The notes under the pieces were generated by a model. The model saw only the letters and a list, made by a program, of their open reading frames with translations, was not told the DNA's origin and made no database searches. The position numbers were made by a program, and so were the translations under genes. 64,000 nt of DNA from Anaerolineae bacterium (lineage in GTDB: Bacteria > Chloroflexota > Anaerolineae > Aggregatilineales > Aggregatilineaceae). Shown one piece after another: positions 1 to 64,000 of this stretch (its first letter is position 1; every line of letters begins with the position of its first letter). The DNA lies in NCBI GenBank assembly GCA_016926875.1, contig JAFGNU010000060.1, positions 468 to 64,467 of the forward strand, read 5' to 3'.

Positions 1-441
1 TACGCATGGGGGTGGGAGTGGACGACCCCGGACGGCTTCTATTTCACCGGTTTAGCAGAAGCGTGGGTGAGTCTCGACGGGTCTATCTATGAGAGCCGCG
101 ACCTGTACGCCCCCGGCGGCGGGTACGTAGCCACAGTTGAACTCTACGCCGAGTGCCCGTCGGGCATCATCGAGATTTACCACAACAGCATCTACGGCGT
201 GCACATGCCCGATCCGGCTGAGCGTGTCCAGGCCAAAGTCCTGTTTGACGTGAACGTCCACTCCGAACCGAACCCGGACGCCGCGATCCCCGGCGCGGTA
301 CTGCTGGCGGGCCAGGACTGGTTTGTGGTTGATTCGGTGGTTGGCACGGATGGCAACCTGTGGTACGAGGTGTTCGTAGGCGGCGCACACAACGGCTTTG
401 TGCCTGCGGCGGTCATGTCCCTGCCTGCGCCACTGCCGTAA
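1..441 (+). CDS. hypothetical protein (5' end outside window), C-terminal SH3b-like domain
   Basis: Frame 1 is open from base 1 (YAWGWEWTTPDGF...) to TAA 439-441. The track ORF begins at an internal GTG (67). The tail GQDWFVVDSVVGTDGNLWYEVFVGGAHNGFVPAAV resembles bacterial SH3 domains. Confidence 0.5.
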   Translation, partial: YAWGWEWTTPDGFYFTGLAEAWVSLDGSIYESRDLYAPGGGYVATVELYAECPSGIIEIYHNSIYGVHMPDPAERVQAKVLFDVNVHSEPNPDAAIPGAVLLAGQDWFVVDSVVGTDGNLWYEVFVGGAHNGFVPAAVMSLPAPLP

Positions 442-536
442 TGGACCGGGATAACCTGAGCACGGAACACAGATCGGGCGCTGTCCAGCCGGGCGGCGCT
501 CGTTTTTGTATTGTTATGTTACAGGTGGCAGCATTA

Positions 537-1547
537 TTACCCGTCAAGCAGTTCGCGGACCGCGCTGCCGAGGTCGATCTCGCGGTGTTGGATGCGCCGG
601 ATCATAGCCTCGATAGCGCCGGGTGAGCGCTCCGCGATCAGGCGGTTGAGCAGCGCTTCACGCAGCCGGTCGGCCAGCTCGGCCTCGATACGCTGGCGCT
701 CGCGGTCCTGGATCACGCCGGACTCGCGCAGGTGGGCGCGGTGTTGATCGATGGCATCGACCAGCGAGTCCAGCCCGTTGTGTTCGGTGGCGACCGTCTC
801 GATGATCGGCACCTGCCAGAAATCGTATTCCGGTTCGGATGGCTCGCCGCCGCGCTGAGGGTTGATCTGGCCGTGATGGTGGATGGTGCGCAGCCGGTGC
901 CCCGTGTCGAGCATGGCGCGCAGCGCGCGGACCGCGTTTTGAGCGCCGGGGCGGTCCGTTTTGTTGACGACCAGGATGTCCGCGATTTCGAGAATGCCCG
1001 CCTTGATGGCCTGCACGTCGTCGCCCATGCCGGGCGCGTCGATCACGATGGTTGTGTAGGCGGTGCGAGCGATGTCCACTTCACTCTGGCCCGCGCCGAC
1101 CGTTTCGATCAGCACGGTATCAAAGCCCGCCGCATCCAGTACGCGGACCACGTCGCCGGTTGCGGCGGCCAGTCCGCCCAGGCTGCCCCGGCTCGCCATG
1201 CTGCGGATAAAGACGCCCTTATCACCTGCCAGGTCACGCATACGGATGCGGTCGCCCAGCACGGCCCCGCCGCTGAACGGGCTGGTCGGGTCTACGGCCA
1301 CGATGCCAACCGTCTGCCCCCGCGCGCGGAGTTCGCGGGTCAGCGCGTTGACAACGGTCGATTTGCCGGTGCCCGGCGCCCCGGTGATTCCGACCAGGTA
1401 CGCACGCCCGGTGTGCGGGTAGAGCAGGGCGAGCGCTTCAGCGGCGCCCGGCGCCCGGTTCTCGATGAGGGTGATCAGCCGGGCCAACGCGCGGCGGTCG
1501 CCTGCCAGCAGGTTCTGGACGAGTGTTTTGGCCTGGTGGGTCATCAT
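537..1547 (-). CDS. meaB: methylmalonyl-CoA mutase-associated GTPase MeaB (ArgK family)
   Basis: P-loop GITGAPGTGKST, switch DPTSPFSGGAVLGDRIRM, ETVGAGQSE and VVNKTD. Lies 10 nt downstream of the mutase B12-binding subunit gene on the same strand. Confidence 0.9.
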   Translation of the reverse strand: MMTHQAKTLVQNLLAGDRRALARLITLIENRAPGAAEALALLYPHTGRAYLVGITGAPGTGKSTVVNALTRELRARGQTVGIVAVDPTSPFSGGAVLGDRIRMRDLAGDKGVFIRSMASRGSLGGLAAATGDVVRVLDAAGFDTVLIETVGAGQSEVDIARTAYTTIVIDAPGMGDDVQAIKAGILEIADILVVNKTDRPGAQNAVRALRAMLDTGHRLRTIHHHGQINPQRGGEPSEPEYDFWQVPIIETVATEHNGLDSLVDAIDQHRAHLRESGVIQDRERQRIEAELADRLREALLNRLIAERSPGAIEAMIRRIQHREIDLGSAVRELLDG

Positions 1548-1556
1548 GCGGGGCGG

Positions 1557-1958
1557 CTACCGGTCCTTGAGCGTGCGCTTGATATGCTGCACGGTGTCGT
1601 CGGTATTGGTGCCGGGACCAAAAACCGCGCTGACGCCCATCTCGATCAGCCTGGGAATATCTTCATCGGGGATGATGCCGCCGACGACGATCATCACGTC
1701 GTCCAGCCCTTCGCCGCGCAGCAGTTCGATCACGCGCGGAACCAGCGCCATATGCGCCCCGCTGAGGATCGACAGGCCGACAACGTCCACGTCTTCCTGT
1801 AAAGCGGCTTCGGCGATCATCTCCGGCGTCTGGCGCAGGCCGGTGTAGATCACTTCCATCCCGGCATCCCGCAGAGCGCGCGCGACAACTTTCGCGCCCC
1901 GGTCGTGCCCGTCCAGGCCGGGCTTGGCGATCAAGACACGGATTTTTTCTTCGCTCAT
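1557..1958 (-). CDS. methylmalonyl-CoA mutase small subunit (cobalamin-binding domain)
   Basis: [43 protein letters not shown] contains the DxHxxG B12-binding motif. I prefer the ATG at 1958 because GGAG lies 7 nt upstream; the ORF is open to 1979. Confidence 0.88.
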
Positions 1959-2142
1959 GCTATTCTCCATCGTGTGCATTCATGCCCGCGATTGTACCGC
2001 AAACCGTGCCGCGCGTGAATGTATGGTTTGTGTGAAAATCGGGCCTGGCGGCGGCAGCAAATGGGTGAACAGCCCGGTTGTGTGATAAAATGCAGGTGAT
2101 CGAATTAATCAAACGCAAATCTGCCTGGCCGGAGCGAATTGA

Positions 2143-5100
2143 ATGCAGGCTTCACCCTATTCTCATCGCGTTCGAGATCATCTGCCCGGAATCCTCGCCA
2201 CGGCGGCGGCGCTGCTGGTGGCCGGGGTGCTGCTGATCGGGTATGCCGACGCGGCATACGAATGGACCCGGCAGCCGTTCATGGGCTTTTTGCCGTCGCG
2301 CACGCTCGAAGTGACCGATGCCGGACCGCTGACCGATGTCGAATGGCCCGTGCTGCGTGCCGGGCTGGTGTCCGGCGACCGGCTGACCAAGCTGGGCGAC
2401 GTGGCCCTGGGCGATCTGCCGCCCGAAGAACGCCTGGAAGCGTTCAACGAGGCGCTGTTGTCCTATGATGTGGGCGACACGGTAGCGTTTCGTTTTGAGC
2501 GCGACGACGCAGTCAGCGCCGCGACCCCACCGGGCGCGTTTTGCGTGGAGAGCGACGGGCCTGGGCTGCGCCAGTGTGACCTGACGGTTGAGCTGATCGA
2601 TATGCCGTCCGGCGATATGATCAGCTATTTTGTGGCGGGGTGGACGGCGGCGGCGGTGCTGTGGTTGATCGCAGTGATGCTGTTGGTGCGGCGCGGTAAC
2701 AGCCCGCTGGTGCGCCATATCGTGCTGGTGTCGGCGGCGGTGTCGGTGTACCTGGGGGGCGCGTTTGACGCGATCAGCACGTACCAACTGGTGCTGCCCT
2801 GGCTGGCAGCGACCTGCCTGGCTGGCGGCCTGAGCGTCGTGTTTGCGCTGGAGTTCCCCTATCATTTTGCAGCCGTCCAGCGCACGCCTGCGCTGTTGTG
2901 GGCGCCTGCCGTTGTGGCCGCCGTGATGGGCGGGGTTGGCGTAATGTTTTATTTCTCGTCCAATACGGGCCTCAGCGATAAATCGGGCACGTTTGTCGAG
3001 GGTATGCTGGTGCTGGGCGTGTTGATCCTGGCCGGGACGATGATCTGGCGACGGTCGCGCTCGGTGTCGCCGGTGGCTCGCAACCAGAGCACGGTGGTGC
3101 TGATCGGCGTGCTGCCTGCGCTGCTGGCGTCGATTGCCTGGATCGGTTGGGAGTTGATCAGCGGGGAAATGGTGAGCAGCAGCTTGCAGATATTTTACCG
3201 CGTGCTGCCGGTATTATTCCCCTTGAGCGTGATGTACGCCATATCCCAGTTCCGGCTGGTGGATACCGACCGCCTGATCACGCAGAGCACGCTGTACGGG
3301 CTGCTGCTGGGGCTGTTGGTGCTGAGCTATTGGCTGGCCGTGGCCGGGATCGCGCTGTTGATCGGCAGCAGCACGCGCGAAACGGCGCTCAGCCCGGTGT
3401 TGATCGCGGTGTCGATCCTGGTGATCGCCACGTTGTTTATGCCGCTGCGTACATTCCTCCAACACCAGATCGAGGCGGCGTACTTCCGCGCGCGGCGTGT
3501 GTACCAGCGCTACCTGGAACGTTTTTCCCGCGAGATAACGAACGCCGTCACGCTTAAAGACGTGGTGGCACTGGTCCAGCACTACCTGGACGATACGCTG
3601 GCGCCGGTGCATATTATGGTGTTTGTGCGCGATAACGTCACGCACGAATACCGCTGCGAGCCTGATCCCGAAAACGGGCAGCGCGCCACCGACATCATTT
3701 TTTCGGAAGACAGCGGACTGGTTCGTTACCTGCGCGATCAAGCCAGCCTGTTATACCTGGAAGAAGGCAGCCCGCTGCCGCTGGACGTGGTCAGTGACCG
3801 CGCGCGGTTGGCCGTGCTGGGCGCGCCGGTCATTGTCCGGCTGCGGGGCCAGCGTGTACTGAACGGGTTTGTCGCCATCGGCCCGCGCCAGAGCGGCGCC
3901 GCCTATGTACACGAGGACCTGCGGTTTATCGAGGGTCTGGGCGACCAGGTGGCGCTGGCGGTTGAGCGCGCGCAGGTGGTAGACGACCTGGCACGCCGTG
4001 TGCGTGTGCAGGACGTACTGAGCCAGGTCAGCCGCGCGCTGAACTTTGCCATCGACTTTGATACGCTGCTCGAACTGGTGTATGCGCAGATCAGCCGCGT
4101 GATTGACGTGCCAAACTTTTACATCGCGCTGCGGCTGCCCAACATGGATGAACTGTCCTACGTGTTTTATAACGAGGGCGACGAGCGTATTGCGTCGATG
4201 GAAGGGCAGCGCTGGCGCATCGGGCGCGACCTGATGAGCGAGATCGCCCGCACGCGGCAGACGATCCGCACCGATGATTATGTGCGCGAGACGCTGACGC
4301 GCGATCCCAACGCCCGGCTGGACAACTCGAACCTGAAAGCCTGGATGGGCGTACCGCTGCTGGCGGACGCGGGCGGGGGTGTGCTGGGCGTGATGGTAGC
4401 GGCCACGACCGAACCGGGGATCAATTTTACCGACGAGCAGCAAGAGCTGTTCTGGGACATTGCCAACCTGGCGGCCAGCGCAATCGACAGGCTGCAACTC
4501 TTTGATAAGATGCAGCAGCGTGCGCGCCAGCTCAGCGCCATCAACGAGATCGCCAGCCAGATGTCCGCCGAGATGGGCGACGTGGACCGCCTGCTGCAAA
4601 TGATCACCGAGAGCGCCGTTCAAATTCTTGGCGCCGAGGCAGGCAGCCTGCTGCTGGTAGATGCGGAAACCGGCGACCTGGAATTTCACGCGGTGGTAGG
4701 CGGCGGCGGGCAGGAATTGATCGGGACGCGCATCCCCGCCGGGAGCGGGTTGGTCGGGGCGGCGGCGCAGCGCCGCGCGCCGATCATCGTCAACGATCCC
4801 ACACGTGACTCGCGCTGGTATGGCGATGTGCATTCTGAAGACGGCGAGCACGCCGTGCCGGTTGAAAAGTCTTCCGGCGATGGGTTCCGCTCGACTGCGA
4901 TCCTGTCGGTGCCGCTGCTGGCGCAGGGCCGTGCGATTGGTGTGCTGCAAACGCTGAACAAAACAGACGGCGGCATTTACGTTCAGGACGACGCCGACCT
5001 GCTCGAAACATTCGCCGGGCAGGCAGCCATCGCCATCGAGAACGCGCGCCTGTTTGATATGACCGACCAGCAGCTTGCCTTGCGCGTGCAAGAACTGGAC

Positions 5101-6336
5101 ACCATGCAGCGCATCGACCAGGAGCTAAACCGCACGCTCAACTTTGACAAGGTGGTTGACATCACGATGGACTGGGCGCTGCGCAAAAGTGGCGCGTCGG
5201 CGGGTGCGCTGCTCATGATCGACCGCGAAGAAGACGATCCTCAGGTGATCGCTTCCTACGGCTATGCAGAAGGCCCACTGCTGACCGGGCAGGTCTACCC
5301 CCGGAACCGGGGTACAGTCGGGCGGCTGGTCCGCTCCGGGCAGCCCTCGCTGATCACAGATGTGAGCATTGACCCGGACTATGTCGAATCATTTCCCGGT
5401 TGTGTCGCACAGTTGATCGTGCCGCTGTTCAGCGCCAACCGGGTGATCGGCGTGATCATTCTCGAAAGCGAGCGCGACGGCGAACTTGGCCTGCTCGATC
5501 TCGACTTTGTGGCCCGTCTGGCCGAACACGCCAGCCCGGCAATCGTCAACTCGCAGTTATTTGAGGAGTTGGAACGCGCCAACCAGGCCAAGAGCGAGTT
5601 TGTCAGCTTTGTGGCGCACGAACTGAAAAACCCCATGACCAGCATGAAGGGCTACACCGACCTGCTGCTCAAGGGCGTGGTGGGGCCGGTCAACGAGCAG
5701 CAGTCCGACTTCCTGTCTACCATCTTCAAGAACGTGGGGCGCATGGAGACGCTGGTCAGCGATCTCAATGACCTGACCAAGCAGGAAACGAACAACCTGC
5801 GCCTGGAGATTTTCCCGGTAGACTTCCGTATGATCATGATGGAAACACTGCGCACGCACCAGCGCCAGATCGAAGAGAAGAGCCAGGAACTGGTTATCGA
5901 GATTCCGCAAGACCTGCCGCTGGTGATGGGCGATCAGAATCGCCTGATCCAGGTGATTACCAACTTTATCTCCAATGCGAACAAGTATACGCAGCCGGGC
6001 GGCATGATCACGATTTGCGCCGAGGTGACACGCAATACCTGGGACCCGCAGGGCGCGCCGGAAGTCGTCCACTGCTACGTGGCCGACAACGGCATCGGGA
6101 TGACCGGGGAAGACCTCGATCAGTTGTTCACGCCGTACTTCCGCAGCGACAACCCCAAGACGCGCGAGCAGCCGGGCACCGGCCTCGGCCTGACGATCAC
6201 GCGCGGGCTGATCGAACTGCACGGCGGGCGCGTCTGGGTAGAAAGCGCGCTGGGGACCGGCTCGACATTTCACTTCACTATACCGGTGGCAAGCGAAGAG
6301 ATGCAGGTGGAATATTCCGCGTCCGGGTCGTCGTAG
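2143..6336 (+). CDS. large membrane sensor histidine kinase (PDZ-like loop, polytopic region, multiple GAF domains, HisKA + HATPase_c)
   Basis: H-box FVSFVAHELKNPMTSMKGY; N/G boxes FISNANKYT, DNGIGM and GTGLGLTI. At least three GAF-like segments and about 10 hydrophobic helices in residues 20-430. SD GGAGCG lies before the ATG at 2143. Confidence 0.85.
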   Translation: MQASPYSHRVRDHLPGILATAAALLVAGVLLIGYADAAYEWTRQPFMGFLPSRTLEVTDAGPLTDVEWPVLRAGLVSGDRLTKLGDVALGDLPPEERLEAFNEALLSYDVGDTVAFRFERDDAVSAATPPGAFCVESDGPGLRQCDLTVELIDMPSGDMISYFVAGWTAAAVLWLIAVMLLVRRGNSPLVRHIVLVSAAVSVYLGGAFDAISTYQLVLPWLAATCLAGGLSVVFALEFPYHFAAVQRTPALLWAPAVVAAVMGGVGVMFYFSSNTGLSDKSGTFVEGMLVLGVLILAGTMIWRRSRSVSPVARNQSTVVLIGVLPALLASIAWIGWELISGEMVSSSLQIFYRVLPVLFPLSVMYAISQFRLVDTDRLITQSTLYGLLLGLLVLSYWLAVAGIALLIGSSTRETALSPVLIAVSILVIATLFMPLRTFLQHQIEAAYFRARRVYQRYLERFSREITNAVTLKDVVALVQHYLDDTLAPVHIMVFVRDNVTHEYRCEPDPENGQRATDIIFSEDSGLVRYLRDQASLLYLEEGSPLPLDVVSDRARLAVLGAPVIVRLRGQRVLNGFVAIGPRQSGAAYVHEDLRFIEGLGDQVALAVERAQVVDDLARRVRVQDVLSQVSRALNFAIDFDTLLELVYAQISRVIDVPNFYIALRLPNMDELSYVFYNEGDERIASMEGQRWRIGRDLMSEIARTRQTIRTDDYVRETLTRDPNARLDNSNLKAWMGVPLLADAGGGVLGVMVAATTEPGINFTDEQQELFWDIANLAASAIDRLQLFDKMQQRARQLSAINEIASQMSAEMGDVDRLLQMITESAVQILGAEAGSLLLVDAETGDLEFHAVVGGGGQELIGTRIPAGSGLVGAAAQRRAPIIVNDPTRDSRWYGDVHSEDGEHAVPVEKSSGDGFRSTAILSVPLLAQGRAIGVLQTLNKTDGGIYVQDDADLLETFAGQAAIAIENARLFDMTDQQLALRVQELDTMQRIDQELNRTLNFDKVVDITMDWALRKSGASAGALLMIDREEDDPQVIASYGYAEGPLLTGQVYPRNRGTVGRLVRSGQPSLITDVSIDPDYVESFPGCVAQLIVPLFSANRVIGVIILESERDGELGLLDLDFVARLAEHASPAIVNSQLFEELERANQAKSEFVSFVAHELKNPMTSMKGYTDLLLKGVVGPVNEQQSDFLSTIFKNVGRMETLVSDLNDLTKQETNNLRLEIFPVDFRMIMMETLRTHQRQIEEKSQELVIEIPQDLPLVMGDQNRLIQVITNFISNANKYTQPGGMITICAEVTRNTWDPQGAPEVVHCYVADNGIGMTGEDLDQLFTPYFRSDNPKTREQPGTGLGLTITRGLIELHGGRVWVESALGTGSTFHFTIPVASEEMQVEYSASGSS

Positions 6337-6387
6337 CTGCTCTGGCGCAGCACACACCCGGACAGTAACGTAGAAGGGAGCAGGGGA

Positions 6388-6612
6388 ATGTCTACGCGAG
6401 GAATCTACAACCGGGCAGGCGAACCATTCGGCTATCTGGAAGGCAGCCGCACCTACGATCTAAACGGCAATCAGACCGGCGTGGTACGCGAGCAGGTCAT
6501 CTACGATATGGACGGCAACCGGCGCTGGCAGTTGGACGGTGACGCGGTCCTGGACCCGCGCGGCAACGTGATCGGGTACCTGGGCGAGCGCGTTTCCCAC
6601 GGGGAGTGGTAA
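6388..6612 (+). CDS. small hypothetical protein made of four ~15-aa Gly/Tyr repeats
   Basis: SD GAAGGGAGCAGGGG before the ATG. Repeats: IYNRAGEPFGYLEG / TYDLNGNQTGVVRE / IYDMDGNRRWQLDG / VLDPRGNVIGYLGE. Confidence 0.5.
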   Translation: MSTRGIYNRAGEPFGYLEGSRTYDLNGNQTGVVREQVIYDMDGNRRWQLDGDAVLDPRGNVIGYLGERVSHGEW

Positions 6613-6713
6613 GACCATCAAGCAGTACCAATGCTGGCTTTGTGACATAAACAACCGGGCGGCGCCTGTTGGCGGGCTGCTGCTGGTGCATACAACGATT
6701 GGACAGAATAACC

Positions 6714-7205
6714 ATGGCTGATGAGATCAAGAAGCTGAACTCGATGCGCTTTTTGGAGGCGCAGGGGGTTGAATACGAGACGTTTACCTACGATGCCGGT
6801 ATTCGAGACGGGGTTGGCGCGGCAGAGGCGATGGGGCTGCCGCCGTCAGAGGTGTATAAGACGCTGGTGGTGTTATTGAAGGACGGCGAGCACGCGCTGG
6901 TGATGATCGCATCCGACCGCGCACTTGATCTCAAGCAGTTGGCGCGCTCAATCGGCCAGAAACGGGCCAACATGATCCCCAAGCGCGGGGCCGAAGCCGT
7001 TACCGGGCTAAAGACCGGCGGCATCGGGGCGCTGGCGTTGACGCATAAGCGCTGGGGCGTCTACCTGGACCAGGCGGCTACTGAGCATGAGCACATCCTG
7101 GTCAACGCCGGACAGCGCGGCGTGAACTTAAAGGTGAAAGTTGACGATCTGGTTCGTGTCCTGAACGCCAAAGTGGTTGACGTGTCGCGGCCCGCTGCCG
7201 GGTAA
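6714..7205 (+). CDS. ybaK: YbaK/EbsC-type Cys-tRNA(Pro) deacylase
   Basis: MADEIKKLNSMRFLEAQGVEYETFTYD..., GGIGALAL and LVNAGQRG show the YbaK/ProX editing-domain layout. The ATG at 6714 fits family length better than the ORF start at 6669. Confidence 0.8.
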   Translation: MADEIKKLNSMRFLEAQGVEYETFTYDAGIRDGVGAAEAMGLPPSEVYKTLVVLLKDGEHALVMIASDRALDLKQLARSIGQKRANMIPKRGAEAVTGLKTGGIGALALTHKRWGVYLDQAATEHEHILVNAGQRGVNLKVKVDDLVRVLNAKVVDVSRPAAG

Positions 7206-7268
7206 CCGGTCGCCAGGCGTGGCCGGGCGTAACCGAATACGTATAGATGGGGCGAGGGGGAGCAGTCA

Positions 7269-7676
7269 ATGAATGTTTTCCGCAGGGGACGGCGATTATC
7301 GCAGGGTGATCACCCGCCCGATCGACGCGCTAATTCGGTCGACCCGGTAGGCTATAACCCGGGCCGCGACGAGTACCTGTTCTGGCTGACCGGGGACGGG
7401 TATATCGTCGCGCAGGATGTCGCCTGCCAGCACGAATATGTGCAGCAAACGCCCTGCGATCACTGCGGCGGGGAACTGGTGATTGTCGCCCACCTGAATC
7501 GAGCCGGACAGGGACTCAGCGAACTGGTGACCGTGTGTGGAGAGTGTCATCAGCGCGCCAACTTCATCTTTGACATCAGCAACAACGTGTACCAGGCCTG
7601 GTGGGCCGACCAGCTTGGCCCGCTGTACATCCAGCAGTACGACGGGGACCCGCGCGAACCGGTTCACCCGGCGTAA
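7269..7676 (+). CDS. hypothetical protein with CxxC...CxxC motif
   Basis: SD GGGGGAG before the ATG. CDHCGGEL ... CGECHQ suggests a zinc ribbon. I recognise no family. Confidence 0.45.
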   Translation: MNVFRRGRRLSQGDHPPDRRANSVDPVGYNPGRDEYLFWLTGDGYIVAQDVACQHEYVQQTPCDHCGGELVIVAHLNRAGQGLSELVTVCGECHQRANFIFDISNNVYQAWWADQLGPLYIQQYDGDPREPVHPA

Positions 7677-7699
7677 ACGCGGGTAGTGGGAAGACAATC

Positions 7700-7729
7700 A
7701 CGGGGCTGTCCCATCTGGAGCAGCCCCGT
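7700..7729. terminator. hairpin between convergent genes (possible bidirectional terminator)
   Basis: ACGGGGCTG (7700-7708) pairs perfectly with CAGCCCCGT (7721-7729). The T-run is weak. Confidence 0.35.
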
Positions 7730-7741
7730 TGTACGTATGGC

Positions 7742-8419
7742 CTAACCGGTGGAGATGTAGCGCCGCAGCTTGCCCGCCAGGTTGCTGAGCGGCATGGTTT
7801 GCAGCCAGACTTTGCCCGGCCCGGTGATCGTCGCCAGGAACAGCCCTTCTCCCCCGGCGAAGATATTCATCACGCCCTTGACCATCTGCACATCATAGTT
7901 GCAGGTCGGCTCGTACATGGCGATGTGACCGGGATCGATCTTCAACTGCTCACCGGCTTTGAGGTCGACCATCTGCACTTCGCCCGCGATCTCGACAAAC
8001 GCCAGGCCGGGACCGGTCAGCTTTTGCAGAATAAACCCCTCGCCGCCAAACAGGCCAGAGCCAAGCTTGCGGCGGAAATGCATTTCCAGGTCAACCGATT
8101 CTTCCGCGCACATGAAGGCGTCTTTCTGACAGATCATGCTGTGTCCGGCGCGCAGGTTCAGCGGGATGACTTTGCCGGGCGCTTCCGGGGTGAACGTGAT
8201 CATGCCCTGGGGAACTGTGCAGGTATAGGTTGTCATAAACATACTTTCACCGGCCAGCTTGCGCCCGATCATCTTGCCCAGGCCGCCTTTGCCGCTGGTT
8301 TTCATGTCGATGCCGCCGCTCATCCACGCCATACCGCCGGATTCGGTGTAGATCGATTCGCCCTGCGTCAGCGTCACTTCGAGCGCCTGCATCACGGTAC
8401 CGTGAATCGTGTATTCCAT
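7742..8419 (-). CDS. AIM24/TIGR00266 (DUF124) family protein
   Basis: MEYTIHGTVMQALEVTLTQGESIYTESGGMAWMSGGIDMKT... and FGGEGFILQKLTGPGLAFV are typical of the AIM24 family. Confidence 0.8.
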   Translation of the reverse strand: MEYTIHGTVMQALEVTLTQGESIYTESGGMAWMSGGIDMKTSGKGGLGKMIGRKLAGESMFMTTYTCTVPQGMITFTPEAPGKVIPLNLRAGHSMICQKDAFMCAEESVDLEMHFRRKLGSGLFGGEGFILQKLTGPGLAFVEIAGEVQMVDLKAGEQLKIDPGHIAMYEPTCNYDVQMVKGVMNIFAGGEGLFLATITGPGKVWLQTMPLSNLAGKLRRYISTG

Positions 8420-8575
8420 CCTGTTATTCTCCTACTTGACGGATCAAACTGAGGTTGTAGCGAATTCTACCATGACCGCGCAGGTGGAGCGAGTGAGGGC
8501 AGGACAGAAGAACTCAGGGGCGCACCCGGTATGGTACGCCCCCGCGAACAAACAAAACTGCGGCGGCTGCCGGTA

Positions 8576-9754
8576 TTACATCAGGAACATCGGCATACCG
8601 AAGACGTGGCGCACCTTCGGGCGGTACTGGCCCACGTCGTACAGTTCGGCCACGTTCACGCGCTTGACACCCTGCATGATGGTGCTCATGTTGATGTCTG
8701 TGTACAGGCCGCGCTGCAACGCGACCATCCGCCCAAAGCGCCCCTGCTCAACCAGGCTCATCGCCATCTGCGCATAGTTGGCCGCGACCATCAGGTCCAG
8801 CGAATCCGGCGCGCCGGAGCGCATCAGGTAGGCCACCTGCTGGTAGATGATGCTCTGCTTGGTCAGGTCTTTGAGCATACTACCGACCACTGCGCCAATA
8901 CCGCCCAGCTTTTGATGCCCGAAGGCGTCGGCTTCACCGCTCTGGATGATCTCGCCCTCAATCAGGCGCGCGCCTTCAGACACGGTCAGCATGGCGTAAT
9001 TGCTGGGGTTTTCAAGCTTGTCTTCCATGATCAGCTCGGCCAGGCGTTTCGGGTCGAACGGCACTTCGGAGATCAGCGCGCGATCCACGCCCGCCAGATA
9101 GGCCGCGATCAGTGACGTCTCGCCGGAATTGCGCCCGAACAGCTCGACCACAGCGATACGCTCATGTGACCCGGAGCTGGTACGCAGGTTGTGGATGAAC
9201 TGGACGGAGCGCGTCACGGCAGTTGAGAAGCCGATGCAGTAGTCGGTGCCGTAGACGTCGTTGTCCATCGTCTTGGGGATGGCGACAACTTTCATACCTT
9301 CACGGTGCATACGCTCGCCATAACTCAGCGTATCGTCACCGCCGATCGGGATCAGCACGTCGATCCCCAGGTGTCCGAGCACTTTCATCACGTGTTCGGT
9401 ATAATCGCCGACGTCACGGTCGTGCTTGTCTTTGTGGTGCGGCACTTCCATATCGGCCAGGTGTTCCGGCACGCGGTCGAGCAGCACATTGTTGGGGTTG
9501 GTCCGCGACGTATGCAAGAAGGTACCGCCCGAACGGTCAACCTTGCGCACGTCCTGCTTGTCCAGCGGGATCACCCACTTGGCGATCTTTTCCTTGTCTT
9601 TTTCGGCCAGGTCGTAATCCAGCAGCCCGGCCCAACCGCGCCGGATGCCGTATACCTTGTGCCCCGCATCTACCGCGCGGTTAACAATTTGCTTGATGCA
9701 CGGGTTCAGGCCCGGAACGTCACCGCCGCCCGTGAGCACGCCAATACGTAACAT
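8576..9754 (-). CDS. pfp: 6-phosphofructokinase, pyrophosphate-dependent type by signature residues
   Basis: [26 protein letters not shown] has Asp where E. coli PfkA has Gly104. PKTMDNDV has Lys where PfkA has Gly124. Strong SD AGGAGGATGA. Confidence 0.8.
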
Positions 9755-9796
9755 ACTAATTCATCCTCCTGTCAATAATGGTTACACCGGGTTGAA

Positions 9797-9818
9797 TCAG
9801 GCAGGCATGCCCGCCTGA
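9797..9818. repeat. imperfect palindrome upstream of pfp (possible operator or terminator remnant)
   Basis: TCAGGCAGGC AT GCCCGCCTGA has one mismatch. It lies 43-64 nt upstream of the pfp ATG. Confidence 0.3.
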
Positions 9819-9951
9819 AAATCGGCCAATGGCTACAAGCTGCCTTTATCCCGCGGTGATTATACCAACCCGTTGGCATCTGTGCTGTTGACATTTATCA
9901 CAAATCCGGCAGTCTGCCAGCGAGCGGCCTAACGGTAACAGGCGGCACGAG

Positions 9952-10851
9952 TCAGCCAGCAGGCTGATTGCTCTGCTCGGCCTGCCATTCCGCCAAACAG
10001 GCATCAACCCACGCCGTGACCTGCGCGGCGGCCTGGGCGGGATAGGCGTAGCCCAGCAGGTCGGCGGTTTCGGGAGCCAGCCAGCGAAACAGTGCCATTG
10101 TACCCACCAGCGCCCGCCAGAGATCACGCGCATCGTACCGGCCAAACGCGGCCCGTAATCCCGCCACCGCCCGCGCATCGGCCCACTGCTCTAAAAAGCG
10201 CCCGTTCATCCAGGTATCGTACTCGCTGCCATGCGCCACGCGGGCGTGCCAGGTGAGCACCGGCAGCACGCACCGCCACTTGAGGTAGTTATCCACGCAG
10301 CCCGACGCCGTCCACAGTTCGCCGCGCCGCAGCTTTTTTGCTGTCCAGACGGTGTGATACCAGAAGTCGTTGACCGTGTTCAAAAAGGTCGCTTCGTCCG
10401 GCAGCGGAGCCAGTACTTGTTCTGCCGGGCGTGATACCCTGTTCAGCGCGCAGTCCAGCACACCATCTTTATCAACCACCACGCGCACGCCCCGCTGCAC
10501 GATGTCCAACGCGCCGGGGTCTGACTCCAGCACCGCGAGCATCTCGACCGGGACAAACACAAAATCCACGTCCAGCATATCCTCGAACAAGACGCGGCGC
10601 TCCATTACCGTCCCGCCCATCGTTTCTTCGAGAAACGACAGCCAGTAGGGGCCAATGTGATCCAGCCAGGCGATGGTCGAAATATACGGCTGTGGATCGG
10701 TGGCGAAGATCATCAGATCGAGATCGGACCACTGATCCGCCGGGCGGTCCGTCCGCGCCCGCGAGCCGACGATCACGGCGCCCCGGATAGCCGGTTCGGT
10801 TTCGGCCCAGGATACAAAACGTTCAAGGAGCAGATCGTAAGTCAATGTCAT
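9952..10851 (-). CDS. aminoglycoside 6-adenylyltransferase (ANT(6)/AadK) family nucleotidyltransferase
   Basis: VIVGSRARTDRPADQWSDLDLMIF is the nucleotidyltransferase GS...D.D motif. FWYHTVWTAKKLRRGELW matches the AadK-family C-terminal helical domain layout. Confidence 0.7.
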   Translation of the reverse strand: MTLTYDLLLERFVSWAETEPAIRGAVIVGSRARTDRPADQWSDLDLMIFATDPQPYISTIAWLDHIGPYWLSFLEETMGGTVMERRVLFEDMLDVDFVFVPVEMLAVLESDPGALDIVQRGVRVVVDKDGVLDCALNRVSRPAEQVLAPLPDEATFLNTVNDFWYHTVWTAKKLRRGELWTASGCVDNYLKWRCVLPVLTWHARVAHGSEYDTWMNGRFLEQWADARAVAGLRAAFGRYDARDLWRALVGTMALFRWLAPETADLLGYAYPAQAAAQVTAWVDACLAEWQAEQSNQPAG

Positions 10852-11033
10852 GTCGTATCACCTGTAAAAACTCATGCCGTTATACCTGAAGGCAAACCGG
10901 CGCATCACTGCTTTCTCCGTATCTTCTCCGTATTCCTCGCAGTAATCCGAATTTGCCCGGATTTTCGCTTTCAGTATACCGGGCTTTGGGTCGCGCAGCA
11001 GGTGGCTGCGGGCTGCTGAAATTATCCAGGCCA

Positions 11034-11150
11034 TTAAGTCATTGGCCGTTTGCTGGTGGCGTCTTCCAGGCTGACAGCGCCGATATCGCGCCCGTGCAGC
11101 CCGACCATCACGCCGCTTTCACCGGCCAGCAGGCGTTGTGTGGCCGCCAC
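11034..11150 (-). pseudogene. orphan duplicate of the pfkA 3' end
   Basis: 11048-11150 matches 11933-12035 at 98/103 nt. On the minus strand it reads VAATQRLLAGESGVMVGLHGRDIGAVSLEDATSKRPMT*. It has no upstream PFK body. Confidence 0.7.
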
Positions 11151-11233
11151 AGCCGTGAGCTTAATTGCACGTTGATTTTCTTGGAGATACAATTACGATT
11201 AAGTTAAGTAATAAAATGAACAAAGGAGCATCA

Positions 11234-11803
11234 ATGCGTAAGCTAACTTGCCCCCCTGGGACAGAGACAATTGGTCAACTGCTTAATTCCTGGTATGAGA
11301 ATCTTCAGGGCGACGAGACCCGGCCCATCATGGAAAAACATGGAATGGTAAATCTCAACCCTACCACATGGTATCCCGTGCGTATGCTGTTGGACGCGAC
11401 AAATGAGATTGCCGAGAACTGCAATGTGACGCCCAACTTCGTGGCCATTGGCATGAAGATTGGCGAAGCAGTCCCTTTGCCGCCCGACATGGAGAATCCA
11501 ACCCTGGAAGAAGTATTGATGATCTGGGACGACCTGTATCAGGGGCTGCATCGCGGCGGGGATGTGGGTTGTATCAAGATTGAAAAAGTCAGTGACACCT
11601 ACTTCAAGACTATCCAGTCAGGAATATATCCCGATGACATGAGTTACGGGGTCCTCTATGCCTATGGACGTCGCTTTCTTCCACCAGGTACATCGTTCAG
11701 CGTGTTTTATGATCCCGACGTGACCCCACGTGACCAGGGCGGCGAAGGTGAAGCTACCTACATCAATATTAAGTGGTCTCCTGGCCCTCAGGATGTTACC
11801 TGA
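11234..11803 (+). CDS. hypothetical protein on a lower-GC insert
   Basis: SD AAAGGAG lies 5 nt before the ATG at 11234. GC is about 50% against about 64% in the flanks. I recognise no family (MRKLTCPPGTETIGQLLNSWYENL...). Confidence 0.6.
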   Translation: MRKLTCPPGTETIGQLLNSWYENLQGDETRPIMEKHGMVNLNPTTWYPVRMLLDATNEIAENCNVTPNFVAIGMKIGEAVPLPPDMENPTLEEVLMIWDDLYQGLHRGGDVGCIKIEKVSDTYFKTIQSGIYPDDMSYGVLYAYGRRFLPPGTSFSVFYDPDVTPRDQGGEGEATYINIKWSPGPQDVT

Positions 11804-11882
11804 GCGCCTGCCACTTTGATCAAACGGGAGACCCCCGCACATGATCCGGCTGGAATGCCCGCCCACGCGGGCCGCTGGTTGG

Positions 11883-12851
11883 TTATGACAGCAGCGATGC
11901 TATGTGGACGTATTCTTCTGCGACGGCTCGCTGTTTGCTGGTGGCGTCTTCCAGGCTGACAACGCCAATATCGCGCCCGTGCAGCCCCACCATCACGCCG
12001 CTTTCCCCGGCCAGCAGGCGCTGTGTGGCCGCCACGCCAAGCCGGGTTGCCAGCAGGCGGTCAAATGCGCTGGGGCTGCCGCCGCGCACCACGTGTCCCA
12101 ACACCGTCACGCGCACCTCAAACCCGATCTCGTGGCTTTTCAGGTAGTCGGCGATCTCGTTGGTGGTGGGCGTTGCGCCTTCGGCGATGATGCCCATGGC
12201 ATGACTCTTGCCGACCATGTAGGCATGTTCGAGCACTTTGCCGATTTCTTCGAGAGTGGTTGGATACTCCGGCACCATGACAAACTCGGCGCCGCCCAGG
12301 ATGCCGCCCACCGTCGCCAGGTAGCCGCAGTTGCGCCCCATGACTTCCAGCAGGAAACAGCGCTCATGGCTGCTGGCCGTATCGCGCAGCTTGTCGACGG
12401 CGTCCAGAATGGTGTTCAGCGCGGTGTCCACGCCGATGCTGGTGTTGGTGCCCCAGATATCGTTGTCGATGCTGCCGGGCACACCGATCACCGGGAAGCC
12501 CATTTTGTGCAGCGACAGCGCGCCGCGCAGGCTGCCGTCTCCACCGATGACCACCATGCCCTCGATACCGTGTTCGTTCAGACGGCGCAGGCCGCGCTTC
12601 TGGCCCTGGGGGGTTTTGAATTCCAGATTGCGGGCGGTTTGCAGGACGGTGCCGCCGCGCTGGATGATGCCGCTGACGTCGCGGCTGGTCATGCGTTCCA
12701 GGTCACCGGACAGCAGGCCGGAGTAAGCCTGCCGGATGCCGTAGACTTCGACATTTTGAGCCGTTGCGGTGCGCACAACAGCGCGGATAGCCGCGTTCAT
12801 GCCTGGGGCGTCGCCCCCGCTTGTCATGACTGCAATACGTTGCATGGTCAT
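11883..12851 (-). CDS. pfkA: ATP-dependent 6-phosphofructokinase
   Basis: IAVMTSGGDAPGMNAAIRAVV, plus GGDGSLRGA (Gly104 type), VPGSIDNDI (Gly124 type) and EVMGRNCGYLA. Confidence 0.92.
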   Translation of the reverse strand: MTMQRIAVMTSGGDAPGMNAAIRAVVRTATAQNVEVYGIRQAYSGLLSGDLERMTSRDVSGIIQRGGTVLQTARNLEFKTPQGQKRGLRRLNEHGIEGMVVIGGDGSLRGALSLHKMGFPVIGVPGSIDNDIWGTNTSIGVDTALNTILDAVDKLRDTASSHERCFLLEVMGRNCGYLATVGGILGGAEFVMVPEYPTTLEEIGKVLEHAYMVGKSHAMGIIAEGATPTTNEIADYLKSHEIGFEVRVTVLGHVVRGGSPSAFDRLLATRLGVAATQRLLAGESGVMVGLHGRDIGVVSLEDATSKQRAVAEEYVHIASLLS

Positions 12852-12877
12852 TGGTTATGCTCCTCTGTCTGAGCGCG

Positions 12878-13114
12878 TTACGTTCGAATTGTATCAGAGA
12901 AAAGGGTGTCTCCGCCGCCGGATATATGTCGCGGCACTGCGGGCCAGTTCTGTATCGCCGGAATCAGTAAACTATCAGCGGTGTTATACATCGCTGCGCC
13001 CTGGCTGTCAACCGGGGAACGGTAAAGCTTGTTTAACGCTTGAGCATAGGTGATGGCAGGGACCGGCCATCCCAAAAACAGCAGCGCACATGCAAGGGCA
13101 GCAGCCCGCTGCAT
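12878..13114 (-). CDS. possible small secreted protein
   Basis: Signal-like N-terminus MQRAAALACALLFLGWPVPAITYAQA. Lies between the TPR gene and pfkA on the same strand. No homology recognised. Confidence 0.3.
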   Translation of the reverse strand: MQRAAALACALLFLGWPVPAITYAQALNKLYRSPVDSQGAAMYNTADSLLIPAIQNWPAVPRHISGGGDTLFSDTIRT

Positions 13115-13188
13115 GTACGCTGTGACTGGATTGCGTCTGCGTGTTGTGTAGGCGCCGGACGGCGTGTCAACCCATCGCCCGCGCCGCG

Positions 13189-14355
13189 CTATTTTTCTTT
13201 GACGGTGACCGATTTGACGATGCTGTCGATGTCACCTTCAAACAGGCTGTATTGGTTTTCCGGCGTGGTAATGGTCCAATAGCTGCCCCTGTCGCGGTCG
13301 ATGGGCACGACGAGCATGATCATGTGCATTTCGTCGGGCGCGTCCACGTCCTCGAAAATACGTTCGCCGCCGCTGCTTTCGACCGAATCCACGCGGAAAG
13401 CGCACAGGTTGTCGTCCAGTTCGATCCGCTCGACGTCTGCGTCAGGGTCCATTTCTTTGAACTGGCTTTCGAGCGCTTCCATATCATCACATTCAAAGCT
13501 GGGTACAGAATATTCCTCGGCGGCCATTATGCCCCCAAAAAGCAGGCCGCTTGGCGCCCCGCCGCTCATGAGTGTGACCGGGCTGACGTCCAAAATGGCA
13601 ATCCCGCCTTCCTCACCGGTCACCTCGTCGAGATTCACTTCCATGTCGGTCCAGCCGTCTTCCTGGTTTTCAAAGGGCAAGTACTGGTTGAGCGAATCGC
13701 GCCAGGCTTCCCACCAGGCATCCCCTTCAACCGCCGCGTACCAGGTGCGCGGCACGTCCACGGATACGGTGTAATCGTCAAGATCGATTTCAACCGTTTT
13801 GCGCCCAAACTCACCCGGCAGATAAACGGCCAGCAGGTCGCCCGGTCCCAGGCTTTTGCTGGTATAGCTCACGCCGCCGCAGACCAGCGCGGGCAGTACG
13901 ATCAGCACCAGGAACAGCAGCAAACAGGCCTGCGTACACCCGCAGCCCAGGCAGCCGCGTTTTTTGGCGGGCTGTACATACAATACGCTGCTGGGTGCGG
14001 GCTGTTGGGGTTGGGGCTGCCCGCTGTAGGCCATGGGCGGGGCCTGGTACGCCGGGGCAGGCGGCGGCGTATACTGCTGGGGCGGGGCATACTGTTGAGG
14101 CGGCGGCGCTGTTGCTCCGACCTGTTGTTGGAACTGGTTTAGTAGCTGGCGTGCCTGCTGGTTACCCGGATTGATGCGCAGCACTTCGTTCAGGGCGCGC
14201 TGGTATTCGGCCTGATCGGCAGCGACCGACGCCAGCCAAAGCCACGCCATTTCATTGTTGGGATCGCTTTGGGCCACCTGGCGGAGCAGTTGGCGAGCTT
14301 CCTCTCTGCGACCCGCTTGTGCGAGTTGCACGGCTTCATGCAATTGAGAGGACAT
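13189..14355 (-). CDS. TPR-repeat membrane-anchored protein with P/Q-rich linker
   Basis: SD AGGAG. TPR-like N-terminus (AQAGRREEARQLLRQVAQSDPNNEMAWLWLA), a PPPQQYAPPQQY linker, one TM helix (LLLFLVLIVLPALVCGG) and an acidic C-terminal domain. Confidence 0.7.
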   Translation of the reverse strand: MSSQLHEAVQLAQAGRREEARQLLRQVAQSDPNNEMAWLWLASVAADQAEYQRALNEVLRINPGNQQARQLLNQFQQQVGATAPPPQQYAPPQQYTPPPAPAYQAPPMAYSGQPQPQQPAPSSVLYVQPAKKRGCLGCGCTQACLLLFLVLIVLPALVCGGVSYTSKSLGPGDLLAVYLPGEFGRKTVEIDLDDYTVSVDVPRTWYAAVEGDAWWEAWRDSLNQYLPFENQEDGWTDMEVNLDEVTGEEGGIAILDVSPVTLMSGGAPSGLLFGGIMAAEEYSVPSFECDDMEALESQFKEMDPDADVERIELDDNLCAFRVDSVESSGGERIFEDVDAPDEMHMIMLVVPIDRDRGSYWTITTPENQYSLFEGDIDSIVKSVTVKEK

Positions 14356-14465
14356 GGAAGGTATCTCCTGACTGAATGAATAAGCGATTCAAAGAGACAT
14401 GATGCAACATGATACCACACTATCTCACGACAGCATTATGCTTCAGATTGGCCGTTTTGGACAAG

Positions 14466-15281
14466 TCACTTGGAGCCATACACACGCCGCAGCAGCCGGT
14501 CTGCCAGCGCCGGGAAACCCCGCCCGATCAACACGAACAGCCTGTCGATCCAGCGCAGCGTCATGGTACGCGGTTTGCGTTCCAGTGCCCGCGCGATGCC
14601 CCCGGCGACCTGTTCGGCGCTCATAGTCGGCCAGCGTGACGCCACGCGGCCCGGCGTGCCCAGGCGTTTTTCGGCAAACTCGGTGTGTGTCTGCCCGACG
14701 TGCAGCACCGAGACGTAAATATGATCGGCGCGCAGCTCTTCGCGCAGCGAGCGCCCCAACGCATCGACCGCCGCTTTGCTGGCGCTGTACACGCCCGCAT
14801 ACGGCGCCGGGACTGGTCCCAAAATCGACGAGATCAGCACGATATGCCCGCCGCCGCCCGCGCGCATGGCCGGGATCGCCGCGCGCACGCTGTGGATCAC
14901 GCCGTCGATGTTGGTCCGCAGCACGGTTTCGATGCCTGACCAGTCCGATTCGACCAGCGCCCCGCGATGCCCCCGTCCCGCGTTGGCGACCAGCACGTCC
15001 AGCCGGTCGAACTCGTCCAGCGTCAGCGCTGCCGCGCGCTTCATGGCTGCCGCGTCGGTCACGTCGGCCTGCACCGTGAAGATGGTGCCGGACAGGTTTT
15101 TGTCTTCGGCTTCCTGCTTGAGCGCGTCCAGCCGGTCGGCCCGGCGACCGGTGGCCGTGACATTGTGCCCCATCGCCGCGAACAGCAGCGCCGCCGCCCG
15201 GCCAATGCCGGAGGTCGCGCCCGTGATCAGCAGGGTGCGCTTGGGTTCGTCGGGGATGAAGAGCTTGCGGTAGGTGTCCAT
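14466..15281 (-). CDS. SDR-family oxidoreductase
   Basis: TGATSGIGRAAA is the TGxxxGxG motif; NAG and YSASKAAV (YxxxK) are also present. Confidence 0.85.
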   Translation of the reverse strand: MDTYRKLFIPDEPKRTLLITGATSGIGRAAALLFAAMGHNVTATGRRADRLDALKQEAEDKNLSGTIFTVQADVTDAAAMKRAAALTLDEFDRLDVLVANAGRGHRGALVESDWSGIETVLRTNIDGVIHSVRAAIPAMRAGGGGHIVLISSILGPVPAPYAGVYSASKAAVDALGRSLREELRADHIYVSVLHVGQTHTEFAEKRLGTPGRVASRWPTMSAEQVAGGIARALERKPRTMTLRWIDRLFVLIGRGFPALADRLLRRVYGSK

Positions 15282-15299
15282 AACAGGGTTTCCTTTCGC

Positions 15300-16532
15300 T
15301 TACCGGATCGGGCGCGCAACCACGCCCCACACATCATCGAGCACGTCGAGCACCTCGCCCGTCTCGATGTCCACGCGCCACAGGTGGGTGGGCGGCATGT
15401 AGGCAGCCAGCGCGGGATCGGTGCTCAGGGCGTCGGCGGCAACCTGGCCGGAGTTCAGCGCGTTAACCAGCGCAAAGTTCGGCTCGACGACTGCCGCGAA
15501 CACGTAGCGATCCGTCGCGGCCAGCGAACTGACGCCGTAGACATCCGGGCGCCAGGCCAGCTCGCGGACCTGTTCGGTTACCAGGTTGAGCCGGTACAGC
15601 ACAATGTTGGCACTGCGCGTATCGACCGGGAACGGCGGCTCGATGTCCAACGCCAGCGGCGCGCCGGGATTGAAACGCGCCAGGATATACAGCGCCGTAT
15701 CGTCCGGCGACCACGTGATCCGCTCGACGTCGCCCAGGCCGCCCGCCACTTCGAGCGTATAATCGCGCGTGCCCGCCGTGATCAGGTCGATCACGCGGAT
15801 CGTGCCGCCGGTTGTCGGCCCGGCGAGATGCGTCCGCGTGGAACTGGCCGCCGCCGCGCCCGGCAGAAACGTCCCATCAAAAACCGAGTACTCGCCCAGG
15901 CCGACGTGCAGCATCCCCAGGCCGGGATTTGGAAAGCAGCACGTACCAAACAGGTTGACGCCGTAGGTCGGCCACAGGTTCGGGCGCCCGGTGTTGAGCA
16001 GTCCGCCGTCCCGCGCGTACAGCGCCGCCGCGAACGTCAGGTCGGCGCGCGTGGCGCCCGCCTGGAAGCGCCCAAAGTAGCCCGCCAGCCGCCCGCGCCC
16101 GCCCTGCATCTGGTCGGTGGGGATGGCGTACACCGGGAAGCTCACGATCCCCTCTTCGACGGGCTGCGGGTCCGCCGATTCCAGGTAATACAGCGCGCTG
16201 CGGTCCTGCGCGACAGCCAGGGTGCGCCCGTAGCTGCCCGGCACCTGGGCTGCTGCCGCGCCGCCCGGCCCGGTCGCGTACAGGCCATCGTCCCGCGCGA
16301 TGTACAGCGTGCGCCCGTCCGCCGTCCAGAACAGGCGCGCGCCCTGCCCATAGCTGAACGCCGGGCCGGTGGTCGTGACCGGTGATCCGTCGGCCCCGGC
16401 CAGCGTGACGGTGTCGGCGTGCACATACGCCAGCCGCACGTCGCCGGAATCCTGCGCGCAGCCGGTGGCCGGTGGCAGCGCGGTTATCAGCAGGGCGGCC
16501 AGCAGCGCCAGCCGTGTGATCCGTGGGTGCAT
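15300..16532 (-). CDS. lipoprotein, probable beta-propeller
   Basis: Lipobox LPPATGC after a signal peptide, and SD GGAGGGAG. Repeated Gly/Asp/Tyr-rich strands suggest a TolB-like propeller; this call is weak. Confidence 0.6.
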   Translation of the reverse strand: MHPRITRLALLAALLITALPPATGCAQDSGDVRLAYVHADTVTLAGADGSPVTTTGPAFSYGQGARLFWTADGRTLYIARDDGLYATGPGGAAAAQVPGSYGRTLAVAQDRSALYYLESADPQPVEEGIVSFPVYAIPTDQMQGGRGRLAGYFGRFQAGATRADLTFAAALYARDGGLLNTGRPNLWPTYGVNLFGTCCFPNPGLGMLHVGLGEYSVFDGTFLPGAAAASSTRTHLAGPTTGGTIRVIDLITAGTRDYTLEVAGGLGDVERITWSPDDTALYILARFNPGAPLALDIEPPFPVDTRSANIVLYRLNLVTEQVRELAWRPDVYGVSSLAATDRYVFAAVVEPNFALVNALNSGQVAADALSTDPALAAYMPPTHLWRVDIETGEVLDVLDDVWGVVARPIR

Positions 16533-16620
16533 GTGTCTCCCTCCTGCGTGGGTGATCGCCTAGAGTGTACCGCGTGGCAGCGCGCCGGGACAATGTTGGG
16601 GAATAATCCCAGGCGCGCGA

Positions 16621-16643
16621 TGGTGTCGTGATCATGTAGGGGC
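16621..16643. repeat. REP-like element fragment (GTAGGGGC family)
   Basis: TGGTGTCGTGATCATGTAGGGGC is identical to 53892-53914. Confidence 0.7.
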
Positions 16644-16745
16644 CAACTACTGGTCCAGATTTGCACGCAAGCCGTGCCGCGCGTGTTGCCGCTGCTGCCC
16701 GGCACACTGTACAATGAACCCGGTATTGATACACAAGGGGGTAGT

Positions 16746-17963
16746 ATGCCGGTGCAGCAGGTATTCATCAGCTACAAACGCGACGACTCTGACGATTTTG
16801 TGCGCTGGCTGGCGGCGGGACTGCGCGCGGCGGGCGTGCACACCTGGGTAGACGTCGAAGACATCGATCCCGGCGAGAACTGGGACGTGGCCGTCGAACG
16901 CGGGCTGGACGCCTGCGACGCGATGATCGCGGTCCTGACGCCGGGCGCGGTCAAGTCCAGGAATGTACGGGACGAGTGGTCGTTTTTCCTCGACGAGGAC
17001 AAACCAGTTTACCCGGTCATGCTCCAGAAATGCCGCGTACCGTACCGCCTGCGGCGCGTGCAGCACATCGACTTCAGCCGCGACCCGGACGGCGCGCTGG
17101 CGGACCTGCTCGATGCGTTGGGGGCAGCCGCACACCACCCGCCGACTGAACCCGACCGCCTGCCGTTCGAACCGGAGACGGTGTTGGTCCCGGCGGGACC
17201 GTGTGTGATCGGCAGCACGGCGGCGCATGTCGCAGCGCTGAAGGACCAACACCACAACTGGGATTGGCCGGAGAAAACGGAGCAGCCGCAGCACACCGTC
17301 ACGCTGCCGGACTACCGCATCGGCAGATACCCGGTGACGGTGGGCGAATACCGGGCCTTTGTCGAGGCGGGCGGCTACCGGGAGCGGCGCTGGTGGACTG
17401 ACGCAGGCTGGCGCGTGCGCGGTGAGGAAAACTGGACCGCGCCGCATTACTGGGATGATAAGAAGTGGACCGGCGATGACCGGCTGCCGGTGATTGGCGT
17501 AAGCTGGTATGAAGCGGTCGCGTACTGCCGCTGGCTGGCGGCGCAGACGGGCCAACCCTACCGCCTGCCAACCGAGATCGAATGGGAAAAGGCGGCCAGG
17601 GGGCCGGATGGGCGGCGGTATCCCTGGGGCGATGCGTGGCGAAACGAGGTATGTACCACCCAGGAAGCGGGGATTGGGCACACAACGCCGGTCGGGCGGT
17701 ACAGCCCGGCGGGTGACAGCCCGTATGGCGCGGCGGACATGGCGGGTAGTGTGTGGGAGTGGTGTACAACCGGGTGGCGGGATACCTACGAGGAGGCGGC
17801 GGACGATGATCTGGACGGCGATGCCCGGCGGGTGGTGCGCGGCGGGTCGTGGGGTGACAACCAGGGCGACGCGCGCGCCATGTCTCGCTACGGGCTTCAG
17901 GCTGCGTCCCGGCTCAGCTTTAACGGCTTTCGGGTGGTATATACCCCGCCTGATTCCGCGTGA
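16746..17963 (+). CDS. TIR domain / FGE-sulfatase (SUMF1, C-type-lectin fold) fusion protein
   Basis: SD AAGGGGG before the ATG at 16746. TIR segment: VFISYKRDDSDDFVRWL...DAMIAVLTPGAVKSRNVRDEW. FGE segment: RIGRYPVTVGEYRAFV, SWYEAVAYCRWL, YRLPTEIEWEKAARG, MAGSVWEWC, RGGSW, GFRVV. Confidence 0.85.
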   Translation: MPVQQVFISYKRDDSDDFVRWLAAGLRAAGVHTWVDVEDIDPGENWDVAVERGLDACDAMIAVLTPGAVKSRNVRDEWSFFLDEDKPVYPVMLQKCRVPYRLRRVQHIDFSRDPDGALADLLDALGAAAHHPPTEPDRLPFEPETVLVPAGPCVIGSTAAHVAALKDQHHNWDWPEKTEQPQHTVTLPDYRIGRYPVTVGEYRAFVEAGGYRERRWWTDAGWRVRGEENWTAPHYWDDKKWTGDDRLPVIGVSWYEAVAYCRWLAAQTGQPYRLPTEIEWEKAARGPDGRRYPWGDAWRNEVCTTQEAGIGHTTPVGRYSPAGDSPYGAADMAGSVWEWCTTGWRDTYEEAADDDLDGDARRVVRGGSWGDNQGDARAMSRYGLQAASRLSFNGFRVVYTPPDSA

Positions 17964-17978
17964 GCGTGTATGTGGAAA

Positions 17979-18081
17979 GCCCTCACCCTTCCGACTACGT
18001 CGGGTCCCTCTCCCTCAGGGCGAGGGATTAGCTTAGCTCTTACTCCCCTCTCCATGAGGGAGAAGGGCGGGGGATGAGGGC
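17979..18081. repeat. nested-palindrome REP/MITE-like element (CCCTCTCC/GAGAGGG family)
   Basis: Outer arms GCCCTCA (17979-17985) and TGAGGGC (18075-18081). Inner hairpins CCTCTCCCTCAGGGCGAGGG and CCCCTCTCCATGAGGGAGAAGGGCGGGG. Confidence 0.7.
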
Positions 18082-18178
18082 CGAAAAGCGACTTTCCTGA
18101 GCACCTGCCCGCACCTTGATCATTTCTGCCGGGCGGTGTTTACTATAGATGGTCCATCTTACACCCCAAGGGGGCGAT

Positions 18179-19417
18179 ATGCGCTTGTTCATCAGCTACG
18201 CACACGTTGATCGACCGCTGGTCGCGCAGTTAGTGTCGATTCTGCGCGCGGGTGGCTGCGATCCCTGGTTCGATCACCGCCTGCTGCCCGGCCAGGACTG
18301 GCAGGCCGAACTGCTGCGCGCGATCCGGGCGTGCGATGGCTTCGTCTATGCCCTGACGCCGGAGTCGGTCGCGTCCGAGTGGTGCCGCTGGGAGTTCGCG
18401 GAGGCGGTCAAGCTGGGTAAGCCGGTCGTGCCGGTGCTGCTGCAAGCGGGAACCCAACTGCCGGATGCATTGATCCGCCTGCAATACGCCGATTTTTCGG
18501 ACGGGGCAACACCAGAGGCGGTCGCGGCGCTGATGGGCGGCCTGACACGTATTGCTGTGCGCCTCAAGCCTGGCGACGTCCCGCCCGCGCCGAGCCAGCC
18601 GCGCGGCGTTCCCGCCCAGGCGCAGCCACCCGCACCCGACCGCCTGCCGTTTGAACCGGAGACGGTGCTGATCCCGGCGGGGCCATTTTTGATGGGCAGC
18701 GACCCGGCCAAAGACCCAAATGCAATAGAAAACGAGCAGCCGCAGCACACGGTCACGCTGCCGGACTACCGCATCGGCAGGTACCCGGTCACGGTGGGTG
18801 AATACCGGGCCTTTGTCGAGGCGGGCGGCTACCGGGAGCGGCGCTGGTGGACGGACGCGGGCTGGCGCGTGCGCGGCAAGGAAAGCTGGACCGCGCCGCG
18901 TTACTGGGATGATAAGAAGTGGACCGGCGATGACCGGCTGCCGGTGGTGGGCGTAAGCTGGTACGAGGCTTACGCGTACTGCCGCTGGCTGGCGGCGCAG
19001 ACGGGCCGGACCTACCGCTTGCCAACCGAGGCCGAGTGGGAAAAGGCGGCCAGGGGGCCGGATGGACAGATTTATCCCTGGGGCGATGCGTGGCGCGACG
19101 GGCTGTGCAATACGTGGGAAGCGAAGATCAAGCGCACCACACCGGTTGGGCAGTACTACCCGGCGGACAGCCCGTATGGCGTAGCGGATATGGCGGGCAA
19201 TGTGTGGGAGTGGTGTATGACGAAATGGCGGGGCGGCTATCAGAAGGCGCCGGACGATGACCCGGACGGTGATTTCGCGCGGGTGCTGCGGGGCGGCTCG
19301 TGGGGCTACGACTTTCACCGCGCGCGCTGCGCCGTCCGCAACATCTACAACCCGCACTACTGGAACTACCACTTCGGGTTTCGGTGTGTGTGCGCTGTCC
19401 CGTCTGATCCCGCCTGA
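18179..19417 (+). CDS. TIR domain / FGE-sulfatase fusion protein, paralogue 2
   Basis: SD AAGGGGG before the ATG at 18179. TIR segment: MRLFISYAHVDR...FVYALTPESVASEWCRWEFAEAV (SxWCxxE). FGE segment: RIGRYPVTVGEYRAFV ... MAGNVWEWC ... RGGSW ... GFR. Confidence 0.85.
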   Translation: MRLFISYAHVDRPLVAQLVSILRAGGCDPWFDHRLLPGQDWQAELLRAIRACDGFVYALTPESVASEWCRWEFAEAVKLGKPVVPVLLQAGTQLPDALIRLQYADFSDGATPEAVAALMGGLTRIAVRLKPGDVPPAPSQPRGVPAQAQPPAPDRLPFEPETVLIPAGPFLMGSDPAKDPNAIENEQPQHTVTLPDYRIGRYPVTVGEYRAFVEAGGYRERRWWTDAGWRVRGKESWTAPRYWDDKKWTGDDRLPVVGVSWYEAYAYCRWLAAQTGRTYRLPTEAEWEKAARGPDGQIYPWGDAWRDGLCNTWEAKIKRTTPVGQYYPADSPYGVADMAGNVWEWCMTKWRGGYQKAPDDDPDGDFARVLRGGSWGYDFHRARCAVRNIYNPHYWNYHFGFRCVCAVPSDPA

Positions 19418-19442
19418 GCACCTGTCAAAATCCACAAAGGCG

Positions 19443-19471
19443 TTGGCAAATGGTCCGCCATGCTTTATAAT
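19443..19471 (+). promoter_or_regulatory. sigma-70-type promoter for the cysK leader
   Basis: TTGGCA (19443-19448), a 17-nt spacer, then TATAAT (19466-19471). Confidence 0.5.
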
Positions 19472-19526
19472 ACGCTTAGAACCGCTATTTAAGCAGATGA
19501 GTATCGTGTAAAAGGTTGTACATCGC

Positions 19527-19607
19527 ATGAACCGCACCCGGATTTGCTCCTGTACATGTTTGGCGACAATCAAGGCGCAGCGCTTGGGGTGTGGTGCGAT
19601 GGGTTGA
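19527..19607 (+). CDS. candidate Cys-rich leader peptide (26 codons)
   Basis: The ORF from the ATG reads MNRTRICSCTCLATIKAQRLGCGAMG*, with three Cys in codons 7-11. It lies between the promoter and an intrinsic terminator upstream of cysK. The SD is weak (AAAGG). Confidence 0.35.
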   Translation: MNRTRICSCTCLATIKAQRLGCGAMG

Positions 19608-19639
19608 ATGCGGCTGTAGGTCAGGTCAGGCAAACTCGG

Positions 19640-19668
19640 CGGTCACGCAGCAAGCGTGGCCGTTTTTT
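19640..19668 (+). terminator. intrinsic terminator in the cysK leader
   Basis: CGGTCACGC (19640-19648), loop AGCAA, GCGTGGCCG (19654-19662): 9 bp with one G-U pair. Followed by TTTTTTATTTGGTTT. Confidence 0.6.
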
Positions 19669-19739
19669 ATTTGGTTTATACAGCACGGCGGCGCGCTGCC
19701 GTGCGACTCAATGAGCGAGGTGGAAAGGGAAATTATCTC

Positions 19740-20669
19740 ATGCGCATTGCAGACAACGTCACCCAGTTGGTGGGCAATACGCCGCTGGTGCGGCTGAACC
19801 GCGTGGTCGGGGATGCGGGCGCGACAGTCGCCGCCAAGCTGGAATTCTTCAACCCGGCGCACAGCGTCAAGGATCGCATCGGCTTAGCCATGATCGAAGC
19901 CGCCGAGCGCGACGGCCTGGTCGGGCCGGATACGCTGATCGTGGAGTCAACCAGCGGCAACACCGGCATCGGGCTGGCGATGGTCTGCGCCCAGCGCGGC
20001 TACCGGCTGGTGCTGACTATGCCCGACACGCTGAGCATTGAGCGGCGCAAGGTGCTGCAAGCCTTCGGCGCGGAGCTGATCCTGACGCCCGGCGCAGAGG
20101 GTATGCAGGGCGCGATTGCTAAAGCGGAGCAGATGGCCGCCGAGAATCCGAACGTCTTCATCCCGCAGCAGTTCCAGAATCCGGCCAATCCCGACGCGCA
20201 CCGCCGCACCACCGCCGAGGAAATCTGGCGCGACACCGACGGGCAGGTCGATATCCTGGTGGCGGGCGTGGGCACGGGCGGCACGATCACCGGGACGGGC
20301 GAGGTGCTCAAGGCGCGCAAGCCGTCGGTGCAGGTGATCGCGGTCGAACCGGCGGGATCGCCGGTGCTGTCCGGCGGGGAGAAGGGCAGCCACCCGATCC
20401 AGGGCATCGGCGCGGGTTTTGTGCCGGACGTGCTGAACACGGACATCTACGACGAGATCATCACGGTAACGGGAGAGGACACGTTCCGCATGGCGCGGCG
20501 TTTGGCAACCGAGGAGGGCTTGCTGGTCGGCATCTCGTCCGGCGCGGCAACGTGGGCGGCGGTCCAGGTGGCGCAGCGCCCGGAAAACGCGGGCAAGCTG
20601 ATCGTGGTCATCATCCCGTCGTTTGGCGAACGCTATCTCTCGACGGACTTATACGCCGATCTGGCATAG
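19740..20669 (+). CDS. cysK: cysteine synthase A (O-acetylserine sulfhydrylase)
   Basis: [29 protein letters not shown] (PLP lysine), [10 protein letters not shown] and [19 protein letters not shown]. Confidence 0.93.
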
Positions 20670-20744
20670 AGCGGTTGGCGACTGGCAGTTAGCGGGTGGC
20701 AGTTGGCACCTGAAGCCGACGGCTAACCGATGGAGGAGGGACGC

Positions 20745-21491
20745 ATGTTTAATACAATCCGCGAGGACATTACTTGCACACTGGAACGCGATCCAGCGGC
20801 TCGTAACTGGCTGGAAATCGTCACGTCCTATTCTGGACTGCACGCGATCTGGCTGCACCGGCTGGCGCACCGGCTGTGGCGTGCGCGGCTGAAGCTGCTG
20901 GCGCGCTGGCTGTCACAGTTTTCGCGCTTTTTAACCGGGATCGAGATTCACCCCGGCGCGCAAATAGGACCGCGTTTCTTCATCGATCACGGCATGGGCG
21001 TGGTGATCGGCGAAACGACGGAGATCGGGGCCGACGTGACGCTGTATCACGGCGTGACACTCGGCGGTGTGAGACTGGAACCCGGCAAGCGCCACCCGAC
21101 CATCGAGGACGGCGTGGTGATCGGTGCCGGGGCGAAGGTGTTAGGAGCGATTACGGTGGGCAAAAATACACGTATCGGGGCGAACGCGGTGGTGGTCAAG
21201 GACGTGGGGCCGGATATGGTCGTGGTGGGTGTGCCGGGCAAGCCAGTTCACCGCGCGGGTCCACAGCCAACCGCCCACAAACCGGACCTGGATCACAACG
21301 TCCTGCCGGATGTTTTGTCCGTGCGGCTGGACCGCATCCTGGAACGCCTGGACGAGGTCGAGCACGCGATCTATGTCAACGGGTCGCGCAACGGACACGG
21401 TGGCAGCGAGAACCGGAGCGGCAGTGAGCACGTGGGACAGGAAGAAAGCCGCGCGCCCGAACCCGACCCGGAGCCGGACTATATGATCTGA
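20745..21491 (+). CDS. cysE: serine O-acetyltransferase
   Basis: [20 protein letters not shown] and hexapeptide repeats [31 protein letters not shown]. The long C-terminal tail ends in ...DYMI; a terminal Ile is the residue that docks into CysK in cysteine synthase complexes. Confidence 0.9.
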
Positions 21492-21494
21492 CGG

Positions 21495-23069
21495 TTACCG
21501 CTCTGCCGCGATGCGCCACACGGCGACCGTTTTGCCGCCGCGCGGGCGGTCGACAGCAAAGACCAGTTCCCAGGTGTACGGGGGCGTCTGCGGCGGCGCG
21601 TCGAGCGGGGTGTGCTCGGTGTAGTCGGTGACCAGGTAGACGAACGGCCACGTGTCCGCCGCGTCATAGACGGGCGTCCAGGCGCGCACGTCGGCGGGCA
21701 TGTTGTCGGTTGGGACGTGCTGGCGGTCGATGCACGTCCAGGCGAATTCATCCGTGAGATGCAGCGCGATGCTGCCACAGTGGCGCAGCACACCGACCGC
21801 CGGAATCCGCCCGCCGATACGGTCCCCGTGATCGCGCAGATAATCCAGCGCGTCGCGCGTGCCCCAGCCCGCAAACGGCCCGGAGATGTAGCTGCTCACG
21901 TCGCGCTCCGGCAGATGCAGCGCCGCCGGGTTGTGGCTGGCGTCGTAGGCGAACGGCAGCGCAAAGCCGACCGCCCACAGGCCGATCCCCCCGGCGATCA
22001 GTGCGCCTGCGAACCGGGGTGCCAGGGGTCGGGTGATCTCTGCGATCCCGCCGCTAATGAGGACAGCCAACGCCGGGACGCCCGCTGCCAGGTAGCGCGT
22101 CTGGACCGGGCTGCCGAGGATCACACTTGGCCCCCACAGCGCCAGCAGCCAGACCAGCACGTACAGCCCCGCCGCCGTCCGCCGTCGCAGCAGCACCAGC
22201 GTACAGCCCACCAACACGAGCGCCCCCGGTGATGAGAGCAGGATCACTACGCCGTCAAGTGTATCGCGCAGGTTCTCGGTCAGGTCGGTGATACCCGGTT
22301 CGCCGTCCACTAAATAGCTATCGATCACATTTGTACTGCCGCTGGCGTGGGCATCGGCCAGCAGCCCCAGCGCGTATCCGCTCCACACCAGCGCCCAGCC
22401 GATCAGCACGGCGATCAGCGGGCGGAGAACGGCCTTCCCCCTCAAACGCCAGCCCTCACTCACCCCGGCGGTGGGTCGCCCTTGTCGCCGTAACAGCACC
22501 AGCGCGATCAGTGGCAGGACTACCACGCCCAGCGTTGTAAGTTTTGCCAGCGCAGTCAGGCCTGCCAGCAGCCCGACCGCCAGCCCGCGCCGGACGGTCG
22601 GTTTGCGGGCTAAGCGAATGCTGCCCCAGGCCGTCAGCGCGGCCAGCGCCCCGGCGAACGGGTCCGCCAGCGCCAGCCGTTCGAAAAACAGCGCGTAAGG
22701 GGCCAGCGCGTACAGCGCCAGCGTTGGCACTGCCGCCCGCCGTCCGAACAGGTCCCGTGCCGTGGCAGCAGCAGCGGCGCTCCCGATCAATGAAAACAAC
22801 CCGATCGCGATCCGTGCCAGGGCCAGTTCCGAATCACCGCCCAGGCCAAACAGCCCCAGCCAGTAATATAACAGCAGCTTGCCATGACTGAAGCTGACCG
22901 GGTTTTGATCGAAGTCATAGACCACCGCCGCGCGGCGGATGTGGTGGTGTTCGTCCACAAAAGCGGACTGCAACGCCGGGTGATGGCAACGCAGGGCGAA
23001 TTGCACGATCAGCAGGGCGACGATCAGGGGTAGGGCGGACGTGCGCCGGGGGAGAACGGTTCGAGTCAT
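21495..23069 (-). CDS. GT-C fold (ArnT/PMT-like, family 39/83-type) membrane glycosyltransferase, paralogue 1
   Basis: Polytopic protein. The first-loop acidic motif FVDEHHHIRR is followed by SHGKLLLYYWLGLF. About 65% identical to paralogue 2 over the N-terminal half. The ATG at 23069 aligns with the paralogue starts; the ORF is open to a TTG at 23117. Confidence 0.78.
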   Translation of the reverse strand: MTRTVLPRRTSALPLIVALLIVQFALRCHHPALQSAFVDEHHHIRRAAVVYDFDQNPVSFSHGKLLLYYWLGLFGLGGDSELALARIAIGLFSLIGSAAAAATARDLFGRRAAVPTLALYALAPYALFFERLALADPFAGALAALTAWGSIRLARKPTVRRGLAVGLLAGLTALAKLTTLGVVVLPLIALVLLRRQGRPTAGVSEGWRLRGKAVLRPLIAVLIGWALVWSGYALGLLADAHASGSTNVIDSYLVDGEPGITDLTENLRDTLDGVVILLSSPGALVLVGCTLVLLRRRTAAGLYVLVWLLALWGPSVILGSPVQTRYLAAGVPALAVLISGGIAEITRPLAPRFAGALIAGGIGLWAVGFALPFAYDASHNPAALHLPERDVSSYISGPFAGWGTRDALDYLRDHGDRIGGRIPAVGVLRHCGSIALHLTDEFAWTCIDRQHVPTDNMPADVRAWTPVYDAADTWPFVYLVTDYTEHTPLDAPPQTPPYTWELVFAVDRPRGGKTVAVWRIAAER

Positions 23070-23131
23070 CCAGTCGTTTACCTGTGCTGCAACGCGTTCT
23101 GTGTAAACCAGACCCAAATAACCGCCCGCCA

Positions 23132-23166
23132 GAAAAAAACGCCCTGCATCAGTTTGACACAGGGCG
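23132..23166 (-). terminator. intrinsic terminator of cspA
   Basis: Minus strand: CGCCCTG, a 13-nt loop, CAGGGCG, then TTTTTTT. Lies 23 nt after the cspA stop. Confidence 0.65.
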
Positions 23167-23188
23167 TATGGCTAGCTTGCGTTAGTGC

Positions 23189-23407
23189 TTAGTTGCTTGC
23201 ACGCCTTACCTGGCTGGCCTGCGGGCCTTTTTGACCCTGAGTGACCACGAAAGTAACATGCTCACCCTCGGCAAGTTCGCGGTAACCTTCGCTCTGGATC
23301 TCGCTGTGATGCACGAACACATCCGGAGCACCTTCACGCTCAATGAACCCAAAACCCTTCTGGGCATTGAACCACTTCACGATACCACTTTCACGTTCTT
23401 CAGACAT
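23189..23407 (-). CDS. cspA: cold-shock protein (CspA family)
   Basis: [30 protein letters not shown] carries the RNP1 motif KGFGFI and the RNP2 motif VFVHH. Confidence 0.95.
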
Positions 23408-23469
23408 TTGGGGATTTCCTTCCCACTAAAATTGGTTTGGTGTCGTGGGAATGGAGTTGCTTAGGGGAG

Positions 23470-23504
23470 AAAAAAACCCAGCGCCCTGGTTCAGTTGCGC
23501 TGGG
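23470..23504 (-). terminator. intrinsic-terminator-like hairpin inside the cspA 5' leader
   Basis: Minus strand: CCCAGCGC, a 12-nt loop, GCGCTGGG, then TTTTTTT (23470-23476). Lies about 63 nt upstream of the cspA ATG and downstream of the predicted cspA promoter. Confidence 0.55.
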
Positions 23505-23549
23505 GATTGATATCCTGTCCTGCGAACAACCTTTTCCACTACAAAGATA

Positions 23550-23577
23550 ATTATACCCCAGTTTTTTTAAACGGCAA
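23550..23577 (-). promoter_or_regulatory. candidate cspA promoter
   Basis: Minus strand: TTGCCG (23577-23572), a 16-nt spacer, then TATAAT (23555-23550). Confidence 0.4.
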
Positions 23578-23686
23578 TATTGGTTTTTGTATTAGGGGTG
23601 TAGCCCAAATCTTGACCGAGATGTGGGGGGGCATAATGCCCAGAACTGCTGCCGCGCCGGTTCCACAACCATCACACAAGCGGCGG

Positions 23687-25303
23687 CTACTCCGCTGCCA
23701 CGCGCCACACGGCGACCGTGCGCCCGCCGTGCGGGTGCGCGAAGCTGTACACCAGGTCCCAGGCCAGCGGCGGATCGGCGGGCGGGGCGTCGAGCGGGAT
23801 GCGGTCGGTGTACTCGGTCAGCAGGTAGACAAACGGCCAGCGCTGCAAGCCGTCCATCAGCACATACCACTCGGACAGGTCAGCGGGCAGGCGCTTGTCC
23901 GGCATAAAGTCGTAGGGGTCCATGCAGTTCCAGGCAAAATCATCCGTCAGGTGCAGCGTCAGCGTGCCGCAGTGCAGGAAGACGCCCACGGCGGGCACAA
24001 TGCCGTCGAACCGCTCGCCGTTAGCGCGCAGGTAGTCCAGCCCTTGCTTGATACCCCACGTATTGAACGATCCCCGGAAGTAATCGTATTGATCTTTGTC
24101 GGGCAGATTCAGCGCCGCCGGGTCGGTCATGGCGTCCACGTTGAAGGGCAGCGCAAAACCTACCGCCCAGGGCACCAGCACGATCACCGCCAGCGCCGAC
24201 GTGGCGACCTGCGCCGCCCGCGTGTGCGAGATCGATGCCGACAGCCGCGCCGCGAGATCGCCCAGCACATCGCCTGCCGCCGCGATCCCGCCGCCGAACA
24301 CGACCGCCAGCGCCGGGACGCCCGCCATCAGGTAGCGCGACTGCACCGTGACGATCAGCGCAACGATGGGCACCCAGATCAACAGCAGCCAGACCAGCGC
24401 GTACAGTCCGCCGCGCGGACAGCGCCACAGCAGCAGCGGTATCATGCCCACCAGCAGCCACGCCAGCGCCGGGGAGATCAGCAGCGGCCCCCGTTCCAGG
24501 AACAACTCGACCTTGTCCAGCAGCGAACCGGCTTCGTTTTCGATCAGGTGCGCATCGATCAATAACGGCGTATCCCCTGCCAGCCGGTTCGCCAGCGCCG
24601 CGATCAGCACCGCGCCCCATACCACGCCGAAAACCGCGCCCGCCGCGATCCACGCCTCCCGGTTGCGCTGCCAGATCGCCCCGATCCAGGCGCGCAGATC
24701 GGCCCCGGTGCGCCCCGGTGGCCGGTCCGGGCCAAACAGCAGCACGCCGATCAGCGGCAGCGCCACAACCGGCGCGGTGGTCAGCTTGGCGAGCGGGGCA
24801 AAGGCCAGCACCAGCCCGGCCCACAGCCCGCGCTCTGCCGTTGGGCGGCGGACCAGGCGCAGACTCGCCCAGGCGGCCAGCGCCGCCAGCGCCCCGGCGA
24901 AGGGATCCGCCAGCGCCATCCGGTCAAAAAACACGGCGTAGGGCACCAGCGCGTAAAACGCCAGGGCCGGGATCATCGCCCGCCGCCCGAACAGGTCCCG
25001 CGCGACGGCGGCCAGCGCCGCGCCGCCCAGCAGCGTAAACAGCGCGTTGGCCGTGCGCGCCACCATCAGCCCTGCCGGGTCAAATGGGCGGAACAGCCCC
25101 AGCCAGTAGTACAGCAGCAGCTTGCCGTGACTGTAGCGGGCCGGGTTGGTGTCAAAATCGTAGACGATGCGGGCGCGCCGGATGTGGCTGTACTCGTCCA
25201 CAAAGGCGGGCAGTTCGGTGATGTTGTGCGCGCGCAGGATAAACTGCCCGATCAACAGCAGCACAATCAGCGCAAGATAGGCGCGGGAAAGCTTCGGACG
25301 CAT
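23687..25303 (-). CDS. GT-C fold membrane glycosyltransferase, paralogue 2
   Basis: FVDEYSHIRRARIVYDFDTNPARYSHGKLLLYYWLGLF. Polytopic. The C-terminal soluble domain ends GGRTVAVWRV. Confidence 0.8.
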   Translation of the reverse strand: MRPKLSRAYLALIVLLLIGQFILRAHNITELPAFVDEYSHIRRARIVYDFDTNPARYSHGKLLLYYWLGLFRPFDPAGLMVARTANALFTLLGGAALAAVARDLFGRRAMIPALAFYALVPYAVFFDRMALADPFAGALAALAAWASLRLVRRPTAERGLWAGLVLAFAPLAKLTTAPVVALPLIGVLLFGPDRPPGRTGADLRAWIGAIWQRNREAWIAAGAVFGVVWGAVLIAALANRLAGDTPLLIDAHLIENEAGSLLDKVELFLERGPLLISPALAWLLVGMIPLLLWRCPRGGLYALVWLLLIWVPIVALIVTVQSRYLMAGVPALAVVFGGGIAAAGDVLGDLAARLSASISHTRAAQVATSALAVIVLVPWAVGFALPFNVDAMTDPAALNLPDKDQYDYFRGSFNTWGIKQGLDYLRANGERFDGIVPAVGVFLHCGTLTLHLTDDFAWNCMDPYDFMPDKRLPADLSEWYVLMDGLQRWPFVYLLTEYTDRIPLDAPPADPPLAWDLVYSFAHPHGGRTVAVWRVAAE

Positions 25304-25445
25304 GGGGGGATGCTCCTGGCGTGTGCGTATGGTTCGGAATCCAACTTGGCGGCAAGCATACCATTGTGTGAGGCGGTGTCAAGCGTGGGGTAGGGTGGGG
25401 GTGCATCTCAAATCTGGGGCGACACCTGGCTAAGCGCTCGCTTGT

Positions 25446-25494
25446 GTAGGGGCAATGCTTGCATTGCCCAGGACAGAGCAAGCTCTGCCCCTAC
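25446..25494. repeat. REP-like compound hairpin (GTAGGGGC family)
   Basis: Outer arms GTAGGGGC (25446-25453) and GCCCCTAC (25487-25494). Inner perfect stem GGGCAATGC-TT-GCATTGCCC. Confidence 0.7.
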
Positions 25495-25815
25495 GAGATT
25501 GATCCTGCCCCGAATGTGGGATACACCCGTAGGGTGGTTGACAGGCAGCAGCGGTGTTCGCTAAAATGGGGACAAATGGCGCGATGGCGGGATGATCCCG
25601 CCTGTGTTGACAGGAAGGATGCCAATGGGCAGCAAGGTGACTACCCCTTAGTCCGGATCGGAACGGCCTGAGTGTATAATCCTTGTCGCCCCGCGTGACT
25701 TGTTTTTGCTGTCTGCCCACAGGTTGACAAACGCTGCACATGGCTGTCCCGGTGTGGCGTTTTTTGATTCCCGGCAGACAGCAAACGTAATCAGCAGCGG
25801 AAAGGAAGTTTGATC

Positions 25816-26583
25816 ATGCATACAACGCAAGCCAAAGACATGACCGTCACGATCTATGCCTGCCAGGAGCGCCCTGATCTGCAGGAGCAGGATTACCGTG
25901 AACTGGCGCCAGAATGGCCGACCTTCATGTTTCATGATCCCTATGCCGCCCAACACTACCCGACGATGTACGAGCGCTGTCCCGATTTCCAGTTCTACGT
26001 GGTGACCAAAGCGGACCGGGTCGTAGCGTCGGGCAACAGCATACCGCTGGTGTGGGATGGCACAGAGGATGACCTGCCCACCGGCTGGGATGACGGCCTG
26101 GCGCGCGGCGCACAGGGGGCGCTGGATGGCATCGCGCCCAATGCGTTGTGCGCCATCCAGGTGACGGTATCCAGCAAATTCCTGGGGCATGGACTGGGTG
26201 AGTTGGGTGTGCAAACGATGCTCAGGCTTGCGCGTGAGCACGGTTTCCACGCCCTGATCGCGCCGGTGCGCCCGACCGTCAAGGCTCAATACCCGCTCAC
26301 GCCGATGGAGCGCTATATCGCCTGGACGCGCGATGATGGGCAGTTGTTTGATCCCTGGATGCGTATTCACGTCAAGCTGGGCGCGCAGGTGATCAAGATC
26401 GCGCCCGAATCGATGAAGATTCCCGGCACCGTGGCCCAGTGGGAAGAATGGGCCGGGATGCAGTTCCCGGACAGCGGCCTGTATGTTGTGCCGGGCGCGC
26501 TGGTGCCCATTACGATAGACCGCGACCGGGACGAGGGCGTGTATATCGAGCCGAATGTGTGGATGGTCCACCGATTGGATTAA
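25816..26583 (+). CDS. putative GNAT-type acyltransferase
   Basis: SD AAAGGAAG lies 7 nt before the ATG at 25816. VSSKFLGHGLGELGVQTMLRLAREHG resembles the acetyl-CoA-binding Q/RxxGxG/A segment. The assignment is tentative. Confidence 0.5.
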   Translation: MHTTQAKDMTVTIYACQERPDLQEQDYRELAPEWPTFMFHDPYAAQHYPTMYERCPDFQFYVVTKADRVVASGNSIPLVWDGTEDDLPTGWDDGLARGAQGALDGIAPNALCAIQVTVSSKFLGHGLGELGVQTMLRLAREHGFHALIAPVRPTVKAQYPLTPMERYIAWTRDDGQLFDPWMRIHVKLGAQVIKIAPESMKIPGTVAQWEEWAGMQFPDSGLYVVPGALVPITIDRDRDEGVYIEPNVWMVHRLD

Positions 26584-26615
26584 GCCGCGCATGTGTAGAG
26601 GCGCGCCGGTGCGGA

Positions 26616-28265
26616 TCACTGCACCCGCCAGACCGTTACCGGCCTGCCGTCATGGGGGCGCGGGTATGATCCGAAGAAGTCCCATGTAAGGCCCGGTACG
26701 CCGCCGGGTATTTCGTCTGGGGCCAGGTAGTCGGTCAGCACGTAGACGAACGGCCAGCGATCCAGGGTATCCAGCAGCGTCGTCCAGGTGGACACGTCGC
26801 GCGGGACACGCTGATCGGGGAAATCGTGCGACGACATGCACGCCCAGATGAAACCGTCCGGCATGACCAGCGTGTGCACGTTGCACACCCGCAGCACGCC
26901 CACCACCGGAATCTGGTCACTGTAGCTGCTCATCACGCCGACGCTGGGAACCTGCCCGTTGAGCTGCTCGCCGCGCGCCTGTAGATCAAGAAAGGCGTCG
27001 TGCGTGCCCCAGGTGGTGAACAGGCCGGAGAAGTAATTCGTCACGTCGCGGTGCGGCATATCCAGGCTGCCGGGATCGGTCGTGGCCGTGCGGGCGAACG
27101 GGATCGCAAAGCCGACCGCCCACGCCGCGATCACGACCAGCGCCAGGACGCCGCCCGTCCATGCCCCCGCTTGCTGCCGTGCGGTTGATTCGCGCGTCCG
27201 TGCCAGCCAGCCGCCGAGGCTGTCGCCCGCGATCACCATGCCGCCGCCAAACATCACGGCCAGCGCCGGGACGCCCGCCATCAAGTAGCGGGATTGCAGC
27301 TCGGTGGCGACCAGCGTGATCGGCACCCAGATCACGGCCAGCCAGGCCAGCGCGTACAGCGCCGCCCGCGTGCGCCGCCACAGCAGCAGGATCGCCAGCC
27401 CGCCTAGCAGCGCCGCCATCGGGTGCGAGAGCAGGTAGCCGGTTTTGTCGATGAACGTGTTTTCCAGCCGGTCGAGCGCGCCGCCCGCCCGCGTATTGTC
27501 CCCAATCAGGTAGGTGTCCAGCAGCGTCGCCTGCTCGCCTTCCCCGACCGTGTACCACAGTCCCGCGCCGGTGGTGAACAGCCAGGGGATCACCGCCACT
27601 ACGCCCGCGATCACCAGCGGCCCACCGTAGCGCGCCCAGGCCGCCCGGCTCCACGCCCGGATCGCGCCCAGGCTCCGGCCATGCAGCGCCACGTCACCAA
27701 ACAGCAAAACCGCCAGCGGGGCTAGCACGGCGATCACGGCGGTCGTCAGCTTGGCCATGGCCGCCAGCGTGACCAGCAGCCCAACGATCACGCCCTGCCG
27801 CCGCGTGGGACGTTGCGCCAGTCGGATGCACTGCCACGCCGTCAGCGCCGCCAGCGCCCCGGCGAAGGGGTCCGCGAACACCATCCGGTCAAAGAACAAT
27901 GCGTAGGGGGCTAGCGCATAAAAGGCCAGCGCCGGGACCATCGCTCGCTCCCCGAACAGGGCGCGCGCCGCCGCCAGCATCCCCGCGCTGCCGACCAGCG
28001 AAAACAGCGCAATCGCGATCCGCGCCGCCGCCAGCGTGCCGTGCCGCTCGTCCAACTGGAACAGCCCCAGCCAGAAATACAGCCCCAGCTTGCCGTGACT
28101 GTCCACGATGGGCGAGCGCTCCAGGTGGATCAGGGCGCGGGCGCGCTCGATATGGCTGTTTTCGTCCCAGAAAGCAGCCATCGCCAGCGGGTTGTGGATG
28201 CGCAGATAAAGCTGGACGAGCAGCAGCAGGACGATCAGGATCAGGCGGGCGCGGGCGAGTTTCAT
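26616..28265 (-). CDS. GT-C fold membrane glycosyltransferase, paralogue 3
   Basis: FWDENSHIERARALIHLERSPIVDSHGKLGLYFWLGLF. Same architecture as paralogues 1 and 2. The C-terminus ends DGRPVTVWRV. Confidence 0.8.
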   Translation of the reverse strand: MKLARARLILIVLLLLVQLYLRIHNPLAMAAFWDENSHIERARALIHLERSPIVDSHGKLGLYFWLGLFQLDERHGTLAAARIAIALFSLVGSAGMLAAARALFGERAMVPALAFYALAPYALFFDRMVFADPFAGALAALTAWQCIRLAQRPTRRQGVIVGLLVTLAAMAKLTTAVIAVLAPLAVLLFGDVALHGRSLGAIRAWSRAAWARYGGPLVIAGVVAVIPWLFTTGAGLWYTVGEGEQATLLDTYLIGDNTRAGGALDRLENTFIDKTGYLLSHPMAALLGGLAILLLWRRTRAALYALAWLAVIWVPITLVATELQSRYLMAGVPALAVMFGGGMVIAGDSLGGWLARTRESTARQQAGAWTGGVLALVVIAAWAVGFAIPFARTATTDPGSLDMPHRDVTNYFSGLFTTWGTHDAFLDLQARGEQLNGQVPSVGVMSSYSDQIPVVGVLRVCNVHTLVMPDGFIWACMSSHDFPDQRVPRDVSTWTTLLDTLDRWPFVYVLTDYLAPDEIPGGVPGLTWDFFGSYPRPHDGRPVTVWRVQ

Positions 28266-28306
28266 CAGGTGTGGCGTTCCTCACGGTTCAGGTGTTACCG
28301 ACGGTG

Positions 28307-28334
28307 AGCATACCATCCCGCCCGGCGATGTCAA
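28307..28334 (-). promoter_or_regulatory. candidate promoter of GT-C paralogue 3
   Basis: Minus strand: TTGACA (28334-28329), a 16-nt spacer, then TATGCT (28312-28307). Confidence 0.3.
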
Positions 28335-28482
28335 GCCGGGTATAATAAACCTGCAACTGATAATAGACTCTTGTTCACAAAAACCCATATGCCGCACCGC
28401 CGAAAAGCAAAAGCGGAATAAACGCCTGCTCGGCTCGAGCAGGTGCGGAATATGGCCATACTCATTTGGGAGAGAGTGTACA

Positions 28483-29301
28483 GTGGAGTGGCAAACGCAA
28501 CTCATTGGAACGAATGGGATAAATGTCCACGTTTTTCGCGGCGGGGCGAGCAATGGTGTGCCGATAGTGCTGTTGCACGGTATAACCGACAGCGGTTTGT
28601 GCTGGGAACGCGTGGCCGTGACATTGACTGATACCTACGACGTGATCATGATCGATGCGCGGGGGCATGGGCAGTCGGATAAGCCGCGTACAGGGTATAC
28701 CTACCCGGATCACGCGGCTGATGTGGTGGGAGTGATTGATGCGCTTGGACTTGACAAACCGGTGTTGATCGGGCATTCGATGGGCGCGGCTACGGCAGCC
28801 ACAGTTGCGCATCGTTACCCTGAAAAGGTGCGCGCGTTGGTGCTGGAAGATCCGCCCTGGTATGGGGAGACCTGGGCTGAGGACGAACGGAACCGGATAA
28901 TGAACGATTGGAATACCTGGCTAAGCGCCTTGAAAGCGTTGTCGATCGATGACTTGGTGGCGCAACAACACGCTGAGTCCCCACAGTGGCTGGAAGGTGA
29001 AATTCTGGTTTGGGCGCAGTCTAAACATGATGTAGACCCGGCTGTACTCCAGCTTATCGATCAGCCGCCTGCGCTGACGAATTACGATCTGGCGGCGGCG
29101 TTGACCTGTCCAGCCTTGCTGGTTACTGGGGACGTTGAGCAGGGGGGCATTGTGTCGGCTGACCTTGCCGAGCAAATCGCCCAGTTGCTGGGATTCGAGA
29201 TCGCGCAGATTGCCGGGGCGGGACACAACATCCGCCGCGACCGGTTTGCCCAATACATCGAGGTGGTGAGCGCTTTTGTCAAACGCGTGCTGGCCGGGTA
29301 A
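28483..29301 (+). CDS. alpha/beta-fold hydrolase
   Basis: IVLLHGITDSG (HG oxyanion motif) and the nucleophile elbow GHSMGA. Confidence 0.85.
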   Translation: MEWQTQLIGTNGINVHVFRGGASNGVPIVLLHGITDSGLCWERVAVTLTDTYDVIMIDARGHGQSDKPRTGYTYPDHAADVVGVIDALGLDKPVLIGHSMGAATAATVAHRYPEKVRALVLEDPPWYGETWAEDERNRIMNDWNTWLSALKALSIDDLVAQQHAESPQWLEGEILVWAQSKHDVDPAVLQLIDQPPALTNYDLAAALTCPALLVTGDVEQGGIVSADLAEQIAQLLGFEIAQIAGAGHNIRRDRFAQYIEVVSAFVKRVLAG

Positions 29302-29387
29302 GGATGATGTCAATAGGACAAGTGGCACTGACCTTGTAATTATAAAAACCAGCGAACTTGGTGCGGAATGTGGGAAAAAACAGTGTT

Positions 29388-30584
29388 ATGGAGCAGTCAA
29401 AAATGATCTTACAAACCGGTCCCAGCCTGGACCTATCCGAAGAACACATTATGCTGCGCGACGCCGTGCGCGCGTTCGCCCGGCGCGAGATTGTGCCGAT
29501 TGCCGCCGCCCACGACGAAAGCGGCGAGTTCCCCAGCGACACGATCCGCAAAATGGGCGAAATGGGCTTAATGGGCGTCGAAGTGCCGGAAGAATACGGC
29601 GGCGCGGGCATGGATACCGTCGCGTATGTGCTGGCCGTGATCGAGATCGCCAAAGCCGACGCGGCCCACGCCACGATCATGAGCGTCAACAACAGCCTGA
29701 TCGATCTCGGCCTGCTGCTGTTTGGCACCGAAGACCAGCGCCAGCGCTGCCTGGTGCCGGTCGCGACGGGCCAGCGGATCGGCGCGTATTCACTGACCGA
29801 ACCGGCCAGCGGGAGCGATGCCGCCGCGCTGCGCGCCCGTGCCGTGTTGAACGAGGCCGGGACGCATTACCTCATCAACGGCGTAAAAAGCTGGGTATCC
29901 GGCGGGCCGGTGGCGGACCTGATCATGCTGTTCGCCGTGACCGACCCGGACGCAGGCCGCCGGGGCATCACGGCCTTCCTGGTCGAGGCGGATACGCCGG
30001 GGCTGGTGCGCGGCAAACAGGAACCCAAGCTCGGCATCCGCGCCAGCGCCACCAGTGAACTGCTGTTTGAGGATGTTGCCTGCCCGGTTGAAAACGTGCT
30101 GGGCGAGCCGGGACAGGGTTATAAGATCGCGCTGACGCTGCTCGACGCGGGGCGCATCGGGATCGCGGCGCAGGCAGTCGGTATTGCCGAAGCGGCCTAC
30201 GAGGCGGCGGTTGAGTATGCCCGCCAGCGCGAAGCGTTCGGCCAGCCTATCGGCCAGTTCCAGATGATCCAGCACAAGATTGCGGATATGAAAACGCGCC
30301 TGGAAGCCGCGCGCCTGCTGACAATCAACGCGGCCCTGGCCAAGATGCGCAGCAAAACCACCGGCCAGCGCTACACTACCGAGGCCAGCATGGCCAAACT
30401 GTTTGCCAGCGAAGCCGCGCTGTTTATCACCAACGAAGCGGTGCAAATTCACGGTGCAATGGGGTATAGTAAGGAAATGCCCGTTGAACGCTATTTCCGC
30501 GATGCCAGGATTACCACCATTTACGAGGGCACAAGCGAAATCCAACGGGTGGTGATCGCGCGCAGCGAACTGCAACTGCGCTGA
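29388..30584 (+). CDS. acyl-CoA dehydrogenase (short/medium-chain type)
   Basis: LSEEHIMLRDAVRAFARREI, YSLTEPASGSDAA, QIHGAMGYSKEMPVERYFRDARITTIYEGTSEIQ. Alternative start at ATG 29403. Confidence 0.9.
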   Translation: MEQSKMILQTGPSLDLSEEHIMLRDAVRAFARREIVPIAAAHDESGEFPSDTIRKMGEMGLMGVEVPEEYGGAGMDTVAYVLAVIEIAKADAAHATIMSVNNSLIDLGLLLFGTEDQRQRCLVPVATGQRIGAYSLTEPASGSDAAALRARAVLNEAGTHYLINGVKSWVSGGPVADLIMLFAVTDPDAGRRGITAFLVEADTPGLVRGKQEPKLGIRASATSELLFEDVACPVENVLGEPGQGYKIALTLLDAGRIGIAAQAVGIAEAAYEAAVEYARQREAFGQPIGQFQMIQHKIADMKTRLEAARLLTINAALAKMRSKTTGQRYTTEASMAKLFASEAALFITNEAVQIHGAMGYSKEMPVERYFRDARITTIYEGTSEIQRVVIARSELQLR

Positions 30585-30676
30585 GCAGGTATCGCGCGGC
30601 AGGGGTGCATCAGCCTGGCACAAGTGCCGCTGGATGGCCCCGTCTTTGAACAGGTTGTGGTTAAGGAGCCATTTCG

Positions 30677-32431
30677 ATGAGTGATGACGACATCCGGCGC
30701 GACGATACCGGCGAAGCCGCCAACAGCGCCCCAAAAGATAAGTTTATGGAAACACTCAAGGATCTGCCTCGCTTGAGATCCATCGAAAACGTCGAGAACG
30801 GCAAATCGTATGCGCCGCCCCCGCCGGGAGTGGCCCGCATGGCCGGGGCGACGCAGGGGTGCGGCGGCGTGCTTGTGACATTGATCAGCGTCCCGATGCT
30901 GATGGTGGCGCTGGGGTTTGGGTATTACATGTGGGGGCCGATCCTGCTGCTGCTGGGCGGGCTGCTGCTGGTAGCGGCAGGTGTCGGACTCTGGCGCGGC
31001 GGGCGTATCTCGGTGCTGGTCGGGCTGGTGATGAGCCTCACGTTTTTTGCCGTCTCTTATACCTGGCGCTACTTTGTCATCTCCGTTGCGATCCTATCTC
31101 CGTTGGGCATCATATCGGACATGATCTACGGCCTGGGGCTGGCCATCGGCTTGATCAGCCTGGTTACCGGCTTGATCTTTCTGGTTCTGACACTGCTTCG
31201 CTGGCGGCGGCTCAAAAAACCGACAACGCCCGTGGCGGTTGCCTGGGGGATCGCGGCTGTTTTGACCATCATCGCCCCGATTGTGGTGCAGTCAACCGAG
31301 CAGGACCAGCGTAAAACCTGGCTGGATGACCGGTTGGAAGGCTGGAGCGCGGACGCCGCCACCGATACATTGGTCATGGGGGGGAACGTCGGCGTATCGT
31401 TGGGTTACAGTTTTGATGTTACGGACCCGGATCACGAATTCGATGTTCGCGTGGCCGAGCTTGAGGCGGCGCTTGAAGCCGGGGCGTTTCCGATCCGGCT
31501 GGCAGCTAACGGTGACATCCTGCTACAGCAGCAGGAAGAATTGAGAAAAGCCGCCGAAGACGACGCCTCGATCACCGAGTTGAGTGACATCGAGCTGTCA
31601 GAAGGGCTGCAAAAACAGATTGGCTACGAGACGCGCTATATGGATCGCGTGTTCGAAGCGGGCGTGCCGTTGTTCCTGTCGGACTCGCAGTATTCGCCGC
31701 ACCTGTTGGAATTGACCGATAACGGCAAAGACCTGCATCCCTGGGAAGCGTTCACCGTGCTGCACCTGGATCGGGTGCGGAGCTATGCCGAACAGTACCA
31801 GCCTGCCTATTACGCAGTGGTGGCCGAGCCGGGTGCCTATTACCAGTACAGCGGCATCGAGCGGCCCGCCGATGAAGATGATGACGAAGCCAACGCTGAA
31901 GCCTGGATCGAGCATACCGGAGACCTGATCGACGTGGTGAAAGAGGTCAGCCCGGATACGCGCATCGCAGTGACCATCTCGATCAATGACGATCTCGATA
32001 TCATTTATTACCGGGCCATGCTGGAAATGGACGGCATTGACCTGATCACGGTTGATGTGTACCAGTTTGGGTCGTTTTCGCAGTTGCAGGACCTGATCGA
32101 TTCTGAAGGGCACCCGCGCGACTACGACAAGGAATTGTGGATCAGCGAAACGTGGTACGGTTTCTGCATGGCGCCGCAGCGCAGCATGGCGCTTGACGCC
32201 CAGTGGTTGGAAGTCGTGGTTGCGTTCGCGGCCAAAGAAGGCATTACCGGCGTGATGCCCAACAGTTTTGGCTGCTTCCTGTCGCCGGGCGGGACGCTGT
32301 TTATCCCTGAGCCAGACCTGAGCGGGCGCACCGAGGCATGGGAAACCTGGCGGGAGTTGGTGGAAACGTGGCAGGGACCTGGCCCCGATGAAGTGGACGC
32401 CGGGCCGGTCGAAGCCGGTGACGAGAGCTAA
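30677..32431 (+). CDS. membrane protein with large acidic C-terminal domain, function unknown
   Basis: SD AAGGAG. Five or six hydrophobic helices in residues 60-200, then about 380 aa of soluble domain. I recognise no family. Confidence 0.6.
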   Translation: MSDDDIRRDDTGEAANSAPKDKFMETLKDLPRLRSIENVENGKSYAPPPPGVARMAGATQGCGGVLVTLISVPMLMVALGFGYYMWGPILLLLGGLLLVAAGVGLWRGGRISVLVGLVMSLTFFAVSYTWRYFVISVAILSPLGIISDMIYGLGLAIGLISLVTGLIFLVLTLLRWRRLKKPTTPVAVAWGIAAVLTIIAPIVVQSTEQDQRKTWLDDRLEGWSADAATDTLVMGGNVGVSLGYSFDVTDPDHEFDVRVAELEAALEAGAFPIRLAANGDILLQQQEELRKAAEDDASITELSDIELSEGLQKQIGYETRYMDRVFEAGVPLFLSDSQYSPHLLELTDNGKDLHPWEAFTVLHLDRVRSYAEQYQPAYYAVVAEPGAYYQYSGIERPADEDDDEANAEAWIEHTGDLIDVVKEVSPDTRIAVTISINDDLDIIYYRAMLEMDGIDLITVDVYQFGSFSQLQDLIDSEGHPRDYDKELWISETWYGFCMAPQRSMALDAQWLEVVVAFAAKEGITGVMPNSFGCFLSPGGTLFIPEPDLSGRTEAWETWRELVETWQGPGPDEVDAGPVEAGDES

Positions 32432-32449
32432 CCAGAGCGAGGGACTTGT

Positions 32450-32860
32450 ATGATCACACGCATCAATCACATCGCCATCGTGGTCGAAGACCTGGACGCC
32501 GCGCTGGGCTTCTGGCGGGATGCGCTGGGCCTGCCGCTGGACAAAACCGAGGAGAACCCCGGCGAAAACGTGACTATCGCGTTTTTGCCGATTGGTGAAG
32601 CCGAGATCGAACTGCTCGAACCGACCGACCCGGCGAGCGGCATCGGGAAATACCTGGCCAAAAAAGGCGCGGGTATGCACCATGTCTGCGTGGAAGTGAC
32701 CGGCATCGACGCGGTGATCGAGCGGCTGGTGGCGCACGGGGTCGAGATGATCAACGAAACGCCGCGCGTCCGTGACGAGGGCACGCGCTATGCGTTTGTG
32801 CATCCCAAGAGCGCGTTTGGCGTGCTGGTCGAACTGTACGAATTACCGGAGGGGCCATAG
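32450..32860 (+). CDS. mce: methylmalonyl-CoA epimerase (VOC/glyoxalase fold)
   Basis: INHIAIVVEDLDAALGFW..., IELLEP, GAGMHHVCVEV and AFVHPKSAFGVLVEL. Confidence 0.87.
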   Translation: MITRINHIAIVVEDLDAALGFWRDALGLPLDKTEENPGENVTIAFLPIGEAEIELLEPTDPASGIGKYLAKKGAGMHHVCVEVTGIDAVIERLVAHGVEMINETPRVRDEGTRYAFVHPKSAFGVLVELYELPEGP

Positions 32861-32975
32861 CCCGGCGGCAGGACGTTGACGTGGGGGCAGGGGAAGCCGT
32901 CAAGTGGGCCTTGACACATCTCGCTATTTCGATATACTTCTAATTAGATAGCCATCGAAATAGGGGGAAAAAACC

Positions 32976-33557
32976 ATGACCAACGAAGACCTGCAGATTC
33001 TCCTGCAATTCTTTAAGACGCTGGGCGACGAAAGCCGCCTGAAGATCGTCGGCCTGCTGGTCAACCAGGAACGCAGTGTAGGCGAACTGGCTTCGCTGCT
33101 TGACCTGAAAGAGCCGACCGTATCGCATCACCTGTCGAAGCTCAAAAACGCCGGGCTGGTCAGCGTGCGCGCCGAAGGCACTACGCGCCTGTACCGGCTT
33201 GACCTGCAAGCGCTGGAGGACATGAACCGCCAGTTGCTATCCCACGACCAGATCGCGTCCTGGGTGGACGAAGTCGAGGCGGATGCCGGGGATCGCAAGG
33301 TGCTGCGCGATTACTTCGAGGACGGGCGGCTGCGGCAGATTCCGACCAAGCAGAAAAAGCTGCTGGTAGTGCTGCGCTGGCTGGCGGACCAGTTCGAACC
33401 GGGCGTGACGTATACGGAGCGCGAGATCAATACGATCATTGAGCAGTATCACGACGACTACGCGAGTTTGCGCCGCAACCTGGTTGAGTATGGCTTCCTG
33501 CAACGTGAGAGCAGCGGCGGGCAGTACTGGCTGGCGCCGGCAGACACGGAAACATAG
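32976..33557 (+). CDS. ArsR-family transcriptional regulator with C-terminal DUF2087-like domain
   Basis: LGDESRLKIVGLLVNQERSVGELASLLDLKEPTVSHHLSKLKNAGLV, then GRLRQIPTKQKKLLVVLRWL...YTEREIN. Confidence 0.85.
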   Translation: MTNEDLQILLQFFKTLGDESRLKIVGLLVNQERSVGELASLLDLKEPTVSHHLSKLKNAGLVSVRAEGTTRLYRLDLQALEDMNRQLLSHDQIASWVDEVEADAGDRKVLRDYFEDGRLRQIPTKQKKLLVVLRWLADQFEPGVTYTEREINTIIEQYHDDYASLRRNLVEYGFLQRESSGGQYWLAPADTET

Positions 33558-33560
33558 CAA

Positions 33561-33596
33561 GCAGGGGCGCGGGTGGACAATACGCGCCCCTGTTTG
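33561..33596. terminator. bidirectional terminator hairpin between convergent genes
   Basis: CAGGGGCGCG (33562-33571) pairs perfectly with CGCGCCCCTG (33583-33592), followed by TTTGG. Confidence 0.5.
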
Positions 33597-33598
33597 GA

Positions 33599-34072
33599 TC
33601 ACCACTCAATCGCGCGTAATGCCTCTTTCAACTGCTCGCGAATTGCCAACATCAGCTCGCGGTAAAAGCCGCGCGCGCTTTCCGGCGAGAGCACCACGTC
33701 ATGATAAAAGCTGCCCGATGCCCGTTCAAACAACCACAGGTCAACGCCAAAAAACGGTACGTCGGGCTGGTCATCCAGCGTATCAAACTTGATGCGGCGC
33801 AGCGCCCCCAGCAGCGCCCGGTAGCGCTCCGCTTCGACTGCGTATGAAAAAAAGACATCCTTACCGGGTTTGTCATAGACCACCCGCAGCATACAGGTAT
33901 CTCCGTGACCGCGTGTGAGCGTGGCGGCCTGGTTTGGATGTGTCCCGTTGTGATACTGGATCGTAAGCCGGATCGCTTCGTTGACGCCCGGCTGCCGCAC
34001 CAGGTTGCGGAGTTCGTCTTGCTTCAGCCGCAGCGCGATCAGGCGGATCGGATCGGCCCGTCGTGATTCCAT
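33599..34072 (-). CDS. hypothetical protein
   Basis: ORF of native composition with an ATG at 34072 (a GTG one codon upstream). No motif recognised. Confidence 0.5.
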   Translation of the reverse strand: MESRRADPIRLIALRLKQDELRNLVRQPGVNEAIRLTIQYHNGTHPNQAATLTRGHGDTCMLRVVYDKPGKDVFFSYAVEAERYRALLGALRRIKFDTLDDQPDVPFFGVDLWLFERASGSFYHDVVLSPESARGFYRELMLAIREQLKEALRAIEW

Positions 34073-34219
34073 CACATCCTTTTACCCTCGACACCTTTTA
34101 GCCCCAGCATAACGTCAAATTTGTCAAAATCGTGAACGTATGTTCTAATAGCAGTATACCACATCGATCACTTTTACACTACCATATACGCGCCGATTTT
34201 GACATCTGAGGAGAGTACC

Positions 34220-35323
34220 ATGTCCGAACCCAATCCCCGCTTGAAAGACCTGTTTTTTCAACGCCCGTTTTATGATGATCTGGTGGCAGTACTCGCGGCG
34301 ACCTGGCCCCCGTTTGACGCCGAGGCTTTTTGGTCCGGCCTGTATGACGCGGGATGGGATGACCGCTCGTTGATGGAGCGTATGCGCCACACCACCGTCA
34401 TACTGCACAGCGTGCTGCCGGAAGACTTCCGCGCCGCGCTGCGTATCTTGCAGCAGGCCGCGCCCGCGCTGGCGCAGTACGGGTTCGAGAAGCTCGTTTT
34501 GTGCGAGTACGTGGGCCTGTACGGCCTGGATGACTGGGAGGCATCGCTGCCCGCGCTGGAAGCCTTCACGCATCAGGCGAGCGCCGAGTTTGCCGTGCGC
34601 CCGTTTATTCTACAAGACCTGGAGCGGATGCTGGCGCAGATGCTCAAATGGGCTTCGCACGACAGCCCCACTGTGCGCCGCCTGGCGAGCGAAGGCTGCC
34701 GCCCGCGCCTGCCCTGGGGTATCCGGCTGCCCCCGCTGATCGACGATCCGGCGCCTGTTCTGCCAGTCCTGGAACAGCTTAAACTCGATGAAGACGAGTC
34801 GGTGCGGCGCAGTGTCGCCAATAACCTGAACGACATCGCCAAGGACAACCCGCAGGTGGTGATCGACGTGCTGCGGCGCTGGCAGGCACACGATACGCCG
34901 GAGATGGCGCAGTTGATCAGCCGCGCGCTGCGGACGCTGCTCAAGGCGGGCGATCCGGGGGCGCTGGAACTGCTGGGCTACGGGCGCGATCCCGCGATCA
35001 CGGTCAGCAACATGACGTTGGAACCGGATACGATCCCGCTGGGCGAGACGGTCGCTTTTTCGTTCGATGTCGAGTCCACCGGCCAGCAGCCGCAAGACCT
35101 GATGATCGATTACGTGGTTTACCTGATGCGCGCCAACGGTCAGCAGACGCCGAAAGTCTTCAAGCTCACCAAGCGGACCATCGCGCCGGGCGAGACGATC
35201 CACATCACCCGCAAGCAAAGCTTTGCGCCCCAATCGTCGCGCAAGTACTATCCCGGCGAGCACGCTATCGAAATACAAATCAACGGCACGACCTTCGACC
35301 GCCGCGAGTTTCTGGTTACCTGA
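34220..35323 (+). CDS. DNA alkylation repair protein family (HEAT-like repeats, YhaZ/AlkD-related) with C-terminal beta-rich domain
   Basis: SD GAGGAG before the ATG at 34220. FAVRPFILQD...WASHDSPTVRRLASEGCRPRLPWG...DEDESVRRSVANNLNDIAKDNP. Confidence 0.72.
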   Translation: MSEPNPRLKDLFFQRPFYDDLVAVLAATWPPFDAEAFWSGLYDAGWDDRSLMERMRHTTVILHSVLPEDFRAALRILQQAAPALAQYGFEKLVLCEYVGLYGLDDWEASLPALEAFTHQASAEFAVRPFILQDLERMLAQMLKWASHDSPTVRRLASEGCRPRLPWGIRLPPLIDDPAPVLPVLEQLKLDEDESVRRSVANNLNDIAKDNPQVVIDVLRRWQAHDTPEMAQLISRALRTLLKAGDPGALELLGYGRDPAITVSNMTLEPDTIPLGETVAFSFDVESTGQQPQDLMIDYVVYLMRANGQQTPKVFKLTKRTIAPGETIHITRKQSFAPQSSRKYYPGEHAIEIQINGTTFDRREFLVT

Positions 35324-35514
35324 ATGAGGGGATCGCGGCTGGTGGAAACAACCGGATGCAGCATCGCGCCATACCTTCTATAATTACCCTGTGGTTGGAG
35401 CCGGGATTTAAAGGATTATAACCTGGGCAAGCGGACAGCGATCCAGCTTGCCCGCCGGTTGTGCCTGGTTGTACTTCCCCGCCCTGTCGAGAAACATCAC
35501 AAGGAGATAGACAG

Positions 35515-36045
35515 GTGGCACGCAGTCCATATTCTCACATCAGCAAGCACATGCGGTGGGTATTTGTCCGCGATATGGCAGGCGAAGTACTGCAATCGGG
35601 CGCGATTGCGGCGGTGATCATGCTGGGGGTAGTGGGCGTGTTTTATGTGATGGGACCACGCGCCGACCAGCTCGGACTGGACCTGATACAGGTGGTGCTG
35701 GGCAAACAGCCAACATGGCTGCGCTATACGTTGTTCGCCGCCGAGCATTTTGTATTAAGCTGGCTGCTCACGCTGCCGCTGCTGTGTGTGCTGATCGGTA
35801 CGCGCAAACGGTACCAACCGCTGGCAGTTGGCGCTGTGTTTGGAGCAGCCGTTTATGTTATATGTTATTCGCTGCTGCTGCCCCTGGCGCTGGGCAAGGA
35901 AACGCCTTGGCAGTACGGCTTTGAGCGGGTATATCCCAGCCTGGTAGTACACCTGGCTTTTGGGATGGCGGGGACCTTCCTGTCCAGGGGGTTTGTCGCG
36001 CGCAGCCCTGACCTGGGTGCTGTTTGTCGCGCGTTTTTGCCATAG
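35515..36045 (+). CDS. hypothetical membrane protein
   Basis: AGGAG lies 8 nt before the GTG at 35515; the ORF is open from 35461. Four or five hydrophobic helices. Confidence 0.45.
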   Translation: MARSPYSHISKHMRWVFVRDMAGEVLQSGAIAAVIMLGVVGVFYVMGPRADQLGLDLIQVVLGKQPTWLRYTLFAAEHFVLSWLLTLPLLCVLIGTRKRYQPLAVGAVFGAAVYVICYSLLLPLALGKETPWQYGFERVYPSLVVHLAFGMAGTFLSRGFVARSPDLGAVCRAFLP

Positions 36046-36088
36046 GCGGGGCGTGCTCACTGCGGGGATGTCTCGCCGCGTTGTTCCC

Positions 36089-37183
36089 CTACACAAACAG
36101 CCTGAGTTTGTCAAAATCGGCGCGCAGCGTGTCTTTCTGGCTGGCGCTGTATAACACCACGGCGGGATGGTACATCGGCAGGACGTGGATTTCGCCGTAG
36201 GGCATCTGCGCCTTGATCAGCTTGCCGTGCAGCGCGCTGATCTTGCCGCCCTTTTCGGGCAGGTCCAGCTTCTTGAGGATGTAGTGCGCGGCGAACCGGC
36301 CCAGCGGCACGATCACCGACGGCTGGATGATGTCGATCAGCCGGTCCACGAACGGCGTGTAGTAGGCGATCTCGTCGGCGGTTGGATCGCGTTTGCCGGG
36401 CGGGCGGTCCAGCAGGATATTGGTGGTGAACACGTCCTCACGGCCCAGGCCGATGTCGGTCAGCATCTCGTCGAATACGTCGCCGGACGGGCCGTTGAAC
36501 GGAATGCCCGATTCAGCTTCGTATTTGCCCGGCGCTTCACCGATAAACAGGATGCTCGCGTCGGCGTAGCCATCGCCCAACACGGGGAAGGCGCGCATCT
36601 TGGTGCGGTAGGCGTACAGCGGCGAGTCGGTTGCATCGACCAGTTCCAGGCGCAGCGCTTTGATCGCTTCTTCTTTGCGGCGCAGCGCGGCAGCATCGGC
36701 GGGCGCTTTGCCGGACCTGCTCGTGCGCACGGCGCTTTTGATCACATCCACCAGCTTGTGCATATCGTAGCCAAAGCGGTGATGGCTCAGTTCAATCGCG
36801 TTGCGCCGGGCCAGCGACGCGAGATCGTCCGGCAGATCGACGGGAGCGGGCATCGGCGCGCGCCCGACCAGCACCGGGATCACGAGCTGGCCGCCCTTCA
36901 GCGCGCTGGCGATCTCGATGCGTACAAAGTCGTTCGGCTGGTCCAACCGGCGGCGGCCTGCCTCGTCGGTGATGGTCAACCAGGACGGGCCGATCACCGC
37001 GATGAACACGTCACACGCGGCGACGGCGTCTTCGAGTGTCTGGACAAAGTCCGCGCCCGGCTCGATGTTATCCACATCCATGAAGACGTCGGCGTGATCG
37101 AAGTGCTGGACCAGGTGATCGTACAGCCGCCCGACGTACCCTTCGCTGTCCTGCCTGCGGTAGCTGATGAATATCCGGCTCAT
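36089..37183 (-). CDS. TIR domain fused to family-4-like uracil-DNA glycosylase domain (no Fe-S cysteines)
   Basis: TIR segment: MSRIFISYRRQDSEGYVGRLYDHL, DVFMDVDNIEPGADF, CDVFIAVIGPSW, DFVRIEIASAL. UDG segment: ILFIGEAPG, GIPFNGPSGDVF, VFTTNILLDRPP, VLPMYHPAVVLY. Confidence 0.85.
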   Translation of the reverse strand: MSRIFISYRRQDSEGYVGRLYDHLVQHFDHADVFMDVDNIEPGADFVQTLEDAVAACDVFIAVIGPSWLTITDEAGRRRLDQPNDFVRIEIASALKGGQLVIPVLVGRAPMPAPVDLPDDLASLARRNAIELSHHRFGYDMHKLVDVIKSAVRTSRSGKAPADAAALRRKEEAIKALRLELVDATDSPLYAYRTKMRAFPVLGDGYADASILFIGEAPGKYEAESGIPFNGPSGDVFDEMLTDIGLGREDVFTTNILLDRPPGKRDPTADEIAYYTPFVDRLIDIIQPSVIVPLGRFAAHYILKKLDLPEKGGKISALHGKLIKAQMPYGEIHVLPMYHPAVVLYSASQKDTLRADFDKLRLFV

Positions 37184-37329
37184 GGGTTGGCGCTCCTGAA
37201 CGGGTGTCTGGCACGCGCGTCATTATAGCAGGACTTGCGCCGGGGCGGGAAACGGCGGCTCGGAACCCTTGGCGGCTACGTCTTGTGGGGCGGAAAACCA
37301 GAATATCGGCAAGCTATGGAAACCTTGAA

Positions 37330-37524
37330 GCCGTTGCTCATATCCTCGAAAAGCTTAATTCTCAACCTGCGCCGCCTGACCCAACCCTGACCACTCGTGA
37401 ACGAAATATCATTCTCCGCGCTCGATACGCTGCCTGGCTATCGCAAGCTGACCTCGACGCCAGTTTGGGATTTCGTATCAACGGGTGCATCAGATTGTGC
37501 ATGGAAAACGGAATTAGACTATAA
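37330..37524 (+). pseudogene. possible relic of a sigma-70 region-4-like HTH gene
   Basis: In-frame translation LTTRERNIILRARYAAWLSQADLDASLGFRINGCIRLCMENGIRL* resembles region-4/LuxR-type HTH. There is no credible start codon, and the upstream part of the ORF looks like non-coding read-through. Confidence 0.25.
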
Positions 37525-37586
37525 ACTAACATCGACAACAGTAGTTAGGGTAGCTGCATGTTGTCTAGCAAATCCCGTGATTTAGA

Positions 37587-37623
37587 GCCAAAGGAAATCC
37601 TAAGCTGTAGGATTTCCTTTGGC
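37587..37623. terminator. perfect 15-bp hairpin straddling the stop codon of the HD-GHKL gene
   Basis: GCCAAAGGAAATCCT (37587-37601), a 7-nt loop, AGGATTTCCTTTGGC (37609-37623). No clear U-run on the minus strand. Confidence 0.45.
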
Positions 37624-40600
37624 CCAGTGTTCAAAATCTTCAGAAGTGACCTTAGTTATTTCCCCGTTAGCAAGACGAATGGTGTATGGTGGATGAAGCC
37701 TTGTATCGACCCTTGACCAGTCTACATCTTTGTATCGATTACCCAAACGTAATTGTCCATAAGTAAGTTCGGAATCATCAAACGATTCTTGAGTGCTAAG
37801 CGTCCATATAGCGCTCAGTGCAAAGTTTTGAAGGTCTGAGGGGGCTTCACGATAACGAGCATCCTGGGCCTGTTTAACAAGAGGGTGACTCCGGTTAACT
37901 GAACGAACAGGCATATGAACAGAAAAGAACTCTTGAGCTTCGCTCGAATATGGCAAAAGAATCAAGTGGCTGGTTATTCCGTTAAAAACAAATTCCCAAG
38001 GGGAGGTATTGGGTTGGGTAGGAGACTGTATTTCAAGTATTGCCGAGTTATTCTTTATAGTAACTGTAGACATTGTTGCTACAATGATTTTTATACTCCA
38101 TTCCAAACCGTGTTTCTCACTCCTTTTGGGCAACCATTTTGTGAGGGTTTCGTAAGCACCGACATTTCCCTCGTTTCCATATAATATTTGATATGATTCC
38201 TTATCTGAGCTTTTCAGTTCAATTGCGTTCAAGGAATGGATGGGAATCCATTTACGTAATTTATCTTCAAAGACGATTGGTACGGCGATTTTCGACCAGA
38301 TTGCATTTGCCCGCATCAGGAAAACCGATGTTTCACCATTACGAGAACCATAAATAACTGCCAATTGCCAAAAGGTTTCGTCGTCCAGTCTCTCCCCTAA
38401 TTGAGAAGCGATTTGTTCCCATAATCTGCCTTGCCCTCTCTCTGCAAGCATCTGAATATAATCCCAGCGTGGCCCGAAGCTGAATGCCCCTCTGCTTCGG
38501 GGAGGAAAACGCGCTGGTGTTAAAGGCGGTTTGATTTGCCCCCGTATGTCTAAAAGCGCAGACATAGGGTAAAGGTCAATAGGACTAGCTCGCCAGCCTA
38601 ACGACACCTCTTTAGCTTCTCGTCCTGGCATTCCGGCTACCAAAATGCCATCAATACATGTTTGAGTATCGAGATGGCGACGATTATCCTTAAATATCTT
38701 TCCATCGGAACTAACTAAGAGAGTTTCGTCATTGTTGTCTAGTTCGTTTTTTGGTTTCCAACTTGCCTCATCGTTATCTAGAACCAAATGCCCAGCATTA
38801 TTGATGAGGAAACTAGCTCTGATACAACCGCCTAAGAGCGGGTCAATCTCTGAAAAGTCTTGCTCAATCGTTTTACAAGTTGTGATATTGGAAATTTCCA
38901 TTAGCGTCCGAGGAGTGGCAATCTTGGGAGGTATTTTTATGGTCTCGGCTAATTCTTCTATGGTGCAATTCGCGCGTATGGGAAATTCACAAGCAAGAGC
39001 ATAGCCCCGGACCATCGAGACTAGCTTTACTTGATCGCTATATTTATCCAGAAAGCTTGGTTTTTTGCGCCCGGTGATTTCAACAGAAGTGCCAACAGGT
39101 TGGCTGTCTTCTCCTTCGCGAATAACCACGATACTACCAAGCCCATTGATTTCGATAATCAATGGAGGACCGTATCCTCGTGATGGGCCATAGTCGCGAC
39201 GAGTGTAGATAATTATATGGTCACCGAGCATAAAGCACGACATGAAACCGATGCCGAATTGTGAACACGGGTCGAAATCAACTCCAGCAGCCCTAAAACT
39301 AATCCGTTCTTGCTCAAATTCTGGGGAACGATAATAACTCCGACCAACACGAGTTAGGAAACGTTCTATTATAGCCTCGTCCATACCCGCCCCGTTGTCA
39401 GTGCATCGGATTAATTCATGGCCTTGCTCGTCCAGTTCATGTTGCATGGAAATTTCGCCACCATGCCAATTATCATTGATGTTACGTTTTATTAGCGCTT
39501 GGCGGTACCGGAGCGCGTCTAAAGAGTTTTGAAGTAATTCACGGATACAAAGCGAGGGTGAACCGTATAGTTCATCAGTCATTAGAAGTTTAACAATATC
39601 ATCACGCGACAAAGAGAACTCTAGGTCATGGTATATATAGGCATTATCTTTTGGTTCAATTCGAGACCTATCGACTTTTAAGGGAAGGTCTAGTTGATAG
39701 TATTCTACATGGGCAGGAAAGCTACGATGAATATCACGCGCGTTTGCCAATTCCTGGTCAATCCAATCGATAAACCTGTAAGCCGCTCTTTGATATTCAG
39801 GGTGTTCACATCGCATCGTAAATTGGATTTGTCCACTATTTATAATCCAGCTTTCAACAGAGCGATGCTTTGCCCATTCGATTAAACTAATATTGCTGCG
39901 AAAATCAATAGTGCGATAGAGTTCGTCAGGTGTGCGTTCTCGGTCAAAATCCAAAATATCGGCAAGGCGCAAAATCAACCCTAAATACACCATATTGACT
40001 TTGTAATGTCCGATAACCTCATCGTATCGAAAACCATTTGATGGGGTCAAGTCGTACGTTGATTTAACATGTGATAAGCACAGTCTCGCCACAAATTTAG
40101 CAAGGTTAGTGCCACCAACTTCCCATCGTCTATCACTGCCGAATGTTTTACGTACAAATTCGGCTGAGCGTTGACCATGCGTTTCACGTATGTAGTCAGT
40201 CAACAGTGCACCCTTGAGTTCATACTTTAATTCTCTATAACGTTCTTGCTCATCGTCGCGCAAACTCTCATCATTCAAATGCTGTCGCACTTGTTTTAGA
40301 TTAGGGTGTTCGATTTCCCAGTTATCTTGAAATTTCTTAAATTCACTGGTTGTTTTTAAAATGTCAATTTCATCTTTTTCCAATACCATGCCTTGGTCAT
40401 GATAATGGGCAGCCAGAATAAGTAGTGTTATTTCTACTGGATTCAATTTATCAAAGACTGATGTAGGCATAATCTTTGACATTAATTCAGTGACACGAAT
40501 GAGATGAACCTCGTCGTGCAATGTATATTCAGGATGAAGAGACGGAAACCCTTTCATTCGGTTATATGCTTGGTTACATATACCAATTAGGTTTGGGGCA

Positions 40601-40698
40601 AGTGTGCCTGCAACTTGCCCATCGGCGCCAGAAAAGCCTCTGTTGAGACGTTGCCACAATGACGTATCTTCTAATTTTGCAATCCGAGTAGCAGACAT
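37600..40698 (-). CDS. large HD-domain / GHKL (Hsp90-MutL-MORC-like) ATPase protein
   Basis: HD pattern: LHDEVH ... LILAAHYHDQGM ... LRLADILDFD. GHKL motifs: IRELLQNSLDA, CTDNGAGMD, SQFGIGFMSCF. I prefer the ATG at 40698; the ORF is open to a TTG at 40728. Confidence 0.85.
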   Translation of the reverse strand: MSATRIAKLEDTSLWQRLNRGFSGADGQVAGTLAPNLIGICNQAYNRMKGFPSLHPEYTLHDEVHLIRVTELMSKIMPTSVFDKLNPVEITLLILAAHYHDQGMVLEKDEIDILKTTSEFKKFQDNWEIEHPNLKQVRQHLNDESLRDDEQERYRELKYELKGALLTDYIRETHGQRSAEFVRKTFGSDRRWEVGGTNLAKFVARLCLSHVKSTYDLTPSNGFRYDEVIGHYKVNMVYLGLILRLADILDFDRERTPDELYRTIDFRSNISLIEWAKHRSVESWIINSGQIQFTMRCEHPEYQRAAYRFIDWIDQELANARDIHRSFPAHVEYYQLDLPLKVDRSRIEPKDNAYIYHDLEFSLSRDDIVKLLMTDELYGSPSLCIRELLQNSLDALRYRQALIKRNINDNWHGGEISMQHELDEQGHELIRCTDNGAGMDEAIIERFLTRVGRSYYRSPEFEQERISFRAAGVDFDPCSQFGIGFMSCFMLGDHIIIYTRRDYGPSRGYGPPLIIEINGLGSIVVIREGEDSQPVGTSVEITGRKKPSFLDKYSDQVKLVSMVRGYALACEFPIRANCTIEELAETIKIPPKIATPRTLMEISNITTCKTIEQDFSEIDPLLGGCIRASFLINNAGHLVLDNDEASWKPKNELDNNDETLLVSSDGKIFKDNRRHLDTQTCIDGILVAGMPGREAKEVSLGWRASPIDLYPMSALLDIRGQIKPPLTPARFPPRSRGAFSFGPRWDYIQMLAERGQGRLWEQIASQLGERLDDETFWQLAVIYGSRNGETSVFLMRANAIWSKIAVPIVFEDKLRKWIPIHSLNAIELKSSDKESYQILYGNEGNVGAYETLTKWLPKRSEKHGLEWSIKIIVATMSTVTIKNNSAILEIQSPTQPNTSPWEFVFNGITSHLILLPYSSEAQEFFSVHMPVRSVNRSHPLVKQAQDARYREAPSDLQNFALSAIWTLSTQESFDDSELTYGQLRLGNRYKDVDWSRVDTRLHPPYTIRLANGEITKVTSEDFEHWAKGNPTA

Positions 40699-41091
40699 TG
40701 AGCTATTGACCTTCCATGTTTGCGACAAATACTTCTTGAATGTTAGGAGGGAAATACAGTCGATTTACGTGACAAGATCTTAGAACTGTTTGGATGGAGA
40801 AAGCTATAGACGGCATTATATTACAATTGAATTTATAAAGTCACAATGTAATGTATCTCATGTAGGTATGTAAAAACAAGTTGCCCTTCGCTGCAAGCCA
40901 GCGGCACCGCCCCTAGCGCATTAGTGGTGCAACGCAGGCGCGGGAGTAGCCTGGGTAGGGCACCCCGGCGCAAGACCGGGGAGGGGTTCCGGGAGGGGAT
41001 TGCACCCCCCCGCCAGGGGTTAGGGTATGATAGGCGTGCAGCGAATCGCCAACAACCCGGCAGATGACGGGATCAGGCGCAAGGAGCGAAA

Positions 41092-41709
41092 ATGGCAGAT
41101 AAATTGATCGAAACCGAGGTGAAGCTGTTCACGCCCGACCTGGACGCGGTCCGGGCGCGGCTGGAAACGGCGGGTGCAGCGCTGGACCAGGCGCGCGTGC
41201 ACGAGCACAATATCCGCTACGAGGACGCGGGCGGCACGCTGACAGGACGGGGGATCGTGCTGCGGCTGCGGCGCGATAGGCGCGCCCGGCTGACGTACAA
41301 AGAACCGCCGTCGGGCGGCGTGAGCCTGTCGCCGGGTGTCTGGACACGCTTTGAAGCGGAAGTCACGGTCGATGACCTGGACACGATGGACGTGATTTTG
41401 CAGCGATTGGGTTTTCACCCGCATGTGGTTTATGAAAAGTACCGGACCACGTACCGCCTGGGCGATGCGGAGATCGTGCTGGACGAGATGCCGTATGGTG
41501 ACTTTATCGAGGTCGAGGGCACACCAGAGGCCATCGAGTCGGCGCTGGCGGCGTTGGGCATGCAGGCTGAACCACGCCTGCTGCTGAGCTACATGGCGCT
41601 GTTCGAGCGCGTTAAGGCGGCGCTGGGCCTGGATATACACGATCTGACGTTCGCCAACTTTGAGGGCGTGGACGTGCCGCCGGAGGTATTCCACCTCACC
41701 GACCGCTGA
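41092..41709 (+). CDS. CYTH-domain protein (class IV adenylyl cyclase / triphosphatase family)
   Basis: SD AAGGAG. The N-terminal ExExK motif IETEVKL, plus RLRRD...RLTYKEP and FIEVEG strands typical of the CYTH tunnel fold. Confidence 0.85.
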   Translation: MADKLIETEVKLFTPDLDAVRARLETAGAALDQARVHEHNIRYEDAGGTLTGRGIVLRLRRDRRARLTYKEPPSGGVSLSPGVWTRFEAEVTVDDLDTMDVILQRLGFHPHVVYEKYRTTYRLGDAEIVLDEMPYGDFIEVEGTPEAIESALAALGMQAEPRLLLSYMALFERVKAALGLDIHDLTFANFEGVDVPPEVFHLTDR

Positions 41710-41798
41710 GAGCGCGTGCCTGGATTGTGCCGGGTGGGATGGTCATGTACACTGTGGCACACATGTACGGTTGAAGCTCTTGAGGAGGTGTAATCACG

Positions 41799-42398
41799 AT
41801 GCCGAAAAAGGTTCTGATTGCCTACGCGACCCGGTCCGGGTCAACTGCCGAAATCGCCCAGGCGATTGCAGAGGAACTCGGCGCAGGCGGCGCAGAGGTA
41901 GATGTTCACCTGACACGCGACGTCGAGGACGTCGGTGAGTATGACGCGGTGGTCTTGGGCGGGCCGGTGATCATCGGCTGGCACCGCGACGCGATGAAGT
42001 TTTTAGGGCGTCATAAACGCGCGCTGGCCGCTAAGCCGGTAGCCTATTTTATTGTGTCGCTGGAGTTCTGCCGCAGCGATACCGACCAGTTCCAGTCGAT
42101 CCCGATTTTCCAGCAGCCAGCGCATGGTGAACCGCCGGCGAATCCCAATAAACTGCGGATGACGGAGAAACATAACTCGCCTGCGGGCTATCTGGCGCCG
42201 GTGCTGAAAAAAGCGCCCGCCGTCAAGCCGGTGGAGGTCGCGTTCTTTTCGGGGTATGTGGACTACAGCAAGCAAGACCTGTTCGGCTGGCTGTTTTTGA
42301 AGCTGCTGATCGGAGCCAAGGCGGGCGACTTCCGCGATTGGGGCGCGATTCGCGGCTGGGCGGCGGACCTGCGCGCAAAGCTGGGGCTGGACGCGTAA
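41799..42398 (+). CDS. flavodoxin-like domain protein
   Basis: SD GAGGAGG. KVLIAYATRSGSTAEIAQAIAEEL ... YDAVVLGGPV. Confidence 0.75.
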   Translation: MPKKVLIAYATRSGSTAEIAQAIAEELGAGGAEVDVHLTRDVEDVGEYDAVVLGGPVIIGWHRDAMKFLGRHKRALAAKPVAYFIVSLEFCRSDTDQFQSIPIFQQPAHGEPPANPNKLRMTEKHNSPAGYLAPVLKKAPAVKPVEVAFFSGYVDYSKQDLFGWLFLKLLIGAKAGDFRDWGAIRGWAADLRAKLGLDA

Positions 42399-42418
42399 GA
42401 CCGCTGTCGGCTAATCAC

Positions 42419-42458
42419 GCCTGCATGGGGTATAGTAGAACACCGTGCAGGCATTTTT
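42419..42458 (+). terminator. intrinsic terminator after the flavodoxin-like gene
   Basis: GCCTGCATGG (42419-42428) pairs with CCGTGCAGGC (42443-42452): 10 bp with one G-U pair. Followed by ATTTTTA. Confidence 0.6.
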
Positions 42459-42478
42459 ATGAATGATGAGCAAACACG

Positions 42479-44152
<1,674 letters not shown>

Positions 44153-44176
44153 CGGTTAGGGGGAAGGGGGAACCCC

Positions 44177-44512
44177 ATGCAGCGCAGGGCACAATGGTGG
44201 TGGGTTGCATTTGTGATCAGTGGGGCGGTGTTGTTTGGCGCGGCGCTGCTGGAGATCAACCGGGTGGCGCTGGCCGTGCTCAACGTGGTGTATACGATCA
44301 CCATCCTGCTGTCGCCCCTGCCGGAGCGGTTAATGGCGCTGGTGAAACGGTGGCCGCGCCCGGTGCAGGTGACGGCGCTGGTGGTGTGGGTGATCACGTT
44401 TGCCGCGCTGATTCTGTCGATCACCAACCTGACCGGCGTCGACCCGGAATACTTCGGCGTCTCGCTGGCGCTGATCCTGTCGGGGGTGTTCCTGGCGGTT
44501 GTGAGCCGGTAG
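44177..44512 (+). CDS. small hypothetical membrane protein
   Basis: Three hydrophobic helices. Native composition. Confidence 0.45.
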   Translation: MQRRAQWWWVAFVISGAVLFGAALLEINRVALAVLNVVYTITILLSPLPERLMALVKRWPRPVQVTALVVWVITFAALILSITNLTGVDPEYFGVSLALILSGVFLAVVSR

Positions 44513-44673
44513 GGACGGCGCTTGTTTTGCCCAGCCCGTTCCGACAATTTTACTATTATCCCTCGCCTGTCGTTTTTTGTGAATTCCCCTACAATAAGGC
44601 CAACCGATCGTTGGCTGTTACAACATGCCAGGCAATGATCCCCGACAGCCGGAGTAGAGAGAGATAATCCAAT

Positions 44674-46023
44674 ATGGGATTCCTGTCAGGATTTTTCAAG
44701 AAAGAACCGGAGATCGACATTAACAACATCGACCAGGCGCTCCAGCAGGCGTTTACGCTGGGTGAAGCGAAAGATGCTGCGAACCGCCAGCAGGCGATCA
44801 AAATCTACCGCGCTATTGTCGACGCTCACCCTGAGCACTATACGGCCTGGTACAACCTGGGCGTGATCCAGTCGCGCGGTGACAACCTGGCGGCGGCAGT
44901 GGATGCTTTCGCGCGGGCGCAGGCTGACCCCGACCTGGAAATCGGTGCCGCGTTTGCGCGGTTGTGGCTGATGATCAAGGCTGGTAAAGAGGTGCCGGAT
45001 TCCTCATTCCCGCCCGAATTCCGGGGAGAAAACCGGGGCGCGCTGGGCGTTCAGGGGCCATGCCATAATGCCGCCAACGAACTGCGCAATCGTGGATATG
45101 ATTGCACGGTAGAGGGCGAAGGCAAAAGCGCTACGATCATCGTCGATGCCGATGGGAAGCAGTATAAGATCGCGCTGAATGACTTTATGGGTATGCTGAT
45201 GAAGAACATCTACCGGGTAGATGGGGACACGAGCACAAGCCTGGGCGATATCAAGGTGTTGAGTGAAGTCGAGCAGATGTTGATGCGGCTGAAACTGAAC
45301 GACGTGCCGCCCGTACAGGCCCCGGTAGGCGGTGCGCTCGACAGCACGACATACCAGCAGCTTCGCGCCGATGCCCAGCGCAAGACCGGCCCGCATGGCT
45401 GGGTGCGTGAGGGGCTGTCGTTTGCGGAAGTGGCCGAAAAGCAGGCCAAAGAAGCAGCCGAACGGGGCGTTCACCACGTACAGATCATGAGCCTGGACAG
45501 TATCGCGCAAAGCAATTGCAGCCCTGCGTCGTGCATGGTAGCCGTGCTGGATGGCGAGCCGTCATTGCTGGCGGTGTTGGGCAGTATTGACCCGGCGCAC
45601 ATCCCCATGATCAAGCGGGCAGTGGAAGGCGGCGCTACCTTGCTGCGAGGGGAGTTTTTCTCCATGCCGACCTACCCGATCATTCATCTCGGCGTGGGTG
45701 TGCCGGTTGCCTCGATGGGGCAGGATCGCTTCCAGGTGTCCATTGTGGAAAGCGCGACGAATTTTGCAGAGGCGAACTTTCAAGATTGGGTAGTCGCCAT
45801 CGAAGCGCGCAAGCAAACGATGATGCACGTCTTTGATCCGTCCTTCAAGCTGATCGCGAGCGGCCCGAAAAAGCTGGACCCTGAGATCGTGCAGGGCATT
45901 GTGGATGCGGTCAACCAGGCGAACGCGGCGTTCCAGACCATCCCGCCGACGTCGTTGGATCTGAAACAGGCGATGCACGCCTTTTTCGAGAAATACCCGG
46001 ACCCGTTCATCTGGAGCGAATAG
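44674..46023 (+). CDS. hypothetical protein with N-terminal TPR-like region
   Basis: SD GGAGTAGAGAG. AIKIYRAIVDAHPEHYTAWYNLGVIQSR. No family recognised for the remainder. Confidence 0.6.
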   Translation: MGFLSGFFKKEPEIDINNIDQALQQAFTLGEAKDAANRQQAIKIYRAIVDAHPEHYTAWYNLGVIQSRGDNLAAAVDAFARAQADPDLEIGAAFARLWLMIKAGKEVPDSSFPPEFRGENRGALGVQGPCHNAANELRNRGYDCTVEGEGKSATIIVDADGKQYKIALNDFMGMLMKNIYRVDGDTSTSLGDIKVLSEVEQMLMRLKLNDVPPVQAPVGGALDSTTYQQLRADAQRKTGPHGWVREGLSFAEVAEKQAKEAAERGVHHVQIMSLDSIAQSNCSPASCMVAVLDGEPSLLAVLGSIDPAHIPMIKRAVEGGATLLRGEFFSMPTYPIIHLGVGVPVASMGQDRFQVSIVESATNFAEANFQDWVVAIEARKQTMMHVFDPSFKLIASGPKKLDPEIVQGIVDAVNQANAAFQTIPPTSLDLKQAMHAFFEKYPDPFIWSE

Positions 46024-46124
46024 GGCACCACACGCGTGTGAAAAGCGCGCTCCTCCTGTTCGGGCGGGGCGCGTTTTGGTTTATAATGAAGGCATCGGCA
46101 AACGGCTGGTTGGAGACGGATACC

Positions 46125-46415
46125 ATGTACATCGCGTGCCCCAAGTGCGATTGGCGACCGCCGCCGGATACGCTGTGGACGTGTTCGTGCGGCTGTAGCT
46201 GGCACACGTTCTACACGCACGGTGTCTGCCCGGAGTGTGGCCGGGTGTGGAAGGAAACGCAGTGCAGTACCATGTATGGCTGCGGTGCGTGGTCCGATCA
46301 TGAGGACTGGTACCACGACGAAAGCGACCTCACCGTCGAAGAATACATCGCCAACCCGCAGCGCATCCAGATCGATGTGCCGGTTACCGGTCCCACCCCG
46401 GACGCTGATCGCTGA
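46125..46415 (+). CDS. hypothetical Cys-rich (zinc-ribbon-like) protein
   Basis: GGAG lies 11 nt before the ATG at 46125. MYIACPKCDW...CSCGCSW...CPECGRVW...; the ORF is open from 46038. Confidence 0.45.
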   Translation: MYIACPKCDWRPPPDTLWTCSCGCSWHTFYTHGVCPECGRVWKETQCSTMYGCGAWSDHEDWYHDESDLTVEEYIANPQRIQIDVPVTGPTPDADR

Positions 46416-46429
46416 TCACGCGCTTCTGT

Positions 46430-46458
46430 TTGGACCTCGGCACCCCGTGGGCTATAAT
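46430..46458 (+). promoter_or_regulatory. promoter predicted to give a leaderless mRNA
   Basis: TTGGAC (46430-46435), a 17-nt spacer, TATAAT (46453-46458). The ATG of the next ORF starts 9 nt after the -10 box and has no SD. Confidence 0.45.
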
Positions 46459-46962
46459 GCCCTCGCATGTCAACTACACCGGATTACAAACACCGCAGAC
46501 CGTGGAGCCTGCGCATTTTTTGCCTGATCACTGCCGGGATCGGAGCCTATAACCTGCTGCTGGTATGGGATCATGTTCACCGCGCCGGATACTACCGCGA
46601 CCTGGGTGTATCCTACCCGCCCCTGGGACGCGCCGCGTGGGCGCTGGTATGGGGCGTGCTGCTGCTGGGGTTGGACGCGGGATTGTGGCGGCGGCAGCGG
46701 TGGGCGCGCCGCTGGATTCTGATCGCCCTGAGCAACTACGGCGTCTTTGGCGTGTTATGGTTGAGTGTATATGCCCGATCGGATTTTGGCCGGGGTCGCA
46801 TCGGTTTTCAGGCGGCGCTGACGGCGCTGCTGGTGATCCTGGCGTGGTGGTTCATGCACTGGCGGCGGATTCGCGCGGTATTCGAGCGCACAGCCGACAC
46901 CTCCGCCGGATCGGACGCGTCGCCCGTCGAGCGGTCTGAGACAGTTTTGGAGAAACAACCGT

Positions 46963-48522
<1,560 letters not shown>

Positions 48523-48548
48523 GATGGTGTGGGAGGAGCGAACCGCTA

Positions 48549-48758
48549 ATGTCCGAAGATTACACCGATCCCGCACCGATATACCTGGATGATTCGCCGC
48601 GCTGGCCGACCGGACTCATCACGCTGATCGGCTTGCTGATCGGGACGTTGGCCGGGTTGGTACTGGGGCATGTGCCGATTGGCACGGCGGCAGGGCTGGC
48701 GGTTGGCGTGGGGATCGATTCGCTGCTGAACAACTGGCTCAACGGGGATGAAGGCTGA
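48549..48758 (+). CDS. small membrane protein (glycine-zipper-like)
   Basis: SD GGGAGGAG. LIGLLIGTLAGLVLGHVPIGTAAGLAVGVGI. Confidence 0.4.
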   Translation: MSEDYTDPAPIYLDDSPRWPTGLITLIGLLIGTLAGLVLGHVPIGTAAGLAVGVGIDSLLNNWLNGDEG

Positions 48759-48802
48759 ACAGCCGGTAGATAGCCCGTTAGGTACCGGCTCGAAGCAATG
48801 AT

Positions 48803-49528
48803 GTGTGGAAAGGAAACACGGTGAGCAAGGCGCGGGATAAGCGGCAACAAACGCCTGACACACCTGGAACAGATACGGCGACCGGCCCCGAACCGGCAGC
48901 GGCGGCTGCGGATCAGGAAACAGCCGTGCCCGCCGAGGTGAAGCAACCGCCCGCCGGGCGTGACACGGTTAAACCGCAGACACCGGCTAAATCGGCGCCC
49001 TCGAATCGCTGGCTGGTAGCACAGGCAACGGCGACTCTGGAATCGGTTGCTGCCCAGAATTACGTATGTTACAGCGGCGGGCCGGTGCCGCGCTACCCGG
49101 TGCAGTCAGCAGCGACCCCGCGAAGCGATCCGGCAGTGCTGTGTGTGGAACTGCGCCTGTGTGATGCGCAGGCGCAGATACGGCTGGCGATCCTGGACCA
49201 GCAGTTGACTAACCGGGAAAGCACGGCGCAGCAGTCGGTCTGGATCGGCTACAATAACACGCGGCAGGTGCAGATTGTCTGGATATGGGACTTTTACCGC
49301 ATTCAGAGCCATCTCGCGCTGCGGGCGGCGCTGCCCCCGGTTGATAGCCCGGCAGGTGCTACGACGCGGCAGGCGATGCTCGACACCCTGCGCGCCCTGG
49401 CACCGGGCGATTTGATGTGCATTGATGTGCAGTCCCCGTGCGGCGCGATTCACCAGCAGCACACGCTGGCACAGGCAGCGGTCGAGTGGACACCGGCGAA
49501 TCAGCCGCCAGTTGGTGGTGATCGGTGA
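48803..49528 (+). CDS. hypothetical protein
   Basis: ORF of native composition. An alternative GTG at 48821 follows GGAAAGGAAAC. No motif recognised. Confidence 0.4.
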   Translation: MWKGNTVSKARDKRQQTPDTPGTDTATGPEPAAAAADQETAVPAEVKQPPAGRDTVKPQTPAKSAPSNRWLVAQATATLESVAAQNYVCYSGGPVPRYPVQSAATPRSDPAVLCVELRLCDAQAQIRLAILDQQLTNRESTAQQSVWIGYNNTRQVQIVWIWDFYRIQSHLALRAALPPVDSPAGATTRQAMLDTLRALAPGDLMCIDVQSPCGAIHQQHTLAQAAVEWTPANQPPVGGDR

Positions 49529-49575
49529 TTGGTCGCCAACCGGGCAGCATGTAACGTGTAGGGGCAGCGAGCGTT

Positions 49576-49724
49576 GGCCTCACCCCCTGGCCCCCTCTCT
49601 CCATTGGCAATAGAGAGGGGGAAATAAGCGGCGAAAGGGTGTGATCCCGCGTGCACGCTCCCCTTTTCCCCTCTATAGCTCTGCTGGAGAGGGGAGAAGG
49701 GGCTGGGGGATGAGAGGTGAGGCC
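49576..49724. repeat. 149-bp nested-palindrome MITE-like element (CCCTCTCC/GAGAGGG family)
   Basis: Outer arms GGCCTCACC (49576-49584) and GGTGAGGCC (49716-49724). Inner stems CCCCCTCTCT...AGAGAGGGGG and CCCCTTTTCCCCTC...GAGGGGAGAAGGGG. Confidence 0.75.
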
Positions 49725-49812
49725 AATTCAAAACAGTTCTTTCTTGGGCAACAACCAAGCCGACATAAGGACTCAGTAACCAGGAAACGGAAACTCACAA
49801 AGCGAGTAGGGC

Positions 49813-51327
49813 ATGGCCGAAACGACCCTGATCAAAAAGGTGTTGATCGCCAATCGCGGCGAGATCGCGGTGCGCGTGATCCGCGCCTGCCGCGAGTTGG
49901 GCGGCATCGACGTGGTGGCGGTGTATTCTGATGCGGACCGCGAGGCGCTGCACGTGCGCTACGCGGACGAGGTGTATCCTATCGGCGCGGCAGCCCCGCG
50001 CGCCAGCTACCTGAACATCGAGCGGCTGATCGCGGTAGCCAGACGGTCCGGCGCAGATGCGATCCATCCCGGCTACGGCTTCTTGAGCGAGCGCGCCGAG
50101 TTTGCGCAGGCGTGCCAGGACGAGGGCATTATCTTCATCGGCCCGCCGCCGGATGCTATCGCGCGCATGGGCGACAAGCTCAAAGCCCGCGCGTTGATGC
50201 AGCAGGCGGGTGTGCCGGTTGTGCCGGGCACCGAGCCGGGCCTGGATGACGAGTCGTTGCGGCGCGCAGCAGGCCAGATCGGCTACCCGCTGGTGGTCAA
50301 GGCGGCGGCGGGCGGCGGCGGTAAAGGGATGCGTATCGTGCGCGAGCCATCCCAGTTTGAACCGGCATTACAGGCGGCGCACCGCGAAGCCGAAGCGGCT
50401 TTTGGCGACGGTACTGTCTACCTGGAAAAGCTGATCGAGGGCGCGCGGCACATCGAATTTCAAATCCTGGCCGACCTGCATGGCAACACGATCCACCTGG
50501 GCGAGCGTGAATGCAGCATTCAGCGCCGTCATCAAAAGCTGTTCGAGGAATCGCCCAGTTCCTTCATGGATGATGATCTACGCGCGCGCATGGGCGCCGT
50601 GGCGATCCGCGCAGCGCAGGCGGTGGACTACGTCAACGCCGGTACGGTTGAATTCCTGGTCGATCCCGACAAAAACTTCTACTTTCTGGAGATGAACACC
50701 CGTTTGCAGGTTGAGCACCCGGTCACCGAGCTGGTAACGGGCGTTGACCTGGTCAAGGAGCAGATACGCATCGCGCGCGGGCGCAAGATGGGGCCGGAAG
50801 ACGGTGTAACGCTCAAGGGGTGGGCGGTCGAGTGCCGGATCAATGCCGAAGACCCGTACAATAACTTTTTGCCGTCGGTCGGGCAGGTAACGGTCCATAT
50901 CGCGCCGACCGGGCCGGGCGTCCGGCTGGACAGCGGCATTTACGCCGGGTACGAGGTGACGCCCTATTACGACTCGCTGCTGGCCAAGCTGATCGCATGG
51001 GGCGAGACGCGCGGCGAGGCGGTGCTGCGGATGCGGCGCGCCCTGGCCGAGTACAAGATCATGGGCTTGAAGACCAACCTGCCATTTCACCAGAAGTTGA
51101 TGGACAGCACGCGCTTTCAGGCCGGGCGTATCCATACCAGTTTTGCCGAGGAATTTATGATCATGCGCGACGAGGACGCCAATACCGACCGGGCCGAGGT
51201 GGCCGCGATCCTGGCGACACTGGTCGAGCACCAGCAGCGCCAGCAGTCCTCGCAGATCGTGGCGCGGCCCAAGCGCGACGTGTCGAACTGGAAATGGTTC
51301 AGCCGTTGGGAGCGTATGAGCCGGTAA
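49813..51327 (+). CDS. accC: biotin carboxylase subunit of acetyl/propionyl-CoA carboxylase
   Basis: KVLIANRGEIAVRVIRACRELG, GYPLVVKAAAGGGGKGMRIV and EMNTRLQVEHPVTE. Confidence 0.93.
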   Translation: MAETTLIKKVLIANRGEIAVRVIRACRELGGIDVVAVYSDADREALHVRYADEVYPIGAAAPRASYLNIERLIAVARRSGADAIHPGYGFLSERAEFAQACQDEGIIFIGPPPDAIARMGDKLKARALMQQAGVPVVPGTEPGLDDESLRRAAGQIGYPLVVKAAAGGGGKGMRIVREPSQFEPALQAAHREAEAAFGDGTVYLEKLIEGARHIEFQILADLHGNTIHLGERECSIQRRHQKLFEESPSSFMDDDLRARMGAVAIRAAQAVDYVNAGTVEFLVDPDKNFYFLEMNTRLQVEHPVTELVTGVDLVKEQIRIARGRKMGPEDGVTLKGWAVECRINAEDPYNNFLPSVGQVTVHIAPTGPGVRLDSGIYAGYEVTPYYDSLLAKLIAWGETRGEAVLRMRRALAEYKIMGLKTNLPFHQKLMDSTRFQAGRIHTSFAEEFMIMRDEDANTDRAEVAAILATLVEHQQRQQSSQIVARPKRDVSNWKWFSRWERMSR

Positions 51328-51358
51328 GAAAAAAAACGGAAACCGGAAACGAGAACAC

Positions 51359-52441
51359 ATGACCCAACCAACCATCATCAAACGTTTGCTCAACCTGAAT
51401 ACGCTGTTGGTCTTTGGCGTGGTGGCGGTGATCCTGCGGCTGACCGATGGTGATGATGTCGCCATTTTTGCCGCGTCGGCGCTGGCGATCATCCCGCTGG
51501 CCGGGCTGATCGGCATGGCTACCGAGGAGATCGCCAGCCGGACCGGGCCGCAGATCGGCGGGCTGTTGAACGCCACGCTTGGCAACGCGGCAGAACTGAT
51601 CATCACCATCTTTGCGCTGCGCGAAGGGCTGCTCGAACTGGTGCGCGCCTCGATCATCGGCTCGGTGCTGGGCAACCTGCTGCTGGTGATGGGATTGGCG
51701 ATCTTGCTGGGCGGGCTGAAAAACGGCCTGCAAACCTTCGACCGGCGGCGCGCCACCATGAACGCCACGCTGTTGATCCTGTCGTTTATGGCGCTGGCGA
51801 TCCCGTCCTTGTTTGATGTGACGTTTGTCGAAAACAGGGAGTTCGAGTCGGAACTGCTGCTCAGCGAGGGGATCGCGTTGGTCCTGATCGCATTGTACGC
51901 AGCCAACGTGATGTATTCGCTGCTGGTCACACATCCCGGCGACGAACCTGCCGAAGATATGCACCACCACGATCCGCAGTGGTCCACGCAGATGGCGCTG
52001 GGTGTGCTGGCTTTTGCGACGGTCGGTATTGTGTTCATGTCGGAATTCCTGGTCGGCACGGTCGAGCCGGTGGTTGAAGAACTTGGCTGGAGCGAGTTGT
52101 TTGTCGGCGTGATCATCGTGCCGATCATCGGCAACGTGGCCGAGCACCTGGTCGCGGTGCAGGCGGCGATCAAAAATCAGATGGAACTCGCCGTCAGCAT
52201 CGCGCTGGGTTCAAGCTTGCAGATCGCGCTGTTTGTCGCGCCGGTGTTGGTCTTTATCAGCCTGCTGTTTGAGGACAAGCTGATCCTGGCTTTCACGCTG
52301 CCGGAGATCATCGCGCTGGCGGCGGCGTCCTATGTTACGGCGCTGGTGGCCGAAGACGGCGAATCGAACTGGTTCGAGGGCTTGATGCTGCTGGCCGTGT
52401 ATTTGATCGTGGCGCTGGCGTTTTTCCTGCTGCCGGAGTAG
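51359..52441 (+). CDS. Ca2+/H+ antiporter (CaCA/CAX family)
   Basis: Two alpha-repeat signatures, GNAAELIITIFAL and GNVAEHLVAVQAA. About 11 TM helices. Confidence 0.88.
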   Translation: MTQPTIIKRLLNLNTLLVFGVVAVILRLTDGDDVAIFAASALAIIPLAGLIGMATEEIASRTGPQIGGLLNATLGNAAELIITIFALREGLLELVRASIIGSVLGNLLLVMGLAILLGGLKNGLQTFDRRRATMNATLLILSFMALAIPSLFDVTFVENREFESELLLSEGIALVLIALYAANVMYSLLVTHPGDEPAEDMHHHDPQWSTQMALGVLAFATVGIVFMSEFLVGTVEPVVEELGWSELFVGVIIVPIIGNVAEHLVAVQAAIKNQMELAVSIALGSSLQIALFVAPVLVFISLLFEDKLILAFTLPEIIALAAASYVTALVAEDGESNWFEGLMLLAVYLIVALAFFLLPE

Positions 52442-52529
52442 AGTCTGCCCCTTGCGCCGGAAATTGCGCAGGATTCATATCAGGCGGTGTCCGCATCGCT
52501 CTATCGTAATAATCTACAAGGAGTATTGG

Positions 52530-53861
52530 ATGAACCTCATACGCCGTAGTGCTGTCGTCGTCGTCGCGTTGATCGTCGTGCTGGCGGCAGGTAGCGCAGG
52601 CGCTGCGCCTGTCACGCTGGATTCGGAAACCATCCGGCAGGAAGGCGCATTGACGCCGGAAGATATTTGTGCGCAGGCGCTGGAAGACCTGCCAGAACCC
52701 GAAACACGCGAGTTTGAGCAAGCCGAGGACGTACTGCAAGAAGGCGTAGACTATTGGGCGGTGCTGTGTACGGCGCGCGGGCCGGTCTACCTGGACCTGT
52801 TCGAAGCCGAAGCGCCGCAGACGGTCAACAACTTCGTGTTCCTGGCGCAGGAACACTATTACGACAGCATCACGTTTCACCGCGTGCTGCCGGGTTTCAT
52901 GGCGCAGGGGGGAGATCCAACCGGCACCGGCTCTGGGGGACCGGGCTATATATTTGATGACGAGACGGATAACGGCCTGATATTTGACGAGGCCGGGCTG
53001 CTGGCGATGGCTAACGCCGGGGAGAATACCAACGGCAGCCAGTTTTTTATCACGTATGTCAAGACATCCTGGCTGGACGGCGCGCACACGGTCTTTGGGC
53101 GCGTGTACCAGGGGATCGAGGCTGCCGAACTGCTCAAGCCGCGTGACCCTGCCCAGGGAGTGCTGTTTGACGGTGACGCGCTGGACACGGTCGTGATCGT
53201 CGAGGACCCGGCGTTGGTGGATGCCGTGCCCGACGGTCCGCCGGGCATAGACCACCTGCAAGCGCTGCTCGAAATCGCGGTCGTCGGCCAGTTGAACACC
53301 CTGTTTTCGGTTGTTGATGAGGTTTCGCATGTCTACGACCTGGATGCGGAAGCCGAATCCTGGGCCGGGCAGGGCGGCGACGACCTGGTAGCTTACATGC
53401 AGGATTATCTGGTTGAAAAGGGCTTCCTGGGTACGGCTGCCGTCTGGCTGCTGGCCGAATGCCCGGAAAATCCCGAAGACCTGCCGCTGTGGGCGGTTGG
53501 CTTCCAGGTATCGGATTATGGCGCGGCGGGCGCGGCTGAGGGCGTGATCAACGACGACGCGCGCGCGGATATGCTGGTGGAGACCGGCGCCTACGAAAGC
53601 TACAGCACCCCGTCGACGATGAGCGGGCGCATCTATCGTGTGCCGGTTGAAGATGGCTTTTGCGGGCCGGACGGCGTGAACTACCGCTATGAGCTGCCCT
53701 ATGGCCGCTACGTGGTGACGTTTGACACGGTGCTGGACAACGCGGTTATCAGCGACCCGGTGGAAGTGGAACAGCTTCTTGGCTATGTCGCCAACGACCT
53801 GTTTTTGTCGTCGATCAGCGGCGCGCTGGATCGCGGTAATGCGGCGGTGCTGGCGGAGTAG
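52530..53861 (+). CDS. secreted cyclophilin-type peptidyl-prolyl isomerase with long C-terminal extension
   Basis: SD AAGGAG before the ATG at 52530, then a signal peptide. FHRVLPGFMAQGGDPTGTGSGGPGY and GLLAMANAGENTNGSQFFIT. Confidence 0.85.
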   Translation: MNLIRRSAVVVVALIVVLAAGSAGAAPVTLDSETIRQEGALTPEDICAQALEDLPEPETREFEQAEDVLQEGVDYWAVLCTARGPVYLDLFEAEAPQTVNNFVFLAQEHYYDSITFHRVLPGFMAQGGDPTGTGSGGPGYIFDDETDNGLIFDEAGLLAMANAGENTNGSQFFITYVKTSWLDGAHTVFGRVYQGIEAAELLKPRDPAQGVLFDGDALDTVVIVEDPALVDAVPDGPPGIDHLQALLEIAVVGQLNTLFSVVDEVSHVYDLDAEAESWAGQGGDDLVAYMQDYLVEKGFLGTAAVWLLAECPENPEDLPLWAVGFQVSDYGAAGAAEGVINDDARADMLVETGAYESYSTPSTMSGRIYRVPVEDGFCGPDGVNYRYELPYGRYVVTFDTVLDNAVISDPVEVEQLLGYVANDLFLSSISGALDRGNAAVLAE

Positions 53862-53890
53862 GCCCGGCATTCAGCATTGTGATCGTTTCA

Positions 53891-53957
53891 GTGGTGTCGT
53901 GATCATGTAGGGGCAAGCCGGTGGGTTGCCCTGGGCGACTCACCGAGTCGCCCCTAC
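53891..53957. repeat. REP-like compound hairpin (GTAGGGGC family)
   Basis: The leader TGGTGTCGTGATCAT is shared with 16621. Outer arms GTAGGGGC (53907-53914) and GCCCCTAC (53950-53957). Inner stems GGGCAA...TTGCCC and GGGCGACT...AGTCGCCC. Confidence 0.7.
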
Positions 53958-54010
53958 ACACCAACCGTTTATTTCCGGCCAACTGCCAGGCGCTATCGGA
54001 CGGAGCGCGT

Positions 54011-54508
54011 ATGAAATACCAGACGATTGTGAACGAGCAGGAATTCGACATTGAGATCAACGAGGACGGACGCATCCTGGTGAACGGACAGGCGCGGGCG
54101 ATTGACTTTCGCGTGCTGCGCCAGGGCGAACTGTACTCGCTGCTGGTTGATAACGCCAGCTATGAAGGCGTGGTCGAGGAGCGCGACGACCTGTACCATG
54201 TGCTGATGTCCGGCGATATGTACGAGGTCAAAGTCACGGACGAGCGCAGCCGCCGGTTGGAAAGCGCGTTCATGGCGTTTGGCGATACGTCCGGCGAGGT
54301 GTCGATCCGCGCGCCGATGCCCGGCCTGATCACGCGCGTGCCGGTCGAGGAAGGCCAGCCGGTCACCAAGGGCGAGACGGTTGTGATCCTCGAATCGATG
54401 AAGATGGAAAACGAGTTAAAGTCGCCGCGTGATGGCACGGTTCGCCGCGTCAAGGTGGCGGAGGGTGACAACGTCGAACAAAACAAGCTGCTTGTCACGA
54501 TCTCGTAG
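54011..54508 (+). CDS. biotin carboxyl carrier protein (biotinyl/lipoyl domain)
   Basis: ATG at 54011. The C-terminal domain VILESMKMENELKSPRDGTV carries the MKM biotinylation motif. Confidence 0.85.
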   Translation: MKYQTIVNEQEFDIEINEDGRILVNGQARAIDFRVLRQGELYSLLVDNASYEGVVEERDDLYHVLMSGDMYEVKVTDERSRRLESAFMAFGDTSGEVSIRAPMPGLITRVPVEEGQPVTKGETVVILESMKMENELKSPRDGTVRRVKVAEGDNVEQNKLLVTIS

Positions 54509-54637
54509 GTTAAGCGCGGGGCAGGTGCGCCCCAAATAACGGTATAATGGCGCCGCAAGGGGCGGTAATGCTCCGGCGCGGTTGGTTTCCGGTCGTTACC
54601 TGTCGGGCGACCGGGCTTTTTGTTGACAGGTGAGGGT

Positions 54638-56182
54638 ATGCGCACAGAGCACATATACAGGCGTTGGAACGGCTGGATCATGTGGTTGCTGGATGGGCTG
54701 TGGCTGGCCGGGCTGGTGATCTACGTGCTGGCCGGGTATGACGACGTGCCGTTTCATGGCGACGAGTCCAGCCTGATCAGCATGAGCCGCGATTACCATA
54801 CCCTGGTGCTGGTCGGCGAGACTGACCCCCTGCTGTACACCGACACGCCGGATAACCCGGCAGAGCAAGAACTCCGCATCCTGAACGGCACGGTCGGCAA
54901 GATGGCGATGGGCCTGGCCTGGGACTTGGCCGGGTACACGGTGGACGACATCAACGAGCCGTGGGTCTGGGAATGGACATTGGAGCAAAACCGGGCGCTC
55001 GGCCACCTGCCCGGTGACGGTCTGCTGAAGGCGGCGCGGCTGTCATCAGCGCTGCTGCTGGCGCTCAGCGTGGTGATCGTTTTCAGCATTGCGCAGCAGG
55101 CGGCGGGCAGCCGGTGGGCAGCCTGGGCGGCCAGCCTGATCTATGCCACGACACCGGCGGTGCTGCTCGGCGGGCGGCGGGCGATGATGGACGGCGCGCT
55201 GCTGTGTTTTTCCGCGCTGACGATCTGGGCCGCTTTGCGGCTGGTGCGTCTACCAGAAAATGAACTCCGGCGCGGGACGCTGATCGTATGGGCGCTGGCG
55301 CTGGGTGCGCTGTGCGGTTTTATGCTCGCAGGCGTGGCCAGCGGCGGTGTGCAGACGGTCGAAGACAACGCGGCGATCATGCTGCTGTGTATTTCCGTGC
55401 TGCTGATCCTGGCGGTGCTGCGCGCATGGCGCATCCAGGAACCCGGATCCCGGTTCAGGGCGCAGGACTGGTGGTGGGCGGCTCTCAGCGTGGCAAGCGG
55501 CAGCGCGGTCGCCAGCAAACACAACGGGGGGATCGTGGTGCTGGCTGCCTTCCTGGCAGTACTTGCTGCGCCGCTGGTCCAACACCGAGGAGCCGATAAT
55601 CCGGTCGATTTCCACCGGTTCGCCGGGCGAATCTTGCGGCTGGTTGAAGCGGGCCTGTGGGCGGTGCTTGTCTTCCTGGCGTGGAACCCGGCGTGGTGGG
55701 CAAACCCGTTCCAGATGCCGGAGATTGTATGGGACGCGCGCACGAGCCTGCTGGATGTGCAGGTAGCCTGGTACGGCGGCTATGACGGGCTGGACGAGCG
55801 GATCGAGGGCCTGATCGACCAGGCGTTTTTTGCCCCGCCGCAGTATTACGAGGTGGCCGCGTGGCAAGACTACGTTGGCGACCAGATCGAGACCTACCGT
55901 GCGTCCGGGCTGGCCGGGCAAGACACAGGCACGATCTGGAGCGCGGCGCTGATCGCGGCGTGCGCCGCCGGGCTGGTCGATCTGCTGCGGCGCTGGCGAG
56001 ACGGTCCCGCGCTGGTGGTGCTGTTATGGTTGAGCGTGACGGCGCTGGCCCTGCTGATCACGGTGCCGCTGGCCTGGCAGCGCTATTATTTGCCGCTGTA
56101 CGCGCCGCTGGCGGTGGTGTGCGGCGTAGGCGTGTGGCGGATCGCGCGGGTGGGCTGGGGCGTGGGAAGACAGCATGGCTGA
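54638..56182 (+). CDS. polytopic membrane protein, putative GT-C/ArnT-like glycosyltransferase
   Basis: SD GGTGAGGG before the ATG at 54638. FHGDESSLI acidic loop motif after TM1. At least 10 TM helices. Confidence 0.65.
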   Translation: MRTEHIYRRWNGWIMWLLDGLWLAGLVIYVLAGYDDVPFHGDESSLISMSRDYHTLVLVGETDPLLYTDTPDNPAEQELRILNGTVGKMAMGLAWDLAGYTVDDINEPWVWEWTLEQNRALGHLPGDGLLKAARLSSALLLALSVVIVFSIAQQAAGSRWAAWAASLIYATTPAVLLGGRRAMMDGALLCFSALTIWAALRLVRLPENELRRGTLIVWALALGALCGFMLAGVASGGVQTVEDNAAIMLLCISVLLILAVLRAWRIQEPGSRFRAQDWWWAALSVASGSAVASKHNGGIVVLAAFLAVLAAPLVQHRGADNPVDFHRFAGRILRLVEAGLWAVLVFLAWNPAWWANPFQMPEIVWDARTSLLDVQVAWYGGYDGLDERIEGLIDQAFFAPPQYYEVAAWQDYVGDQIETYRASGLAGQDTGTIWSAALIAACAAGLVDLLRRWRDGPALVVLLWLSVTALALLITVPLAWQRYYLPLYAPLAVVCGVGVWRIARVGWGVGRQHG

Positions 56183-58709
56183 CTGGTTCGAACCGACGAT
56201 AACCCTCTTGCCGCTGGCAGCGTGGATGTTCCTGGGCGTGGGTGTACCCTGGGCGCTGGCGCTGCTGCCGCGCGATCTGTGGCGCGAGCGTATCACTGTG
56301 ATCGCGGTCGGCATGGCGCTGGGACCGCTTGGCTTCACGGCGTGGATGTTTGTGCTCGGCACATGGGGCCGGATCACGCTCGCCGGGACGCTGGCGGGCA
56401 GTGTGATCGTGGCGGGCGTGGGTGCGGCGCTGGCGCTTATCCGGCGGCGCAGGCAGGCACCATCACCCGCACCACCCACTCGCGAGCGGGTGAGCGCCGT
56501 CGAATGGCTGCTGATCATCGGGATCGGGCTGATCCTGCTGGTCAACGTGCTGGCGGCGGCTTACTGGCCCTTCCTGTTCTACGATACGCAGTGGGTGTAC
56601 GGCTACAATGGGCGTATCTTCACGCTGCAAGAAGCCATCCCCGACGAGATGGGCTATTACCCGCAGTTGGTCCCGCTCGCCTATACGGCCATGCAGCAGG
56701 CGTGGGGCGGTATCAATGACCATGCGGCGCGGGTGATCGTGCCCTGGTTCAACGTGGGTATGGCGCTGATGGCTTACGTCCTGGGCCGCCGGGTCTTCGG
56801 ATCGCGGCGCGTCGGGCTGCTGACGGCGGGGGTGTGGCTGCTGTACCCGCATGTTGCGGCGTGGTACGGGACCGGTGACCTGGAAATCCCCCTGACGCTG
56901 TACATGACGGGCGCGGCGGTCTTTTTTATCGACGCATGGCGCACGGATGATGCGCAGCGCGCGGTATTGAGCGGCGTGCTGCTGGCGGGCGCGCTGTGGA
57001 CCAAGCCGACCGGCGGCGCGCTGGCGCTGGGCGTGATCCTGGCGGTGGCCGGGTGGGGCGTGATCACGCGCTTAGAGTGGTCGCGCTTCTGGCCAAAGCT
57101 GCGCACCGCCCTGATCACCGGGCTGGCGTGCGCGCCGCTGGGCGGGATGTGGTACGTCCGCAACCTGGCGCTAGGCCACGAAGCGGTGACCTTCCCGGCG
57201 GACTACTGGCACGACTTCGCGCAGCGCTCCGGGCAGGAGTTCGGCTGGCCGCTGCTGATCGCGGCGCTGGCGGCGGGGGGCTTGGTGTGGCGCTGGCGGC
57301 GCGCGGATGCCCCGTTCCGGCGGGCGCTGCTGCCCCTGATCGCGCTGGTTATCCTGTTGATCGCCACCCTGCCCAGCGCGGTCCAGTTCGACGTGATTTT
57401 GAAGGACGATAACCTGTGGCGCTGGCTGCGCGGCGACCTGACATTCGCGCGGCGGCTGGAACCACCCGAATACGCCCTGATCGCGCTCGGTTTTTCGCTG
57501 CTGGTCTGGGCCGGGCGCGGCATCTGGCAGGGCTGGCATAAAACGCAGCGCGAGACGGTCGGGCTGATCTGGGCGCTGGCGCTGCCGTATGGCGTGGTGT
57601 GGTTTTGGAACTTTTCGTACCACTACCGGCTGAGCTTTGCCATCGTGCCGCTGATGGCCGTGCAGGTCGCCGCGCTGATCGATGCATGGGTCTGGCCCTG
57701 GCTGGCTGCGTCACGGGCGAGACGCTGGATCGGGACGGGACTGGTCGCCGCGCTGATGGTGCCGCCGCTGGCTGCCGGGTTAGAGCATACAGTGCCCCAC
57801 TGGCGGAACGGCGATCTGCCGGACGACACGGCCAAGTATGACACCGGCAACCCCTCGCTGATGACGGTCGTACACATGCTGGAAGATTACGCCGCCGAAC
57901 ACGGGCAGCCGGTGGTCGCCGCGCCGGGCGAGGACCGCCTGCCGTTTTTCTTCCCGGCCTGGGACATTCGCAACAGCCGCGAGCCGGGCGATCTGCCCAC
58001 GCTGCCGGAAGACCTGGCGGGCGTGGACGTGTACATTGGCGGGTCGGTGCCCACCTTTTTGATGCGGAACGCCGGTGTCTATCCCAATCCACTGCTCGCC
58101 CACGAAGCGGTTGCCGCCCGCTACCACGCGCTGGCCGTGCCCGCCGCCGACGGCACGCGCTGGCCGACGGTGCTGCAACCGATCCCGCTCAGCCCGGACG
58201 GGTCGCTGGCGCTGGACGACGGCATCTACCGCTACACGGCCTACACCGTCCACCTGGACGCACGCGAGACGCCGATGCAGCCGGGCGCGCGGCGTGACGA
58301 CGAGGTGATCATCGGCGGGTTTGCGCAGCTTATCGGCCATGACGTGATCAGCCTGGACTGGCAGCGCGGCAGCACGATGTTCCTGACGCTCTATTGGCGG
58401 CCCACCGGCGCGGCTCCCGCGTCACACGATTTTTGCGTGTACATTCACCTGCTGGATACAAACGGCGAGCGCGTCGTTGGCTGGGATGGCGCGCCGCTGC
58501 AAGGGTTGTATCCCACCTCGTACTGGACGCCGGGCGAATCGCTGCTCGATTACTGGGTGCTGGACATCACGAAAGAACTGCCGCCCGGCCCGGTCAGCTT
58601 ACGCATCGGCCTGTACGACCCGGTGACGGGCGAACGGCTGCCGGTGGTGATCGACGGTGCCCCGGCGGGCGATGGATTGACGATTGATACGCGGATCACA
58701 ATCCGCTGA
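56175..58709 (+). CDS. polytopic membrane protein, putative GT-C/ArnT-like glycosyltransferase with large C-terminal domain
   Basis: The start overlaps the upstream stop (ATGGCTGA). At least 12 TM helices, then a soluble C-terminal domain of about 250 aa. Confidence 0.7.
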   Translation: MADWFEPTITLLPLAAWMFLGVGVPWALALLPRDLWRERITVIAVGMALGPLGFTAWMFVLGTWGRITLAGTLAGSVIVAGVGAALALIRRRRQAPSPAPPTRERVSAVEWLLIIGIGLILLVNVLAAAYWPFLFYDTQWVYGYNGRIFTLQEAIPDEMGYYPQLVPLAYTAMQQAWGGINDHAARVIVPWFNVGMALMAYVLGRRVFGSRRVGLLTAGVWLLYPHVAAWYGTGDLEIPLTLYMTGAAVFFIDAWRTDDAQRAVLSGVLLAGALWTKPTGGALALGVILAVAGWGVITRLEWSRFWPKLRTALITGLACAPLGGMWYVRNLALGHEAVTFPADYWHDFAQRSGQEFGWPLLIAALAAGGLVWRWRRADAPFRRALLPLIALVILLIATLPSAVQFDVILKDDNLWRWLRGDLTFARRLEPPEYALIALGFSLLVWAGRGIWQGWHKTQRETVGLIWALALPYGVVWFWNFSYHYRLSFAIVPLMAVQVAALIDAWVWPWLAASRARRWIGTGLVAALMVPPLAAGLEHTVPHWRNGDLPDDTAKYDTGNPSLMTVVHMLEDYAAEHGQPVVAAPGEDRLPFFFPAWDIRNSREPGDLPTLPEDLAGVDVYIGGSVPTFLMRNAGVYPNPLLAHEAVAARYHALAVPAADGTRWPTVLQPIPLSPDGSLALDDGIYRYTAYTVHLDARETPMQPGARRDDEVIIGGFAQLIGHDVISLDWQRGSTMFLTLYWRPTGAAPASHDFCVYIHLLDTNGERVVGWDGAPLQGLYPTSYWTPGESLLDYWVLDITKELPPGPVSLRIGLYDPVTGERLPVVIDGAPAGDGLTIDTRITIR

Positions 58710-58728
58710 CATACGTGTAAGGGCGATC

Positions 58729-58773
58729 CGGTGAGGTGCCTGGGCAGGTGCCGGATCGCCCTTGTGCTTGTAT
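58729..58773. repeat. 13-bp perfect hairpin between convergent genes (AAGGGCGATCCGG family)
   Basis: AAGGGCGATCCGG (58729-58741) pairs with CCGGATCGCCCTT (58761-58773). Shares the 17-mer GTAAGGGCGATCCGGTG with 63941-63957. Confidence 0.65.
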
Positions 58774-58799
58774 GTCGTGCGGAAAGGAGAAGAAATGTC

Positions 58800-60185
58800 T
58801 TACAACACGGAAACTGCCAGCGCCAGGTCGCGCCGCACCTCGTCGCGCAGGAAATGATCCCACATTTCCGGGAATTTGCCCAGTAGCAGGTTCTTTTCAA
58901 CCGACTTGGCATCCAGATAACCGGACACGCCGCTGATGTCCGGGCGCATAAACTGCGGGACGCCGCTGAGCTTTTCCCGGTGCTGGTCGACAAATTCACG
59001 CAGTATCTCGATAGCAACCACCGTGTCATTCAGATCGCCCAGGTGATCTTGCATGGTCTTCGTTTCATCGATCACCTGCTTGATTTCTGGCCCCAACACT
59101 TCCCGGAAGAATTCCAGCGTATAACGCAGGCGCTTGAAGTCGATGCGCAGCGCGTGCAGCGTGGGCAGGTCGGCGTTGTCCATGACGGTTTCGTAGGCGC
59201 GCACCTGCTCAAAGCGCTCGTAGATCAGGCGGGGCGCGATGTGCCGCACCTGGAAGGCGACGGCTTCGGCGGGATCGGGCATCGAGCTTGCGCCTTCGCC
59301 GGGCGTGACCAGGAAGGCGTGGAAGTGACTCACGAACCGGCTGAAGCGCTTGCTGTCCAGTTCGGCAACCAGGCTGCGCCGGGACTTTTTGATCCCATTG
59401 TTCCACTCGTTGAACAAGGGTGTGAGGTTGGTATCCGGGTGGTCTGCCAGGTAGCGCTCGGCTTTTTCCATAAAAACGTCGAGATCGCGCACTCTGCCCA
59501 GCGACTTTGCCACGCGGCGCAGTTCTTTGCGATAGGGCCGGGTCGCTTTGCGGTCAAAAAACGGGCCAAACAGCCGGAAGGCGCTCCGCATCCGGCGGGT
59601 GGCGACGCGCATATCGTGCACCGCTTCGATGTCTTTACCCAGGCGGCTGCCCGGTTCGTTTAACAGCATCCGCTCGAAGTGGAACAACAGCGCCTTGCGC
59701 CCGGCTTCGGCCATCGGGTCGTCGGGGTGCATCCCGATCTCGTCCTGGAGAGTCAGGGGCAGGCGCGGCCCGTCGATGCCGGGCAAGGGAACGATCTCCA
59801 GCGGCGGTTTTGGTTCCGGCAGGGTGGGCTGTTCCAGTTCGGGTGGCGGCTCAGGTTTTTGTTTTTTAGCCGGGGCTTTGCGCTTTTTACCGTCGTCTCT
59901 CGCCTTGACCGGCTCGGCGGCCTCAAGGGTATCAACCGGTGGGGGTTCTGCTGGCGGGACTGCATCTGGCAGATCGGGAAAAATGCCTAAGCGCTCATCA
60001 CGCCAGACGCGCCGCCAGTACCGCACCTGCCCTGTGCTCAGCGATACGGCTTCGGCGATCTCGGCGGTGCCGGTGCCCTCTGCGCTCAGCAGGATGATCT
60101 GCGCGCGCCGCGCTTCCGGGGGATCACCGTGATCACGGATGTCAAGTAGGATGGTGCGTTCTCTGTCGGAGAGGTTATAGGGCAT
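58800..60185 (-). CDS. CHAD-domain protein with N-terminal HTH and K/P-rich linker
   Basis: CHAD signature VHDMRVATRRMRSAFRLF and LRIDFKRLRYTLEFF. N-terminal TAEIAEAVSLSTGQVRYWRRVW is HTH-like. Confidence 0.85.
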   Translation of the reverse strand: MPYNLSDRERTILLDIRDHGDPPEARRAQIILLSAEGTGTAEIAEAVSLSTGQVRYWRRVWRDERLGIFPDLPDAVPPAEPPPVDTLEAAEPVKARDDGKKRKAPAKKQKPEPPPELEQPTLPEPKPPLEIVPLPGIDGPRLPLTLQDEIGMHPDDPMAEAGRKALLFHFERMLLNEPGSRLGKDIEAVHDMRVATRRMRSAFRLFGPFFDRKATRPYRKELRRVAKSLGRVRDLDVFMEKAERYLADHPDTNLTPLFNEWNNGIKKSRRSLVAELDSKRFSRFVSHFHAFLVTPGEGASSMPDPAEAVAFQVRHIAPRLIYERFEQVRAYETVMDNADLPTLHALRIDFKRLRYTLEFFREVLGPEIKQVIDETKTMQDHLGDLNDTVVAIEILREFVDQHREKLSGVPQFMRPDISGVSGYLDAKSVEKNLLLGKFPEMWDHFLRDEVRRDLALAVSVL

Positions 60186-60309
60186 AATAGGTTTGTCCTT
60201 TGCCGGGTGGGCTGCTGCACACGCCTATAGTGTAGCATATTTTAAAATACGCGAGTGTTGAACAAACAGGATAAAATGGACGGCCAGTCACGGAAAGGAG
60301 CATGAGAGC

Positions 60310-61053
60310 ATGGCCGGTTATCCAGGCGATCACACGGCGATGGTGGCCCTGCTGAACGGGCTGCTGGTTGGGGCCGGGCAGATGATGGACACGGTGGGCG
60401 AGTGGGCCGAACGGCTGCTGGTCGATAACCCGGCGCCGCTGGTTGTGCAGTTTGTTGACCAGTTGGATGATGAATGGCTCGACGCGGTGCCACCGGACTC
60501 GCTGTGCGAAACCGTGGCCGCGCAGGTGCGCCGCCGGATGTCGAGCTGGCATCCCGGCTGGCCGCATTTATGGGCGCACGTGCTGCGCGTGACCGGGATT
60601 ACGCTGGCGCTGGCCGAAGACGAAGCCGTTGATCCCGCGTTGGGCTACCTGGTGGGCATCTGCCATGACGTGACCAAGCTGGACGAGTTCCGCACGGGCG
60701 AGCCGCACGAAGAAACCGGCGCCGATTTTGTAGGTGACGTGCTGCGCGAGCGGCTGCCTGCTGCATCGATCCAGGCGATCCAGGCGGCGATTTTGAAGGA
60801 AGGCGACGATACATTGGCCGACATCCTGCACGACGCGGACAAGCTCGACAAGATCGGCGCGGCGGGCGTGGTCCGGCGGGTCTCGGTGGCGACGCGCCCC
60901 GGCTGGCTGATCACGGCGCTGTGGCGGGTGGGCGACGACCTGGCGCGCTTTTCATCCATGCACTTCGACCGCAGCCGCGACCTGGCGGACAGCAAGCGGG
61001 ATTTTCTGGCGTGGTTTTTGCCGCTGGCCGAGGACGCCGCGCACAGCGTGTGA
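60310..61053 (+). CDS. HD-domain phosphohydrolase
   Basis: WAHVLRVTGITLAL ... GICHDVTKLD ... ILHDADKLDKIGAAGVVRR. Confidence 0.8.
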   Translation: MAGYPGDHTAMVALLNGLLVGAGQMMDTVGEWAERLLVDNPAPLVVQFVDQLDDEWLDAVPPDSLCETVAAQVRRRMSSWHPGWPHLWAHVLRVTGITLALAEDEAVDPALGYLVGICHDVTKLDEFRTGEPHEETGADFVGDVLRERLPAASIQAIQAAILKEGDDTLADILHDADKLDKIGAAGVVRRVSVATRPGWLITALWRVGDDLARFSSMHFDRSRDLADSKRDFLAWFLPLAEDAAHSV

Positions 61054-61249
61054 AAGATATGGCGCACATCATCTCCAACGCCGTTGATCGATCAGGCGAA
61101 AAGGCAGCCTGGAAATCGAAGAGGGTGACGAGTTCAAATGCTTTCTTCAGGGGATATTGAACGAGTGCCACACGACAGCCTATCCCGCGATGGTCGAGGA
61201 TTGAGGTGATCGACAAAACTGATCCCCCTCAACGGCCTGACAAGATCGC

Positions 61250-62047
61250 TCACTCCTGATACAACGCACGCACCTCGGCGGGCGAAAGGGCACGGTCATA
61301 CAGGCGCACATCGTCGATTGCGCCCTCAAAAGGGAACATAAACAGGCCCTGCGCTCGGTGGGCGCCGATAGTCGTTAGGGGATGTGCAGGATTCTCGTAG
61401 ACGGGCAGCGATGATACCTCGTTCTCGGCCATCAACTGGCCGTTGAGGTAGAGGAACACACGGTCCGGCTCACGCGTGACAGTGTACAGCATCCACTCGT
61501 GGGTGACGCCAAAATCGTATTGCAAGCCGTTGTAATGATAGTCCGTGCCGATAAAGCTCATCCGCAAGGATGGCGGGCCGTTACAATCAGCGTTTTCGTT
61601 CAGTGAGACGCTCATCCCGCTGTTGATGGGATCGCCGTTGGCATGATTGCGCGAGCGATAGGCCAGCACTTTGCGCGCACAGGATGAACTGGTCAGGCTG
61701 AGTGCGCCATAATCATAGGGCTTGATCCAGGCGCTCACCGTGAATGTGGTATCGATCACGTCCAGGTGATCGGGCAAAGCGATGTAATCATCCATACCAT
61801 CGAACAGGTACGCCTGATCGACTTCGCCCCGGCGATCGGTGGTGAGTACTGCGCCAAAAACCACTCCATGATAGCCATTGCCGCTGGCGTCGTGTGCGCT
61901 GCCATCAAAGGGATAGTATGCTACCAGCCCGTCAGCGAGTGCGATTGACGGGGCATTGTCCTCAAAATGCAGCCCGACCTGGAGCGACAGGGGACAAGCC
62001 AACATCCCCAAAAGGCCCAGCAACAACGCAAGATGATATTTGTGCAT
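61250..62047 (-). CDS. secreted LamG/concanavalin-A-like lectin domain protein
   Basis: SD AAGGAG and a signal peptide. LVAYYPFDGSAHDASGNGYHG ... AYLFDGMDDYIALPD ... GAIDDVRLYDRALSPAEVRALY. Confidence 0.8.
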   Translation of the reverse strand: MHKYHLALLLGLLGMLACPLSLQVGLHFEDNAPSIALADGLVAYYPFDGSAHDASGNGYHGVVFGAVLTTDRRGEVDQAYLFDGMDDYIALPDHLDVIDTTFTVSAWIKPYDYGALSLTSSSCARKVLAYRSRNHANGDPINSGMSVSLNENADCNGPPSLRMSFIGTDYHYNGLQYDFGVTHEWMLYTVTREPDRVFLYLNGQLMAENEVSSLPVYENPAHPLTTIGAHRAQGLFMFPFEGAIDDVRLYDRALSPAEVRALYQE

Positions 62048-62276
62048 GCGTCACACTCCTTTATACCCTGGGATGACCCCATCATACACCCGTTCGGGTT
62101 TGAACAGGAAATCACGCCCGGATGCGCTACGTCATTCCTTGGTCTGGCCAAAGTGAATCCGTGATTCACTGCGTTTCGATTGACTTCGGCGCCCCAGCAG
62201 GCAACAGTGGCGTGACACGGCGTTTTTTTGTATGCTAAGCGCAGCAAGCGATGTGCGGTAAACGCGGGAGGTAAAA

Positions 62277-62492
62277 ATGGCAGGTAATATGCAGGACCTG
62301 AGACGTGAAGCGTTGATGGAAGATGAAATCATCGAAGGCTACGAAGATTACGTGGAGCGGGGCGTCAGCAGCGACAAGATATTCGGCATGACGGCAGCCG
62401 AGCGGATGTTTGTATCGATCGGGTGTTTTCTGGTCACCAGCTTGGCCGGGTTTTTCCTGCTGCTGCTCATGGAGAAAATCGCTTTGCCGTAG
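62277..62492 (+). CDS. small hypothetical membrane protein
   Basis: SD GGGAGG. One TM helix (FVSIGCFLVTSLAGFFLLLLM). Lies 12 nt upstream of the AI-2E transporter gene. Confidence 0.4.
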   Translation: MAGNMQDLRREALMEDEIIEGYEDYVERGVSSDKIFGMTAAERMFVSIGCFLVTSLAGFFLLLLMEKIALP

Positions 62493-62504
62493 GGAGATCG
62501 CGCT

Positions 62505-63854
62505 ATGCAGTACTCGTCAAACGGGCGCCTGTCGCTGATAGACTGGAACTTCCGGGTTATTATTTTTTTGTTTTGGGTGATCACGCTGCTGGCCGTGTGG
62601 CGGCTGCGCGATGCGTTGATGCTGGTCTTTCTGGCGGTGATCGTGTCGATTGTGCTGCAAATGCCGGTCAGCCGCCTGGAACGTATGGGCCTCAGCCGGG
62701 GTCTTAGCATCCTGTTGACGATGGCCGGGTTGTTTGTGCTGCTGTTTCTCCTGGGCACGATGATCGCGTCGGTCTTCCTGGTGCAGATCAATGACCTGGT
62801 CAACAATCTGCCGGATGCGGTCGACCGCGCGCGCGAAGAGTATGACAACCAGGCCGATCACCATAACTGGCTGCCGGATGTGAACTGGGACGAGTTCGCA
62901 GAGAACGACGCCTCCAACTTTGTTGTTGAGCAGGCCGGGAACCTGTCGCGTAATATTTTCCCATTCCTGACCGGCCTGGGCGGTGTGATCGCCAACATCT
63001 TGATTACGCTTATCATCGCGCTGTTTTTTGTCACCGACCCGACAAACTACCTTGAGGGGCTGCTTACGATGGTGCCGCACAGCTACCGGCCCCGCGCGCT
63101 CAGCATCATGTGGGAGCTGGGCGATACGCTGCGGCGCTGGTTTGTCGGGCAGTTGATTTCGATGGTGACGCTCGGCGCGTTGATCACGCTGGTGATGGGC
63201 ACCATCATGGGCCTGCCAAATCCGGTCGCGCTGGGCGTGATCGCCGGAGTGATGGAGTTTGTGCCGAACTTCGGATCGGTGCTGTCGGTGATCCCGGCGG
63301 TGCTGGTCGCGCTGACCAAAGACCCGGAGCTGGTGCCGCTGGTGATTATTGCCTATCTGGTTACCCAACAGTTGCAAAGCAACCTGCTGATGCCGCGCAT
63401 CATGAGCCGCCAGATTTCCATGCCCTCGGCCATGATCCTGATCGCCCAGATCATCGGGGCGGCATTATTTGGGTTCCTGGGGCTGGTGCTGGCGCTGCCG
63501 CTGGCGATTGTGGTCTCGGCGCTGCTGCGCGAAATCTATATGTACGATGTTTTGAACACACGCCCGGCGCGCATCGAAACGCGCGTGCGCTCGGATGGCA
63601 CGCTGTTTGCCGCGGTGACGACCGAAACCTACCGGCCAGAGGAGCTGTCACCGGGCCAGGCGGCGGCGCTTAAAGCACAGGGGTGGGACCCGTTCGAGTA
63701 TGAGAACGGGCAGATCATCGAAGTTGTTACGCCGCCTTCCCCGGCGCTGGAGCAGGCAGCCCGCAGCCAGCAGGCAGTTTGGGCGGCCATCCTGACGCTG
63801 GCAGTCGCGCAGGGGTTGGCGCTGGCCCGGTCGCTGCTGACCAACCGGGATTAA
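62505..63854 (+). CDS. AI-2E family transporter (PerM/UPF0118)
   Basis: Eight TM helices. VMEFVPNFGSVLSVIPAVLVAL is typical of the family. Confidence 0.87.
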   Translation: MQYSSNGRLSLIDWNFRVIIFLFWVITLLAVWRLRDALMLVFLAVIVSIVLQMPVSRLERMGLSRGLSILLTMAGLFVLLFLLGTMIASVFLVQINDLVNNLPDAVDRAREEYDNQADHHNWLPDVNWDEFAENDASNFVVEQAGNLSRNIFPFLTGLGGVIANILITLIIALFFVTDPTNYLEGLLTMVPHSYRPRALSIMWELGDTLRRWFVGQLISMVTLGALITLVMGTIMGLPNPVALGVIAGVMEFVPNFGSVLSVIPAVLVALTKDPELVPLVIIAYLVTQQLQSNLLMPRIMSRQISMPSAMILIAQIIGAALFGFLGLVLALPLAIVVSALLREIYMYDVLNTRPARIETRVRSDGTLFAAVTTETYRPEELSPGQAAALKAQGWDPFEYENGQIIEVVTPPSPALEQAARSQQAVWAAILTLAVAQGLALARSLLTNRD

Positions 63855-63940
63855 GCCGCCGGGCGCGATTTCTCCACAGGGCCGGACGAACCGGCACCTG
63901 TAAAAACATCACTTCAAATTTGATTCATTGGTAGGGCAGA

Positions 63941-63965
63941 GTAAGGGCGATCCGGTGGGTCGCCC
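63941..63965. repeat. hairpin of the AAGGGCGATCCGG family
   Basis: GGGCGATCC (63945-63953), loop GGT, GGGTCGCCC (63957-63965): 9 bp with one G-U pair. Shares a 17-mer with 58727-58743. Confidence 0.55.
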
Positions 63966-64000
63966 TCACGCACACACGCGCCAAGCCAGTATTTCGCCCC

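Follow-up and report, generated by a model that had tools for sequence, protein, structure and literature searches.

The window analyzed here (a 64-kb stretch of Anaerolineae DNA) contains a low-GC islet at positions 37250..40890. In 500-nt windows, the GC content is 0.39-0.48 at 37250-40999, compared with 0.58-0.66 outside, and all of the 1-kb windows with a GC content below 0.50 start within 37251-40251 (remainder of the window: mean 0.623, sd 0.035, minimum 0.528). The right border is abrupt (GC rises from 0.34 to 0.72 over approx. 100 nt near 40880) and the left one is stepped over 37250-37500 (0.51-0.55 at 37250-37450, then 0.40-0.44). The difference extends to codon usage, with a GC3 of 0.375 in the islet gene versus 0.795±0.054 in 25 other long ORFs (z = −7.9). 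Both the windowed GC and the codon statistics bear out a drop in composition at approx. 37300-40880 that was noticed in an earlier, sequence-only reading of this DNA.

The same reading had reported that no integrase, transposase, tRNA or clean direct repeat is present at the borders, and our searches agree with it: no tRNA was found, no integrase or transposase domains were found in the neighboring ORFs scanned, and the repeats flanking the islet are at chance level. An Rfam search also gave no match. The islet gene has housekeeping genes as neighbors, with no mobile-element genes nearby, and is separated from the native TIR-UDG gene by a spacer of 416 nt (37184..37599) of intermediate GC content, which contains no recognizable gene; an ORF within this spacer (37204-37524) has no match in Pfam.

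The sole gene of the islet is located on the minus strand. The mechanically defined ORF (37600..40728) reaches a TTG codon and encodes 1042 aa, and a single ORF of 1032-1042 aa, as previously described, was therefore recovered, together with all of the HD and GHKL peptide strings quoted from its translation. The start codon is likely the ATG at 40698 (M11), which gives a CDS of 1032 aa (37600..40698, stop codon included), because a Shine-Dalgarno-like GGAAGG, read from the sequence, is located 11 nt upstream (40710..40715, minus strand), the homologues begin at this point, and this start matches the 1032-aa database model, an entry annotated as 'ATP-binding protein [Anaerolineae bacterium]' that is 100% identical to the islet protein. 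The promoter proposed earlier (TTGTGA-17-TAATAT) is present on the minus strand at 40846-40818, where it overlaps a second sigma-70-like candidate, GTGACT-18-TATAAT (40815..40846, minus strand; 10/12 versus the consensus), but such sites are no more common in the region than in shuffled sequences (9 observed versus 6.9±2.8 expected). An inverted repeat with perfect 16-bp arms and a loop of 5 nt (37587..37623, minus strand) overlaps the stop codon and is a possible transcript-end hairpin, with no T tract after the repeat.

In the N-terminal third of the protein, for which an HD-superfamily effector had been suggested, we identified the HD-CE domain PF24391 (aa 66-328 in the 1042-aa numbering used throughout; 39745..40533, minus strand). 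Positions 2-262 of the 263-position profile are aligned, with an E-value of 1.1e-55 and a score of 189.6 bits against a gathering cutoff of 27, and the same profile was matched by 27 of 27 homologues. The putative metal ligands H71-D72, H75, H110-D111 and D257, and likewise D260 and D262, are invariant in both sets of sequences compared (15 and 27; homologues at 43-58% identity), and the active site is intact. PF24391 is reportedly due to Nicastro et al. (2023), who are said to have defined HD-CE as a nucleotide-targeting effector family. Proteins of this kind are not novel, as Pfam already lists the HD domain under a family name, 'conflict effector'; the term was defined in this sense for the sister family Calcineurin-CE (PMC12871103). 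The HD-CE domain of the islet protein probably degrades nucleotides.

No match to PDB sequences, and hence to solved HD enzymes, was obtained for the HD part at E≤10. When the whole protein was compared with PADLOC-DB 2.0, as had been recommended, it matched none of the named anti-phage systems in this database. The sole match, to the C-terminal part of the model for the defense reverse transcriptase RT_UG24 (E 1.4e-11), is made via HD-CE, and reflects a common domain, not a common system.

The central part of the protein (aa 375-600; 38929..39606, minus strand) is a Bergerat (GHKL) ATP-binding domain, assigned to the HSP90 family of NCBIfam (E 7.6e-23). Its four GHKL motifs (a catalytic Glu with a Mg-binding Asn, DxGxG, GxxGxG and GT) could be aligned to those of Hsp90 and Grp94, and the corresponding residues (E397/N401, D444-x-G446-x-G448, G492-x-G494 and G546-T547) are invariant among the homologues; the ATP-binding and hydrolysis motifs are therefore intact. 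All 60 of the PDB sequence matches listed are with N-domains of the Hsp90 family (Hsp90, Grp94, HtpG), and all 50 of the Foldseek matches listed belong to the same family, with full-length Hsp90s found at E 3e-13. Of the Hsp90/MutL/MORC style originally proposed for this ATPase, the Hsp90 likeness stands, but we rejected the MutL/MORC/GyrB type, given these matches and the E-value of 0.19 for the MutL model TIGR00585. The protein was also rejected as an Hsp90 proper: its scores of 80.8 and 52.9 bits are far below the cutoffs of PRK14083 (455) and HtpG (371), and the N-domain alone is aligned. No profile match to an Hsp90 middle or C-terminal domain was found in the region that follows it.

The remaining approx. 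440 aa (aa 601-1042; 37603..38928, minus strand) form a family-specific, fast-evolving region with a confidently predicted fold (AF2 model: pLDDT 87, pTM 0.89). The sequence-only reading recognized nothing in the last approx. 450 aa, and neither profiles nor folds changed this picture, since the region gave no match to PDB sequences at E≤10, no significant match to Pfam and no significant match in the fold search (best E 2.0 in the PDB and 0.23 in BFVD). The best PDB fold match of the C-terminal model alone is TRAP1 (E 2.0, probability 0.09, 173 columns), and the full-length model, superimposed on N-M fragments of TRAP1, gives TMt values of 0.50-0.53, which hints at some likeness to an Hsp90 middle domain.

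Among 1.84 billion representative proteins, 226 matched the C-terminal region, and the full-length ones all have the same architecture. Its pairwise identity is 0.31, versus 0.55-0.61 in the HD-CE and ATPase domains, and gaps amount to 12%, versus ≤2% in the two enzymatic domains, so that the region diverges approx. two times faster than the rest of the protein; this could reflect relaxed constraint instead of an arms race. Within it, a loop is invariant among the homologues (D727-x-R729-G730-x-x-K733-P734...R740; 38509..38550, minus strand). We consider this loop a candidate 'catalytic loop' that might sense the gamma-phosphate of ATP, because of the analogy with the arginine of the Hsp90 middle domain and the lysine of the GyrB/MutL transducer.

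The 39 genome matches of the protein are scattered over many bacterial phyla, Methanosarcinales and Promethearchaeota, with none in Chloroflexi, and in 34 of 37 loci the GC content of the homologue is below that of its own flanks. Together with the GC3 deviation of the islet gene, this patchy occurrence supports the view that the gene was acquired horizontally. The gene can also be regarded as stand-alone, as had been supposed, since no neighbor or partner gene is conserved across 40 loci. Mapping of the neighborhoods, another check recommended earlier, revealed defense genes that recur in at least five non-redundant loci (raw count) and are lacking in others. The immediate neighbors of some homologues include a Type IIG RM enzyme, HmaB, HmaC, a DpdE/ZorD-like helicase, PDC-S06 and a mad3/LmuB-like (Lamassu-like) ATPase; ten mid-sized neighbor genes gave no strong defense match, and many copies are located among housekeeping genes, not in defense islands.

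Plasmid- and phage-borne relatives were found whose match is confined to the HD-CE and ATPase part (residues approx. 55-540), and three genomes of Bacteroidetes, including two of Pedobacter, encode fusions of a calcineurin-like phosphoesterase to an Hsp90-like ATPase (approx. 885 aa). Because such fusions exist, and the plasmid and phage relatives match without the tail, the effector and the tail are, as far as the sequences tell, exchangeable around the Hsp90-like ATPase.

We interpret the islet, with a probability of roughly 55%, as a horizontally acquired single-gene cassette whose one protein forms a complete conflict system, most likely directed against phages, in which a nucleotide-degrading HD effector is gated by the ATPase and tail. 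The Hsp90-like ATPase and the C-terminal region would constitute a chaperone-derived switch and sensor, dimerizing, as other GHKL proteins do, via the ATP-bound N-domains. The HD-CE effector would be kept inactive in the resting state, until the variable C-terminal region recognizes an infection cue (for example, a phage protein that it binds like a chaperone 'client', or some other ligand specific to infection). Recognition would drive or release an ATP-dependent conformational cycle that activates the HD-CE domain, and the hydrolysis of free dNTP, NTP or some related nucleotide would then starve phage replication, with arrest or death of the infected cell.

A role in defense or conflict, proposed from the start, is favored by the recurrent defense and mobile context and by the membership in the HD-CE family, but this context is not universal and no PADLOC system was matched. 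Since no experiments on the HD-CE/Hsp90-like family were found in the literature, we infer this role from the features described above. Tentatively, the ATPase and tail may be seen more specifically as a chaperone-derived pattern-recognition receptor with a C-terminal fold absent from the PDB, in which a phage 'client', or a phage-induced collapse of proteostasis, would set off an Hsp90 clamp cycle leading to nucleotide depletion.

HD domains include nucleases, such as the HD domain of Cas3. The islet protein might accordingly be an ATP-dependent nuclease, whose GHKL domain acts as an ATP-operated nucleic-acid clamp (cf. MutL, MORC, Topo VI-B, VcSduA) and whose HD domain cleaves invading DNA or RNA. 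A single-protein defense built of a GHKL ATPase and a nuclease does exist (VcSduA; PMC12137116), and the evidence on mobility and context applies here too. We nevertheless consider this unlikely: the ATPase is of the Hsp90 type, and neither an S5-fold transducer nor a DNA-binding domain was detected in the C-terminal region by PDB sequence and fold searches. Moreover, among the weak secondary Pfam matches of the HD part, generic HD was found for 20 of 27 members and the cyclic-nucleotide phosphodiesterase family PDEase_I for 16 of 27, whereas 0 of 27 members match the Cas3-type HD. The nucleotide-targeting role reported for HD-CE points in the same direction. Of the two sister families, Calcineurin-CE alone has this activity demonstrated (PMC12871103).

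A still less probable explanation is that the gene serves mobile elements and not host immunity, as an exclusion factor carried by a prophage or island or a toxin-like stabilizer that would harm losing or competing cells through its HD domain. Integrases and an IS110 transposase are encoded close to one copy, another is located where a prophage-like block ends, and an interrupted copy was seen beside a DDE transposase; the patchy distribution, the consistently low GC content and the partial relatives on plasmids are all compatible with such a function. However, no antitoxin-like or immunity partner gene was seen across the 40 loci, no full-length copy was found in the 50,697 phage and 72,556 plasmid records searched, and most copies, that of the islet included, are chromosomal singletons without mobile-element genes nearby. 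Least plausible of all is a non-conflict accessory enzyme, i.e. a stress-linked chaperone paralogue with a phosphohydrolase turning over a signaling nucleotide (a cyclic nucleotide or (p)ppGpp), which would suit the weak PDEase_I and Ppx-GppA_III similarities, the Hsp90-like fold and the housekeeping neighborhoods of several copies, but not the extreme foreign composition, the patchy cross-domain distribution, the lack of conserved synteny, the split and truncated copies, the recurrence of defense genes as neighbors or the curation of the HD family as a conflict effector.

If the proposed mechanism of a gated, nucleotide-degrading effector is right, the gene would provide compact, one-gene immunity with a chaperone-type ATPase as its switch, where known defense systems use STAND, AAA+ or helicase modules, and with an output (nucleotide depletion) parallel to that of animal SAMHD1. 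A sensor domain of a structurally unrepresented kind would be gained as well, along with a tractable system in which to study how Hsp90-like machines can be converted from folding proteins to sensing danger. Should the chaperone-derived receptor be real, it would represent a class of prokaryotic immune sensors that are functional analogues of the STAND/NLR NTPases, with a chaperone as their framework. With respect to annotation, the labels 'ATP-binding protein' and 'HD domain-containing protein' currently cover, across many phyla, members of a single mobile conflict family.

Several known systems can be compared with the islet protein. VcSduA is a Shedu-type single-protein defense in which a GHKL ATPase at the N-terminus is combined with a PD-(D/E)xK nuclease at the C-terminus, and requires the motifs of both ATPase and effector (PMC12137116). 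The islet protein likewise joins a GHKL ATPase and a degradative effector in one polypeptide, but its effector is an N-terminal HD-CE and its ATPase is of the Hsp90 type, whereas VcSduA has a C-terminal DUF4263 nuclease; membership in Shedu type I-D was rejected, as neither a DUF4263 Pfam match nor a PADLOC Shedu match was found. PUA-Calcineurin-CE-HAD is a validated system with a conflict-effector phosphoesterase, whose activation depletes dNTPs and aborts infection (PMC12871103). The predicted conflict effector HD-CE constitutes the likeness to it; a calcineurin-like effector fold, a PUA sensor binding m6-dAMP, two genes and assembly into filaments set that system apart.

The Hsp90 chaperones (HtpG, TRAP1, Grp94), which came out best in both the sequence and the fold searches, share the Bergerat N-domain with all of its catalytic motifs, but the islet protein differs from them in its N-terminal HD enzyme and in its mobile, patchy occurrence, as opposed to that of a core gene. 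Similar in design are the Hsp90/Hsp70-coupled effector systems reportedly predicted, by computation only, by Nicastro, Burroughs, Iyer and Aravind (Nucleic Acids Res, 2023), in a survey from which Calcineurin-CE is said to originate as well as HD-CE. As in the Hsp90-coupled systems reportedly described there, the islet protein joins HD-CE to an Hsp90-like N-domain, its family occurs sporadically, with a defense or mobile context at some loci, and the calcineurin-like/Hsp90-like fusion found in Bacteroidetes provides a parallel. SAMHD1 and the bacterial dGTPase-type defense enzymes are HD-superfamily phosphohydrolases that starve viral replication of dNTPs; the HD-CE domain of the islet protein may have a similar activity, but its regulation is proposed to operate via the fused ATPase and not by allosteric nucleotides.

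Across the islet (37250..40890), GC content in 500-nt windows was 0.39-0.48 from 37250 to 40999, compared with 0.58-0.66 outside this stretch. All of the 1-kb windows with GC below 0.50 in the whole 64-kb window start within 37251-40251, whereas the rest (mean GC 0.623, sd 0.035) did not fall below 0.528. The third-codon GC of the islet gene is 0.375, versus 0.795±0.054 for 25 other long ORFs, a separation of 7.9 sd. Both measures bear out the low-GC islet described in the sequence-only reading as a genuine and pronounced deviation in composition. The right border is abrupt (GC rises from 0.34 to 0.72 in approx. 100 nt near 40880) and the left one is stepped (0.51-0.55 at 37250-37450, then 0.40-0.44).

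Two repeats flank the islet: one is direct, 14 nt long and 86% identical (37539 and 41014), the other inverted, 15 nt long and 93% identical (37231 and 40963). Both are short and at chance level (the direct repeat has an estimated expectation of approx. 0.1 in the border windows), and they were therefore not taken as target-site duplications. No tRNA and no Rfam family was found at the islet, and integrase or transposase domains were absent from the flanking ORFs scanned, in agreement with the earlier statement that integrase, transposase, tRNA and clean direct repeats are lacking at the borders. A 416-nt spacer of intermediate GC (37184-37599) separates the islet gene from the neighboring TIR-UDG gene; it contains an ORF of 106 aa (37204-37524) without a Pfam match and may be a decayed remnant brought in with the islet.

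A single minus-strand ORF (37600..40728) was confirmed within the islet. Its probable start is the ATG at 40698 (M11 in the numbering of the 1042-aa ORF that begins at the TTG at 40728), with GGAAGG 11 nt upstream, and homologues begin at this position. From M11 the islet protein is 100% identical to a 1032-aa database entry, 'ATP-binding protein [Anaerolineae bacterium]', encoded on a 73.9-kb contig. The gene is present on a contig of sequencing run SRR13394437 as well. The AT-rich promoter string proposed for this gene is present and overlaps a 10/12 consensus match, but promoter and terminator scans gave matches no commoner at the islet than in shuffled sequence. A perfect 16-bp hairpin overlaps the stop codon.

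The right flank of the islet carries CYTH, flavodoxin, methylmalonyl-CoA mutase and carboxyl transferase genes. The left flank is formed by a gene native to the lineage, encoding a fusion of a TIR domain with a family-4 uracil-DNA glycosylase (TIR-UDG; 36089-37183, minus strand, 364 aa, native GC). The 120 TIR-UDG protein clusters listed are all of near-equal length, share 66-74% identity and, where named, come from Anaerolineae or Chloroflexi; the protein therefore looks like a vertically inherited, lineage-wide fusion and not a mobile defence gene. One possibility is that the TIR domain regulates or reports uracil excision. In relatives of CYTH (53-72% aa identity) and of TIR-UDG (72% aa identity), the HD-Hsp90 gene is missing from the corresponding position. 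None of them shows a clean empty site, as the distances are too great and synteny is lost at this very junction. Further to the left, at 30677-32803, two long ORFs overlap on opposite strands (584 aa, plus; 401 aa, minus), neither with a Pfam match.

Residues 66-328 of the islet protein match the complete model of Pfam PF24391 'HD-CE' (E 1.1e-55; score 189.6 bits, where the cutoff is 27), and residues approx. 375-600 form an Hsp90-type Bergerat ATP-binding domain. An ATPase in the style of Hsp90, MutL or MORC had been proposed. The Hsp90 likeness is upheld by three comparisons: (i) the PDB sequence matches listed for this domain are only Hsp90, Grp94, HtpG and TRAP1 N-domains, (ii) all 50 Foldseek matches listed for the full-length AlphaFold model (pLDDT 82, pTM 0.70) belong to the Hsp90 family, with E values down to 3e-13, and (iii) the NCBIfam models 'HSP90 family protein' (E 7.6e-23) and HtpG (E 2.2e-14) match the N-domain only, far under their equivalog cutoffs. 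The MutL likeness did not hold (E 0.19 only). Invariance was scored in 15 full-length homologues (43-58% identity) and confirmed with 27 sequences. In both sets the putative HD metal ligands (H71-D72, H75, H110-D111, D257) and the four GHKL motifs (E397/N401, D444xG446xG448, G492xG494, G546-T547) are invariant; the HD-CE active site and the Hsp90-type ATP site are intact, and both enzymatic domains thus look active.

The C-terminal region (residues 601-1042, the tail) gave a confident model when folded alone (pLDDT 87, pTM 0.89). Foldseek alignments of 480-755 columns between the full-length model and complete Hsp90s had raised the idea that the tail corresponds to the Hsp90 middle and C domains; this was rejected, since the tail-only model had no significant match in the PDB (best TRAP1, E 2.0, probability 0.09, 173 columns). 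There was likewise nothing significant in BFVD (best E 0.23), and the tail profile HMM gave zero matches at E<=10 against all PDB sequences, as did the profile of the N-terminal part. The earlier observation that the tail matches nothing recognizable therefore stands. With hhalign, the tail profile could not be aligned to L043 or L041, two other Hsp90-like proteins, the former with a Pfam match to the HSP90 middle domain. The full-length model reached TM-scores of 0.50-0.53 on TRAP1 N-M fragments which, together with the non-significant TRAP1 top match, weakly hints that the first approx. 170 tail residues are remotely like the Hsp90 middle domain.

Against 1.84 billion representative proteins, the tail profile produced just 226 matches (143 at E<=1e-30), and in all full-length matches the tail occupies residues approx. 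585-1030 of proteins of approx. 1,000-1,080 aa with the architecture of the islet protein; it is family-specific. It is also far more variable than the remainder of the protein: mean pairwise identity is 0.31 (12% gaps), compared with 0.55 (HD-CE) and 0.61 (ATPase domain), both with 2% gaps or fewer. Two motifs of the tail, DGILVxG and D727-x-R-G-x-x-K-P...R740, are invariant, and the latter may correspond to the loop with which Hsp90 middle and GHKL transducer domains sense the gamma-phosphate. Five phage RIIA or RIIA-like proteins were among the best 40 BFVD matches to the tail model, none of them significant (E 0.4-2.4; rmsd 18 A or more). RIIA likewise begins with a GHKL-type ATPase, and a remote kinship of the post-ATPase regions of RIIA and the islet protein family can be regarded only as a lead.

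We propose that the ATPase domain and the tail would act together as sensor and switch, and that HD-CE would be the effector, freed on activation. A chaperone-derived pattern-recognition receptor with a sensor fold not represented in the PDB would be a bolder version of this idea, and is less likely than not. The freed HD-CE domain would most likely degrade free nucleotides, by which phage replication and the infected cell would be arrested. It is less probable, though still worth considering, that the protein is a nuclease operated by ATP, on the model of VcSduA, a GHKL-Shedu protein (PMC12137116). The weak secondary profile matches of the HD part are to generic HD and cyclic-nucleotide phosphodiesterases and not to Cas3-type HD nucleases, which favors a small-molecule substrate only slightly.

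A word-indexed search with the islet protein gave 1,412 matches at E<=1e-3; the best 120 are nearly all of approx. 1,020-1,050 aa with 42-58% identity, the sources, where named, being Clostridium, Peribacillus, Paenibacillus, Sedimentibacter, Hymenobacter, Acidobacteria, Victivallales and Armatimonadetes. The 39 loci found in a one-genome-per-species scan are spread over many bacterial phyla, Methanosarcinales and Promethearchaeota, and none is from Chloroflexi. In 34 of 37 loci the homologue has a GC content below that of the flanking sequence (median difference -0.074), the islet gene being the extreme (approx. -0.18). Horizontal transfer of the family is thus recurrent. In four loci (L005, L028, L031, L038) the homologue is divided into two ORFs; these are pseudogenes or assembly errors and, if the splits are real, would fit a costly, readily lost gene.

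One homologue has integrases and IS110 close by, and that of C. botulinum (L061 1-13084) sits where a prophage-like block ends, a placement typical of prophage-carried defence cargo; the block includes an ImmA-like peptidase, HTH repressors, DnaB_2, an amidase endolysin and PIN_8. A weapon or addiction function of mobile elements is improbable as the role of the family: full-length copies are absent from the phage and plasmid collections, and the partial paralogues found there cover only HD-CE and the ATPase (residues approx. 55-540). The plasmid matches (H7-H14, e.g. NZ_CP104333.1 45056-46260 and NZ_CP036079.1 446487-447806) are annotated as 'ATP-binding proteins' and share 21-35% identity. 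This restricted coverage suggests that sister families retain the HD-CE-ATPase core with other C-terminal regions. A divergent HD-CE/ATPase copy at L040 6895-9563 stops at approx. 500 aa and is directly followed by an ISAzo13-family DDE transposase; it may have been interrupted by an insertion sequence.

Comparison of all ORFs within 8 kb at 40 loci (all-against-all) revealed shared neighbors only among three or four close Lachnospiraceae genomes, so the islet gene is stand-alone, as had been claimed, and the family has a single-gene organisation. The two ORFs closest to the gene on each side (127 ORFs in total) were scanned with PADLOC and matched many defence families. When 20 neighbors were resolved one by one, six strong positives were obtained at five loci: a mad3/LmuB-like ATPase (L002), HmaB and HmaC, one per side (L016), a Type IIG RM enzyme (L026), a DpdE/ZorD-like helicase (L022) and PDC-S06 (L035; E 1.8e-302). 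Ten mid-sized neighbors other than these had no strong defence match. In the L016 locus (6729-18055, a Verrucomicrobia MAG) the HD-Hsp90 gene lies between the HmaB methylase and a downstream SIR2-like ORF, followed by HmaC, in a dense defence island. Two homologues, and likewise the islet gene of the window, have only housekeeping genes around them. Conflict contexts are frequent in the family, and a signalling enzyme acting outside conflict is the least credible of the alternatives. The overall interpretation put forward in the sequence-only reading, a horizontally acquired HD and ATPase conflict gene, is supported, the ATPase being specifically Hsp90-like.

PADLOC 2.0 has no model for the islet protein, and a literature search revealed no experimental study of it or its family. 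The HD-CE family is already curated as a conflict effector: 'CE' stands for 'conflict effector', and the sister family Calcineurin-CE is credited in PMC12871103 to a 2023 paper by Nicastro, Burroughs, Iyer & Aravind (NAR 51:11479). In PADLOC, the model of the defence reverse transcriptase RT_UG24 has a C-terminal region to which the HD-CE domain of the islet protein gives a match. The design of the islet protein recurs with another effector in proteins of approx. 885 aa from three Bacteroidetes genomes, two of them Pedobacter (L041 8918-11575, L042 8924-11572, L044 8942-11611), in which an N-terminal calcineurin-like phosphoesterase (Metallophos) is joined to an Hsp90-like ATPase. Nicastro and colleagues are said to have also named HD-CE and PRTase-CE in 2023, and reportedly described HSP90- and HSP70-related modules, analogues of STAND NTPases, coupled to CE effectors, so that an Hsp90-coupled immune system with such effectors had, by that account, already been predicted. 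A further parallel is the fusion of a DnaK-like chaperone with protease-effector modules of defence (PMC12642450). Set beside these systems, the islet protein is a new member, and one that stands out strongly in composition, of a kind known from computation.
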